NCBI GenBank assembly: GCA_964342875.1
Contig: CAYFHI010000003.1
Location: forward strand, 1-54,845
Length of the DNA stretch: 54,845 nt
Reading direction: 5' to 3'
From: an uncultured Dehalococcoidaceae bacterium
GTDB lineage: Bacteria; Chloroflexota; Dehalococcoidia; Dehalococcoidales; RBG-16-60-22
Positions 1 to 54,845 of the stretch are shown piece after piece; within the stretch, counting starts at the first letter, position 1, and each line of letters begins with the position of its first letter. Below the pieces are notes generated by a model, which saw only the letters and a list, made by a program, of their open reading frames with translations, made no database searches and was not told the origin of the DNA. The translations under genes and the position numbers were made by a program.

Positions 1-1924
<1,924 letters not shown>

Positions 1925-2129
1925 CTAACTCCTAACTGTCAGAAATATTCGGAACCTGGCAAATATTAATACTGAAGGTCAGATGAAAAAAGGATAGCTC
2001 TGTCTTGGAAAGGATTGCCGATGATGGGTAACTTTAAAAAAAGATGTAGCAATCATTGACTTGGTTTATTATACCATGATTTAAACCGTAAAGGGAAGAT
2101 GAAAACCTAACAAAATAAGAGAAAAAATA

Positions 2130-2546
2130 CTATTCACCCATAATCTGCAAAATAATCTGTCTTGACCTGGGCCGATTATCAAAGTCCACCAGGATTATCT
2201 GCTGCCAAGTACCCAGAATTAGTTTCTGGTGGCTAAAGGGCACGACTAATGAGGGCCCCAGCAACGAAGCACGGACATGAGAGTACCCGTTACCGTCACC
2301 CCAGCGACGGTCATGACTATATGTAATATTCATCGGGACGCTCCGCTCCCACATATCCTGAAAGTCGGAAAGCACACCGGATTCAAATTCAATCGTCGTC
2401 ACGCCGGCGGTGGAACCGGCGACAAATATTGTAACCGTCCCGTGACTCACTTCCGTACTGGCGATTTGGTGCCCAACCTGCTGTGTAATATCAATGATAT
2501 CGCACTGCCCCTGAGTCTCCAGACTTATTTCCCGGGTGCTTACCAT
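2130..2546 (-). CDS. yjbQ: YjbQ/UPF0047 family protein (secondary thiamine-phosphate synthase-like)
   Basis: GSTAGVTTIE, DGNGYSHVRASLLGPS and LGTWQQI..DFD.RPR.R motifs. Confidence 0.9.
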   Translation of the reverse strand: MVSTREISLETQGQCDIIDITQQVGHQIASTEVSHGTVTIFVAGSTAGVTTIEFESGVLSDFQDMWERSVPMNITYSHDRRWGDGNGYSHVRASLLGPSLVVPFSHQKLILGTWQQIILVDFDNRPRSRQIILQIMGE

Positions 2547-2563
2547 GATTGAACCTCCCGCAG

Positions 2564-3337
2564 TTAGTCGTTTAGTTCATCCCAGAGAACTTCGTCTAAT
2601 TTAAATACGGGTCCATCCTGACAGACCTGCTTCAGTCCGATTTTTGTTTTAACAGTGCAACCGTAGCAGAAGCCAAGCCCGCACCCCATCCTCACTTCCA
2701 GAGAAACTTGTATATTTCTATCCTTTAGGACTGGCGTCCGTACCATTGTCTGGTACATGGGAAGTGGGCCGCACGTAAAAATACAGTCAGCCCAATGAGC
2801 CAAGCCTGGCAGGAGACCGGTTACCATTCCTTTTTTTCCGGTGGAACCGTCCTCGGTAGCAGTGATAATCTCGATTTCAGGTAGGAAGAAGTGCCCCGGG
2901 TAGAGCCGGCTCGAGTCTGCCGCGCCCAGCAACAGCTTTACTGAATGACCCCGACTTACCGCTTCCTGCGCCAAAAAGCGTAGCGGGGCGATACCGATGC
3001 CACCCGCCACCAGTAGCAAGTTAGACGAGGCAGGAGAGAGGGAAAAACCGTTACCCAGTGGGCCAATCAGGTCTAGATTATCACCCTCCTGACGTTGTGA
3101 CAGCCAGTGCGTGCCCTTACCCTTTACTGCAAAGAGAAGAGCCAGCTTCTCTTTGGCCATATCCTCAACCTGGTGAATGCTTAGAGGGCGGTGCAGGAAA
3201 GTCTCTTCCCCACAATTTACCATGACAAACTGCCCCGGCTTTGCCGCCAGAGCTATCTGTGAGGCTTCCAGCCAGATGAGGTAGACCCCTGGCATAATTT
3301 CGATGTTGGAAATAACGCGGGCAAGTATTTGCTTCAA
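2564..3337 (-). CDS. pyrK: Dihydroorotate dehydrogenase electron transfer subunit (FAD, 2Fe-2S)
   Basis: PGQFVMV, RPLSI, GPLGNGF, GGIGIAPL, CGP and MGCGLGFCYGC...VCQDGPVF motifs; lies in the pyr cluster. Confidence 0.9.
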   Translation of the reverse strand: MKQILARVISNIEIMPGVYLIWLEASQIALAAKPGQFVMVNCGEETFLHRPLSIHQVEDMAKEKLALLFAVKGKGTHWLSQRQEGDNLDLIGPLGNGFSLSPASSNLLLVAGGIGIAPLRFLAQEAVSRGHSVKLLLGAADSSRLYPGHFFLPEIEIITATEDGSTGKKGMVTGLLPGLAHWADCIFTCGPLPMYQTMVRTPVLKDRNIQVSLEVRMGCGLGFCYGCTVKTKIGLKQVCQDGPVFKLDEVLWDELND

Positions 3338-3389
3338 ATCCGATTCCTTTCCTATGTTCGGAAAAAGAGGACTGCCTTATTATTTCATA

Positions 3390-5678
3390 CTATTTCATAC
3401 CGTGCTCGTTCATCTCTTTCAATATTTTCTCAGGTTCAAGGGGAAGCTCCTTAATCCTTACACCAACCGCATCGGAAACGGCGTTACCTATGGCTGCCGC
3501 CGTGGGCGCCAGTGCCGGTTCGCCAAGTCCCTTTGCCCCGTATGGTCCTTCGTCATGAGCCTCTTCAACCAGGATAGGTTGAATATCCGTGATGTCCAAA
3601 GCGGTAGAAAGTTTGTAATCGGTAAGATTCGGATTGAGAACACGTCCCTTTTCCAACTGCATTTGCTCGGATAAGGCAGCCCCTATTCCCATGGTGACAG
3701 CCCCTTCAATTTGACCTTGGCAAAGCTTAGGATTGATTGCTTTACCCACATCATGCGCCGCAGCCAGCTTAAGGACTCTGACCGTGCCGGTATCCTGGTC
3801 AACTTCAACTTCAGCCGCCTGGGCAGCATACTGCCAGACTGTATCAAACCCCTGTCCGGTCTCCTTATCAAATGGTTTGACGGCGCGACTATAAGTCCCT
3901 TTGCCGACAAATTGTCCTTCATGACTGCGCAGAGCTGAATGAGCCAGATGACCGAAGGTTAACCCCCGCTCCGGCGTATCTTTCACAAAGACTCGCCCGC
4001 GCTCTAAAACCAGTTGTTCTTTATTCACGTTCAATTCATGACAAGCCAGATTCAGACACTGCTCCCTGACATCCCTTGCTGCCTGCATAACCGCATTACC
4101 TACTGAAAACGTTGCCCCGCTCCCCACCGTTGCCGTGTAATAAGGCGTTATCTCCGTATCTCTGGCGGCTACCTTGATGTTCTCTACCGACACATCCAGT
4201 TCCTCCGCGACCATCTGAGGGAATACGGTATTGCATCCCTGTCCTATCTCCACGGCTCCCAGTAAAAGGTCCATAGTGCCGTCTTCGTTAACCTTCAAGA
4301 CAACATTGGCTGGGTAAGTCGTCTGCCACTTGTGCATGCAGGCAATACCCTTCCCCCGGTTACTGTCTTCACCCTGTTTGTTCCACCCAATCTGGTCGGC
4401 AGCCTTTCGCAAGCACTCTTTGAGCCCCACCGCTTTCAATACGACCCCTGACGGAGATGCATCCCCGGTCTCAAATGCATTCTTTAACCTGATTTCCAAC
4501 CTGTCCACTTTGAGTTTCTCAGCGATAATGTCCATCTGGGACTCAAAAGCCCAAGTCACTTGGGGACATCCAAACCCGCGCATGGCGCCGGCTACTGGGG
4601 TATTAGTGTAGACACAGAATCCGTCCAGTTGGATATTCGGGATACGGTAGGGACCGGAAGAACCGAAGGTACTCAGCGTTGTTATCATCGCGCCTTTTTC
4701 CGCGTATGCCCCGGAATTAAACACGACCTTGACCTGGCGAGCCCATAGTGTACCATCCTTTTTTACCCCTGTTTTTATCTCGATGATACTGGGGTGCCTG
4801 ACCATAGTATTGGTAAAGATTTGAGCACGGCTAAAGGCAACCTTCACCGGCTTCCCGTTAGTTTTCATTGCCAAGGCGATGGCTATCGGCTCTGTTGTCA
4901 GCCCTCCCTTGCCACCAAAACCACCTCCCTGGTAGGGAATAATAATCCGCACTTTTGACAGCGGGAGATTAAACGCAAGGGCGATTTGTTCACGAGCCTC
5001 GTGAGGGGCATCAAACGGCGTCCAGACGGTAATCATACCATTCACATCCACTGTCGCCACGGCGACATGAGGTTCAAGGGCGCTGTGGTTGACCATCTGG
5101 GTCTGGTAAGTATCTTCAAATATAAAATCGGACTCTCTGAAACCCTGCTCTACGTCTCCCTTGCGCATCTTGGGGTGGTGACAGATGTTGGTGCCTTCGA
5201 CCGGCCGGGCAATAGGTCCGCGCTCGTATGAAGTGAGGTCTTCATGCAGTATTGAGGCACCCGGTTCCATTGCCTGAACGGGATCAAAAACACCGGGTAA
5301 TTCTTCATACTCCACTTTGATTAGTTCCAGAGCTTCTTCGGCAATGTCTTCGTCTATTGCCGCCACGGCTGCTACCGGCTCGCCGAAAAGCCTTACCTTA
5401 TCCGCGGCGATGAACGGCTGGTCAATAATTCCGGTATGTGGGTTACCGAAACGCAGTGGAATATCCTTACCGGTTACCACGACTCTGACACCGACAAGCT
5501 TTTTTGCCCTGGTTATGTCCACATTCAGGATTCTGGCATGGGCATATTTGCTTCCCAGGATCTTACCGCAGAGCATCCCGGGAAATTTCAAATCGTGACC
5601 GAAGACGGCAGTCCCGGTAACCTTTTCCTGGGCGTCTACCCTGGTAAAACTCTTTCCGACGGCTGTCATATCACTCAT
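3390..5678 (-). CDS. Xanthine dehydrogenase family molybdopterin-binding (large) subunit
   Basis: RVDAQEKVTG, GGGFGGK, AMRGFG, EIGQG, GQIEG and GAKGLGEP motifs; 762 aa. Confidence 0.93.
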   Translation of the reverse strand: MSDMTAVGKSFTRVDAQEKVTGTAVFGHDLKFPGMLCGKILGSKYAHARILNVDITRAKKLVGVRVVVTGKDIPLRFGNPHTGIIDQPFIAADKVRLFGEPVAAVAAIDEDIAEEALELIKVEYEELPGVFDPVQAMEPGASILHEDLTSYERGPIARPVEGTNICHHPKMRKGDVEQGFRESDFIFEDTYQTQMVNHSALEPHVAVATVDVNGMITVWTPFDAPHEAREQIALAFNLPLSKVRIIIPYQGGGFGGKGGLTTEPIAIALAMKTNGKPVKVAFSRAQIFTNTMVRHPSIIEIKTGVKKDGTLWARQVKVVFNSGAYAEKGAMITTLSTFGSSGPYRIPNIQLDGFCVYTNTPVAGAMRGFGCPQVTWAFESQMDIIAEKLKVDRLEIRLKNAFETGDASPSGVVLKAVGLKECLRKAADQIGWNKQGEDSNRGKGIACMHKWQTTYPANVVLKVNEDGTMDLLLGAVEIGQGCNTVFPQMVAEELDVSVENIKVAARDTEITPYYTATVGSGATFSVGNAVMQAARDVREQCLNLACHELNVNKEQLVLERGRVFVKDTPERGLTFGHLAHSALRSHEGQFVGKGTYSRAVKPFDKETGQGFDTVWQYAAQAAEVEVDQDTGTVRVLKLAAAHDVGKAINPKLCQGQIEGAVTMGIGAALSEQMQLEKGRVLNPNLTDYKLSTALDITDIQPILVEEAHDEGPYGAKGLGEPALAPTAAAIGNAVSDAVGVRIKELPLEPEKILKEMNEHGMK

Positions 5679-5827
5679 TTTCCTGACCTCACAATAATAT
5701 ATATCTGCATACAGGGAAATATTCTAACCGGATTTAATTGTAACAACATACTCCAAGTTTAACAATACTTCGTCAGGTGACGTGCATTCGTTTCACGGTA
5801 GTTAAGATTTTAGAGAAGCTACGCCCC

Positions 5828-7159
5828 CTAATATTCTCCTTTATATTCCCCCGTAAGAGTTAAAAAATCGTCTTTATAGACCAATTTACCTTTATATACA
5901 GTCGCCATTACCTTGCCCTTGAGCCTTGCGCCCTCCAAGGGTGTGTTTTCCCCCTTGGAGGCAAAAGCGTTGGTATCAACCACCCATTCCCTGTCGGGGT
6001 CAAATATAGTAACATCAGCAGTGCATCCATCGCCCAGTGTGCCCAGCCTCTTGCCGATGGTGATAAGTCCTGCCGGCATTCCAGTCAGCCGGGTGATGAG
6101 GTCAGTGAGGGTAATTTGCCTGCTGTGAACCAAGTTCATCAGGCTACCCAGCGCCGTTTCCAGTCCGCTGATGCCAAAAGCGGCGCGGGTAAACTCACAC
6201 TTTTTATCCACTTCAGCGTGGGGAGCATGATCAGTAACGATGATGTCAATCACGTTGTCACGGAGTCCTTGGACAAGAGCTTGAACATCCCACTGCGTTC
6301 TCAAGGGTGGATTCACCTTAGCAACGGTACCATAAATAATAACCGCTTCCTCGGTCAGGGTAAGATGATGCGGCGTTACTTCGGCGGTGATATTGATGCC
6401 CTGCTCTTTACCCCGGCGAATCAGCTCCACTGAACCAGCCGTGCTGGCATGGGCAATATGAAGTCGGCCCCCCGTCTGCCGTGCCAGCGCCAGGTCACGA
6501 ACAATCATATTTTCCTCAGCCACGTGGGGCATACCGCGCAGTCCCAACTCGTTTGAGACAACGCCCTCATTAATCTGTCCGCCCATAGCCAAAGCGACAT
6601 CCTCACAATGCTCGATGATTGGAAGCCCCGAAGCGACACTGTAGTCAAGGGCTTGACGCATCAGGTTAGCGTTACTGACCGGCGCGCCGTCATCACTAAA
6701 GGCAATAGCACCAGCGGCAGCCATCTCATCCAGCGGGGCTAGGGTCTCGCCCTTTCTCCCCACGGTAACCGCGCCGATGGGCAGAACGCGGATGACGCCT
6801 TCTCTAGCGGCAATTGAATTTACGTAATTAATTACTTCACGGTTATCCAAAGCCGGGCTGGTATTTGGCATGCAGCAGACGGTGGTAAAGCCACCCCTTG
6901 CCGCCGCCCGGGTTCCGGTGGCAATTGTTTCCTTTTCCTCAAACCCCGGCTCGCGCAGGTGGCAGTGAAGGTCGATAAACCCAGGGCAGACCACAAGACC
7001 CTCAGCATTAAGCTCAATACAATCCGGCAAAGGCGACGGCGCGCTTAACAGAGCAATTTTACCGGCGCGAATTAATAAGCTACCAACTTCATCGATTCCT
7101 CTGTCAGGGTCAATTATCCGTCCACCTCGAATCAACAGAGGTTTCGCATTACTGCTCAA
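5828..7159 (-). CDS. pyrC: Dihydroorotase (type I, long form)
   Basis: PGFIDLHCHLREPG, CMPNT, EVTPHHL, KVNPPLR, TDHAPH and SKGENTP motifs. Confidence 0.96.
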   Translation of the reverse strand: MSSNAKPLLIRGGRIIDPDRGIDEVGSLLIRAGKIALLSAPSPLPDCIELNAEGLVVCPGFIDLHCHLREPGFEEKETIATGTRAAARGGFTTVCCMPNTSPALDNREVINYVNSIAAREGVIRVLPIGAVTVGRKGETLAPLDEMAAAGAIAFSDDGAPVSNANLMRQALDYSVASGLPIIEHCEDVALAMGGQINEGVVSNELGLRGMPHVAEENMIVRDLALARQTGGRLHIAHASTAGSVELIRRGKEQGINITAEVTPHHLTLTEEAVIIYGTVAKVNPPLRTQWDVQALVQGLRDNVIDIIVTDHAPHAEVDKKCEFTRAAFGISGLETALGSLMNLVHSRQITLTDLITRLTGMPAGLITIGKRLGTLGDGCTADVTIFDPDREWVVDTNAFASKGENTPLEGARLKGKVMATVYKGKLVYKDDFLTLTGEYKGEY

Positions 7160-7183
7160 ATTTCACCCATCATGATTGATTTA

Positions 7184-8581
7184 CTAAGGCTCTTTAACAT
7201 AATGACTGGGCTTGAAACCCTGTTCTTCGGCAGCCTCTTTTGAGGCGAAAATAATCAGGTTTTCCGGTTTGATTTGCTGAGTCCAATGGCTGTCAGCATC
7301 ATGGTATTTTTTATCATCCTTTGTCCCTTCGTGTCCTTCAGTACTGGCTACGTATCCGGGCTCGATACCGTGCTCACAATATACGCACCGCAAAGTAAGG
7401 GGTTCCCGGTTCACTATTTTAAATTCCGGCCCAAGGTACTTGGTTTCAGTCGACTGCACTGATACGCATTTTGTATTGGGGCATTTAAGTCCAGAATCCT
7501 GGCTGTACACCGGATATTCTAGTGCCTTGACAGACGAATCTTCCTCCAGGATGTTAATGTCTCTGGTACCCAGCAGGAAGGCTAAAAGCGCCATTCTAAC
7601 CGGCACTCCCCGCGCTGCCTGTTTAAAGTACATGCTCCTTTCGTCGCTGTCCATCTCATAAGCCAGCTCATCAACGCGGGGTAGCGGATGCATTACCAGT
7701 GTTTTGCTGAATTCTTTACCTCTGAGCAAGTTTTTATCTACTACGGGGTATTTTTTCTTCAGGTCCTGACCGCTATCAGCTTCGGAAAACCTCTCTTTTT
7801 GAGCCCTGGTAACATAAAGAGCATCAACCCCTTCGCTCAGCTCAATCCGGATATTGAGATTGGGCATCATCGCCAGTTGATGTGGGCTGCTCGGTGTCGT
7901 GTATACCGCATCCATGGGGAAAAGATTATCTTTGGCAACGGCACTATCATATTTTTCCAGTTCGCCGCCATATTCCTTAATCAGCTTTTCGATAACATGC
8001 TCCGGCACCTCCAGACCCGGACTGGGGCAGAACAGAATATTGGCACCGAACTTGGCCAAGGCAAAGATTAATGAATGTATCGTCCGGCCATATTTCAAGT
8101 CGCCCCAGAGAGCGATTTTCAGCCCTTTTATAGTCTGTTTTTCCCTCTTAATGGTATAAAGGTCCAGCATTGTCTGAGTAGGGTGCTGGTGGCCTCCATC
8201 GCCGGCATTTATTACCGGGATGCCCGCGTAATCGGCAACCACCTTCGCAGCGCCCTCCCAAGGATGCCTGATGACAATGATATCGGCATAGCTCCCGATT
8301 ACCCGCGCCATATCGGCAATACTCTCACCTTTCGAGAGGGAAGTCTCCCCGACATCTGATGCGGTGATAACGGTGCCGCCAAGCCGGTGCATCGCCGTTT
8401 CAAATGATAGCCGTGTCCGAGTACTCGGCTCGAAGAAAAGGCTCGCCATAATCTTACCGTGGCATACACCAAGCTGCTTGCCCATCGAATCTGACATTTC
8501 ATCAGACAGCGAAAATAAGGCTTCTATTTCCCCGTTGGTAAAATCATCAATGGTCACCAAGCTTCTACATGTCCCTGTCAT
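7184..8581 (-). CDS. pyrB: Aspartate carbamoyltransferase catalytic chain with C-terminal PyrI-like Zn domain and Ada-like extension
   Basis: FFEPSTRTRLSF, HPTQ and MHPLPRVDEL motifs; C-terminal CPNTKC...LRCVYCE. Confidence 0.95.
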   Translation of the reverse strand: MTGTCRSLVTIDDFTNGEIEALFSLSDEMSDSMGKQLGVCHGKIMASLFFEPSTRTRLSFETAMHRLGGTVITASDVGETSLSKGESIADMARVIGSYADIIVIRHPWEGAAKVVADYAGIPVINAGDGGHQHPTQTMLDLYTIKREKQTIKGLKIALWGDLKYGRTIHSLIFALAKFGANILFCPSPGLEVPEHVIEKLIKEYGGELEKYDSAVAKDNLFPMDAVYTTPSSPHQLAMMPNLNIRIELSEGVDALYVTRAQKERFSEADSGQDLKKKYPVVDKNLLRGKEFSKTLVMHPLPRVDELAYEMDSDERSMYFKQAARGVPVRMALLAFLLGTRDINILEEDSSVKALEYPVYSQDSGLKCPNTKCVSVQSTETKYLGPEFKIVNREPLTLRCVYCEHGIEPGYVASTEGHEGTKDDKKYHDADSHWTQQIKPENLIIFASKEAAEEQGFKPSHYVKEP

Positions 8582-8650
8582 TTTCCCTCCTTATCAACTG
8601 GTAACGCCCCGCGCGGTTTATACATTTGGGTTTATACATTTGTTAAACAT

Positions 8651-8745
8651 AATAAAACGACCCTTCGCTTCGATTAGCAAGAGGTCGCTTTTAACTGAGT
8701 CTTTAGTTTTTCCCTCACAATTACCAGCCTCACCATACCTTTAGA
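8651..8745 (-). promoter_or_regulatory. Putative pyr leader attenuator: degenerate PyrR-like site followed by an intrinsic terminator hairpin
   Basis: Minus strand reads GGTATGGTGAGGCTGG, a partial match to the PyrR consensus ARUCCNGNGAGGYU, then the hairpin GCGACCTCTTGC...GCGAAGGGTCGT followed by TTTATT upstream of pyrB. Confidence 0.55.
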
Positions 8746-8908
8746 AGGGTAGAAATGAACTGATTTAGTGTATCATTTCAAGTATACTATTTCAATCGGT
8801 CGGCTCCAGACACGGATTTACTGTCTGCTATATATAAATATATAATCAAAGTCGATATGGGAAGAGGAAAAAGTTGAATATTCCCTTTGCTGAGGATGTG
8901 CGATTACT

Positions 8909-8937
8909 TTGACAGCAATTGAAACTTAGACTATAAT
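8909..8937 (+). promoter_or_regulatory. Consensus sigma70 promoter for the two desulforedoxin-like genes
   Basis: TTGACA (8909-8914), 17-nt spacer, TATAAT (8932-8937). Confidence 0.85.
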
Positions 8938-8972
8938 AAGCCCGAGAACTTCTATAGGGAAGGTGATCTGAA

Positions 8973-9092
8973 ATGGCAAATGTGGTAGGGAAAAGATACC
9001 GCTGCCTCAAGTGCGGCTCTGAGTTTATCATTACCAAGGGCGGTGATGGCTCGGTTCACTGCTGTAACCAACCTATGGAACTGAAAAAATAA
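8973..9092 (+). CDS. Desulforedoxin-like mini-protein (39 aa)
   Basis: MANVVGKRYRCLKCGSEFIITKGGDGSVHCCNQPMELKK; CxxC...CCxxPM Dx motif; RBS GGAAGGTG. Below the ORF track length cutoff. Confidence 0.85.
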   Translation: MANVVGKRYRCLKCGSEFIITKGGDGSVHCCNQPMELKK

Positions 9093-9119
9093 GACAGGCC
9101 CAGCAGCAGGAGAACTTAC

Positions 9120-9263
9120 ATGTCAAATCAATTAGGCAAAAGATATCGTTGCCAGGTTTGTGGTACCGAAGCTTTATGCACTAAGGCCAGTGAGGGCACC
9201 GTTATATGCCATGACCAGAAAATGGAAGTACAGGAACCAAGACCGATACCATCGTCAGACTAA
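9120..9263 (+). CDS. Second desulforedoxin-like mini-protein (47 aa), paralog with C-terminal PRPIPSSD tail
   Basis: MSNQLGKRYRCQVCGTEALCTKASEGTVICHDQKMEVQEPRPIPSSD; RBS AGGAGA; shares GKRYRCxxCG with the upstream gene. Confidence 0.8.
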   Translation: MSNQLGKRYRCQVCGTEALCTKASEGTVICHDQKMEVQEPRPIPSSD

Positions 9264-9336
9264 TAAGGATTAACAGCGATCAGCCTAACACCCCGCTTTC
9301 ACAGCGAATCTTGACCTCGAACTTGATACGAGAAAA

Positions 9337-9645
9337 TCATTCCGTCTTTTCCGCTGCTTCTTCTTCGGCTTTTCCCGCCAGAGATACTGCCTGATTTAAC
9401 TTTTTCATCAATCGTGATTTTCGCCGGGCAGCATTATTCTGATGAATCATCCCTTTTTCCGCTGCCTTATCAAGAGACGTGACGGCGGTTTGAACTGATT
9501 CCTGAGCTGGTTTAAGCTCTCCGGAGAATATGAGTTTTTCCGCCTTGATGATATTGGTTTTAACCTGGCTACGCACAGACTTACCACGCAGCTTCCTTCG
9601 CTCCGAAGAGCGTACCCTTTTTTCAGCTGATTTAGTGATTGGCAA
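9337..9645 (-). CDS. rpsT: 30S ribosomal protein S20
   Basis: KSAEKR at the N-terminus and DKAAEKGMIHQNNAARRKSRL. Confidence 0.96.
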   Translation of the reverse strand: MPITKSAEKRVRSSERRKLRGKSVRSQVKTNIIKAEKLIFSGELKPAQESVQTAVTSLDKAAEKGMIHQNNAARRKSRLMKKLNQAVSLAGKAEEEAAEKTE

Positions 9646-9724
9646 TGTTTACCCCCTAGACCATCATTTGGCAAATCGACCTTGTATCTTTTTAAATTCG
9701 CAATAACAAAAAAACAAATTATCC

Positions 9725-11959
9725 CTAAGAACCCTGCTCTGACTTCAACTTCCCTTGGCTTCCCTCCGTGACCGGCTGCTCCACACGCCCGTTATCAGCT
9801 TTAACGCTGGATTTCTTCGTTACCTCACCCTCAATCCGGGTAACGCCGATTACCCCTTTAGCCGAATCTATCCTCGTCAGGAGACGGCTTAATTGAACCA
9901 GGCCTTTCGTTTCCAGCGTAAGGAGTATTGACACCGTAAGATCATCGTGTTTCGCTAGGTTCACCGAAGTAATATTGACTTTCTCCTCGGCTACAACCGT
10001 GGTAACATCACGCATCAGTCCAACTCTATCCCAGGCTTCCACCTTAACATTGACCGGATACATGGAATCGGTACTCCCCCAATCCGCCGGTACCAACCTA
10101 TCTGTCTCATCCTCATGAGTCACATTGTAGCAATCCTGACGGTGTATTGTCACCCCCCGGCTCCGCGTAACATAGCCAATAATATTATCCCCAGGTAATG
10201 GATGGCAGCACTGCGCCAGATTGGTGACCAGATTACCAACGCCCAGCACCTGAATTTTTGGCGGTAATTTCTTTAAAGGCGTAACTCCGGCTGCAGTCTT
10301 CGATCCCTCCTGCTGCCCGGCAAACTTTATGGCAATCTGATGTGTGGTGATACCTCCGTAGCCAATAGCCGCCAAAAATTCGTCACTATTACTGTAATTA
10401 AACATGGCAGCCAGTTCCTGACGGTCAATTTTTATCCCCAGGCGCTTCAACTCCTTCTCCAGCAGCCCACGACCCTGTTCAATATTTTCCGTCCGTTCCT
10501 GCTTCTTAAACCACTGCCGAATCTTTTCCCGGGCGTGGGATGTCTTTATTTGACCCAGATGCGGGTTCAGCCAGTCACGACTCGGCCCCTTAGTCCCCTT
10601 TGTTGAAATAACCTCGATGACGTCACTGTTTTTTAACTCATAATTAAAAGGCTCCAGTTTACCATTCACCTTGGCGCCGATGCACCGATGCCCCAGCTCC
10701 GTATGAACCCGGTAGGCAAAGTCAAGAGGTGTAGACCCTTTGGGTAAATCCTTTATCTCTCCTTTAGGTGTGTAAACAAAGACCTGGTCAATAAAAATAT
10801 CCGTTTTAACCGATTCCAAGAATTCTTCCGCCCCGGTGAATTCCCGGCGCCAATCAATTAGCTGACGCAGCCAGGTAATTCTCTCCTCAAAGCGTATATC
10901 CTTCTTTTCGCCTTCTTTATAACGCCAGTGAGCGGCTACTCCGTATTCGGACACGTAATGCATCTCGCGGGTGCGGATCTGCACTTCCAGAGGAGTGGTG
11001 CCGAGGCACATCACCGCAGTGTGTAACGCCTGATATCCATTGGGTTTAGGCGTGGCGATATAATCGTCAAATGCATCCGGCAAGAGGTGCCACAGACTGT
11101 GTATCACGCCCACGGCGCTGTAACAGTCAGGCACAGTACCTACCAGTATACGCAGCGCCAGAAGGTCATGTATATCATCGAAGCGCTTGCCCGATATGGA
11201 ATACCGCTCCATCTTCTGATGTATACTGTAAATATGCTTGGGCCTACCGAACATTTCCACCCGCAGATCTACTTTATCAAATTCAGGTTTTAAAATTTTT
11301 ATAACCCGGGCAATAAATCTCTCCCGCTGCTCTAGCCGGGTAGCTACTAGCTTCACGATCTGCTGATATTTCGCCGGTTCCAAATAGCGGAACGATAAAT
11401 CCTCCAACTGCCACTTCAGCTCCCAAATCCCCAGGCGATGGGCTAACGGAGCATATATCTCCAGAGTCTCCCGGGCAATGCTACGCTGTTTCTCCGAAGA
11501 CAAGACTTCCAGCGTGCGCATATTGTGCAGTCTGTCAGCCAACTTTATAAACACCACCCGGAGGTCTTCAGCCATAGCTACCAGCATCTTTCTCAGGTTC
11601 TCGGCCTGTCTTTGACTGGTTACCACTCCGGAGACCGGCAGGGAGACCTTACCCAGCTTTGTAATACCATCAACCAGTTTACTTATTTCCTGACCAAACC
11701 TGGCCTTAAGCTCGGAAATGGGTAGCCCGCAGTCCTCGGGAATATCATGCAGTAAAGCCGCTGCCAGGGAACTGGCGTCAAGCTGAAGCTCCGCCAGGAT
11801 AATAGCCGTCTGTAATGGGTGCTCCAGGAAAGGCCCCCCGGATTTACGCACCTGCCCGCGGTGCGCCTCGGCAGCGAATTTGTAAGCATCTTCCACTACC
11901 GCCATCTTTTCAGGTGAAAGATACTTATCGGCGACCTTTGCGAGTTGATTGAAATCCAT
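9725..11959 (-). CDS. relA: Bifunctional (p)ppGpp synthase/hydrolase (long RSH)
   Basis: HD motif (LLHD), IKLADRLHNMRTL, PKPNGYQALHT, TGS domain DFAYRVHT, CCHP and ACT domain. Confidence 0.96.
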   Translation of the reverse strand: MDFNQLAKVADKYLSPEKMAVVEDAYKFAAEAHRGQVRKSGGPFLEHPLQTAIILAELQLDASSLAAALLHDIPEDCGLPISELKARFGQEISKLVDGITKLGKVSLPVSGVVTSQRQAENLRKMLVAMAEDLRVVFIKLADRLHNMRTLEVLSSEKQRSIARETLEIYAPLAHRLGIWELKWQLEDLSFRYLEPAKYQQIVKLVATRLEQRERFIARVIKILKPEFDKVDLRVEMFGRPKHIYSIHQKMERYSISGKRFDDIHDLLALRILVGTVPDCYSAVGVIHSLWHLLPDAFDDYIATPKPNGYQALHTAVMCLGTTPLEVQIRTREMHYVSEYGVAAHWRYKEGEKKDIRFEERITWLRQLIDWRREFTGAEEFLESVKTDIFIDQVFVYTPKGEIKDLPKGSTPLDFAYRVHTELGHRCIGAKVNGKLEPFNYELKNSDVIEVISTKGTKGPSRDWLNPHLGQIKTSHAREKIRQWFKKQERTENIEQGRGLLEKELKRLGIKIDRQELAAMFNYSNSDEFLAAIGYGGITTHQIAIKFAGQQEGSKTAAGVTPLKKLPPKIQVLGVGNLVTNLAQCCHPLPGDNIIGYVTRSRGVTIHRQDCYNVTHEDETDRLVPADWGSTDSMYPVNVKVEAWDRVGLMRDVTTVVAEEKVNITSVNLAKHDDLTVSILLTLETKGLVQLSRLLTRIDSAKGVIGVTRIEGEVTKKSSVKADNGRVEQPVTEGSQGKLKSEQGS

Positions 11960-12207
11960 TCCCCCACCAGCAACCTGGAATTCAAAGCACTCTCAGCTTA
12001 ATGCACCAGGTTATATACCAGGTTATATATAAGTATAATCCAAGATGGCGTCCACTGTAAAATATTCCCGTTCGTTTTATTTATGATTTTTTAACCTCAC
12101 CCCCTTATGCCTTCCTCCTCTCTAAACTCTCCCTGAAATTTCCCTTTACAAATCCGGCATTAATCCTGTATCCTAGCCTTATATAATAGAAACAGGAGAA
12201 AAATAGA

Positions 12208-13467
12208 TTGTACCGTTTACCACGCGGGACTTCGGATATATTGCCGAGGGAACAGCTCTACTGGCACCACGTTAAACAACACGCATATGATATATGCCGG
12301 CTTTACGGTTATGAGCGCATTGATTCACCCACCTTTGAAGAGACCGGGCTTTTCACCCGCAGCGTGGGGCAGGGCACGGACATTACGGAAAAGGAAATGT
12401 ACACCTTTACCGATAAGGGGAAGAAGAAGATTACGCTCAGACCGGAAGGCACGGCACCGGTCTGCCGGGCTTATCTGGAGCACGGTATGAATAACCTCCC
12501 CCAACCGGTAAAACTATATTATATCGCCTCTATTTTCCGGTATGAAAGGCCCCAGGCGGGAAGGCTGAGACAGCACCACCAATTCGGCTATGAAGCCATC
12601 AGTGATGATGACCCGGCACTTGACGCCGAAGTCATTGATATGGCATGGCAGTTTTTTCGTTCCTTAAACCTTAGCCACCTTTCATTGCAGCTTAACAGCA
12701 TCGGCTGTAAGCAGTGCCGCCCGAACTATTTAACCGCCCTGAAAAAGCACTATGCCAATCAGACCGGTGAACTTTGTGCGGACTGCAAAGTGAGAATAGA
12801 ACGAAATCCCCTTCGCCTTCTCGACTGTAAAGATCCGCAATGCCAGAAAATAGCCGGTACCACCCCCCGGATTACTGAACATCTCTGCCCCCAGTGCGCT
12901 ATACATTTTAATCGACTGAAAGGCTACCTAGAGATGCTTGGTATTCCCTTTGAAGCCAACCATCGTTTGGTACGCGGGCTGGACTATTACACCAGGACCG
13001 TTTTTGAAATTCAGTCTGAGGCATCCGGCGCCCAGAGTACCCTCGGTGGTGGCGGGCGTTATGACGACCTGATTGAGGAGTTGGGAGGAAAACCGACTCC
13101 GGCAATCGGCTTTGCCACCGGAATCGAACGCATAATACTTAACCTGAAAAAGCAGGATATCATTGTTCCTGACCTGCCCCAACCCCGGGTATTTATTGCT
13201 CATATGGATAATGTCGCCAAGGAAGCGGCGATAAAACTGGCTTCCCGGTTAAGGCGTGCGGGCATCGGCGTGCTAATGGCGAGCCGCGGTAAGAGCCTGA
13301 AAGCCCAGCTGAGGCAGGCAAATACCCTAGGCATGCGCCAAGCGTTAATTATTGGTGATGAGGAATTAAAGAGCGATACGGCTACCCTGCGGGATATGCA
13401 AAACTCCCGCCAGCAAAACGTCCCTTTTGATAAACTGCCGGAATTCCTCAGGAAAATGGCGCTTTAA
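12208..13467 (+). CDS. hisS: Histidine--tRNA ligase
   Basis: PRGTSD, LRPEGTA, FRYERPQAGR, LVRGLDYY and GGGGRYD motifs. Confidence 0.97.
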   Translation: MYRLPRGTSDILPREQLYWHHVKQHAYDICRLYGYERIDSPTFEETGLFTRSVGQGTDITEKEMYTFTDKGKKKITLRPEGTAPVCRAYLEHGMNNLPQPVKLYYIASIFRYERPQAGRLRQHHQFGYEAISDDDPALDAEVIDMAWQFFRSLNLSHLSLQLNSIGCKQCRPNYLTALKKHYANQTGELCADCKVRIERNPLRLLDCKDPQCQKIAGTTPRITEHLCPQCAIHFNRLKGYLEMLGIPFEANHRLVRGLDYYTRTVFEIQSEASGAQSTLGGGGRYDDLIEELGGKPTPAIGFATGIERIILNLKKQDIIVPDLPQPRVFIAHMDNVAKEAAIKLASRLRRAGIGVLMASRGKSLKAQLRQANTLGMRQALIIGDEELKSDTATLRDMQNSRQQNVPFDKLPEFLRKMAL

Positions 13468-13509
13468 TGATGAATTTACATAAATTTTTCCAAATTTATG
13501 TCAAAAGAC

Positions 13510-13538
13510 TTGACAAACGGAGAATTTAAGTTTATAGT
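13510..13538 (+). promoter_or_regulatory. Sigma70-type promoter of the surface-protein gene
   Basis: TTGACA, 17-nt spacer, TATAGT, about 210 nt upstream of the start codon. Confidence 0.7.
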
Positions 13539-13748
13539 TAGTTTTAATTGTACCAGGGTAGAGGTACGCCATTAAAAGGAGGTGATGTTATGTTAAGAAC
13601 CCGCAAGGGGAAATAGGGCTAGATGGCTCGAAAAACGGATTTAACAGTAGATATGTCTCCACAAAAGAGATAAAAGAAAGTTACATCTTTATTTGTGGGG
13701 GTATAGTTATAGTAAGAACAAATCAATTTAAGGAGAATTTAAAGGTCG

Positions 13749-16700
13749 ATGAAAAAGAAAATATCTAAAATATTTGGTGTTGGGCTTTCGGTCGTACTTA
13801 TGGTCAGCCTGCTCTCGTTTGCGGCTCCCATGTCCGTGTCACCCGCATCCGCGGCTAACCTTTCCTTCACTACGGAGACCATCCCCTCCACCACCAACAA
13901 TGTCACTATAACAGGAAGCTCAATTAATATTACTGACATTGCCGTTGGCGGAGACGGGAATTTCCTCATGGCCGGCACCGGTAATACTACTACCGTATTT
14001 TATTCAACTGACCGCGGCGACACTTGGAAAACCTTCAGTGGCACTACCGACATCAATCTGGTGGCAGTAGCCCCTGACGATAATGACATTATGGTCTGGG
14101 CCGACACTACCCAATCGCAAGTCTATTCCACCACTTCCGGTGGAACCTTCACCTCCAGCCTGGGCGTGCCGACCAACTGCACCAGTATTTCCGATCTCGC
14201 TATCTCGGCGGGCAGGTTCGGGTCACACCGAGTTGCCGTTTCCGGGTACAGTACGAATATCAGTGTTGGAACTAACGGAGGAGCCGAGGTCTGGGAATAC
14301 GAAATCGGCAGCGCGGCCCCATCGTGGACACAGCTAAGCACCAAGTTTGGCTACGGCGGTGGAGTAACCATGACAGCATCCAACTCGACAGCTCCCGCTA
14401 TTGCCTACTCGCCCAACTTCGCTTCCGATGAAGTCCTAGTTGCCTTAACCGTGGCTTTCGGCGCCTCTGACAACCTCAATATCGAGATGTACAGTTACGA
14501 TGCCTCGAAGTGGAATTCAGACGGCGCTGGCTTCACCAACTACCCGGTAGCCTTGGACACGACTACTACCCTCACAGGAATCAACACAGGATCACTTGCG
14601 CTGTCGCCGGACTACGTAGGCAGCGATAGTTCCTACCGTGTTGCCTTTGTCGGTTTGGATGCTGTTACCGACACCGGGTTGAACGGAATCTACCTCGCTG
14701 AAGACGATTCCATAACCGAACTCAAGGTTGGCGCATCCATCACGACACAGAGCGTGGCTTATAACGGTTCTACTCTCGTCGCGGGCAGGAACGATGCCAC
14801 CACCACTTACTACTGCCTCGACCCGCTAGCGATATCACCCACTGTTTCTACTACCTCCAGCCTGAAGAGCCCGTCTGGTTCAACTAACACGACACTTGCC
14901 TGGGCGGGCGACGACATATTAGCCGTTGCCACAGGTGATGACATGGGTCTATCCAAGTCCTCTAACAACGGCAAGAGTTGGAACCAAGTCAGCCTCATTG
15001 ACACCGAAGTCACCACCCTAACGGGCGTAGCCGTCTCCCCCGATGGCAGCCGTATCTACTTGGCCCACGACGACGCCGACTCCACCGGTGACGCGAACGT
15101 CTGGCGCAAGGACGACGACGGTTGGAAGAGAATTCTTAACGTTGGGAGCAAAACCGGGCTCATCATTCGCGTAGCTCCCGATGACACTGACACCATCTAC
15201 GTGGCTGACACGGGCGCCACTACAATGTACTACAGCAGTGATGCCGGCGATATCCGCTGGCAACAACGCACCGCCACATTTGCCGTTCAGGACCTGGCAG
15301 TAGAAGGTGACGGTGATACCGCTTACATACTCCGCAACTCAGATGGCAAAGTAAGCAAGTCAACCAATGGAGGTTTCACTTGGGGAACCGCCAAGGACAC
15401 CTTGCTCGCCGGCGGTCAAATGATCAAAAGCCTCAGCGAGGGCAACCTGATTGTCGGCTCCGATGATGGCTGGGTATCTTACTCCTCGGACAGCGGCGAC
15501 AACTGGACCAAGATCCCCAAGATAGTTGATAGCACCTCCACTGGCGCTGTTCAGGTGACCGCCACCGGACTAGCAGACGGTGATTTCATCTACGCAAGTT
15601 CGGTCGCCGCCTCTGATAAGTTCTACCGCTGGGAGATTGGCGAAAGCGTTGCCTGGAAGGACATCAGCACTTATGCCAGCCTGGCGGGTGACGTCACCGG
15701 CGTGAAGATGTGGGATGGAGACATCTACGTGATGTCGGATGATAACTCCGACTCCACAATTTCACTGTCCACATACCCAGCGCTGAAACCTACTGTGTAC
15801 TGGGGCTCCACTACTTCCACGGCGTTGTTTGACAAGACTCCGCAGTCATTTACCGTCAGCACAGATGCCAACGGGGATGACAAGATCTGGGCGATTGACA
15901 ACGAAAATGAAGCCCTCTTAAGCATGGTCAATTCCCTCAGAAACCTGCAAACGACGGCAGTTAGTCCCGCAGAAGGCGCCGAAGTCAATATTAACTCCGT
16001 TTCAGGTACGGTAGATAGCGTAAGCTTTAACTGGGAGCGACCGGTTGACGATGTCACCAGCTATGATCTCGATGTTGCTCTTGACCCGGACTTCGACCAG
16101 CAAGTAGCTGACTCCCTCAACAAAGACGAGGCCGGGACACCAGTAAACTACGTCTATACCGGCAGTAACACCAGCGAGACCCCGCTTTTGCCCGGCACAA
16201 CCTACTACTGGAGAGTCAGGGCAGACGCACCTCTCAAAGGGGCTTACTCTGATGTACGCTCCTTCACCGTTACGTCTCTGGAAGCAGAAGCAGCTCCACC
16301 TGCAGCACCTGAAGGACCCGCCGTACTGGCACCGGTAAATGGCGCCGCTGCAACAGCCCCAACGCCATCCTTCTCCTGGGCCCCGGTGAATGGCACTACT
16401 GAGTACCAGTTCAAGTTAGCCGACAACGTAGCTTTGGGTAACCCCATAGCTGACGTCAAAGTGAAGACCACCGGCTATGCCCTCACCAAAGCACTTGAAG
16501 AGGGTAAGACCTACTACTGGGCAGTTAAACCACTGGCGCCGATAGAAGGTAGCTGGTCATCGCTGGCTAACTTCACGGTAAAGACGACCCCACCACCACC
16601 GGCACCACCACCAGCAGCAGCACCACCGGTAGTGATCAAGGAAGTCCCGGCACCGGTAATAAACATACCGGCGCCACCGCCAGCACAAGAAATCGTTATC

Positions 16701-16823
16701 CCGCCGCCACCACCGGCACCGGCACCGATTACACCTGCCTACATCTGGGCAATAATCATCATTGGTGCAGTTCTTGTGATCGCGGTGATCGTCCTGATTG
16801 TCAGGACCAGACGAGCTGTCTGA
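13749..16823 (+). CDS. Large cell-surface (probable S-layer-type) protein: signal peptide, Asp-box/BNR propeller repeats, Fn3-like domains, Pro-rich linker, C-terminal TM anchor
   Basis: Signal peptide MKKKISKIFGV...; Asp-boxes STDRGDTW, SSNNGKSW, STNGGFTW, SSDSGDNW; PGTTYYWRV and GKTYYWAV; PAYIWAIIIIGAVLVIAVIVLIVRTRR. Confidence 0.8.
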   Translation: MKKKISKIFGVGLSVVLMVSLLSFAAPMSVSPASAANLSFTTETIPSTTNNVTITGSSINITDIAVGGDGNFLMAGTGNTTTVFYSTDRGDTWKTFSGTTDINLVAVAPDDNDIMVWADTTQSQVYSTTSGGTFTSSLGVPTNCTSISDLAISAGRFGSHRVAVSGYSTNISVGTNGGAEVWEYEIGSAAPSWTQLSTKFGYGGGVTMTASNSTAPAIAYSPNFASDEVLVALTVAFGASDNLNIEMYSYDASKWNSDGAGFTNYPVALDTTTTLTGINTGSLALSPDYVGSDSSYRVAFVGLDAVTDTGLNGIYLAEDDSITELKVGASITTQSVAYNGSTLVAGRNDATTTYYCLDPLAISPTVSTTSSLKSPSGSTNTTLAWAGDDILAVATGDDMGLSKSSNNGKSWNQVSLIDTEVTTLTGVAVSPDGSRIYLAHDDADSTGDANVWRKDDDGWKRILNVGSKTGLIIRVAPDDTDTIYVADTGATTMYYSSDAGDIRWQQRTATFAVQDLAVEGDGDTAYILRNSDGKVSKSTNGGFTWGTAKDTLLAGGQMIKSLSEGNLIVGSDDGWVSYSSDSGDNWTKIPKIVDSTSTGAVQVTATGLADGDFIYASSVAASDKFYRWEIGESVAWKDISTYASLAGDVTGVKMWDGDIYVMSDDNSDSTISLSTYPALKPTVYWGSTTSTALFDKTPQSFTVSTDANGDDKIWAIDNENEALLSMVNSLRNLQTTAVSPAEGAEVNINSVSGTVDSVSFNWERPVDDVTSYDLDVALDPDFDQQVADSLNKDEAGTPVNYVYTGSNTSETPLLPGTTYYWRVRADAPLKGAYSDVRSFTVTSLEAEAAPPAAPEGPAVLAPVNGAAATAPTPSFSWAPVNGTTEYQFKLADNVALGNPIADVKVKTTGYALTKALEEGKTYYWAVKPLAPIEGSWSSLANFTVKTTPPPPAPPPAAAPPVVIKEVPAPVINIPAPPPAQEIVIPPPPPAPAPITPAYIWAIIIIGAVLVIAVIVLIVRTRRAV

Positions 16824-16855
16824 TTCCGACCTGACGGATAACATTCCGATTCTCC

Positions 16856-16890
16856 GAGAGCCTCCCGAAATTCGGGAGGCTCTCTCTTTT
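16856..16890 (+). terminator. Rho-independent terminator
   Basis: GAGAGCCTCCCGA-AAT-TCGGGAGGCTCTC followed by TCTTTT. Confidence 0.9.
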
Positions 16891-16921
16891 ACCCTTCTTT
16901 TACTCAATAACAGAACTGGCG

Positions 16922-17473
16922 ATGGCAAAAGGCAGAATCTCAACGTTGGCTAGAAACAGACCAGGCGTCGGCAGCGGTAAACAGAATCCTGGCAGCAGAG
17001 CAGACCTGGCATCGGCAGAAGCCCAAGTCTCGACTCTCGAAGCGGAAGTTTCAGCGCTGGAAACGACTCAGGCAGCAGAAGTACCTGAAGTAACTTTCAT
17101 TGAGCCCGGATTTGGAAGTGCCATTCGTTCCGGTCCTATTTATCCGTCTGGCCTCGAGTCCCTCACCAGCCTTGATTGTTCTAATTCTGGCGCTACTATC
17201 ATCATGCTCTCCGGACTGGAATAGTGCCTAAACCTGGAGCAGCTCGAAGCTTTTAATAACGATATCATGGATCTCTCATCCCTGACCGGTCTTATTAAAC
17301 TGAAAACTCTCCTCTTAAGTAACACCGACGTCAGCGATATAAAAGCACTAGTTGATAATAAAGGGCTTTCAATTGGAGACTCTGTGTACTTGGATAATTA
17401 TCCCTTGAGCTTACAATCAATATTCACGCATATCCCTGATCTTAAGGCAAGAGGTGTCAAAGTCTACAGATGA
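16922..17473 (+). pseudogene. Internalin-type leucine-rich-repeat protein remnant with an in-frame TAG
   Basis: ORFs 16922-17224 and 17267-17473 share one frame: ...LSGLE*CLNLEQLEAFNNDIMDLSSLTGLIKLKTLLLSNTDVSDIKALVDN...; TAG at 17222-17224; no signal peptide or credible start. Confidence 0.75.
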
Positions 17474-17662
17474 TTAATCTTCTCAGATGAATAATGAGGA
17501 AGTATTCCAGCTCTACGATAACTTTGTATGGTGCTATATAGCACGAGTAAAAAACTTCCTTGAGCTAGTTAAATACTCTTGACCGTGGTTGGCGCCGCAG
17601 CCACTGCTTCCTATTTCGGCTCTTCCTCGGCAGTTTCTGCTGACCGTAGAATAGAGGTATAA

Positions 17663-18907
17663 TTACCCTCCTCTACCCTCCCCATCGGTCTTCACCAGGT
17701 AGGCATCCCTTCCGCCTGCGCCGTAGGAATGTGTCTCACCGGCGATGATGTAGCCGCCGTCCGCGGTCTGCTCTACCGAGTAGGCCACATCATCGTTCTC
17801 ACCACCGAAAGTCCGGTACCACTTTTCGTTCCCTTTCCCATCGGTCTTTACCAGGTAGGCATCTCTTTCGCCTGCGCCGTAGGAATGTGTCTCACCGGCG
17901 ATGATGTAGCCGCCGTCCACCGTAGGCTCGTTAACGAAGGTCTGCCGTACCGAGTAGGCTATATCATTGTCCTCACCACCGAAAGTCCGGTACCACTCCT
18001 CGTTCCCTTTCCCATCGGTCTTCACCAGGTAGGCATCCCTTTCGCCTGCTCCGTAGGAATATGTGTGACCGGCGATGATGTAGCCGCCGTCCGCGGTCTG
18101 CTCTACCGAGTAGGCATATTCAGGTTTATCGCCACCGAAAGTCCGGTACCACTCCTCGTTCCCTTTCCCATCGGTCTTCACCAGGTAGGCATCCCTTTCG
18201 CCTGCTCCGTAGGACTTTGTGTGACCGGCGATGATGTAGCCGCCGTCCGCGGTCTGCCGTACCGATTGGGCATATTCTTCTTTATCGCCGCCAAAGGTCT
18301 GGTACCACTCTTCGTTCCCTTCCCCATCGGTCTTCACCAGGTAGGCATCCGCTCCGCCTACGCCGGGGGCATATGTGTAACCGGCGATGATGTAGCCGCC
18401 GTCCGCGGTCTGCCGTACCGAGTGGACTGAATCATCTTGCTCACCACCGAAAGTCCGGTGCCACTCTAGGTTCCCTTCCCCATCGGTCTTCACCAGGTAG
18501 GCATACCTGTCACCTACGCCGGGGGAATAGGAATATGTGTTACCGGCGATGATGTAGCCGCCGTCCGCGGTCTGCTGTACCGAGTAGGCATATTCTCCTT
18601 TATCGCCGCCAAAGGTCCGGTACCACTCTTCGTTCCTTTTCCCATCGGTCTTCACCAGGTAGGCATCCCCTTCGCCTGCGCCGTAGGAATATGTGTAACC
18701 GGCGATGATGTAGCCGCCGTCCGCGGTCTGCTGTACCGATTGGGCAGATTCATGTTTGCCGCCGCCAAAGGCCTCCTCTGTCGAGGGCTTCTTAGCATCG
18801 GTAATTCTTCCCTTACCCGCATCTGAGTCTGAAAAGAAAACCACAACGAGCCAGATCATAACGGCTACCAGAATTAGAACCAAAGCTACTTTTACCCACT
18901 TTCTCAT
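17663..18907 (-). CDS. Membrane-anchored/secreted beta-propeller protein with 7 near-identical ~52-aa repeats
   Basis: N-terminal TM helix (VALVLILVAVMIWLVVVFF), then 7 copies of QTADGGYIIAG...AYLVKTDG.GN..W.RTFGG. Confidence 0.85.
   Translation of the reverse strand: MRKWVKVALVLILVAVMIWLVVVFFSDSDAGKGRITDAKKPSTEEAFGGGKHESAQSVQQTADGGYIIAGYTYSYGAGEGDAYLVKTDGKRNEEWYRTFGGDKGEYAYSVQQTADGGYIIAGNTYSYSPGVGDRYAYLVKTDGEGNLEWHRTFGGEQDDSVHSVRQTADGGYIIAGYTYAPGVGGADAYLVKTDGEGNEEWYQTFGGDKEEYAQSVRQTADGGYIIAGHTKSYGAGERDAYLVKTDGKGNEEWYRTFGGDKPEYAYSVEQTADGGYIIAGHTYSYGAGERDAYLVKTDGKGNEEWYRTFGGEDNDIAYSVRQTFVNEPTVDGGYIIAGETHSYGAGERDAYLVKTDGKGNEKWYRTFGGENDDVAYSVEQTADGGYIIAGETHSYGAGGRDAYLVKTDGEGRGG
17680..18770 (-). 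repeat. Intragenic tandem repeat with a ~156-bp unit, 7 copies
   Basis: Blocks such as GGCGATGATGTAGCCGCCGTCC and CCCATCGGTCTTCACCAGGTAGGCAT recur almost unchanged. Confidence 0.95.
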
Positions 18908-19007
18908 GATTTCACACCTACCCAATGATTGCATACATACTAGCTTGCAGAATTCCTTAGTTATACGTTACCATCCGTCTTTCAAGTAAGTCAATCTTCT
19001 TGGGATT

Positions 19008-19047
19008 AATACGCAATAGAGTATTGACGTAATTACGCATTTACGCT
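19008..19047 (+). repeat. 8-bp-period repeat array 1 over the parA promoter
   Basis: AATACGCA ATAGAGTA TTGACGTA ATTACGCA TTTACGCT. Confidence 0.75.
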
Positions 19048-19052
19048 ATACT
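19024..19052 (+). promoter_or_regulatory. Sigma70 promoter of the parA operon
   Basis: TTGACG (19024-19029), 17-nt spacer, TATACT (19047-19052); RBS GAGG before ATG 19073. Confidence 0.8.
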
Positions 19053-19072
19053 AATATTAAGAGGAACGACAT

Positions 19073-19849
19073 ATGCCGGTTATGTGCATTGCCAATCAAA
19101 AAGGCGGGGTGGGTAAGACCACCACGACAGCCGCTTTAGCTGAAGGTTTAAGCGAACAGGGCAAGCGTGTTCTACTAGTTGACTGGGATCCGCAGGGTAG
19201 CCTTACCATTACGATGGGGTTTAATCCGGAGGAACTTAAAATAACTGGCTATGAGCTTATTGCCAGTATCAGCAATAACAGGGGAAATCCCTCTATTAAT
19301 GACGTTACCGTCCGTACCAGTAACCCTAATGTCGACCTTATCCCGGCTAATGTCGAACTGTCACAGGCTGAGCTGGACCTGGTAGGAGCAACCAGCAGGG
19401 AATTAGTGCTGAAGAGGATACTCCAACCGGTACGAAGGTCTTACGACTTCATTCTGGTGGATTGTCTGCCCAGCCTGGGGCTTTTAACCGTTAATGCTTT
19501 ATCGGCGAGTGATAAAGTGTTGATACCGGTGCAAGCCGATTTTCTGGCAATGAAAGGACTTGTGCTCTTACTGGATACAATCATCCGCGTAAAGGACCGG
19601 ATTAACCCGGCGCTTGAGATTTCAGGTATTTTATTCACCATGACCAATATCCGTACCCTTCACAGCAGAGAGGTTATTGAAATGACAAAAAGGATATTCG
19701 TCAGCAGTATCAGAGTTTTTGACACGATTGTGCCCGTTAGTGTGCGCTTCAAGGAAGCCCCGGTCGCCGGTCAATCAATTATTACATATGCCGCTAATGC
19801 GGATGGAGCTAATGCTTACCGACAGCTGGCCAGAGAGGTGATGAAATGA
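19073..19849 (+). CDS. parA: ParA/Soj family Walker-A ATPase (no N-terminal HTH)
   Basis: NQKGGVGKTTT, DWDPQGSLT, DCLPSLGLLTVNAL and SVRFKEAP motifs. Confidence 0.93.
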   Translation: MPVMCIANQKGGVGKTTTTAALAEGLSEQGKRVLLVDWDPQGSLTITMGFNPEELKITGYELIASISNNRGNPSINDVTVRTSNPNVDLIPANVELSQAELDLVGATSRELVLKRILQPVRRSYDFILVDCLPSLGLLTVNALSASDKVLIPVQADFLAMKGLVLLLDTIIRVKDRINPALEISGILFTMTNIRTLHSREVIEMTKRIFVSSIRVFDTIVPVSVRFKEAPVAGQSIITYAANADGANAYRQLAREVMK

Positions 19850-20175
19850 AAAGAGTTCAAATTACCGAGCAACGAGTACTGGGTACCGCCCTGGACCGTC
19901 TTACAGGCGCCAATAATGAGGCACCGCCAACCGAAAAAGAAATCACCCGGCAATCCCGGCCTCCCATGATTAAACTATCTGTATTTCTAAACCGTGACGA
20001 AGACGCTTACCTGGAAAGCCTGGGGTCGGCGGCAAAATTTAGCGGCGGTAAAAAAATCAGTAAAACAAAATTAATTGAAGGAATGGTAAGTGCCTTCCGC
20101 CGCAGCAAACTCGATGTGAGTGGTGTCAGCAGCGATGAGGAGCTACTTAACCGGATAATTGCGCAGTTACGCTGA
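19846..20175 (+). CDS. Small ParA-partner protein, predicted ribbon-helix-helix DNA-binding protein
   Basis: ATGA overlap with parA; N-terminal LGTALDRL; strand IKLSVFL followed by helices RDEDAYLESL and SKTKLIEGMV. Fold assigned by eye. Confidence 0.7.
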   Translation: MKRVQITEQRVLGTALDRLTGANNEAPPTEKEITRQSRPPMIKLSVFLNRDEDAYLESLGSAAKFSGGKKISKTKLIEGMVSAFRRSKLDVSGVSSDEELLNRIIAQLR

Positions 20176-20197
20176 TGTGCATATGCGCATTTACGTA
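20158..20197 (+). repeat. 8-bp-period repeat array 2 at the 3' end of the partner gene
   Basis: ATTGCGCA GTTACGCT GATGTGCA TATGCGCA TTTACGTA. Confidence 0.75.
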
Positions 20198-20246
20198 ACT
20201 TATATTCATAAGAAAAGGAAGTGTTTAGAAAATTTTGAGGCTATCA

Positions 20247-20894
20247 TTACTTCTGGTCAGTCTGATAGTCGAGTAAGAAAACCTGTGTACTTATCGGCAG
20301 ATTTGACTTGGTGACGGATAATTTGGGTTGTGAGCCAATCTGTTCCAACCCCATCTCCTTAAGGAACTGCTCCACGGGTTCTAACTCCCTCTTTATTACC
20401 GGTGTTTTGTAATGCATGGGAATCACCGCCCTAGGCCCCAGCTGGCGGATAACTTCCGTAGCAATGGTCGCGTTGATTGTGGAAACACCGCCTACTGGAA
20501 GCAGCAGCACGTCGACAATATCTATCTCTTCCACCTGCTCAGGAGTAAGTGCATGACCCAAATCACCGAGGTGACATATCTTTACCCCTTCCACCTCCAA
20601 AAGAAAGACAGTGTTTTTCCCCCTTTCTTTACCTCCCTCCAAGTCATGAAAGGTAGCCACACCGATAATTAGTACATTGCCGATTTCATACTCACCGGGC
20701 CCGGTAACCAACCTGGGTTCACCGCCAATATCCTGTACATAAGAATGCGCCGGGTGCTGATGGCTAACGGTTACAATACGGGCTGTTTGCTTGCCGAACG
20801 TATAACCGAGGTCCGGGGGGAAAGGATCGGTAATAATAGTCGCCTGGCTACTTCGAATCTTAAAGCAAGAATGCCCTAACCAGGTAATATCCAC
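20247..20894 (-). CDS. MBL-fold metallo-hydrolase (UlaG/lactamase_B_3-like)
   Basis: ITWLGHSCF, TDPF, SHQHPAH, HLGDLG, PVGG and IPMHY motifs; GTG start inferred. Confidence 0.85.
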   Translation of the reverse strand: MDITWLGHSCFKIRSSQATIITDPFPPDLGYTFGKQTARIVTVSHQHPAHSYVQDIGGEPRLVTGPGEYEIGNVLIIGVATFHDLEGGKERGKNTVFLLEVEGVKICHLGDLGHALTPEQVEEIDIVDVLLLPVGGVSTINATIATEVIRQLGPRAVIPMHYKTPVIKRELEPVEQFLKEMGLEQIGSQPKLSVTKSNLPISTQVFLLDYQTDQK

Positions 20895-21010
20895 GTTGTA
20901 AACTATAGCACAGGTAGGCTTACCAGTCAAGGAAAGAATCAGGTTCCTCTACCAATTTTTTCAATTTCGCTTGACAATATAATTGTAAAAATGGTAAATT
21001 TAAATAAGGA

Positions 21011-21037
21011 TTAGCAGTCTAAGGCTTGGACTGCTAA
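21011..21037 (+). promoter_or_regulatory. CIRCE operator (variant)
   Basis: TTAGCAGTC-N9-GACTGCTAA directly upstream of hrcA; TTGACA at 20971. Confidence 0.92.
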
Positions 21038-21049
21038 TGGGAGGCAGAA

Positions 21050-22066
21050 ATGTTGTCAACCAGAACAGGAACGATACTCAAGTCGATTGTCGGGCAATAT
21101 ATTGATAAGGCAATACCAGTACCTTCGCAGTACATTGCCACTGACCCCGAGTTAATGGTAAGTCCGGCTACTATCCGTAATGAGATGGCACACTTGGAGC
21201 AAGAAGGTTATATTATCCGCCCCCACATTTCAGCCGGAAGCGTCCCCTCGGATAAGGGGTATCGGTATTATGTGGAGTCCTTGGAGAATATCCAGCTCCC
21301 GCAGGCGGAACAGCGTTTTGTCAGCCACCTCTTCCACCAGGTAGAGAAGGAAGTAGAACAGTGGCTAAACCTGGCATCAACCCTGCTAGCTCAGCTGGTG
21401 AAAAATCTGGCGGTAGTTACTCTACCCAAGTCAATGGACTGTAAATTCAAACACATAGAACTGGTCTCCATGCGTGATTCGCTGGCTTTACTCGTTCTCA
21501 TCCTTTATGGAGCTAAAGTGAAACAGAAGCTGATTACCTTTAATGAAGTTGTGACACAGCTTGAATTAACCGCTATTGCCAATAAACTAAATGACTATTA
21601 TTCGGGTCTGGCCGGCGGACAGATAAAAGCTACGGATAAGGAGCTTTCCCAGGCTGAACAGCAGATAACGGATCTGACGGTAGAGATAATGCGTGCTGAA
21701 GACGAGCAGGAGCTTGAAGAGCCTCACCTTGATGGCTTGCATTTTATACTCGGTCAGCCGGAATTTACCGGCGGACATCAAGGCTGTAACCTGATGGAAC
21801 TGGTGGAGCAGAGAAACCTACTGAAAGCAATCATCCCGCACGAGCCGCCCTACTACAGGTTACATATAATCATAGGTAAGGAGAATGAAGCGGAAGCTTT
21901 GCATAATTACAGCGTGGTCCTCAGCCAATATGGCATTCCTGATGAGGCGATGGGGACTCTCGGTGTCATTGGCCCAACCCGCATGGCCTATGCCCATGCC
22001 ATCCCCACGGTAAATTACCTATCCTCGATACTTAGCGAACTTGTGTCCGGGTTATACGGGAAATAA
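21050..22066 (+). CDS. hrcA: Heat-inducible transcription repressor HrcA
   Basis: SPATIRNEMA, PHISAGSVPSDKGYRYYV and GVIGPTRM motifs; adjacent CIRCE. Confidence 0.96.
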   Translation: MLSTRTGTILKSIVGQYIDKAIPVPSQYIATDPELMVSPATIRNEMAHLEQEGYIIRPHISAGSVPSDKGYRYYVESLENIQLPQAEQRFVSHLFHQVEKEVEQWLNLASTLLAQLVKNLAVVTLPKSMDCKFKHIELVSMRDSLALLVLILYGAKVKQKLITFNEVVTQLELTAIANKLNDYYSGLAGGQIKATDKELSQAEQQITDLTVEIMRAEDEQELEEPHLDGLHFILGQPEFTGGHQGCNLMELVEQRNLLKAIIPHEPPYYRLHIIIGKENEAEALHNYSVVLSQYGIPDEAMGTLGVIGPTRMAYAHAIPTVNYLSSILSELVSGLYGK

Positions 22067-22217
22067 ACTCCGGACTATCCCTGCTCATACCCCTCCAGTA
22101 ACAATCAATAAAAGAGCCAATAAAGGAGCATTAAATAGAGACCTGTACCACTGCCGGTAATAACCTCTCTTGATAAATGAGGAGATAGCAAAACGGTAGT
22201 GAAGAATATTATAAGGA

Positions 22218-22775
22218 TTGAAAATGGTAAAACGAGAACCGGAAGATATTACAAATAACGAAGTGGGGCCAGAAGTTGTTGATACCTCTGACTTGAACTC
22301 ATTAAAGCAGGCACTGGACGCAGAAAAGGAAAAAGCGGAGGAGTATCTGGTAAACTGGCAGAGGGCCCTAGCCGACTATATCAATTTAAAACGGCGTAAT
22401 GACCAGGAACGGAAAGACCTGAGCAAGTTTGCCAATTCTGTTTTAATACTCAGCTTACTGCCCACACTGGATGACCTGGAAAGGGCGTTAAGTTCTCTTC
22501 CACCCAAACCGGCCAAATCAGCAGGCTGGATAGACGGCATTAAGCTCATTGAACAAAATCTGAAGACCACTCTGCAATCTCAGGGAGTGACTCCGGTCGA
22601 AGCGATAGGGAAACCGTTTGACCCTAGTTTCCATGAGGCTGTCCGGCAGAATAAGGGCAAAGAAGGGATTATTATTGAGGAGTTACAAAAGGGTTATTTT
22701 TTAAATGATAAACTTCTCAGGCCAAGCGTAGTAGTGGTTGGCAACGGAGAAGAGGAAGAAAAGGAGGATAATTAA
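22218..22775 (+). CDS. grpE: Nucleotide exchange factor GrpE
   Basis: ADYINLKRR, FDPSFHEAV and QKGY...LRPSVVVV motifs. Confidence 0.95.
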   Translation: MKMVKREPEDITNNEVGPEVVDTSDLNSLKQALDAEKEKAEEYLVNWQRALADYINLKRRNDQERKDLSKFANSVLILSLLPTLDDLERALSSLPPKPAKSAGWIDGIKLIEQNLKTTLQSQGVTPVEAIGKPFDPSFHEAVRQNKGKEGIIIEELQKGYFLNDKLLRPSVVVVGNGEEEEKEDN

Positions 22776-24698
22776 ATGGGGAAAGTTATCGGCATTGATC
22801 TGGGCACAACAAACTCAGCGGTATCCGTAATGGAAGGAGGAGAACCGGTAATAATACCAAATGCCGAGGGTGGACGCACCACCCCGTCAATGGTTGCGAT
22901 GGGTAAAGGTGGCGAAAGGTTGGTCGGACAGGTAGCCAAGCGTCAGGCGATAACCAATCCTGATCACACAATTTACAGCATCAAGCGACTTATGGGTCGT
23001 AAATTCGATGAGTCCAGTGTTGAATATGATAAGAAATTACTCCCTTATAAGATTACAAAGGCATCTAATGATGACGCCAAGGTAATAATGAGCGGCAAGG
23101 GGTATACTCCGCCCGAAATATCGGCGATGATTCTGCAAAAATTGAAGACAGATGCCGAAGCTTACCTTGGTGAAAAAGTAACCGAAGCAGTCATCACCGT
23201 ACCCGCATACTTCAACGACAGCCAACGGCAGGCAACCAAAGATGCCGGCAAAGTAGCCGGTCTTGAAGTGCTGCGTATTGTTAACGAGCCTACGGCTGCC
23301 GCTTTAGCCTACGGACTGGACAAAAAGCATGATGAGACCATCGCCGTGTATGACCTCGGCGGCGGTACCTTTGACATATCAATCCTGGAACTGGGTGAAG
23401 GTACTTTCCAGGTTAAATCCACCAACGGCGATACCCACCTCGGTGGTGACGACTTCGACCAGAAGATTATTGACTGGCTATGCGACGAGTTTAAACGCGA
23501 ACAAGGAATAAACCTGAGAGAGGATAAAATGGCGCTGCAAAGGCTGAAAGAAGCAGCAGAAAAAGCTAAAAGCGAGCTGTCAACCGTAGCCCAGACCGAG
23601 GTAAATCTTCCCTTTGTTACCGCCGATGCCAATGGACCCAAACATCTCAATATAACACTCACCCGGGCTAAACTGGAACAGCTTATTATGGACCTAGTCG
23701 AAAGAACCATAGGGCCCTGTAAACAAGCATTAGCCGATGCCGAAAAGACGGCCGCACAGATTGATGAAGTGATTCTGGTCGGCGGGCAGGGCAGGATGCC
23801 CCTAGTGCAGGAGAAAGTAAAACAGTTCTTCGGGAAAGAACCCCATAAGGGCGTCAACCCCGATGAGGTAGTGTCGATAGGCGCCGCCATTCAAGCCGGT
23901 GTGCTCAAAGGAGACGTCAAGGATGTACTGCTGCTTGATGTCACCCCGTTAACCCTGGGCATCGAGACTATGGGAGCGGTATCCACTCCCCTTATACCGC
24001 GTAACACAACGATACCCACTGCCAAGAGCCAGATTTTCAGTACTGCCGCCGATAACCAGCCCGGCGTAGAAGTCCATGTCATCCAGGGAGAACGACCGAT
24101 GGCAACCGACAACAGGACTCTGGGTCGCTTCATGCTTGACGGTATCCTGCCAGCACCACGGGGAGTCCCACAGATTGAGGTTACTTTTGACATTGATGCC
24201 AACGGTATTCTCAGTGTCCGGGCACAGGATAAAGGCACCGGTCGAGAGCAGAAAATCACCATTACCGCCTCCAGTGGTCTCTCCAAGGAAGAAGTGGAAA
24301 AAATGCAGAAAGAAGCCGAAATGCATTCCTCCGAGGATACCAAGCGCCGTGAGGAGATTGAGGCACGCAATGCGGCGGATACCCTGGCTTATACCGCCGA
24401 AAAAACACTGCGCGACAATAAGGAAAAAATACCTGAAGATTTAAACCAAGAAGCGGAGACCAAGATAGCTGCCGTTAAGTCAGCTTTACAGGGTACCGAT
24501 ACTGACGCCATCAACCAGTCGAGCCAAGAATTAAACGAGACTATGCAGAAGATCGGCTCGGCTGTCTACCAGCAACAGCCTCCTCCGGGAACAGAAACGC
24601 CACCGGGTGAGGAACCTCCACCCGGCGGTGAGCCGCCACCTAGCGAGGAAAGTGGCGGCGGAGAAGAAACCGTAGAGGGCGAGTTCAGAGAAGTGTAA
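22776..24698 (+). CDS. dnaK: Chaperone DnaK
   Basis: [17 protein letters not shown] and DLGGGTFD motifs; Pro-rich tail ending VEGEFREV. Confidence 0.98.
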
Positions 24699-24727
24699 AA
24701 GCAACTAATACACATGGGAGTCATTTA

Positions 24728-24760
24728 AGTGGGGCTTTAAGCCCCACTCTTCCTTTTTCT
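24728..24760 (+). terminator. Rho-independent terminator after dnaK
   Basis: AGTGGGGCT-TTA-AGCCCCACT followed by CTTCCTTTTT. Confidence 0.8.
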
Positions 24761-24824
24761 TTGTTATCTTTTCACACCCTGCCACTCTCACAGTATCCAT
24801 CGCTTATCCAGTAGTCTTGAACAT

Positions 24825-24888
24825 TTTACGTATATACGATTTTGCGCAATTACTCATTAACACATATGCGTATGTACTTGCTTCTGCA
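24825..24888 (+). repeat. 8-bp-period repeat array 3 (dnaK-radical SAM intergenic region)
   Basis: TTTACGTA TATACGAT TTTGCGCA ATTACTCA TTAACACA TATGCGTA TGTACTTG CTTCTGCA. Confidence 0.75.
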
Positions 24889-24949
24889 TATTCCCTTATT
24901 TGCGCCTGAGCATATCTAACGACTATACTTTAAGGGGTGGAGGCGCACA

Positions 24950-26779
24950 TTGCTTGACAACGAAATACTTCATAACGTTACCAAGCCGGCACGCTATACC
25001 GGCGGCGAATGGAACAGCATTGTTAAAGACTGGGACAGAACTAATGTCAGGATAACTCTCAGCTTTCCTGACCGGTATGAAATAGGGATGTCCAATATGG
25101 CTCTACCCATTCTCTATGAGCTGCTGAATAGCCAGCCGGATGTCCTTGCGGAGAGGGTCTACGCACCCTGGGTGGATATGGAAGCGGCAATGCGTGAGAG
25201 GGAAATTCCCCTCTGCAGTCTTGAATCAGGGCACCCCCTGAAGGATTTTGATGTCATCGGTTTCTTACTGGGCTTTGAACTTACCTATACCAACGTATTG
25301 AATATGCTCGACCTGGCTCAAATACCGGTCTTGGCTTCGGATAGAGATGATACCTATCCGGTCATAATTGCCGGGGGTAGCTGCACCCTTAATCCGGAAC
25401 CGATGTCCGACTTCATAGATTTTTTTGTCATCGGCGAAGGAGAGGAGGTCACCCTTGAGTTACTGGAAACCTTACGTGCCTGGAAGAAAAAAGGCACCAA
25501 AAACCAGCTCCTGCGCCAAGTGGCTCAAATCCCCGGCGTCTACGTACCCTGCCTGTATAACGTAGAATACCATCCTGACGGACTGCTTAAGAGTTTCGAA
25601 CCGGCTGACGCTGCCGCTAAACCTGTCATACAGCGCCGAATAGTAACCAAACTTCCCCCACCCCCAACTAGGCCGGTAGTCCCGTTTATTGAGGTTATCC
25701 ACGACCGTGGAGCCATAGAGATTCAGCGAGGATGCAGTCGCGGGTGCCGTTTCTGCCAGGCAGGGACCATATATCGCCCGGTGCGGGAGCGACCTCCCGG
25801 AGAGGTACTGCAGGCAGCCGGAGAGATTATCAGCAACTGCGGGTATGATGAAATCTCCTTGGTATCATTAAGCACCAGTGATTATACATACATTGAAGAG
25901 CTGGTTACCAACCTCTCCCGGAATCACCCCCAGATTTCCATCTCACTACCCAGCCTCCGCATTGACAATTTTTCCATCAGATTAATGAGTTCACTACCAG
26001 CGCATGCCAGGACTGGACTCACCTTTGCTCTGGAAGCGGGCAGCCAGCGACTACGTCAGGTCATCAATAAAAATATCCCTGAAGAGAAGCTTCTGGATAC
26101 GGTGGCTGGCGCGGTTGCCCGGGGCTGGACAACCCTCAAGTTATATTTTATGCTTGGTCTACCTACGGAAACCATTGATGATATAGAAACCATCGTCCAG
26201 CTCATCGAAAAGGTCCGCCTGGTCAGCCGAGAGAAGAGCGGCAGGAAACCACAAATAAGAATCAGCGCATCAACCTTTGTTCCCAAACCCCACACACCCT
26301 TTCAATGGGTCGCCCAAGCAAACGAACATGAGCTAAGCGCCCGGCACGAAATTCTTAAGCAGAAATTACCCCGGAAAGGGATAAAGCTATCCTGGCAGGA
26401 CCCACGACTCAGTTTACTTGAAGCTGTATTGTCAAGGGGTGATCGGCGGCTGGGGAAGGTCATTCATCGCGCCTGGCAGTTGGGTAGCACCTTTGATGCC
26501 TGGGATGAGTGCCTTAATTATGCAAACTGGCTCCGCGCTTTTGAAGAAACCGGCCTTGAACCCGGGTTTTACGCCTGGCGAGACCGCTCCTTGAATGAAT
26601 TACTGCCCTGGTCCCACATCGATTCCGGAGTAACCGTGAATTTCCTGAAAAAAGAATATCAGCGTGCTATACGGGGTAAGGAAACCGTTGACTGTCGTGA
26701 TAACACATGTAGCGCCTGTGGACTTCAGAAACGGCAACCGGAATATCCGCAAAAGCTCAAGGATTCAAAGATAACATAA
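24950..26779 (+). CDS. TIGR03960-type radical SAM protein
   Basis: KPARYTGGEWN, FPDRYEIGMSN, EIQRGCSRGCRFCQAG, FVPKPHTPFQW and C-terminal DCR...CSACG. Confidence 0.9.
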   Translation: MLDNEILHNVTKPARYTGGEWNSIVKDWDRTNVRITLSFPDRYEIGMSNMALPILYELLNSQPDVLAERVYAPWVDMEAAMREREIPLCSLESGHPLKDFDVIGFLLGFELTYTNVLNMLDLAQIPVLASDRDDTYPVIIAGGSCTLNPEPMSDFIDFFVIGEGEEVTLELLETLRAWKKKGTKNQLLRQVAQIPGVYVPCLYNVEYHPDGLLKSFEPADAAAKPVIQRRIVTKLPPPPTRPVVPFIEVIHDRGAIEIQRGCSRGCRFCQAGTIYRPVRERPPGEVLQAAGEIISNCGYDEISLVSLSTSDYTYIEELVTNLSRNHPQISISLPSLRIDNFSIRLMSSLPAHARTGLTFALEAGSQRLRQVINKNIPEEKLLDTVAGAVARGWTTLKLYFMLGLPTETIDDIETIVQLIEKVRLVSREKSGRKPQIRISASTFVPKPHTPFQWVAQANEHELSARHEILKQKLPRKGIKLSWQDPRLSLLEAVLSRGDRRLGKVIHRAWQLGSTFDAWDECLNYANWLRAFEETGLEPGFYAWRDRSLNELLPWSHIDSGVTVNFLKKEYQRAIRGKETVDCRDNTCSACGLQKRQPEYPQKLKDSKIT

Positions 26780-26819
26780 AGTAGGAAGCTGTCAGAGAAG
26801 TACCGGAGGTTTCTGCTTT

Positions 26820-29249
26820 CTAATTACCGGGTTCAAATGCGGCAATGGCCACCACTTTATCGCGCTTACCGGTTCTCATTATCCTAACCCCCTGAGTGCT
26901 TCTTCCCTGAACCGAAATACCCTTAACCGGAATGCATTCCACAATCCCTTCAGCGGATATTATCATCAGTTGTTCGGGCTGTGTGACCACCTGCGCGGTG
27001 GCTACACTCCCCGCTTTTTCAACAATATTGAAAGTCCTTACTCCCTGTCCGCCACGGTGCTGCCGCGGGTATTGCGCTACAGGAGTGAGTTTACCTAGGC
27101 CTCCTTCAGCCACCACCAGCAGGAAACCATCCTCTGAAGCCTTATCCATACTAACCACTCTGTCTCCGGATGCTAGGCGGATGGCCCGTACACCGCCGCT
27201 TGTCCTAGAACTTGCTCTTATTTCCGAAACGGCAAACTTGATTGATTTCCCTTTCCGGGTAACCAATATCACATCTTCCTGATCTGTTGCCAGACAGGCT
27301 GATATTAACTCATCGCCCTTTTCCAAGTCCATAGTAATAAGTCCGCTGCTCCGAACCGATGCAAATTTACTTACTGCCGTCCTCTTTATCTCTCCCTTGG
27401 CAGTAGCCATTACCAGAAAGGCTTCCGACATAAACCCGGTCACGGCTATCATCGCCGTAACCCTTTCATTCTCAGCCACGGTGATTAGATTAATCACCGC
27501 CAAGCCTTTTGCCGTCCGCGAGCTGCCGGCAGGGATTTCATAGCATTTAAGATAGAAAACTTTTCCACGGTTGGTAAAGAAATACAGGTCATCATGGGTA
27601 TCGCCAACAGTTAAAATCCTGACGGCATCTTCTTCCCTGGTTACCACGCCGATAATGCCTTTACCGCCACGGTGCTGCGGGGTATAAGTACGAGACGGAA
27701 TTCTCTTAATAAATCCACGCTCGCTGAGCGTCACGACAACTCTCTGGTGTGGAATGAGGTCTTCTTCACTGAATTCCAGCACGCCCTGCTCCATTAACTG
27801 GGTCCGGCGGGCGTCTCCATATTTAGACTTTAATTCCTCCACGTCCTCTTTTATCAGGAGTAATACTTTTTTAGGGTTTGCCAGCAGGTCTTCCAGATAG
27901 GCAATCGTCTTAATCACTGCCGCGTATTCGTCAAGTATTTTCTGCCTTTCCAGGTTCGCCAGGCGCCGTAATTGCGTATCAAGAATCGCCTGCGCCTGCG
28001 CTTGGCTTAACTCAAAATCAGTCATAAGGTTTTTACGGGCTGTGTCGACAGTTTCAGATTTCCGGATTGTGGCAATCACAGCATCGATATTGTCTAAAGC
28101 AATTCTCAGTCCCTCCAGGATATGAGCCCTTGTTTTGGCTGCTTTCAACTCGAATTTGCAGCGCCGTATGATAACTTTATAACGGAAATCTATGTAGTAC
28201 TTCAGTGCCTCTTTAAGATTGATGACCCTGGGCTGCCCGTCAACCAGAGCCAGCATATTCACGAAGAAAGACGACTGCATGGCAGTATATTTGTAGAGAT
28301 TATTAAGCAGCCTCTCCGGCTGAGTCTCTCTCTTTAGCTCGATGACAACCCGCATTCCTTGGCGATCTGATTCATCTCTTAATTCACTGATACCCTCTAT
28401 TTTTTTACTCTTGACAAGCCCGGCAATATTTTCTATCAGGGCTGCCTTATTCGTCTGGTAAGGCAGCTCACTGATAATAATCTGGCGGCGTTCAGAACCC
28501 GTGATGGTTCCAACGTGAGCCTTAGCCCGAATCACAACTTTACCATGACCGGTGGCATAGGCATTTTTTATCCCTTCATACCCCATAATAATACCCGCAG
28601 TGGGGAAATCAGGTCCCTTAATAAACTGGGTCAGCTCATCAATAGTGGCTTTATTATTATCAATAAAATAGGAAACAGCCTCACAGACCTCCGTGAGATT
28701 ATGCGGAGGTATGTTAGTTGCCATCCCCACGGCAATCCCGGAGCCGCCATTAAGCAGCAGATTGGGCAACCGGGTAGGCAAAACCACAGGCTCCTTCAAA
28801 CTATCATCAAAGTTTGGCCTAAAGCCGATGGTATCTTTTTCAATATCAACTAGCATCTCTTCAGCTATCTTCGACAGGCGCGCTTCAGTGTAACGCATCG
28901 CCGCCGGAGGGTCATCATCAACACTGCCAAAATTACCCTGCCCGTCAACCAGAGGGTAGCGCATTGAAAATCCCTGAGCCATGCGCACCATAGCATCATA
29001 CACGGAGGTATCACCGTGAGGATGATACTTACCTAAAACCTCACCAACTATCCGGGCACTCTTCTTATGGGGGCCACTGTGTCTCAATCCCATATCATTC
29101 ATCGCATAAAGTATACGCCGATGCACCGGTTTTAATCCGTCCCTAGCATCCGGTAAGGCACGTGAGACGATAACGCTCATAGCATAATCAAGGTAAGATG
29201 TCCTCATCTCATCTTCTATATTTATCGGTTTAACCGTTCCTAAAACCAT
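26820..29249 (-). CDS. gyrA: DNA gyrase subunit A
   Basis: [29 protein letters not shown] and GyrA-box QHRGGKG. Confidence 0.98.
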
Positions 29250-29264
29250 ATGCGGTTGAACCCC

Positions 29265-30083
29265 CTATTCTTCATCATTCCCTGTATCATCTTCGGTATC
29301 GCCAGACTCTGCCGGCAATACTTCCACCTCCCCTCCGCCAATTATAGTATATCCGGACTCTCCATTTGCATCGCCCTCGTAGTCAGTCTCCAGCTTCAAT
29401 ATTCTATCGCTGACCAGGGGCCGAACCTCCTCCAGACCCCTCGGGGGAAATGAAAGGAACCCAGCCTGGCTTGGATCCTGGTATACCTCTCGAATAATAA
29501 TAAGGAGCATATCTTCATTTGAACTCATCACCGCAGCAGTATACTTGTTACCACCCCGTATTAATTTTATTAATCTCTGAGAATATCTGGGGCTAACTCT
29601 CCCCAGATATTCTCCCCGTATATTTTCTACAATTAAATTAGACGCATCTATTTGTAAGTTTACGCTATCGCCGGCTAACATCTTAGCCAGCACTTCTTTA
29701 GGTGCCAGGTCATGAAGATACGCTTCACCAGCCTTGCCTATCTCTTTAATAAAGTGTTGTGGACCAACTTTATGAGATTCACTCTCTGCATCCGCCTGTG
29801 CTTCATTTAGATAGCTTAAACGCTGCAGGTTCTTTTTAGTAATAGCGTTATAGGGATCAAAAACCGCAGCCCGACTGTAGGCTTCCCTTGCCTGCGAATA
29901 TTCCCCCAGATTCATATGAGCTCTACCCAGACGATTATGGGCTTCCACATCACTAGGAAAGCTGTCAATTATATCTTTATTCACCTTAACGGCCTCACGC
30001 CACTGGCCCTGCATTGCCAAGGCTATCGCCTGCTGACTGCGCTGCCGCCTCAGTCTCGATAATTTCTCTTCGTTTTGCGTCAT
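29265..30083 (-). CDS. Tetratricopeptide-repeat protein
   Basis: DVEAHNRLGRAHMNLGEYSQAREAYSRA TPR unit; acidic tail. Confidence 0.8.
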   Translation of the reverse strand: MTQNEEKLSRLRRQRSQQAIALAMQGQWREAVKVNKDIIDSFPSDVEAHNRLGRAHMNLGEYSQAREAYSRAAVFDPYNAITKKNLQRLSYLNEAQADAESESHKVGPQHFIKEIGKAGEAYLHDLAPKEVLAKMLAGDSVNLQIDASNLIVENIRGEYLGRVSPRYSQRLIKLIRGGNKYTAAVMSSNEDMLLIIIREVYQDPSQAGFLSFPPRGLEEVRPLVSDRILKLETDYEGDANGESGYTIIGGGEVEVLPAESGDTEDDTGNDEE

Positions 30084-30240
30084 TTACAGCTCCGAAATCA
30101 ATCTTAACAATATATTTTACCCCAACTAAAAAAGCTTAACAAGAGGGTGCAGTCACGAAATTATTTTTAGTTTGACAAATTATTACAGATATCGTTAATA
30201 TTAAATAGAAGGACTTGATTCACACCTAAGGAGATTATCC

Positions 30241-30459
30241 ATGAAAGAGAAGGTTGAAGCGGCTCTTGATAAGATAAGACCGAACCTGATGCAGGATGGG
30301 GGTAATGTAGAACTGATTGATGTTGATGATGGTACGGTCAAAGTTAAATTAACCGGAGCATGCGGTGGTTGCCCGATGTCCACCATGACCTTAAAAATGG
30401 GGATTGAAAAAATTATCAAGGAAGAAATCCCCGAAATTAAAGAAGTAGTGGCTGTCTAG
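30241..30459 (+). CDS. NifU/NfuA C-terminal domain Fe-S carrier
   Basis: IRPNLMQDGGNVEL and GACGGCPMSTMTLKMGIE motifs. Confidence 0.93.
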   Translation: MKEKVEAALDKIRPNLMQDGGNVELIDVDDGTVKVKLTGACGGCPMSTMTLKMGIEKIIKEEIPEIKEVVAV

Positions 30460-30534
30460 AGGTTAAACAACCATCAAGCCGGTACCTGCGATGTGCTTAC
30501 CTCTTTATGGAGTGATTCGCCAAGTAGGAGTTTT

Positions 30535-31011
30535 ATGTGTCAACGCTGTGGTTGCCAGGAGATCTTAAGGAGCGGTAAGGAAAAGACCTTGGCTCGCATC
30601 CTAGATATTGTGAAGGAGTTGGGAGTTACGCCGGACAATGTGGACGATTATGAGGCTACCGAGGCTATTTCCGCTCAAATCGCCCCCTTCGGCTCCAGGG
30701 AGGATGATGTATTTCAGACTGCAGTCTGGATATCCAGCCTTCACGAGGGCTTAGCCCGGAGCGGCCGGGATGAACGTTACCAAGCCCATGTTCGCGCCTT
30801 CCGAGATATTTTTGCCCGTCTCCCGGTACGGGGGGAGCCCAAACGCATTGCCACTACATACCACCAGTTAGAGCAGCTAAGCCGCGAGTTAGATGAGCCC
30901 GCCCTGGCTTCCCTGACCCCTGAAATCCGTGATGTCATCCAGGCGGTAAACCATGTACATGACAACATGCCGACCAAGGTAGCAAGGTTGAAGGAGCGCT
31001 ATAACCTCTAG
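30535..31011 (+). CDS. Hypothetical protein with N-terminal MCxxCGC metal-binding motif
   Basis: RBS AGGAG at 30526; starts MCQRCGC; helical body with several His residues. Confidence 0.7.
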   Translation: MCQRCGCQEILRSGKEKTLARILDIVKELGVTPDNVDDYEATEAISAQIAPFGSREDDVFQTAVWISSLHEGLARSGRDERYQAHVRAFRDIFARLPVRGEPKRIATTYHQLEQLSRELDEPALASLTPEIRDVIQAVNHVHDNMPTKVARLKERYNL

Positions 31012-31035
31012 CGCCTGACACAGCTGTGAATATAT

Positions 31036-32262
31036 TTATTCCTCTTCCTCTACTTCCAGTTCAAATGCGCGGTGCAAAAACCGAACAGCGTCTTTAACAC
31101 TGACTTCATCAATGATGCAGGTTATTCTTATTTCCGAAGTAGTAATCAACTGTATATTGATATTATTGTCACTGAGGGTGCTGAACATCCTTGCGGCATA
31201 ACCGGGGGTATCCTGCATGCCGGTGCCGATAATGCTCACCTTACCTAACCTGGAATCGCTTAAGCATTCTCTGGCACCAATGGACCGGGCAATTGGTTCA
31301 ACAACCGCCATCGCTGCGGTTAAATGGGTCTTTACCACCGTAAAGGTCAGGTCAGTAATATTCTCAATACTGGCGTTTTGAACAATTGTGTCGACACTGA
31401 CTCCGGATATACTAAGAGGGACAAAGATAGACGAGGCAATTCCCGGGCGATCCGGCACACCAACCACAGTAATCTTGGCGACATCAAGGTCGTGGGCGAT
31501 ACTTCTTACCTTATTGCGTATTTCCATAGTTACCTCTCTCTTTATTAATGTGCCGGGGCTTTTATTAAAGCTGGAAGCTACCAGGATGGGAATATCAAAT
31601 AACTCTCCCAGCTCCACTGCCCTCGGGTGCATCACTCTGGCACCATAGCTTGCCAGCTCCAGCATCTCTTCATAACCGATATCACGTAAATTACGAGCCT
31701 CAGGAACAATGCGAGGATCCGCCGTATAGACACCATCAACGTCAGTATATATCTGGCTCACCTCAGCCCCCAGACTAGCTGCCAGCGCTACGGCGGTTGT
31801 ATCTGAACCACCCCTCCCCAATGTGGTTACATCCAGTTCATCGGTAATGCCCTGAAACCCTGCAACAATAACAATGTTTCCCTTCTCCATCTCCTGTCTC
31901 ACGCGTTTGGGGTCAATCTCAAGGATCCTTGCCTTACTATGAGCCGTATCCGTCCTAATTCCCGCCTGAGCGCCGCTGAGGCTTATCGCCGGATAATCCA
32001 TACTGTGAAGCGCCATGGTCAGTAGCGTACTGGAGACCACTTCACCGGTAGATAGGAGAACATCAAGCTCCCTGACATCCGGATGCTCCGAAACCCGATC
32101 AGCCAGATCAATCAGCCCATCAGTAGTCTCACCCATCGCTGAGACTACTGCCACTACCTGGTCTCCTCTGTCTCTGGCTTCAGCAATGCGCTGTGCTACG
32201 TTTTTAATCTTATCGGCATCCGCCACCGAAGAACCGCCGTATTTTTGTACAATTAAAGCCAT
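31036..32262 (-). CDS. lysC: Aspartate kinase
   Basis: VQKYGGSSV, VVSAMG, TTLGRGGSDTTA, TDVDGVYTADPR and two ACT domains. Confidence 0.96.
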   Translation of the reverse strand: MALIVQKYGGSSVADADKIKNVAQRIAEARDRGDQVVAVVSAMGETTDGLIDLADRVSEHPDVRELDVLLSTGEVVSSTLLTMALHSMDYPAISLSGAQAGIRTDTAHSKARILEIDPKRVRQEMEKGNIVIVAGFQGITDELDVTTLGRGGSDTTAVALAASLGAEVSQIYTDVDGVYTADPRIVPEARNLRDIGYEEMLELASYGARVMHPRAVELGELFDIPILVASSFNKSPGTLIKREVTMEIRNKVRSIAHDLDVAKITVVGVPDRPGIASSIFVPLSISGVSVDTIVQNASIENITDLTFTVVKTHLTAAMAVVEPIARSIGARECLSDSRLGKVSIIGTGMQDTPGYAARMFSTLSDNNINIQLITTSEIRITCIIDEVSVKDAVRFLHRAFELEVEEEE

Positions 32263-32342
32263 AATCTAACAACTCCGGTACAATATCAGCAATCGCCTAA
32301 TTTCTAAAAACAATCTTTATACCCGTCCTTGTCTGCAAATTA

Positions 32343-32374
32343 ATTTCTCATATACGCATTTACTCATTTGCGTA
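32343..32374 (+). repeat. 8-bp-period repeat array 4 (lysC-apgM intergenic region)
   Basis: ATTTCTCA TATACGCA TTTACTCA TTTGCGTA. Confidence 0.7.
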
Positions 32375-32432
32375 ATAATATTTTTTAGGCACCGACTATC
32401 CGACATCTTCCCCTTTATCCCATCGTTTCTTA

Positions 32433-33623
32433 TCATTTCCCAACCAGCCTGCCCATTATTTTATACCCTTCTTCAAGGAAAACGTCAGTACTTTTCGCCT
32501 CAGCCTCAGTGAACCTTTTGGCCCCGTTTGCGTCAAATCCCGGTCCCCAGAGCAGAAAGGGTACCGGGTCATCAGTGTGGGTCCGGCCTTTTATCGGCGT
32601 GGCGTGATCAGGCATAACCAGCACCCGGAGGGCATCTCCCTGCCAGGAACGGATTCGGCTTATCACTTCCCGGTCTATTCTCTGGAGAGCCTCTATTTTA
32701 CCGTCGACCGAGCCGGCGTGAGCCGCTTCATCAGGGGATTCGATATGAATAACCACCATGTCCCTGGTTTCAAGCGCCCTGAGCGCCCCTATTACTTGAC
32801 CTGCATAATCGTTATCCGGACCGTCGGTCACTCCCTTTATATCCAGTACCTCAATTCCCATCATTATAGCCAAACCGCCGAGAAGGTCGACCCCGGAAGT
32901 CATTGCCGTCGTGGTGAGACCAAAAGTCTGCTTAAAATCAGGCATATCCGGCAGCCTTCCCGTACCCCAGAACAACCATATCGTTGTCGCCGATACTTCA
33001 CCCCGGGACTGCCGCGCAGTATTCACCGGGTGGTCCCGGAGCACATCCTCAGAACGAACCATTAGTTCTTTAAGCAGCTCACTCCCGACACCGCGCGGCA
33101 GGTAACCGGCAATGGGTTTACCGGAAATATCGTGCGGCGGTGTACAGGAAGCCAGTATCGTGTCCTCATGCCCTTTGAGCTTGCAGATATGCCGGTAACT
33201 TATACCGGGGTAAAACTGTACCCTTTCACCACTGAGGCTTGCATTTAGGGAAGAAATCAGTATCCGTGATTCGTCAGTGCTGATGTGTCCGGAGCTATAA
33301 TCCCACATCTTCCCGTCACGAACCGCCACTAGGTTACAGCGGAAAACAGCATCTCCCTCATCAACTGGAATTCCCATGCTTCTGGCTTCAATTGACGCCC
33401 TGCCCCGATAGAATACTTTAGGATCGTAGCCGAGCACGGACATACAGGCACAGGCGCTGCTCGGTTCCATCCCCAATGGAACGGTACGGGCGAGCCCCAG
33501 AATACCCTCATGAGCCATACAATCAACATCTGGGGTCTTTGCCAGTTCAAGGCAAGTCTTACCATTATAATCCGGCAAAGGCAAGCCAGAAGCGCCATCA
33601 ATTATCAGAATACAGTATTTCAT
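32433..33623 (-). CDS. apgM: Cofactor-independent phosphoglycerate mutase (ApgM type)
   Basis: IDGASG, SYRH, TPPHDI, HIESPDEAAH, PDHATP and RTHTDDPVP motifs. Confidence 0.88.
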   Translation of the reverse strand: MKYCILIIDGASGLPLPDYNGKTCLELAKTPDVDCMAHEGILGLARTVPLGMEPSSACACMSVLGYDPKVFYRGRASIEARSMGIPVDEGDAVFRCNLVAVRDGKMWDYSSGHISTDESRILISSLNASLSGERVQFYPGISYRHICKLKGHEDTILASCTPPHDISGKPIAGYLPRGVGSELLKELMVRSEDVLRDHPVNTARQSRGEVSATTIWLFWGTGRLPDMPDFKQTFGLTTTAMTSGVDLLGGLAIMMGIEVLDIKGVTDGPDNDYAGQVIGALRALETRDMVVIHIESPDEAAHAGSVDGKIEALQRIDREVISRIRSWQGDALRVLVMPDHATPIKGRTHTDDPVPFLLWGPGFDANGAKRFTEAEAKSTDVFLEEGYKIMGRLVGK

Positions 33624-33696
33624 AAACTACCGTTTTGTAATCCTATCAACGTAACATGTTGCTGAAAAACTATAATACGCTTATAATGGAAGCTAT

Positions 33697-33774
33697 CGGG
33701 GCGTAGCGCAGTTCGGTTAGCGCGCCGCGTTCGGGACGCGGAGGTCGGCAGTTCAAATCTGCCCGCCCCGACCA
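33697..33774 (+). tRNA. tRNA-Pro (anticodon CGG)
   Basis: CGGGGCG acceptor stem, anticodon arm CCGCG-TTCGGGA-CGCGG, GTTCAAATC T-loop, encoded CCA; upstream TTGCTG-N17-TATAAT. Confidence 0.96.
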
Positions 33775-34550
33775 TTCCCCTCAGTCCCCCTCTTTGCTTC
33801 CTCCCACAGGGCATTCTGCTCATTGAAGGATAATTGCCCCAGAGTCACGTTACGCTTTCGGCATATTTCTTCCATATAAGTAAAGCGATGGGAAAACCGC
33901 CGATTGGTCTCTCTCAGCGACACCTCGGAATCAATGTCCATCCGACGGGCAATATTTACCAGCGTAAAAAGGATGTCGCCAAATTCCCTCTCCTTCTGCG
34001 ACTGACTATCCGCCTGCTTGAATTCCCTAACCTCCTCAACCAGTTTATCGATAACACCGTCAATATTCTCCCAGTCAAACCCCTCATACGCCACTCTACG
34101 TTGAATCTCCTTACTGTAACCCAGCGCTGGCATCTCCTTTGGCACACTTGCCAAAATGGAAGTATCCGATCCTCTCTCCGTCTTTTTAAGCTCTTCCCAC
34201 TTATATGCTACCTCTTCGGCACAGTCTACCTGCTGTCTTCCGAAAACATGGGGGTGCCTGTGAATCAACTTATTACTGATGCCGCTTATGACATCCGCCA
34301 TTTCAAATTCTCCGGCATCAGAGGCAAGCCGGGCGTGGAGAACAATCTGCATCAGCAGATCACCCAGTTCTTCACAAAGCTTACCGGAGTCCCCTTCGTC
34401 AAGCGCTTCTAGGACCTCATAACACTCCGCCAGCATATTCTCCCGCAAAGTGGCATGGGTCTGTTTTCTATCCCAAGGACAGCCGTCGGGAGCCTGCAAA
34501 CGTGCAATTATATCTACCAGCGTCCCAAACTTGTCATGATTCTCCGACAA
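33753..34550 (-). CDS. mazG: Nucleoside triphosphate pyrophosphohydrolase MazG
   Basis: GCPWDRKQT, EELGDLL, KLIHRHPHVFG and EFGDILF motifs; TTG start inferred from RBS GAGGTG. Confidence 0.93.
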   Translation of the reverse strand: MSENHDKFGTLVDIIARLQAPDGCPWDRKQTHATLRENMLAECYEVLEALDEGDSGKLCEELGDLLMQIVLHARLASDAGEFEMADVISGISNKLIHRHPHVFGRQQVDCAEEVAYKWEELKKTERGSDTSILASVPKEMPALGYSKEIQRRVAYEGFDWENIDGVIDKLVEEVREFKQADSQSQKEREFGDILFTLVNIARRMDIDSEVSLRETNRRFSHRFTYMEEICRKRNVTLGQLSFNEQNALWEEAKRGTEGNGRGGQI

Positions 34551-34659
34551 AGTTAAGATCACCTCTCTTTTAACTTACTAACAATAGATTATACAGTCCG
34601 GTCTGAGTGGAAGCAATAAAACTGATTAAAGCCAGTAATAACCGTAAAGCAGGTTGTTT

Positions 34660-35598
34660 TTAGCCCGGCAGTACTGAGCCGACGAATTCCCTCTGCCCCC
34701 TGAGAAACTCGACGGCAGACATCTCTCTCTTCCCCTCAAGTTGCACCTCCACCACCCCCAGAATTCCATCCCCAGTATTGACTCCGAAGGCGGCTTCATC
34801 CCGATCCCAGACGACTACCTGCCCCTCACCGGAGATTTCCTCTCCGTTCAAAGGAAGAGCCTCAATAATCTTGAGCTGCTTGCCTTCCCAAAAAGTGTAA
34901 CATCCAGGCCACGGGTTGAAAGCACGTACCCTCCGCCAGATATCGATAGCTGGTAAATTCCAGTTAATCTCGCCATCTTTCTTGGTAATTTGACCGCAAA
35001 GTGTCGCCTCATCTTCGTTCTGAGGTCGAGGTAATATCTCCTCCCGTAACCAGTACACCAGTGTCTCGGTAAGCAAACGGGGAGCTAGCCGGGATAATTT
35101 CATTGTTAACGAACCCGTATTATCCCAGGAGGCAATGGATATAGCTGCCTGTGACAGTACCGGGCCCGTATCCAGACCACTATCCATCAGCATGATACTA
35201 ACACCGGTAAATTTATCTCCTGATAGGATAGCTGACGGTATCGGTGAGGCACCGCGATATCTGGGTAACAACGAAGGGTGGATATTAATACATCCGCAAC
35301 CGGGGAGTTCCAGAACCGATTGCGGCAAAATTTGCCCAAAAGCGGCTACAATAATAACATCAGGATGATAATCTGCCAGCCGAGCCACGGCACCCCCATC
35401 CTTCATGCTGGGGACCTGAACTACGGGTAGATTCCAGGCTAGCGCCGCTTTTTTCACCGGAGAATGTATAAGTAAGCCCCCCCGGCCTGCTGGTTTATCC
35501 GGCCGAGTGTATACCGCGACCACCTGGTATTCATTAAGAACAAGGTATTCGAGAGAGGAAACAGCAAACTCAGGTGTACCCATAAAAACTACTCGCAA
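34660..35598 (-). CDS. fmt: Methionyl-tRNA formyltransferase
   Basis: FMGTPEFA, NIHPSLLPRYRGASP, GLDTG and RAFNPWPG motifs; TTG start after GGAGG. Confidence 0.96.
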   Translation of the reverse strand: MRVVFMGTPEFAVSSLEYLVLNEYQVVAVYTRPDKPAGRGGLLIHSPVKKAALAWNLPVVQVPSMKDGGAVARLADYHPDVIIVAAFGQILPQSVLELPGCGCINIHPSLLPRYRGASPIPSAILSGDKFTGVSIMLMDSGLDTGPVLSQAAISIASWDNTGSLTMKLSRLAPRLLTETLVYWLREEILPRPQNEDEATLCGQITKKDGEINWNLPAIDIWRRVRAFNPWPGCYTFWEGKQLKIIEALPLNGEEISGEGQVVVWDRDEAAFGVNTGDGILGVVEVQLEGKREMSAVEFLRGQREFVGSVLPG

Positions 35599-35963
35599 TT
35601 TCAGCCTCCCAGTATCAAATTCTAACAAAAAATATTTTCTAAAACAACTTTTTATTTTGTACCTAACAGCTCAATATTCGATAAAAAACCGAGATTTTCA
35701 GAGATTATAAGGGAAAAGAGAAGACGAAAATGGCAATCGTTTACCGACAAAAACCTTGCCATTAACAAACTATACTAGTATTCTATTGGATGTTAACTAC
35801 TTAATAAATTAATACTTTATTAAGTATATACCGCTTCCAAATCCGGTGAGTTTCCGTTGGTGGTAAAATCGTAACCTGGGTGAATTTGTGCCTTTAATTA
35901 GACAGATAATATTATAAACATTGTATTTTTGGACTTTTAGCATAATTTCGTGGAAGGAAATTA

Positions 35964-37319
35964 ATGTCACCTAGAACAGCGCGAGAGATTTGGGAAGTCA
36001 CTTTGGGAGAACTTCAGGTACAGGTCAGTAAGCCAAACTATCGTACTTGGTTCGAAAAAACCACTGGACTGGAATATCGGGGGAATCAATTTATAATTGG
36101 TGTCCCAAGTACCTTTGTTGCCGAATATCTAGACAAGAATCAGCGCTCGCTAATTGAGAAATCACTAATTAACCTCACCTCTCCCGATTTACAGATTGTA
36201 TTCCAAGTAAATGGGAGGTGTCATACTTCACCACCTAGGTACCATAATAGTAAATCGAAAACACATCTTAATCGATTCATCTATCCTCATAGATTTAACC
36301 CAAAATATATCTTTGACTCGTATATTGAAGGAAGCTGCAACCGATTGGCACGTGCCTCCGCCCTAGCGGTTATCCAGAATCCGGGACACACCTATAATCC
36401 GCTTTTTATTTACGGAGGCGTGGGACTAGGTAAAACACATCTGTTACACTCTATCGGTCACGCCGCACAGGTGAACCAGACCACGATTGTCTGTGCTAGC
36501 GGTGAGCAGTTTACAAACGAGTTCATTAGTTCAATACGGGAGAAAACAACCGTAGAATTCTGCGCCAAGTACAGAAGTGTTGACATGCTATTGATTGATG
36601 ATATCCAGTTTATCGGTGGGAAAGAACAGACAGCGGAAAGCTTTTTCCATACTTTTAACGAACTGCACAATGCTAACCACCAAATAGTCATCACCAGTGA
36701 CCGTGCTCCTAAATCAATGCCCTTCCTGACGGATAGGCTCCGCTCTCGACTCGAATGGGGATTAATGGTCGAAGTAAAACCGCCTGACCTTGAGACACGC
36801 TTGGCTATTTTGAAAGCAAAGTCTGATTCTAAAAACATAAACTGTACTTTAAGTGTGCTGGAGTTAATAGCTAAAAAGACTCAGCACAACATCAGAGAAC
36901 TTGAGGGATCTTTAAACCGTGTACTCGCTTATGCTAAATTACTAAAAGCCATACCTACAATTGATCTAGCTACGGAAGCTCTCAAAGACTTGGCTGATCA
37001 ACAACCCTGCGGCATATCTATTACCCCTGACCTTATAATAAAGGCGGTAGCTAGTAGTTTCCAAATATCAACAAAAGACATCATAGAACGTAAAAGAGAT
37101 AAAGAGACTGTTCTGGCCAGAAGAGTAGCGATGTATATTCTCCGTCAGGAAACTATTCTCCCGATTACTAAAATCGGGAGAGAGTTAGGTGGTAGAGACG
37201 CTTCAGCAGTTACCAATGCATGTCAGAAACTAGCGAGTGATATCGAAGACAGTTCTTATCTAAGAAGTAAAATCCTAGATATTCAACAAAGAATTCATTC
37301 CGGAATAAACAGTAATTAG
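35964..37319 (+). CDS. dnaA: Chromosomal replication initiator DnaA
   Basis: YNPLFIYGGVGLGKTHL, LLIDDIQF, RLRSR and NIRELEG motifs. Confidence 0.97.
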   Translation: MSPRTAREIWEVTLGELQVQVSKPNYRTWFEKTTGLEYRGNQFIIGVPSTFVAEYLDKNQRSLIEKSLINLTSPDLQIVFQVNGRCHTSPPRYHNSKSKTHLNRFIYPHRFNPKYIFDSYIEGSCNRLARASALAVIQNPGHTYNPLFIYGGVGLGKTHLLHSIGHAAQVNQTTIVCASGEQFTNEFISSIREKTTVEFCAKYRSVDMLLIDDIQFIGGKEQTAESFFHTFNELHNANHQIVITSDRAPKSMPFLTDRLRSRLEWGLMVEVKPPDLETRLAILKAKSDSKNINCTLSVLELIAKKTQHNIRELEGSLNRVLAYAKLLKAIPTIDLATEALKDLADQQPCGISITPDLIIKAVASSFQISTKDIIERKRDKETVLARRVAMYILRQETILPITKIGRELGGRDASAVTNACQKLASDIEDSSYLRSKILDIQQRIHSGINSN

Positions 37320-37610
37320 CTCAGTACCCATTAACTTTTCCCTTTAATCATCGATACCTTCAGAATATGATCGCTTTGTTTTATAAATGATTAAGTTAGT
37401 TTTTGCTATCGTTTTGTGACTTTTTTAGGATATCTTTGCGAGTATTAAACCAAGATTTCAAAACTGATACGCCACGGATCAGGTACCAACATAATCTTTA
37501 AAACCGCCAGCACCAGTTTATTAGTATTATTAGTATTATTAAAAAAGAATACTGTATAGAACTAAAGTCATATAAGTAATAAATAGTTTAGTTTTTTAAG
37601 ATAATTACTT
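37320..37610. other. Candidate replication origin (oriC/DUE)
   Basis: AT-rich dnaA-obgE spacer; GC patch CCGCCAGCACCAG followed by (TTA/GTA)x8 trio-like run at 37518-37541; by eye the + strand changes from C-rich to G-rich around here. Confidence 0.6.
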
Positions 37611-37630
37611 GATTGTTCTCTGATAGTAGA

Positions 37631-38896
37631 ATGGAAGACAGAATTGTCATAGCTATAGTAGCCGGGTCTGGAGGAGAAGGTTCCATTAGTTTTCATAGGG
37701 AGAAGTATGTTCCATTCGGGGGACCGGATGGTGGTGACGGTGGTAATGGTGGAGATGTTATTATCATGGCAGATAATGAGATTACTGATCTGCGTCAGTT
37801 CAAGGGTAAGAAAGTCATCAAGGCACTTAATGGTAATAGTGGACAGGGTAACAAAAAACACGGGAAAAGGGGTGACTCTCTGATTTTAAAGGTTCCCGTG
37901 GGTACGGTAATCATTGTAAAATCAGAGACGGGGGTAGAACTATTTGAGGATGACCTTGAACGGAACGGTCAGCAAGTATTGGTTGCCAAAGGGGGAAGGG
38001 GTGGATTGGGGAACACTCGTTTTACTTCGTCTACGAATCAAGCACCTCAGATTGCACAGAGAGGGGATGTGGGAGAAGTAAGGAACATTACACTGGAGAT
38101 GAAGCTTATTGCCGATGTTGGAATCATTGGCTATCCTAATGCGGGAAAATCGACGCTATTAAGTGCTACTTCAGCTGCTAAACCGAAGATAGCTAGTTAT
38201 CCGTTTACTACTCTCGAACCGATATTGGGTATGGTGGAGGATGGTAAAGAAAGCTTTGTTATGGCTGACATCCCAGGGCTGATAAAGAATGCTCATCTTG
38301 GCCGTGGCTTAGGACATAATTTCTTAAGACATATTATGCGTACGCGGTTATTGGTACACCTGATAGATGGAACATCGAACTCACCTTTGGAAAACATGAT
38401 ACAGGTCAATACCGAACTTGGTTTGTTTGACCCGTTTCTAGCTAATAAACCGCAGATTGTGGCGGTAAATAAGATAGATATCCCTGATATGAAAGAGCGG
38501 GTAACCAAGATAAAGAGAGAGTTTCGAGAAGCAGGAATGAGCGTTCTTTTTGTTTCGGCAATTACCGGGGAAGGTATTGATAAGCTTATAACTGCAACAA
38601 TCAAAGCGTTGCACGAGGTTAAAATAGTTAAAGAGGAAATTCAAAAAGCACCCGGGAAAGTGTTTCGTCCACAATCGAAAGTCAGGGATATCAAGGTATT
38701 TAAGGATGGAGATGTCTTTGTCATTAACGTTCCTGAGATAGCGCGTCTCAAGACTAGAGGTAGGGTTATCAGTTCTGAGGCACGTTGGCAAATAAAAAGG
38801 CAAATAACCAGGATGGGCATTACCAAGACTTTGGAGAAAGCTGGTGTAAAACCGGGTGATAGAATCCGCTGCGGTGATTTAGAGTGGGAGTGGTAA
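37631..38896 (+). CDS. obgE: GTPase ObgE/CgtA
   Basis: FHREKYVPFGGPDGGDGG, GYPNAGKST, YPFTTL, DIPG and NKID motifs. Confidence 0.97.
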   Translation: MEDRIVIAIVAGSGGEGSISFHREKYVPFGGPDGGDGGNGGDVIIMADNEITDLRQFKGKKVIKALNGNSGQGNKKHGKRGDSLILKVPVGTVIIVKSETGVELFEDDLERNGQQVLVAKGGRGGLGNTRFTSSTNQAPQIAQRGDVGEVRNITLEMKLIADVGIIGYPNAGKSTLLSATSAAKPKIASYPFTTLEPILGMVEDGKESFVMADIPGLIKNAHLGRGLGHNFLRHIMRTRLLVHLIDGTSNSPLENMIQVNTELGLFDPFLANKPQIVAVNKIDIPDMKERVTKIKREFREAGMSVLFVSAITGEGIDKLITATIKALHEVKIVKEEIQKAPGKVFRPQSKVRDIKVFKDGDVFVINVPEIARLKTRGRVISSEARWQIKRQITRMGITKTLEKAGVKPGDRIRCGDLEWEW

Positions 38897-38900
38897 TGTT

Positions 38901-39503
38901 ATGAAAGTGGGTATATTTGGGGGTACTTTTGACCCGATACATAACGGGCATCTCGGTGTGGCTGAAGAAGTAAAAACGAGGTTGAATTTAACAAAGATTA
39001 TCTTTGTACCGGCGGGACAACCTTTGTTAAAAATGGCTTTATCGGTCACGGCCGCTGAAGACCGTTTTGAAATGGTGCGGCTTGCCATTGCCGGTAAACC
39101 TTATTTCGAGCTATCAAGAACAGAAATCGACAGAGCCGGGCCTTCATATACGGTTGATACAATCGCTGAATTTAAGGATATATCCGATCCTGGTAGTGAA
39201 TTATACTTTATGCTGGGTTGGGATAGCCTTAGTGAGATTGACAGATGGCGAGAACCGTTACGACTCATGAGTATGTGTTATCCGGTGGCGGTTCACCGTC
39301 CCGGTACTCTCCGTCCCGACCTACAATCTATGGAAGTCAGTGTCCCCGGTATATTAGAGCGGGTAATTATTTTGGATAAGCCGGTAATTGACGTCAGCGC
39401 TACCGTAATTAGAGACTACGTAGTGAAGGGATTATCCATCAGGCACTTTGTTCCCGAGATAGTGGCTGACTATATACAACGGAATAAACTGTATTTGAAA
39501 TAG
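38901..39503 (+). CDS. nadD: Nicotinate-nucleotide adenylyltransferase
   Basis: GGTFDPIHNGH, SYTVDT and VSATVIR motifs. Confidence 0.95.
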   Translation: MKVGIFGGTFDPIHNGHLGVAEEVKTRLNLTKIIFVPAGQPLLKMALSVTAAEDRFEMVRLAIAGKPYFELSRTEIDRAGPSYTVDTIAEFKDISDPGSELYFMLGWDSLSEIDRWREPLRLMSMCYPVAVHRPGTLRPDLQSMEVSVPGILERVIILDKPVIDVSATVIRDYVVKGLSIRHFVPEIVADYIQRNKLYLK

Positions 39504-39586
39504 TAAGTGAACTTCTTAAAAGTCATTGGGATTATGGACGGTTCATGAAGAAAAGGGATATTTACTGTTTATAACTAACTACGACG

Positions 39587-39939
39587 TTAATTTATCATTC
39601 TTCTTTTTACAGGAATACGAACTGCGAGAAAAATAAGTTTCACCAGTCCATAAATAAGCGGTTCCCGGATGTCCGCCTTGATCTATCACACGAAATGGGT
39701 TACCGTCAGTACTCCCGCCAGATAAATCAGCAGTGCGGTCGCTTTCAATTATTGCCCAGTCGTCGTATCTACCCTTTTGTTGACGTTATCGTCTCCTGGT
39801 AGTGCTTGGTTCTGGTTCTTTCCCGTCGTAACCGCCGAAAAAGAGCAAGCTAGCGGTTAAAACTCCCACTTCGGTCAGGAATTTGCGCCTAAAAAAAGAT
39901 ATACTCGGGAGTAATTTCAGATGGATTTATATTGATCAT
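39587..39939 (-). pseudogene. msrPQ: Deleted msrPQ (yedYZ) remnant: MsrP N-terminus joined to MsrQ C-terminus
   Basis: Minus strand: MININPSEITPEYIFF(frameshift)RRKFL..., the MsrP SEITPE motif plus Tat RR. Then TITSTKG*IRRLGNN*KRPH(frameshift)LIYLAGVLTVTHFV**IKADIREPLIYG, the MsrQ C-terminus with Trp codons turned into stops. Confidence 0.8.
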
Positions 39940-40039
39940 CTTATTTGTTACCTCTTAACTCTCTGGATAGGCATCGGTATGCAAATTGCTTACAGAACCA
40001 CTAAAGCGTTATAATTCGGAGGATGAGGACAGTATTGGG

Positions 40040-40969
40040 ATGAAAAAAGCGGTTGTCACCGGTGGGGCCGGATTTATCGGCTCGCACTTGGCTGAGGAAT
40101 TAGTTAATCATGGCTATCAAGTTATTATTCTTGATGATTTCTCTACGGGGAAAAAAGAAAATATCGACCCGTTGCTGGAGAGCAGACCCGTTGAACTCAT
40201 CGAAGGCAGCATTACCGACTTGTCTCTACTGCAAAAGGTTTTTCAGAGTGTGGATAAGGTCTTTCATCTGGCGGCTGTCCCCAGTGTCCCCCGGAGCATA
40301 AAGAATCCGCAGGCTTCTCATGAGGTAAATGCCACCGGTACAAACAACGTACTGTTGGCTGCCAGAGATAACGGCGTCGGGAAGGTGATTTATGCCTCAT
40401 CCTCTTCGGTTTACGGCGACACACCCACTGTTCCCAAAAAAGAAACTATGTCACCTAACCCCCAGTCCCCTTATGCTGTCGCCAAACTTACCGGTGAATA
40501 TTATTGCCAGGTATTTTACCGGGTTTATGGGCTGACTACCGTCAGCCTCAGATATTTCAATGTGTATGGCGCTAGGCAGGACCCTAACTCACAGTACGCC
40601 GCCGTTATTCCTCTGTTCATAAAGAGAATTTCCGAGGGGAAGCCTCCATATATCTTTGGCGATGGTAAACAGACCAGGGACTTCACCTTTGTTAAAGACG
40701 TGGTGGAGGCTAACATACTGGTTGCCGAAAGCGAAAAAATGGGAGTCTTTAACATCGGGAGAGGCGAGAGAGTACCTATCAACCAGCTGGTCCGGCTTAT
40801 TTCCAAAATTATGGAAGTAAATGTGGCGCCGGTATATAAAAAAATGAGAAAAGGGGACGTATTGCACAGTCTGGCGGATATTTCCCGCGCCGGTGATTTC
40901 GGCTATCATCCGAAGTACAGCTTGGAAGAAGGGCTGAGAGAAATCATTCGTAGTTTCAGGCCTGATTAA
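40040..40969 (+). CDS. NDP-sugar epimerase (extended SDR, WbpP/GalE-like)
   Basis: GGAGFIGSH, ASSSSVYG, YAVAK, LRYFNVYG and DGKQTRDF motifs. Confidence 0.92.
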   Translation: MKKAVVTGGAGFIGSHLAEELVNHGYQVIILDDFSTGKKENIDPLLESRPVELIEGSITDLSLLQKVFQSVDKVFHLAAVPSVPRSIKNPQASHEVNATGTNNVLLAARDNGVGKVIYASSSSVYGDTPTVPKKETMSPNPQSPYAVAKLTGEYYCQVFYRVYGLTTVSLRYFNVYGARQDPNSQYAAVIPLFIKRISEGKPPYIFGDGKQTRDFTFVKDVVEANILVAESEKMGVFNIGRGERVPINQLVRLISKIMEVNVAPVYKKMRKGDVLHSLADISRAGDFGYHPKYSLEEGLREIIRSFRPD

Positions 40970-41004
40970 CAACTAAGGAGTTCAGAATCCAAGTTCTTAA
41001 TTTT

Positions 41005-42291
41005 CTATATCTCGGGCTGAGTAAATCTATTAAGGATAGCGGAAAACTTTTTTGCCATTTCGTAATGGCTGTATTTGCTGATTTGGGATTCATTACCGGA
41101 GTAAGCTACATTGCCGGATGTTTTGTATTCTTTGTAGTATCCTCTGAGGGCGTTCTTGACGTCTTCCATATTCGGCGCGGGTATACCGGCGTTAGTTTCG
41201 TTTAAAAGCTTGGAGATGACATTCCCTTTAATTCCTCCAACCCCCAGTATTGGTCTCCTAGCCTGTAAATATTCAAATGCTTTACCAGGATAAACACCGA
41301 ATTCCTTAGTATCATCCCAGTCCAGAAGCAGTAAGAGTTGTGATTCCCTCTGTTTTTCCAGAGCGTCCTGTTGGGGAATTACTCCGTACTGCTTGATAAT
41401 ACTGGATATTCCGTATTTGTTGCTCTCTTTCTTAAGCCAACTCTCCTGAACGCCATAAAATCTGACCTCAATATCCACCGGGCTAATCACGCCATCGGCA
41501 AGTAGTTCCCGCAATGCCTTCATGAATTTCCAGGTGTGCTGTTTTCCGGGGTAAATAAGGCCGGTATAGGTGACGGTGAATTTAGCGGTTAATCCCGTCG
41601 GTGGTATCTTTAACTCTGCTGGGTCAAAGCCATTGGTGATGGGGATTACCAGCTTTTCTCTGTGCAATATTTTCAGCTTCTCTACCCATGGTGCAGATAC
41701 CGTCACTAGGACATCAGCGTCAGTCAGGGTTTTCAGCTCTAGGCGTCGGTCAAAGAATTTCCTCGCCGGGCAGTAGTTATAGTTGTGGTTCTGTGACCAG
41801 AGGTCGCGTAGGTCAGCCAGCCACGGTATCCCGTGCTTGGTTTTTAATTCACTGGCGACGATGTGGGCGGTTACCGGTGCTGAGGTACTAATGATGGCGT
41901 CAATAGCTTCTTCTTTTAAGAGTTCATCGCCGGCTTTAATGGCGAAGGGCCGCCAACCCTTTTCCGAGTCCGGATAATTAACAATTTCACCAACGCGGGT
42001 TAGGAGGAAGTCCAGCCAGGACCGGCTGGCACTGACGCCAAATCTCCGCTTTACCTTTCCCCTGATATCGTCACTCGGTTTCATCCTTAAAAGTTTTCTC
42101 CAGAGGTGTAGGCTATCGCGGTACTTGGTTTCTATTATCCTAAGTCCGTTCTCGGGTTGCTTGTCTAGGGGCGCCGATAAAACAATCGGTTGCCAGTTAA
42201 ATTCAGGAAGATATTTCGCCAGACCCAGTAGCCGGGGACTGCCGCCGCTCCGTAGCGGAAAAGGGTAGCCTATTATCAGTACCTTTTTCAT
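41005..42291 (-). CDS. Glycosyltransferase, GT4-like
   Basis: GT-B pattern: ADLRDLW, ITNGFD, PGKAFEYL. Confidence 0.85.
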   Translation of the reverse strand: MKKVLIIGYPFPLRSGGSPRLLGLAKYLPEFNWQPIVLSAPLDKQPENGLRIIETKYRDSLHLWRKLLRMKPSDDIRGKVKRRFGVSASRSWLDFLLTRVGEIVNYPDSEKGWRPFAIKAGDELLKEEAIDAIISTSAPVTAHIVASELKTKHGIPWLADLRDLWSQNHNYNYCPARKFFDRRLELKTLTDADVLVTVSAPWVEKLKILHREKLVIPITNGFDPAELKIPPTGLTAKFTVTYTGLIYPGKQHTWKFMKALRELLADGVISPVDIEVRFYGVQESWLKKESNKYGISSIIKQYGVIPQQDALEKQRESQLLLLLDWDDTKEFGVYPGKAFEYLQARRPILGVGGIKGNVISKLLNETNAGIPAPNMEDVKNALRGYYKEYKTSGNVAYSGNESQISKYSHYEMAKKFSAILNRFTQPEI

Positions 42292-43421
42292 AGGCTTTCT
42301 GAGATAAACCTGATTACTTGATCCGTTATAAAGTCGATTTCGTTTTGTGTTAGTGAAGGGTAAAACGGTAGACTCAGAATCTGCCGGGATATTTCTTCAG
42401 TCACGGGGAGAGAATCTTTATATTTGAGTTCCTTTGAATAAAAGGATGTCAGGTGGACGGGGTAGAAAAATACCTTACTCATGATGCCCTGCTTACTCAG
42501 GTGGTCTATCAGGCCGTCCCTTAAGTCCTGTGGAACCCTGATGCTATACATCTGGTAAACATGGTGATAACCTCTCGGTGGGTGGGGGGTAATAATAGCA
42601 GGTGTCTCTGAGAGGCGTTGCGTCATTAGCTGCGCGTTTTTTCTCCGCATCCGGACAATGCTGCTGACCTTGTTTAATTGAGCCAGACCCAAGGCAGCGG
42701 TCAGGTTCGACATTCTGAAGTTATAGCCTAGGCTTACATAGTCGAGATTCTCCGCACAAGTAAAATAGTCCGAGGTTTCTAGTCTCCCATGCGACCTCAC
42801 CAGTTTCATTTTTTCATAAATATCCCTTGAGTTGGTGACCGCCGCACCGCCCTCGCCGGTGGTGATTATCTTGTTCTGGCAGAAGCTGAGGATGGCGGTA
42901 TCCCCTATGGTTCCTGCTTTTTTGCCGTTGATGCTGGCGCCCAATACCTCGGCGGCATCTTCAATTAGGAGCAGGTTATGCCGACGGGCTATCCCCTTTA
43001 ACTCTCCAATGAGACAGGGACAGCCAGCATAATGGACAGGAATGATTGCCTTTGTTTTGGGGGTTATCTTCCTTGCCACGTCCACCGGGTCTAATCCATT
43101 TGTCTTGTCTTCAATGTCGGCGAAAACGGGTTTCGCTCTAACAAATAAAGGCGCGTTGGCGGTAGCAATAAAGGTAAAAGAGGGTACGATTACTTCGTCT
43201 CCCGAACCGATCCCGTAAGCTTGAAGAACAGCGTGTAAGGCCGAGGTGCCGGAGTTGAAGACAAGGCAGTATTTGACACCGAGATATTCCGCCAGTTTCT
43301 CTTCAAACCGGATAATCTCAGGTCCAATTGCCCAACTCATCCCCTGGCTGATAGCCTTTTCTACCGCTGCGGTATCCTCTTTGTCCCAGTAAATCTTGAA
43401 AAGGGGAAACTGCCAGTCCAT
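42288..43421 (-). CDS. DegT/DnrJ/EryC1/StrS family sugar aminotransferase
   Basis: NSGTSALH, PSFTFIAT, IEDAAE, SFCQNKIITTGEGG and GYNFRM motifs. Confidence 0.94.
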   Translation of the reverse strand: MDWQFPLFKIYWDKEDTAAVEKAISQGMSWAIGPEIIRFEEKLAEYLGVKYCLVFNSGTSALHAVLQAYGIGSGDEVIVPSFTFIATANAPLFVRAKPVFADIEDKTNGLDPVDVARKITPKTKAIIPVHYAGCPCLIGELKGIARRHNLLLIEDAAEVLGASINGKKAGTIGDTAILSFCQNKIITTGEGGAAVTNSRDIYEKMKLVRSHGRLETSDYFTCAENLDYVSLGYNFRMSNLTAALGLAQLNKVSSIVRMRRKNAQLMTQRLSETPAIITPHPPRGYHHVYQMYSIRVPQDLRDGLIDHLSKQGIMSKVFFYPVHLTSFYSKELKYKDSLPVTEEISRQILSLPFYPSLTQNEIDFITDQVIRFISESL

Positions 43422-43429
43422 TTTACTCC

Positions 43430-44692
43430 CTAACTCACGGTCGGTTTCTCTACCCTCTGCCTGAAGGTGGCGGTATGCTGGTATTTGGTCACCAGCCGCT
43501 GCTGTATTTCCTTCAACTGCTGGTTGTTAAGCGTTTGCGTATGTACCCAGTTGTTGCTGTATTCGTCAAAGGTTGACCAGTCCCAGTTAGCCATCGTCTT
43601 TTCATCAAAGTACTGGTTGGTGGGAAATGGGGCCAGGAGAGTAAAGCCGACGATGTCAGGCTGCAACTCGTCACACAGCTTCTCAGTCATTTCGATATCT
43701 TCGATTGTTTCCTCCGGCATGCCCAGGAGGAAATACGCTCGTGTACTGATACCTATTTCCCGGGTTAGTTTAAAGGCTTTCTTGACCCGGTCGATTTCCG
43801 TGTGCTTGTGCATCGTCTTTAAAATCCGCGGGGAACCGCTTTCTACGCCGTACCATAGTTCCCGGCAGCCGCTCTGTTTCAGGTAAGAGAGCATTTCCTC
43901 ATCTAGGGTATTGACATGGGCATTAGCTCCGTAGGGTACTTTGATACCCTTCTCAATCTTGAGTTTACAGAACTCGATTACCTGTCGTTTGTTGGCAGTA
44001 AAAGTGTCATCGGCAAACTTCAGGAACTCTATCCCCCAGTCACTGATGAGCGCTTCCACTTCCCCGATTATGTTTTGCGGTGACCGGTATCTTATCTGGC
44101 TGCCCCACAAGCCTCGACTGCAGCAGAAGCTGCAGCGAAAGGGGCAGCCGCGGCTGGTCAGTACGGAGGTAATCCGTATTCCCTCGTCTCGAAACGCCTG
44201 CTCGATATTCCTTTCATTCTTGATTACGTTTCTATCCGGAAAGGGAAGTTCGTCAAGATTAGCGGTGTAGTCGGCACGGTAACTCCGCTTGGTGATAGTC
44301 ACACCTTTGATAACATCGTCAACCAAGCGAAGCATTGCCTTTTCACCTTCTCCAATCACTACTGCATCCACGCAGCCTTCCTGTAAAACTAGTTCCGGCA
44401 GCACCGAGGGGTGGATACCGCCGAAAATGATATGGTTTTGGGAAGTTTTTATCTCTTTCGCCAGGTTCAGACCGTGCTTATACTGGGGGCTGGTGCAGCC
44501 GAAGCCGATTATGTCCGCTTTCCTGCCCGCCTCTATAATTACACTATCTTCATCATAAAAGCCGGAAAAGAAAGTTATATCCAGATTATCGGTACGGTTC
44601 TGCTTAAGGTAGGCGGCAATATAACCTATTCCCAGTGCTTCCCAAGCATGACCTTTAAATCCAACATTTGCCTGCACAAAAACTAATTTCAC
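43430..44692 (-). CDS. Cobalamin-binding radical SAM protein (class B methyltransferase-like)
   Basis: N-terminal B12-binding domain (LGIGYIAAYL, GGIHPS, GEGE); TSRGCPFRCSFC; GVESGS; GTG start inferred. Confidence 0.9.
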   Translation of the reverse strand: MKLVFVQANVGFKGHAWEALGIGYIAAYLKQNRTDNLDITFFSGFYDEDSVIIEAGRKADIIGFGCTSPQYKHGLNLAKEIKTSQNHIIFGGIHPSVLPELVLQEGCVDAVVIGEGEKAMLRLVDDVIKGVTITKRSYRADYTANLDELPFPDRNVIKNERNIEQAFRDEGIRITSVLTSRGCPFRCSFCCSRGLWGSQIRYRSPQNIIGEVEALISDWGIEFLKFADDTFTANKRQVIEFCKLKIEKGIKVPYGANAHVNTLDEEMLSYLKQSGCRELWYGVESGSPRILKTMHKHTEIDRVKKAFKLTREIGISTRAYFLLGMPEETIEDIEMTEKLCDELQPDIVGFTLLAPFPTNQYFDEKTMANWDWSTFDEYSNNWVHTQTLNNQQLKEIQQRLVTKYQHTATFRQRVEKPTVS

Positions 44693-44694
44693 TT

Positions 44695-45660
44695 TTATCC
44701 GGGTTTGGACCACTCCTCAGATTTGTAATATTTATACCAGTCTACCAGCTTGGTCAGTCCGTCCTTTAGACTGTGTTTCGGCTTCCAGCCAAGGAGTTCT
44801 TTGGCTTTGGAGCTGTCGGCACACAGTCTGTCTACTTCACCAGGTCTGGGCTCTACGGAGACAGGTTTAATCTTGCCGTTCTGGCCGGTTAAATCAATAA
44901 TCATATTCGCCAGGTCGATTATTTTAATCTCACGGCTGCTGCCGATATTGATTGGCTCAGGTATCGGCTCCGTGTGTTTCAGAATTAAATCAAAGGCTTC
45001 CACCAGGTCGGTAACGAAGGTATAGTCCCGGGTCTGGTTACCATCTCCGTAAATAATGGGAAGCAAGCCGCTTAGAGCCCGCTTAACGAATATGGATATA
45101 ACACCACCATAGCCGGTGTCCTTCTGCTTCGGGCCGAAGGTATTAAACGGCCTGACGGTGGTGATATTCATCTGGTACGTCTTGGTATAGGAATAGCACA
45201 TGCGGTCGGCGGCGATTTTACTGGCGCCGTACGGGTGGGGGGCGTTTAACGGGTGGTCTTCCTTCATCGGGACGGTCTGCGCCGAACCGTAGACCTCACT
45301 TGATGAGACGCAAATTATTTTTTCAACGTCATGCCTCCGAGAAACTTCCAGGACGTTTTGCGTTCCCAGTACGTTGATTTCATATGTAAGCTGCGGTTCG
45401 ATTAACGACCGGTCAACGTGTATCTGCGCTGCCAGGTGAAAGACGGTATCCACGCCTTGGATAATCTTCTCCAGTGAATCAAAGTCCCTGACATCGATAT
45501 TTAGTAATTTGAAATTCTTATGGTTCAGCAGGTGCCTGATATTTGCTAGGTTACCGTTCAGAAAGTTGTCGAGGCAGAGTACGGTGTGTCCCTCCTTGGT
45601 GTATCTCTCGCATAAATGGCTGCCGATAAATCCGGCGCCTCCAGTTATCAGAACTTTCAT
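44695..45660 (-). CDS. NDP-sugar 4,6-dehydratase/epimerase (extended SDR)
   Basis: GGAGFIGSH, AAQIHVDRS, SSSEVYG, YGASK and RPFNTFGP motifs. Confidence 0.92.
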   Translation of the reverse strand: MKVLITGGAGFIGSHLCERYTKEGHTVLCLDNFLNGNLANIRHLLNHKNFKLLNIDVRDFDSLEKIIQGVDTVFHLAAQIHVDRSLIEPQLTYEINVLGTQNVLEVSRRHDVEKIICVSSSEVYGSAQTVPMKEDHPLNAPHPYGASKIAADRMCYSYTKTYQMNITTVRPFNTFGPKQKDTGYGGVISIFVKRALSGLLPIIYGDGNQTRDYTFVTDLVEAFDLILKHTEPIPEPINIGSSREIKIIDLANMIIDLTGQNGKIKPVSVEPRPGEVDRLCADSSKAKELLGWKPKHSLKDGLTKLVDWYKYYKSEEWSKPG

Positions 45661-46841
45661 TTTTTACTCCTATCTGGCTCCTTTTCGGGACAGTATTCCC
45701 GGTAAAGCCTTTCATATTCCCCAACTTTGGTGCTTAGGGTTAAGTTGGCTTTTATATATTCGGCGGCTTTCTGCACTCTGGTGCGGGCTTCAGCCGGATT
45801 TTCGATAATCGACTCAATGATTTCCACCATTTGCCTTTTATTACCATACTCTACCAGATAACCGGCATTCATTCTAGTGACGTCCTCGCCGGCGCCGCTG
45901 TCCCGGGAGACGACGATTGGTGTCTCGCAAAGCACCGCTTCAATCGGCGCCCATGCCGCCTGCTCGTACCGTGACGGTTGGATGACAACGTCCGCGTCTG
46001 TTATTGCTGCTAATTTATCCTGACCTCTCAGAAATCCGGTAAATGAGACTTTATCATTTAAGTTTAAATTACTAATTTGTTTTTCAAGGGTTGCCTTGTA
46101 ACCATCATCCGAACCGGCGATTACCAGAAAAACATCTTCTCTTGATCCCGCTAATTCAGCAAAGGACTCTACTAGGAAATCGAGTCCCTTTATCCAATGA
46201 ATTCTCCCCAGAGACATTATTATATGTTTTTCTTTAATTCCGTGTCTATTGCGGAATTGACCGGCTGCCGGCAGGTCGGAGAATTCCTCTACGGGGAAAA
46301 AGAGAGGAATAACCGCCACTTTTTCTTGTTTGATGCCGAATTCCTCGTATTCCCTGACGCCGAATTCATTTTCGGCGATGACCCTTGAGGCATCACGTAA
46401 TATCCGGTTGCCGAAGGTGATATCAAACAGCCACTTTACGGGTCGCTTGAGGCTTCTTTTGCTGTAAGCCGACCGGGGGAGGGAGCCGTGCGTGTCTAGC
46501 ACATAAGGGACACCGTACTTTGTGGCATAGTGCCTGACGACAATATTCTGAAAGCTGCGGAAGCAGTGCAGGTGGATAACGTCAAAGCTTTTAAGGTTAT
46601 TCCTTACTGCTGTTATGATTCCTTGCATAATATAAAATCCGGCGAAGCTCGATATGCAGTGGAAGGGGTAGACCCGTACCTCCGGCAAGGAAGCGATGTA
46701 CTCCGGGATGATTCTATGGTCGCTGGTGTAAATCACCACTTCATGTCCCCTTTGCGCCTGGGTTCGGGATAACTTGTAAAGAAGATCTACCGTGCCGCCG
46801 CCGTGTGGCGAAAAGAGGTCGAAAACATGTAATATTCTCAT
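45657..46841 (-). CDS. Glycosyltransferase family 4
   Basis: LGRIHWIKGLD and PSRYEQAAWAPIEA (EX7E) motifs. Confidence 0.9.
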   Translation of the reverse strand: MRILHVFDLFSPHGGGTVDLLYKLSRTQAQRGHEVVIYTSDHRIIPEYIASLPEVRVYPFHCISSFAGFYIMQGIITAVRNNLKSFDVIHLHCFRSFQNIVVRHYATKYGVPYVLDTHGSLPRSAYSKRSLKRPVKWLFDITFGNRILRDASRVIAENEFGVREYEEFGIKQEKVAVIPLFFPVEEFSDLPAAGQFRNRHGIKEKHIIMSLGRIHWIKGLDFLVESFAELAGSREDVFLVIAGSDDGYKATLEKQISNLNLNDKVSFTGFLRGQDKLAAITDADVVIQPSRYEQAAWAPIEAVLCETPIVVSRDSGAGEDVTRMNAGYLVEYGNKRQMVEIIESIIENPAEARTRVQKAAEYIKANLTLSTKVGEYERLYREYCPEKEPDRSKK

Positions 46842-46860
46842 TCAATATCTCTTGTCGATT

Positions 46861-47889
46861 CTAATAAGGACCAACTATCTTGCTTTTGCCCATCTCGTCA
46901 GCCAGTTTCTCCTCTTCCGGGGACCTCAGAGTTGCCGCTACTTTGTATATCAGTGGGGTAAGCGGTGAATTCATTGCGAGCCGGGCAATAATATCACTAT
47001 TAAATAACAGGCTGGTTGCCCTGTCAACCAGGGTTCTCCTTACGAAAAACTGCATTTTATAGTGTTCCCAGTCGTCATTGGTCCTAATATTTTTCAGGTT
47101 GGAGCTTCCCAGACCTGCCTTTTCGGCGTACAGGATATGGTTTGCCCTTTTCAAGGGCATGCCCATGATCGTCGCTCCCAGGGAATCGGCAGCTACCGGA
47201 TTATCGGCGACTATTATCAGGTCGGTCTTCCTGGGTACGCCGAACAACGGCCCGTGCCCGTCCAGCGCGTAGATTCCGTCGATGACTATTATCGCCGGTT
47301 TCAGGGTACCGGCGATGAGGGCGAGTTTGCGCGACAGATTTTGATGTTCCAGGCACCTCATGGGATCAGGATGACATCCCCACAGGTTTTTCATACTCAG
47401 GGTAACTCCGGTCATGGCGTGCACCTTTAAAACTGGCACCGAGATAATGCAATCAATCTTTTCCAGGAGTAGCCGCGGTAATCTGACTCTTACTGTTTTC
47501 CCGGCGATCTTCTCCTCAACAACCTCGGAGGGTAACTTTGAAAGATTAACCAATTCAACCCCGGTTTCTTTGCAGATTTGACGCATATCATGTCCATCAA
47601 AGGCTTCATCAGCGGTGAAGGAATTATTACCGCCATCGGACTCGCCCAGAATAACGGTATCCGCCTTGCTCCTGAGCAGTTTCAGCAGGTGCTTTAAAAG
47701 TTCCGGGGTAGTAGAGATTCCCGGTTTGTAACGGGGGAAGGTGAGGTTGGGCTTGACGAATACCCTGGACTGTTTATTAATGCGGTTGTCCCAGCCGATA
47801 AACTCAAGTCCGGCGAGAACCGTTGATTCGAGATTTTCACTCACCTTACTCAGGTATGCTTGATGCTCAGGTCTGTCCGGCAAGCTCAT
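46861..47889 (-). CDS. DUF362 family protein
   Basis: VFVKPNL, VPVLKVH, VTLSMKNLWG, IDG...GHGP and VAAD motifs. Confidence 0.85.
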   Translation of the reverse strand: MSLPDRPEHQAYLSKVSENLESTVLAGLEFIGWDNRINKQSRVFVKPNLTFPRYKPGISTTPELLKHLLKLLRSKADTVILGESDGGNNSFTADEAFDGHDMRQICKETGVELVNLSKLPSEVVEEKIAGKTVRVRLPRLLLEKIDCIISVPVLKVHAMTGVTLSMKNLWGCHPDPMRCLEHQNLSRKLALIAGTLKPAIIVIDGIYALDGHGPLFGVPRKTDLIIVADNPVAADSLGATIMGMPLKRANHILYAEKAGLGSSNLKNIRTNDDWEHYKMQFFVRRTLVDRATSLLFNSDIIARLAMNSPLTPLIYKVAATLRSPEEEKLADEMGKSKIVGPY

Positions 47890-48311
47890 CCTTTTCTTCC
47901 TGATGTTGTCGCTTCCTGCGCAAAGTTATAAAATTCGTCGGGTGATTTCCCGATTGATGCTTTCTCAAAGGGACACATACCATCACCTGCCCTATTTGAT
48001 ATAAAGGGTACAGTGGTCTGGAAGGAATAAGTAATGCCCAGCCGTTTCAGGGTTTCGGCGGCGGTTTCACTACCGACGATACTATGGACCTTCCGGCAGG
48101 AAGTCTTTTTTAAGAGCAGGGCGGCACCGTTGCCGACTATCCGGTCGAAGACGGTTACATTTTCGGGGCAGGGAGAAAATTTTCTTAGATAGGTGAGCAG
48201 GGGGCGTATTCCTTGTTCCGCTGATCTGAAGAGAAGATTGCCGGACAGGTAAATCCGGACGGTATCTTCACTCCTTTGGAATCCGGCAAACGAGTGGTTA
48301 GCGGCGGTCAT
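47886..48311 (-). CDS. DUF1893 (TM1506-like) protein
   Basis: GIRPLL, DRIVGNGAALL and ISNRAGDGMCPFE motifs. Confidence 0.85.
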   Translation of the reverse strand: MTAANHSFAGFQRSEDTVRIYLSGNLLFRSAEQGIRPLLTYLRKFSPCPENVTVFDRIVGNGAALLLKKTSCRKVHSIVGSETAAETLKRLGITYSFQTTVPFISNRAGDGMCPFEKASIGKSPDEFYNFAQEATTSGRKG

Positions 48312-48918
48312 TTTTACCCCCGGAGGGCCTCTTTGCCAGCCAATGATTCAGCGCGATGATGATTAGTGGTAGAATAATAACCTGAATAGCGATTCCGGGC
48401 CAGCCCAGCTGTACCGTCCGCCATACGGCGGCCAAGGGATTAACCTCATTAAAAGAAAATATTACGATAATCAGGACTTGCGCCAGGCGGCTGGTGATAA
48501 TAGCAGCGAGTAACGACGATACTATATTAAGTCGAAAAGTGCCATAGAGGAGACCGGCAGTCAGACCCAGTAAAGAGTTTTGCGCAATTACCTGCGGTAA
48601 AAACCCGGTAACAGGCATGCCAGAGATACCTAAGCTTAGTAGTGGGCTAAGAAATCCGACAAGTAAGCCTACCCGCCAGCCAAATAACAGGCCGGCCATC
48701 AGTGCAAAGAAAAACATCGGTAAAAAGGTGGGGCCGCTTAACGGATGCACTTGATGAAGGGTCCAGGGGATGGTAACATCCAGAGCCACAAAGAAACTGA
48801 CAAACACGTATAGACGAATATCAATAAAGTTTAATACGTAAGGAAAGTTGGTTGTCCTTAACGCGACTGACCTGGTATTTGAGTTACTAATCATTCTTCC
48901 CATCTCCTCTAGAGTCAC
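48298..48918 (-). CDS. ECF transporter S component
   Basis: About 6 TM helices; GPTFLPMFFFALMAGLLFGWRVG, SPLLS...GMP and GWPGIAIQ motifs. Confidence 0.8.
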   Translation of the reverse strand: MTLEEMGRMISNSNTRSVALRTTNFPYVLNFIDIRLYVFVSFFVALDVTIPWTLHQVHPLSGPTFLPMFFFALMAGLLFGWRVGLLVGFLSPLLSLGISGMPVTGFLPQVIAQNSLLGLTAGLLYGTFRLNIVSSLLAAIITSRLAQVLIIVIFSFNEVNPLAAVWRTVQLGWPGIAIQVIILPLIIIALNHWLAKRPSGGKNDRR

Positions 48919-48935
48919 TTCTTTAGCTTACAATA

Positions 48936-50633
48936 CTATTTCATTACCAGCCAGTTTCCGATAGCCAGGCCGTCCAGGTCGCTTTGTTCCAGCGTCTGTA
49001 TTGCCACCTCCGGAGTCCCGACGACCGGAAAACCATGCAGGTTAAATGAGGTATTAAGCACGCCACCGACGCCGGTAATGCTCTGGAAATCGGTAATTAT
49101 CTTACGGTAAAGCGGATTCCAATCGTTCACGGTCTGGGGTCTTGCCGTCCGGTCAAAGGGATGCAGTCCGGCGATAATCTGGTCTGCCGCTTCCCTGGTG
49201 TCGAAGGCTTCGATCATATAGGGTGACGGACGGCCATCAATCAGGTAATCATCTATCCTTTCTTCCAGTATCGCCGGAGCGAATGGCATCCAGAAATCAC
49301 GATGTTTAATGGCGAAATTTATCTTCCGGATGGTACGTAAATCTCTGGGATCTGCCAGAATGCTTCGATTGCCTAGTGCCCTGGGTCCCCACTCATCCCG
49401 TCCGGAGAACCGGGCGATTACCTTCCCTTCCGAGATTATACCGGCAATTTCTCCTTCAATATTCTGAATGAGTCGCGAGCGGTCAGCCCAGACGGTGTCA
49501 TGTAAGGCGGTTTTAATGTAATCATCATCATATTCAACGCCGTAATACATATCCGTTAAGACGTGTCGTTCGGGGGCAATGCTTTCCCGTTCGCAAAAGC
49601 GGTAATAGGCTTCGAGGGCGGCACCCACCGCCGTACCGCCATCGTCCGAGGCGGGATAGAAGAAAACATCATCCACTTCCTCCATCTCGCGGACAACTTT
49701 ATTTGCTTTAACGTTTAGAAAGGAACCTCCGGCACAGGCTAACTTTCTAATGCCGGTCGCTTTTACGGCGTTATGAACCCACTGGCTGACAAGTTCCTCG
49801 AAGTATGCCTGACAGGCGGCAGCGACATTATCAAATCTCTGCTCCGCCAGCCTTTTCCGGAGTCGGGGTTGAAGCTGCGTCAGGTAGGAACCACTGGTAT
49901 TCTGGAATTCTAAAGGCTTCTGGGGGTTGACCCTTACCAGTTTTTTCATTTCCTCGATGCAAAGTTCCGGCCTGCCGTAGGGTGCCAGCCCCATTACCTT
50001 GTATTCATGCTCCCATCTTTTCAAGCCGAAATATCCTGTGATTTCGCTGTAGAAATTATTGCTCGGGCTATCATAATGCGTGGAAGATGCGACTCTTTGG
50101 ATGGCCAAACCATCTCCGATATTAACCGTTGCACTAAGGCAGTCCCCGGCACCGTCAAGGGTTAGCACCAGGGTATTATCTTCCCAGGGTCGTTGGTAGA
50201 AAGCGCAGGCGGCATGTGCCAGGTGATGCTCAATGAAAAAAATTTCACGGTCGGCTATTGCCATCTTCCGAAAAAGAGTATTCAGTTCTTCCATCTTCCG
50301 GTACCTGTGAAGTGTTTTTACCAGCATGTTACAGAAGGCATGGCTATGTACGAACGGGGTTAGCCTCTCGTAGAGCCTGGTATGAAAAGGCCTCTCTCTC
50401 AGCGGGGCATGAGTTCTTATCATGCCGACCACGGCGATGATATCTACTTCCTGTGGTTCAACCGGCAACATCTGAAACAGTTTTTTGATTGACGCCAAGG
50501 GTGGCCCGCTGTAGTTTTTGATGTTGTTCAGGCGCTCTTCGTTGACTGCCGCCAGAACGGAGCCATTTTTCACCAAAGTGGCTCCGGAATTATGCCCGTC
50601 ATGTATGCCCAAGACGATAACATCTTTTTTCAT
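48936..50633 (-). CDS. Carbamoyltransferase, NodU/CmcH/TobZ family
   Basis: EER, EHHLAHA, DGAGD, EYKVMGLAPYG, GPRALGNRSILADPR and LNTSFNLHG motifs. Confidence 0.95.
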   Translation of the reverse strand: MKKDVIVLGIHDGHNSGATLVKNGSVLAAVNEERLNNIKNYSGPPLASIKKLFQMLPVEPQEVDIIAVVGMIRTHAPLRERPFHTRLYERLTPFVHSHAFCNMLVKTLHRYRKMEELNTLFRKMAIADREIFFIEHHLAHAACAFYQRPWEDNTLVLTLDGAGDCLSATVNIGDGLAIQRVASSTHYDSPSNNFYSEITGYFGLKRWEHEYKVMGLAPYGRPELCIEEMKKLVRVNPQKPLEFQNTSGSYLTQLQPRLRKRLAEQRFDNVAAACQAYFEELVSQWVHNAVKATGIRKLACAGGSFLNVKANKVVREMEEVDDVFFYPASDDGGTAVGAALEAYYRFCERESIAPERHVLTDMYYGVEYDDDYIKTALHDTVWADRSRLIQNIEGEIAGIISEGKVIARFSGRDEWGPRALGNRSILADPRDLRTIRKINFAIKHRDFWMPFAPAILEERIDDYLIDGRPSPYMIEAFDTREAADQIIAGLHPFDRTARPQTVNDWNPLYRKIITDFQSITGVGGVLNTSFNLHGFPVVGTPEVAIQTLEQSDLDGLAIGNWLVMK

Positions 50634-50665
50634 ACTTTAAATTCCCCTATATCGGTAATAATAAT

Positions 50666-51457
50666 CTATTTCTTGCCGCAGATAATATTAAGTAAAGAAT
50701 ACGTAACCACAATCATGAAGTAATTCAGATACTGTAGGGGGAGAAGGTACTCTTTTCCAAGTGCTCGGGCGTACCGTTTTGAATCGTCTAATACTACTTT
50801 AGCCGCCGGGGCAAAACTCAGGGCACCCTTGGAACTGCCGTGGATGCGGAACCTTGCCAGATATTCGTCAATAAACACAGGGTCGTACTTATCGCCGGCT
50901 TTCAGCCAGTATTCATACTCCATTGAGAGGTGTTGCTCGACGTTAAACAACCCGATTTCCTCGGTTAATTCTTTACGCCAGAAGACTGCCGGTTGGGCAA
51001 TGAAATCCAGGACTAGGAGCCGGTTATAGCTGTATCTCTTTTGCCAGAAATACCGATAATTGTTAATAAGCCTGCGGATTTCGTGGCCAGTCTCATCTAT
51101 TATTCTACACTTTCCATATACCCACTTGGCAGATGGATTTTTCTCAAAGAGGGCAGCTATTTTATGAAAACAGCCGCTCTCATAAGCATCATCAGCATTG
51201 AGATAGGCTAGAATTTCCCCGGTGGCTCGTTTCAAACCTTTATTGATGGCTTCCGACTGCCCTTTATCCTTTTCGGAGACCCAGACAATATCATTATCAT
51301 ATTTCTTTAATATATCTAGCGTGCCATCATCCGATCCACCGTCCATTACGATGCATTCATAGTTGGGATAACCCTGGTTAATAATGCTCTGAATAGTTTC
51401 CTCAATGAAGTCAACCATATTATAGGACGGTATAATAATCGAGATTTTCGGCGTCAT
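50666..51457 (-). CDS. Glycosyltransferase family 2
   Basis: IIIPSYN, DGGSDDGT, GQSEAINKG and YLNADD motifs. Confidence 0.92.
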   Translation of the reverse strand: MTPKISIIIPSYNMVDFIEETIQSIINQGYPNYECIVMDGGSDDGTLDILKKYDNDIVWVSEKDKGQSEAINKGLKRATGEILAYLNADDAYESGCFHKIAALFEKNPSAKWVYGKCRIIDETGHEIRRLINNYRYFWQKRYSYNRLLVLDFIAQPAVFWRKELTEEIGLFNVEQHLSMEYEYWLKAGDKYDPVFIDEYLARFRIHGSSKGALSFAPAAKVVLDDSKRYARALGKEYLLPLQYLNYFMIVVTYSLLNIICGKK

Positions 51458-51730
51458 AAATCGGTCTCCCGGCGCAATTTATCTTTCCGGCTTATCTCAT
51501 ATTTTTACAAACCTGTCTGAAACTGTCGTGTTGTCTCTTCAATCCTTCAGGCAAAATACCCCTTATTAACAATTGTTTAATTATAACGCTCTCAGGTTGC
51601 ATAAGACAAGGTTTAGCTTTGGTTATCCCTTGCCAAAAGGTAGTCCCAGTACGATACTAAATTAACTTATTACCTGAAAGCCCGGTATGGCTGTTAAACG
51701 GCATTAAGCTGGCTCAGGAGGATAGGGTAA

Positions 51731-51920
51731 GTGGATAAAATAAAATTATGTCAGGACTTATTATCGGGACACTGCTAATCCTGTTTTTGGTGTTGTTTTT
51801 TACCTGCGGGTTGTCCTTCCGTATGACGTTGTTTTCAGCGGGGAGTTGATAAAACTGACTGGTATGGACGCTTACTGGCAGATGCGTATCGTCGATTCTT
51901 GGTTTGTCATATCTTTGCCA
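51731..51920 (+). pseudogene. aglB: Truncated, frameshifted 5' remnant of an STT3/AglB-type oligosaccharyltransferase
   Basis: RBS AGGAGG/AGGG upstream; reads GLIIGTLLILF(frameshift)GVVFYLRVVLPYDVVFSGELIKLTGMDAYWQMRIVDS, matching the TM1-LR...D(A/P)YxxxR start of STT3/AglB; then degenerates. Confidence 0.7.
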
Positions 51921-52024
51921 ACTATCATTCTCTTTATCGGTAGTCCAATCAGGCCTGAGGTTTATTATAGTCTGTTGGCTTCTCTGCCCCAAAAAAGTTT
52001 ATAATTCTTATTGATGGGGGTAGT

Positions 52025-52738
52025 ATGAATTCGATACGAAGGATGATCAGAGGGATTATCTTCGATTTGGACGAAACGCTTATCGATTCCTTGGGAACTT
52101 ACTGGGAGTCATTTAATCGAGGGACAGCAATTTTCAGTTTGAAGCAGGTGACCGAAAAGACGTTGGCTCATTTATTAGATGAGGGCTATCGGCTGGGCGA
52201 AATACTTATTAAGTTGTTTCCGGCCATCTTTACGGATAAAGCACAACGACAACTTTGTGAGAACGAGATACGCAAAGCGTACCATGAATTGCAGGCGGAT
52301 AAAGTAGGCTTAAAACCCGGAGTTAATGAGATTTTGCAATCATTAAAAGACAAGGGGTTAAAAATGGGAATAGTCACCGGCAGAGCTACTGAGGGGGAAG
52401 GGAAATGGCGGGAGCTTCGCCGATTAAACATAGGACACTTCGTAGATGTTATGGTTACCGCTGCCGAAGCGCCGGCAAAGCCGGCGCCTGATGGTATACT
52501 GAAGTGTATCAGGGAACTGGGACTATCAGCAGAAGAGTGTGTATTTATTGGGGATTCCCGGGTGGATATCATGGCGGGGAAAAAGGCGGGAGTTAAGACA
52601 GTGGCGGTTCTTAACGGTGTTGCCAGTGAGCAACTTATAGCCAGTGAAGAACCTGACTGCGTTTTGACTGATTTGAATTTGCTTGTCCCCTATCTTGACA
52701 GATTGCGAAAAACTGAGGAGGACTCAAGTGAGCGATAA
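52025..52738 (+). CDS. HAD-superfamily phosphatase
   Basis: FDLDETLID, VTG, KPAPDG and IGDSRVD motifs. Confidence 0.92.
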   Translation: MNSIRRMIRGIIFDLDETLIDSLGTYWESFNRGTAIFSLKQVTEKTLAHLLDEGYRLGEILIKLFPAIFTDKAQRQLCENEIRKAYHELQADKVGLKPGVNEILQSLKDKGLKMGIVTGRATEGEGKWRELRRLNIGHFVDVMVTAAEAPAKPAPDGILKCIRELGLSAEECVFIGDSRVDIMAGKKAGVKTVAVLNGVASEQLIASEEPDCVLTDLNLLVPYLDRLRKTEEDSSER

Positions 52739-52988
52739 TAAGGAACTGTTTTTGTTTGCCGCTAAAACCGGGTCGCTAGAGGGGTATCTCTATGACAGAA
52801 AAAAATTAGAACCTCTTGATAACTGGGTTGGTAATATAGAGAGGATGTATGCGGGTCTCCCTGATAGCGATAAAGAAGGTTTTAAAGACGAATTCGGCGG
52901 CGTTTTAGAAAGAATTCTGGCCTATGGGGAAAAGATTCTGCCGGAAAAAATTAAAGCAAGGTTAAGCAAGTTACTCTTGTCGCTTTGA
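52728..52988 (+). CDS. Small hypothetical helical protein
   Basis: GTG after GAGGAGG, overlapping the HAD stop; ELFLFAAKTGSLEGYLY. Confidence 0.65.
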   Translation: MSDNKELFLFAAKTGSLEGYLYDRKKLEPLDNWVGNIERMYAGLPDSDKEGFKDEFGGVLERILAYGEKILPEKIKARLSKLLLSL

Positions 52989-52994
52989 AAACCA

Positions 52995-53414
52995 ATGAAA
53001 CCTTCAAATTACGATGCTTTAGTAGTAAAAGGAAGACTCGCCGAAGGTTTGAGGGAATCCAGCTCATTCACCGGTCTCCCTTGGGTAAGGGAGCAGTTCA
53101 TAACCAGGCTGGGTATTGACCCTTATCCCGGAACACTTAATCTGGACATTACCGAAGTCGGTGATTTAGAGAAGCTTAAGAAAATTAAAACACTGAAGGG
53201 TATCGAGATAATTCCCCCCGACGATAAATATTGTGCCGCTCGGGGCTTTCCCGTGTTGATAGAGGGAAAAGTAAGCGGAGCTATCATCATTCCCGAAGTC
53301 CCCGATTACCCCGAATCCAAGGTTGAGATTATAGCTCCAGTGAAATTAACCGAGGAGCTTTCCCTGAGTACGGGTGATGTGGTGCGAATAGAAACTCTAT
53401 CAGTTAATCGCTAG
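52995..53414 (+). CDS. ribK: Archaeal-type CTP-dependent riboflavin kinase (DUF120)
   Basis: G...GLRESS.F, LGIDPYPGTLNL and EIIAPVKL...L.L.TGD.V motifs. Confidence 0.82.
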   Translation: MKPSNYDALVVKGRLAEGLRESSSFTGLPWVREQFITRLGIDPYPGTLNLDITEVGDLEKLKKIKTLKGIEIIPPDDKYCAARGFPVLIEGKVSGAIIIPEVPDYPESKVEIIAPVKLTEELSLSTGDVVRIETLSVNR

Positions 53415-53451
53415 CAGCACCGCCAGTATATGAGGGTATTTAGTATTTTCT

Positions 53452-54633
53452 TTATTTCGAATTCGGACTCCCTTTAATTAGAGAGAAGTGACGCAATCCA
53501 AATCCGTGAAGCTGGTTATAAACGTCTCTGATGCATTTCTCTATTGGCATGTCTTTATCCGTACCGTAACCTCCGAATATTTCCAGCGCCCCAGTTGTTA
53601 CGGTTACCGCTATTTCATCTAGAAACGCTTTGGTTAGCCAGGCTAATTTCGGGTCAGATTCATTTTGATTATCCACATTCCAGGCACATTGCCATAAGAG
53701 CAGTCTTCCCGCCTTTATTTTTCCTTCCATATCAGCAAGTATCATCTCAATTGCATGGTGCTCTATAATTGGTTTGCCCCCGCCAATTCTGGTTTTGGCA
53801 TATTCCAGTGCTTCCTCATAGCATAATCTCATAGCACCCACTAGGCAGGCGTTTTTGGAGGTGATGACGCCGGGTGCCGCCGTTACCATTGATTGCTCGT
53901 AACCGTTGCCTTCTTTTCCAATGAGATATTTAGCCGGGACGTGAACATCCTCCAGGATTAGCTCCGCATTCGGTGAAAATCTCATGCCGAGTTTATTATG
54001 AACCTTGCCGATTGAAAATCCCGGTGCTTCACGGGGGACTAGGAACTGACTCCAGCTTTTAGTTATTCCCAATTCCTTATTTGTCCTGGCATTAATGATG
54101 TATAGCTTGGCAACGGCACCGTTTGAAATGAAGACCTTTGTGCCGTTAATAATATATTCGTCACCCTTCTTCTCAGCGAAGGTGTCCATTGCCGCCCCGG
54201 GGGCATCATAGGGAAGAGCCTTATCCGTCCAGCCGCTGGGTTCGGTCAGCCCATACGCCAACAGGTAATTATCATCCGCCATGAATTTTGGGAGAAACTC
54301 CTTCTTCTGTTCCTCATTACAGGTCGTGAAGAGAACACGGCTAAGGTGCATGGCGTGACACATAACGTAGCCGAAACCAGCATCGGCGGCCGCCAGTTCC
54401 TCGGTGAGGATTACCTGGGATAATAAGTCGAGACCTCCTCCGCCATATTCAAGGGGCACGACTGCGGTTCTGAAACCCACCTGAGAAGCTTTCTTTAACA
54501 GTTCCCAGGAGAAACAGTCTATCGGGTTCGTCCTGGCATCAAGCTCTCGGGCTACGGGCTTTACTTCTTTCTGGACGAATTCGCGAGCCGTTTGTTGAAG
54601 CATCAACTGCTCTTCAGTCAATTGAAAATCCAT
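53452..54633 (-). CDS. Acyl-CoA dehydrogenase family protein (atypical active site)
   Basis: MDFQLTEEQ, EYGGGG, LTEPSG, INGTKVFISNG, KLGMR and IFGGYG motifs. Confidence 0.9.
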   Translation of the reverse strand: MDFQLTEEQLMLQQTAREFVQKEVKPVARELDARTNPIDCFSWELLKKASQVGFRTAVVPLEYGGGGLDLLSQVILTEELAAADAGFGYVMCHAMHLSRVLFTTCNEEQKKEFLPKFMADDNYLLAYGLTEPSGWTDKALPYDAPGAAMDTFAEKKGDEYIINGTKVFISNGAVAKLYIINARTNKELGITKSWSQFLVPREAPGFSIGKVHNKLGMRFSPNAELILEDVHVPAKYLIGKEGNGYEQSMVTAAPGVITSKNACLVGAMRLCYEEALEYAKTRIGGGKPIIEHHAIEMILADMEGKIKAGRLLLWQCAWNVDNQNESDPKLAWLTKAFLDEIAVTVTTGALEIFGGYGTDKDMPIEKCIRDVYNQLHGFGLRHFSLIKGSPNSK

Positions 54634-54807
54634 AGGGGCCTCCTTCTATATTTGGGACTTGTTTGTCATATTAACTGATTTTCAGGAGTAGGTCAATTTT
54701 AGTGGAATAAAGAGGCGCACTTTATGCCTGTGGTAGCTTGACAACAGGAGCATATTAGAGTAAAAATTGTTAGTGAAGTTCACCAAAATTGATGAGTTGC
54801 CATGAAT

Positions 54808-54845
54808 GCCGAAGTGGCGGAATGGCAGACGCGCTACGTTCAGGG
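54808..54845 (+). tRNA. tRNA-Leu (anticodon CAG), truncated by the window edge
   Basis: GCCGAAGTGGCGGAATGGCAGACGCGCTACGTTCAGGG: Leu-type D-arm and anticodon loop TTCAGGG. Confidence 0.85.

Follow-up and report, generated by a model that had tools for sequence, protein, structure and literature searches.

How might the origin region of a bacterial chromosome be partitioned when the gene coupled to parA does not encode ParB? The question is raised by the window, a 54,845-nt stretch of DNA from an uncultured Dehalococcoidaceae bacterium, in which parA is followed by a gene for a small protein and short repeats in 8-bp phase recur at four sites. A preliminary description read these parts as a type Ib/SegAB-like partition system with an RHH partner, and here we follow it up computationally.

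Anatomy of the locus

The features relevant to this work are as follows:
19008-19047, no strand assigned: array S1, five 8-bp units overlying the promoter of parA; candidate for an operator and a centromere-like site
19024-19052, + strand: sigma70-like promoter TTGACG-17-TATACT of the parA-partner operon, 10/12 matches in a consensus scan only
19073-19849, + strand: parA, Soj-type deviant Walker A ATPase, 258 aa, Pfam AAA_31 at 1.7e-58
19846-20175, + strand: partner gene for a 109-aa protein with an N-terminal peptide (1-21), a Pro-rich linker and a DNA-binding-like domain at the C terminus (C-domain, 39-109)
20158-20197, no strand assigned: array S2, five units spanning the partner stop codon, between convergent genes
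24825-24888, no strand assigned: array S3, 4-5 good units, remainder weak, after the dnaK terminator and upstream of a B12/radical-SAM gene (24950-26779)
32343-32374, no strand assigned: array S4, four units in the spacer between aspartate kinase (lysC) and apgM
35964-37319, + strand: dnaA, given as context, marking the origin region

Re-reading of the sequence found all four 8-bp-phased arrays exactly where they had been placed at first. The reported coupling of the two genes also stood, the reading frames sharing 4 bp where parA ends and the partner begins. The cumulative GC-skew minimum was located at ~36-38 kb. Units 3-5 of S1 cover the sigma70-like promoter. Short contiguous repeats overlapping the par promoter, a trait of type Ib centromeres, were found both here and in relatives, where an S1-equivalent array (at least three units, including the TTGACGCA -35) was present in 26 of the 28 evaluable loci. 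Units 1-2 of S2 encode the final residues of the partner. Comparable 3′ arrays occur in 20/30 loci, and 12 of those 20 run at least 11 bp beyond the last codon; as part of S2 encodes a conserved C-terminal peptide (RVIAQLR), some of the 3′ arrays may reflect codon conservation. S3, of which only the first 4-5 units are good, sits 15-45 bp upstream of a TTGCGC-N18-TATACT element, a possible promoter found also in the relative G001. The repeat core TRCGYA is a palindromic hexamer, and the units of relatives occur in mixed orientation. The "same orientation" ascribed to the octamers in the preliminary description therefore carries little meaning.

ParA is of the chromosomal Soj type

The best PDB matches of the window ParA are chromosomal Soj/ParA proteins (1e-43 to 1e-53), whereas delta matches at 8e-15 and SegA (7dut) at 2e-16, and ParF was not among the PDB matches at 1e-10 or better. 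On these values (~1e-15 vs. 1e-43 or better for Soj) a ParF/delta/SegA-type ParA was rejected. The protein contains KGGVGKT, its Walker motifs are invariant in 32 sequences, and it thus has the deviant Walker A of a Soj-type ParA that is a trait of canonical ParABS. Because ParA is of this chromosomal type, the system is a hybrid and no plain member of type Ib or SegAB. From the initial classification as type Ib/SegAB-like, the centromere-like repeats over the promoter were retained, the ParA class was not, and the RHH partner is a candidate.

The partner has a conserved N-terminal peptide and a probable RHH domain

The Pfam search gave no match for the partner, in agreement with the reported lack of a ParB signature, and no family was found for it in PHROGs or NCBIfam either. 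An alignment showed a conserved N-terminal peptide, with K2, R3, and R18 invariant, a variable Pro-rich linker and a conserved C-domain. The model of the full-length protein was poor (pLDDT 58). The C-domain model (pLDDT 95.4, pTM 0.74) is a monomer with an extended segment or strand followed by three helices, in which the candidate strand (residues 41-48, IKLSVFL) is unpaired. In the RHH superfamily, two subunits intertwine and pair their strands into an antiparallel β-ribbon, which enters the major groove. The model superposes most tightly on the PutA DNA-binding domain (rmsd 1.9 Å, 46 columns, TM 0.77), a ParD RHH domain (TM 0.68), and MetJ (rmsd 2.4 Å, 46 columns). RHH proteins recur in the top Foldseek rows and give the lowest rmsd and highest TM, but E was no better than 2.4 and there was no match at E ≤ 0.001. 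The PDB profile search with the partner yielded only TTHA0139 (E = 0.058), and SegB was absent from these searches. Alignment by hhalign against an RHH_1 family placed the partner in the expected register at P = 0.072, and gave nothing with the narrow alignment; a Pfam RHH_1 family run as a control came no closer to Arc than 0.06 and to CopG than 0.46. The proposed RHH nature of the partner is suggested by the model topology and the closest superpositions, but no match is statistically significant, the sequence and profile tests being negative or marginal. Judging from the model, the C-domain is probably an RHH plus one extra helix.

Operon and arrays occur together in relatives

A matrix built from any one array ranked the other three second to fourth on both strands of the 631,574-bp draft genome, with scores of 21-29 vs. 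13-17 for the next match, and no fifth array was found in the draft's 22 contigs. With the S1-only matrix at a threshold of 21, each of ten Markov-1 simulated genomes gave 0 matches (maxima 14.4-18.2). Both this cross-validation and the Markov-1 null indicate that phased arrays are, as the preliminary description required, not common genome-wide and far beyond chance.

To count arrays in 61 related genomes, we used a unit matrix built from the window's own arrays. The partner was found in 33/61 genomes, and a ParA orthologue (65-72% identity) in exactly those 33. Arrays were present in all 33 partner-positive genomes and in 2/28 partner-negative ones, both of which are incomplete (G034, 88% complete, with its array at a contig end, and G046, 61%), while a reversed-pattern control gave 2 matches in all. 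The predicted co-occurrence in relatives is therefore seen as ParA, partner and arrays together in 33/61 genomes. One genome (G027) has the syntenic rSAM-dnaK-grpE-hrcA-MBL block with neither the operon nor any array. Chance clustering of AT-rich, low-complexity spacer sequence would suit the location of the arrays in AT-rich intergenic DNA, but we regard it as hardly conceivable in view of the recovery of three arrays by a one-array matrix, the empty simulated genomes, the reversed-pattern controls and the 26/28 partner-negative genomes that lack arrays.

The canonical ParB, with a ParB_N CTPase and an HTH, was not found in 36 genomes of the family. ParB_N occurs in 4/36, always as ParB_N-only proteins of 79-221 aa whose genes adjoin a methylase, Mom or radical-SAM gene and none of which lies beside ParA. 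The absence of a canonical parS, noted at first for the window, extends to 0/37 family genomes at ≤1 mismatch to a 16-bp consensus taken from general knowledge. Canonical ParABS was rejected on these grounds, together with the partner's lack of a Pfam match.

The operon is single-copy, intact and syntenic in the 33 genomes, which belong to different genera (58-72% protein identity). It is chromosomal, beside hrcA-grpE-dnaK and near dnaA across genera, and so is not confined to mobile elements. Distal arrays, whose presence in relatives was in question, were found at the same intergenic positions. Across genera, the S3 (dnaK/rSAM) and S4 (lysC/apgM) sites keep their positions, whereas the spacer sequence around them has diverged: the S3-orthologous position carries an array in G026 and G001, and the array is the sole element common to three orthologous lysC/apgM spacers.

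A distant lineage uses 7-bp units

In a distant lineage, a Soj-type ParA gene is directly followed by a partner of the same architecture at 8/8 loci with upstream DNA. The three loci examined upstream (L062, L063, and L066) have 25-29 heptads ahead of parA, phased at exactly 7 bp and both direct and inverted. Clustered at 90% identity, the partner family comprises at least 1,566 clusters; the distant representative clusters number 138. The partner defines a protein family of its own, for which the repeats suggest a clear candidate DNA code, with units of 8 bp here and of 7 bp in the distant lineage.

Homologous distant cassettes, located away from dnaA genes, adjoin a Replic_Relax gene and an IS1595 fragment. 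Together with the plasmid-like architecture, this would suit the remains of a partition cassette from an integrated plasmid or ICE that plays no part in the chromosome today, its distal arrays being incidental. Such a reading is very unlikely in our view, as it fits neither the intact, syntenic operon of the 33 genomes nor the distal arrays kept at orthologous sites despite diverged spacers, and searches of 72,556 plasmid and 50,697 phage records found no match to the partner.

Arrays are clustered around dnaA

Results for six genomes showed that all 45 arrays lie between -30 and +27 kb of dnaA, as the proposed spread of centromere-like arrays through the origin region implies. In G026 (1.9 Mb, 4 contigs), every match falls in C2:980-999 kb, where dnaA lies (987 kb); the operon is at 1010 kb. 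All 25/25 matches in G005 lie inside 22 kb around dnaA. No array was found outside the dnaA region of these two nearly whole genomes, and since the source draft is 57% complete and most relatives are fragmented, only in G026 and G005 is their absence elsewhere firm. In G013, 22/26 matches are on the dnaA contig, at most 8 kb from dnaA. The arrays hold 3-8 contiguous units and number 2-12 among genera, although the neighboring genes are constant.

With regard to their setting, 21 of the 45 arrays lie between tandem, 7 between divergent and 5 between convergent genes, the last including S2 and the rSAM/gyrA 3′ ends in three genera (one orthologous position). As these 5/45 sit between convergent genes, the arrays are not only operators. 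The partner might still be a regulon repressor only, autoregulating its operon and a few origin-proximal housekeeping promoters (rSAM, lysC, apgM), with ParA serving another cargo or role and the arrays lacking centromere function. S1 overlaps a core promoter, a promoter is possible in the 28/45 tandem or divergent spacers, and S3 lies just upstream of the possible promoter shared with G001, so that a purely regulatory role retains some likelihood; moreover, there are distant C-domain relatives without the N-terminal peptide, some of them fused to PilZ. We consider this role unlikely overall. A regulon accounts poorly for arrays between convergent 3′ ends, for their confinement to ~30 kb of dnaA rather than to one functional gene class, for their varying number beside unchanged genes and for a partner with a conserved N-terminal peptide that is strictly coupled to a Soj-type ParA, and omega and ParG combine repression with centromere function.

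Soj regulates DnaA in Bacillus subtilis, and dnaA has arrays to either side in G026, G005, G013, and G036. Partner-coated arrays could structure the oriC region or modulate DnaA via Soj-type ParA, with no segregation drive. This we find rather improbable: the dnaA-flanking spacers of the window have no array, the nearest being 4 kb off, a homologous cassette beside a Replic_Relax gene and an IS fragment lies apart from any dnaA, and iterons over a par promoter combined with a peptide-linker-DNA-binding-domain partner correspond to the anatomy of partition cassettes.

Comparison with known partition systems

RHH adaptors are known from plasmids and archaea. In site structure, the window system is like ParF-ParG-parH/OF of plasmid TP228 (type Ib), where one ParG dimer binds each ACTC box, with 4-bp AT-rich spacers at regular intervals between boxes, at both an operator and a centromere (PMC3130281). 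In both systems the centromere-binding protein, here a predicted one, is small and its N-terminal tail flexible; both also have 4-bp boxes with 4-bp AT-rich spacers in an 8-bp period and mixed orientation, and one array over the par promoter with further arrays elsewhere; the units of many relatives of the window system read ACTC. Unlike ParFG, the window system is chromosomal with 4-12 dispersed arrays around oriC, its ParA is Soj-type and not ParF-like, and the partner has no detectable similarity to any Pfam family, including that of ParG, and a modeled extra C-terminal helix.

In delta-omega-parS of pSM19035, omega binds six sites of 7-10 contiguous heptads that lie over three promoters, and at least four contiguous repeats are needed to activate ParA (PMC9499535). 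It resembles the window system in its several separate arrays of contiguous short repeats overlapping promoters, and the distant lineage in its 7-bp direct and inverted heptads. It has one RHH dimer per repeat and a requirement for four or more, compared with the 3-8 units here. The differences are that pSM19035 is a plasmid, that delta matches the window ParA at only 8e-15 and that the period here is 8 bp. MetJ, among the closest C-domain superpositions, binds the metbox of tandem 8-bp units, one RHH dimer each, but is a metabolic repressor with no ParA partner.

SegAB shares a chromosomal ParA with a non-ParB site-specific binder (SegB is RHH; the partner is only a candidate), and has sites beside the operon and elsewhere on the chromosome. 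SegAB is archaeal, and SegB binds single palindromes of 13 bp, of which a genome has 39-49; these are scattered and ~84% intragenic (PMC12284271), whereas the sites here are phased, intergenic arrays confined to the origin region. With SegA at only 2e-16, SegB absent from the profile searches and another site architecture, membership was rejected. HpaAB of Haloferax volcanii pHV3, a bacterial-origin ParA with a small disordered adaptor of ~150 aa and predicted RHH (PMC13722703), is similar in this pairing but acts on an archaeal secondary chromosome. Canonical ParABS (Soj/Spo0J/parS) shares the Soj-type ParA, sites clustered around oriC and an adaptor N-terminal peptide with an invariant Arg. 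As the window system lacks both an adaptor with a ParB_N CTPase or HTH and a parS palindrome, spreading and sliding clamps are not expected.

A candidate partition module without ParB

We think it reasonably probable that the operon and arrays form a three-part chromosome partition module replacing ParB/parS in one family of marine Dehalococcoidales. By analogy, the arrays and partner would most likely work as an origin-proximal centromere and autorepressor, like ParFG/parH or delta-omega. The partner would dimerize via its C-domain, and dimers would coat the contiguous 8-bp units, probably one on each; a unit consists of the 4-bp box RCKC and an AT-rich spacer of 4 bp. At the promoter array it would also repress its own operon; further coated arrays would lie at the operon end and at 2-10 intergenic sites up to ~30 kb either side of dnaA. 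The N-terminal peptide, on its flexible Pro-rich linker, may contact nucleoid-bound Soj-type ParA dimers and stimulate their ATPase, as the tail of the centromere-binding protein does in type Ib plasmid partition. Movement of the origin region would follow a ParA gradient, as it does in ParABS, ParFG/parH, and delta-omega.

In reviews, every bacterial chromosomal centromere-binding protein is taken to be an HTH ParB CTPase (PMC5002424). A literature search, with most subscription-journal papers outside its scope, found no description of a system such as the present one. Our fullest reading, for which we see about equal grounds for belief and doubt, is that of a bacterial chromosome segregated without ParB by a Soj-type ParA and a new small adaptor family, likely RHH, coating phased iteron arrays over ~50 kb around oriC, with Ib-like centromere logic replacing ParB-CTP/parS in one lineage. 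If true, this would mean that the origin can be captured, and SMC perhaps loaded, with no ParB clamp. It would also show that, on a main chromosome, ParA as a motor can be coupled anew to a centromere of quite different chemistry. The lineage would then offer a natural test of which ParB functions (spreading, CTP gating, SMC loading) are dispensable, and the module would account for the way in which Dehalococcoidales lacking ParB might place their origins.

Organization of the parA-partner operon and its arrays

The four arrays of 8-bp phased repeats (S1–S4) were found exactly where the preliminary description had placed them, and parA is coupled to the gene for its 109-aa partner as claimed there, by a 4-bp overlap:

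19008-19047, array S1, covering the -35 element and spacer of a sigma70-like parA promoter
19024-19052, the sigma70-like promoter TTGACG-17-TATACT, overlapped by S1
19073-19849, parA, 258-aa deviant Walker A ATPase (AAA_31 at 1.7e-58)
19846-20175, partner gene, 109 aa, overlapping parA by 4 bp
20158-20197, array S2, starting in the last codons of the partner gene and extending 25 bp past them, with convergent genes on either side
24728-24748, dnaK terminator, preceding S3
24825-24888, array S3, after the dnaK terminator and upstream of a TIGR03960 B12/radical-SAM gene (rSAM); only its first 4–5 units are good
32343-32374, array S4, in the spacer that separates apgM from the aspartate kinase gene

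All four arrays share the 8-bp consensus W-T-T-R-C-K-C-A, made up of a 4-bp box RCKC (frequently GCGC, ACGC or ACTC) and a 4-bp AT-rich spacer. The common orientation reported for the octamers proved uninformative, as the core TRCGYA is a palindrome, and the orientation of arrays in relatives is mixed. At the end of the partner gene (20158-20175) and in relatives (L005–L028), array units (ATTGCGCA, GTTACGCT and similar) encode the conserved C-terminal peptide RVIAQLR, so that the last codons probably double as part of a candidate binding site for the gene's own product. The S1 spacer is shared with a divergent gene for a 423-aa beta-propeller repeat protein (17663-18934, minus strand; DUF5122/SBBP-like repeats). 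Contigs identical to the window from four seawater read runs spanned S2 and S3, with no differences listed inside the arrays; owing to their fragmentary cover, this comparison was left out of the evidence.

The closest solved relatives of the window ParA in the PDB are chromosomal Soj/ParA proteins (8ray, ParA family protein, E = 1e-52; 6iub, H. pylori Soj, E = 3e-43; 1wcv, T. thermophilus Soj, E = 7e-43), while archaeal SegA (7dut) and plasmid delta (2oze) matched at E = 2e-16 and 8e-15, respectively. ParA itself was ruled out as the operator binder, being devoid of an N-terminal DNA-binding domain. Alignment of 30 orthologues divided the partner into a conserved N-terminal peptide (MKRxxITEELAYGxALDRLTG, with invariant K2, R3 and R18), a Pro-rich linker, which varies, and a 70-residue C-domain (residues 39–109), which is again conserved.

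Specificity of the arrays and their co-occurrence with the operon

A genome-wide scan set the phased arrays far above chance. With a matrix derived from one array alone, whichever was chosen, the other three ranked second to fourth in the whole draft genome (631,574 bp, 22 contigs), at scores of 21–29 vs. 13–17 for the next candidate, and none of ten Markov-1 genomes of the same length had a match at the threshold passed by all four. The histogram of distances between strict hexamers in the draft genome was so sparsely filled that it contributed little.

The co-occurrence of operon and arrays was determined in 61 genomes, comprising the window's own and 60 relatives, 36 of them from the same family. 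The partner was present as a single copy (58–70% identity) in 33: the window's genome, 31 of the 36 family members and one genome of a second family. Exactly these 33 carried the ParA orthologue (65–72% identity). A four-unit array pattern with up to two mismatches was found in 35 genomes, namely all 33 partner-positive ones plus G034 and G046, which are incomplete (the array of G034 lies at a contig end); the reversed pattern used as a control gave two matches in all. The complete genomes G039, G045 and G047, from other families, had none of the three elements. In the relative G027, the rSAM-dnaK-grpE-hrcA-MBL block (MBL, MBL-fold gene) is syntenic with the window and contains neither operon nor array, the dnaK/rSAM spacer included. 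HrcA was rejected as the array binder: the arrays follow the partner rather than hrcA, which is present in the array-free genomes G027 and G028, and its CIRCE motif differs from that of the arrays. The partner profile retrieved nothing from a phylum-wide sample of 400 other genomes, nor from 72,556 plasmid and 50,697 phage records.

Promoter arrays of at least three units occurred at 26 of the 28 evaluable operon loci. Arrays at the 3′ end were seen at 20 of 30 loci, 12 of which reach at least 11 bp past the coding sequence. At two loci (G026 C2:1005522-1009500 and G001 C23:54162-57002), 3–4 kb of additional DNA separates the partner and MBL-fold genes, and no 3′ array was detected.

The main rival explanation holds that the partner is a repressor only and the arrays its regulon. 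We consider this less likely, as it is weakened by the strict coupling of the partner to ParA, by the arrays lying between convergent genes, and by the restriction of arrays to the origin described below.

Clustering of arrays around the origin

Within the window, dnaA occupies 35964-37319, the turning point of the cumulative GC skew falls at about 36–38 kb, and the arrays are located 4–17 kb from dnaA, all on one side. Neither dnaA-flanking spacer (35628-35964 and 37319-37613) holds an array, and the window has 16 DnaA boxes of the E. coli type where 12.5 are expected, which is no enrichment. Arrays cluster near dnaA in relatives as well. In G026 (92% complete, 4 contigs), all matches, even at three mismatches, fell at 980–999 kb of one 1.56-Mb contig, with dnaA at 987 kb and the operon at 1010 kb; in G005 all 25 matches lay inside 22 kb around dnaA, and in G013 22 of 26 were at most 8 kb from it. 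A matrix scan of six genomes placed all 45 arrays (4–12 per genome, mostly with 3–8 good units each) in the interval from -30 to +27 kb relative to dnaA; a class of 12 "intragenic" arrays among them came from crude longest-ORF calls and was not trusted.

The S3 and S4 positions carry arrays also in G026 and G001, which represent genera with flanking proteins 55–80% identical to those of the window, and the rest of the spacer sequence is unalignable. Other recurrent positions are upstream of apgM, beyond dnaA-dnaN, and between the convergent 3′ ends of rSAM and gyrA (G001, G005, G036).

ParB and parS

A search with the parS consensus, at up to one mismatch, found no site in the 37 family genomes, which extends the absence noted for the window; since the window's own genome is only 57% complete, absence of ParB and parS there alone means little. 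ParB_N was detected in 4 of the 36 family genomes, each time in a ParB_N-only protein of 79–221 aa far from the operon (L094 2047-2649, L095 2162-2803, L096 1744-2406, L097 1986-2222). The genes adjoin an N6/N4 DNA methylase, Mom-family or radical-SAM gene, and they resemble modules for DNA modification or defence rather than a partition ParB.

Fold of the partner C-domain

No family was assigned to the partner by Pfam, PHROGs or NCBIfam. DUF2274 matched 7 of the 30 partner sequences, all at E of at least 0.013; RHH_3 and RHH_1 (RHH, ribbon-helix-helix) matched one of the sequences each, at 0.019 and 0.046; and PDB sequence and profile searches returned nothing but designed proteins and TTHA0139 (E = 0.058), on which no paper was found in the literature searched. 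With hhalign, the partner aligned to an RHH_1 family at P = 0.072 (no match for the narrow alignment), and an RHH_1 search in the relatives at 1e-6 yielded only three loci. The nearest named ESM Atlas clusters (CB_ParB_C, DUF5388, Antitox_RHH, RHH_1 and MetJ) were all below 0.9 and were taken as leads only. The power of sequence-level searches is low for this fold: a Pfam-certified RHH_1 family run as a control matched Arc no better than 0.06 and CopG no better than 0.46.

A full-length model from 30 close sequences was poor (pLDDT 58), which made a fold search with it meaningless. The C-domain, modelled as a monomer with 103 diverse relatives (pLDDT 95.4, pTM 0.74), consists of an extended segment (residues 39–49, including IKLSVFL) and helices at 50–65, 73–87 and 97–108. 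A Foldseek search of the PDB with this model found no significant match (best E 2.4). RHH proteins nevertheless appear repeatedly near the top of the list, namely TacA2, Rv0298, AtaR, VapB26, the PutA DNA-binding domain, MetJ and a ParD RHH domain, the last so named in its Foldseek row. The tightest superpositions were on RHH proteins, with 1.9 Å over 46 columns (TM 0.77) for PutA, TM 0.68 for ParD and 2.4 Å over 46 columns for MetJ. Thus, the RHH nature proposed for the partner is favored by the topology and superpositions of the C-domain, whereas the sequence tests were negative or marginal; an RHH fold with one C-terminal helix added appears likely but is unproven.

Wider family and a lineage with heptad arrays

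An exhaustive C-domain profile search gave 138 representative clusters, with no Pfam families except five PilZ fusions. These carry the PilZ domain C-terminally (5 of 103 distant relatives; P0140, P0142, P0189), which hints at possible c-di-GMP-linked DNA binders.

Two distant relatives, P0144 and P0152, have an N-terminal KRASL.KG.G..LF peptide and an acidic linker, then a C-domain like that of the window partner. No P0144-like loci were found in genome or metagenome contigs; P0152-like genes turned up on 33 contigs from metagenomes. All eight P0152-like loci with upstream DNA encode a Soj-type ParA, 38–43% identical to that of the window, with a gap of about 15 bp between its end and the partner gene. 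Three loci of this AT-rich lineage, examined upstream of parA, each contain 25–29 heptads (ATARGAW or complement) vs. 7–10 expected per locus, in both direct and inverted order and strictly phased at 7 bp:

L062 153-535, heptad array upstream of the parA-partner operon
L063 1909-2234, heptad array upstream of the parA-partner operon
L066 164-490, heptad array upstream of the parA-partner operon

The repeat unit and the candidate strand change together, IKLSVFL occurring with 8-bp GCGC/ACTC units and IKTSVSL with 7-bp units; this single comparison agrees with the prediction of a model in which the strand reads DNA. L063 has a Replic_Relax gene and an IS1595 fragment beside it, suggesting that the cassette descends from a mobile element, which fits the earlier idea of domestication.

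Loci from three other Dehalococcoidales families (L045 3206-4502, L046 4158-5490 and L047 16-1141, in G040, G053 and G050, respectively) encode a Soj-type ParA (40–43% identical) and then a different small ORF, which may be another non-ParB adaptor. Its N-terminus reads ..MDVLKDIRGLL.. in L045 and L046; L047 has a different ORF, truncated where the contig stops. Arrays like those of the window were not found at these loci.

Comparison with known partition systems

Several designs have been described for known systems. ParG recognizes ACTC boxes at regular 4-bp AT-rich spacing, one dimer per box and with flexible box orientation; eight boxes make up the operator over the parFG promoter, and twelve the centromere (PMC3130281). 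Omega has six sites of 7–10 contiguous heptads over three promoters, and at least four contiguous repeats are required to activate its ParA (PMC9499535). SegB, an RHH protein, binds 13-bp palindromes at 39–49 mostly intragenic sites on the archaeal chromosome (PMC12284271), and the N-terminal peptide of ParB alone suffices to bind ParA (PMC12462528).

In cis-architecture and in the layout of its adaptor, the window module resembles ParFG/parH and delta-omega. Its ParA is of the chromosomal Soj class, and the arrays of the window's family are distributed around oriC like parS sites. By sequence the module is a member of none of ParFG/parH, delta-omega, SegAB or ParABS. No bacterial chromosomal system of such kind was found in the literature searched, which took in a minority of subscription journals. 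We infer that the partner binds the arrays, stimulates ParA and acts in segregation. The preliminary interpretation is supported in its core, and we consider, with moderate confidence, that the most likely mechanism in the window's family is an autorepressing centromere system of the iteron type near the origin, which would stand in place of ParB/parS.
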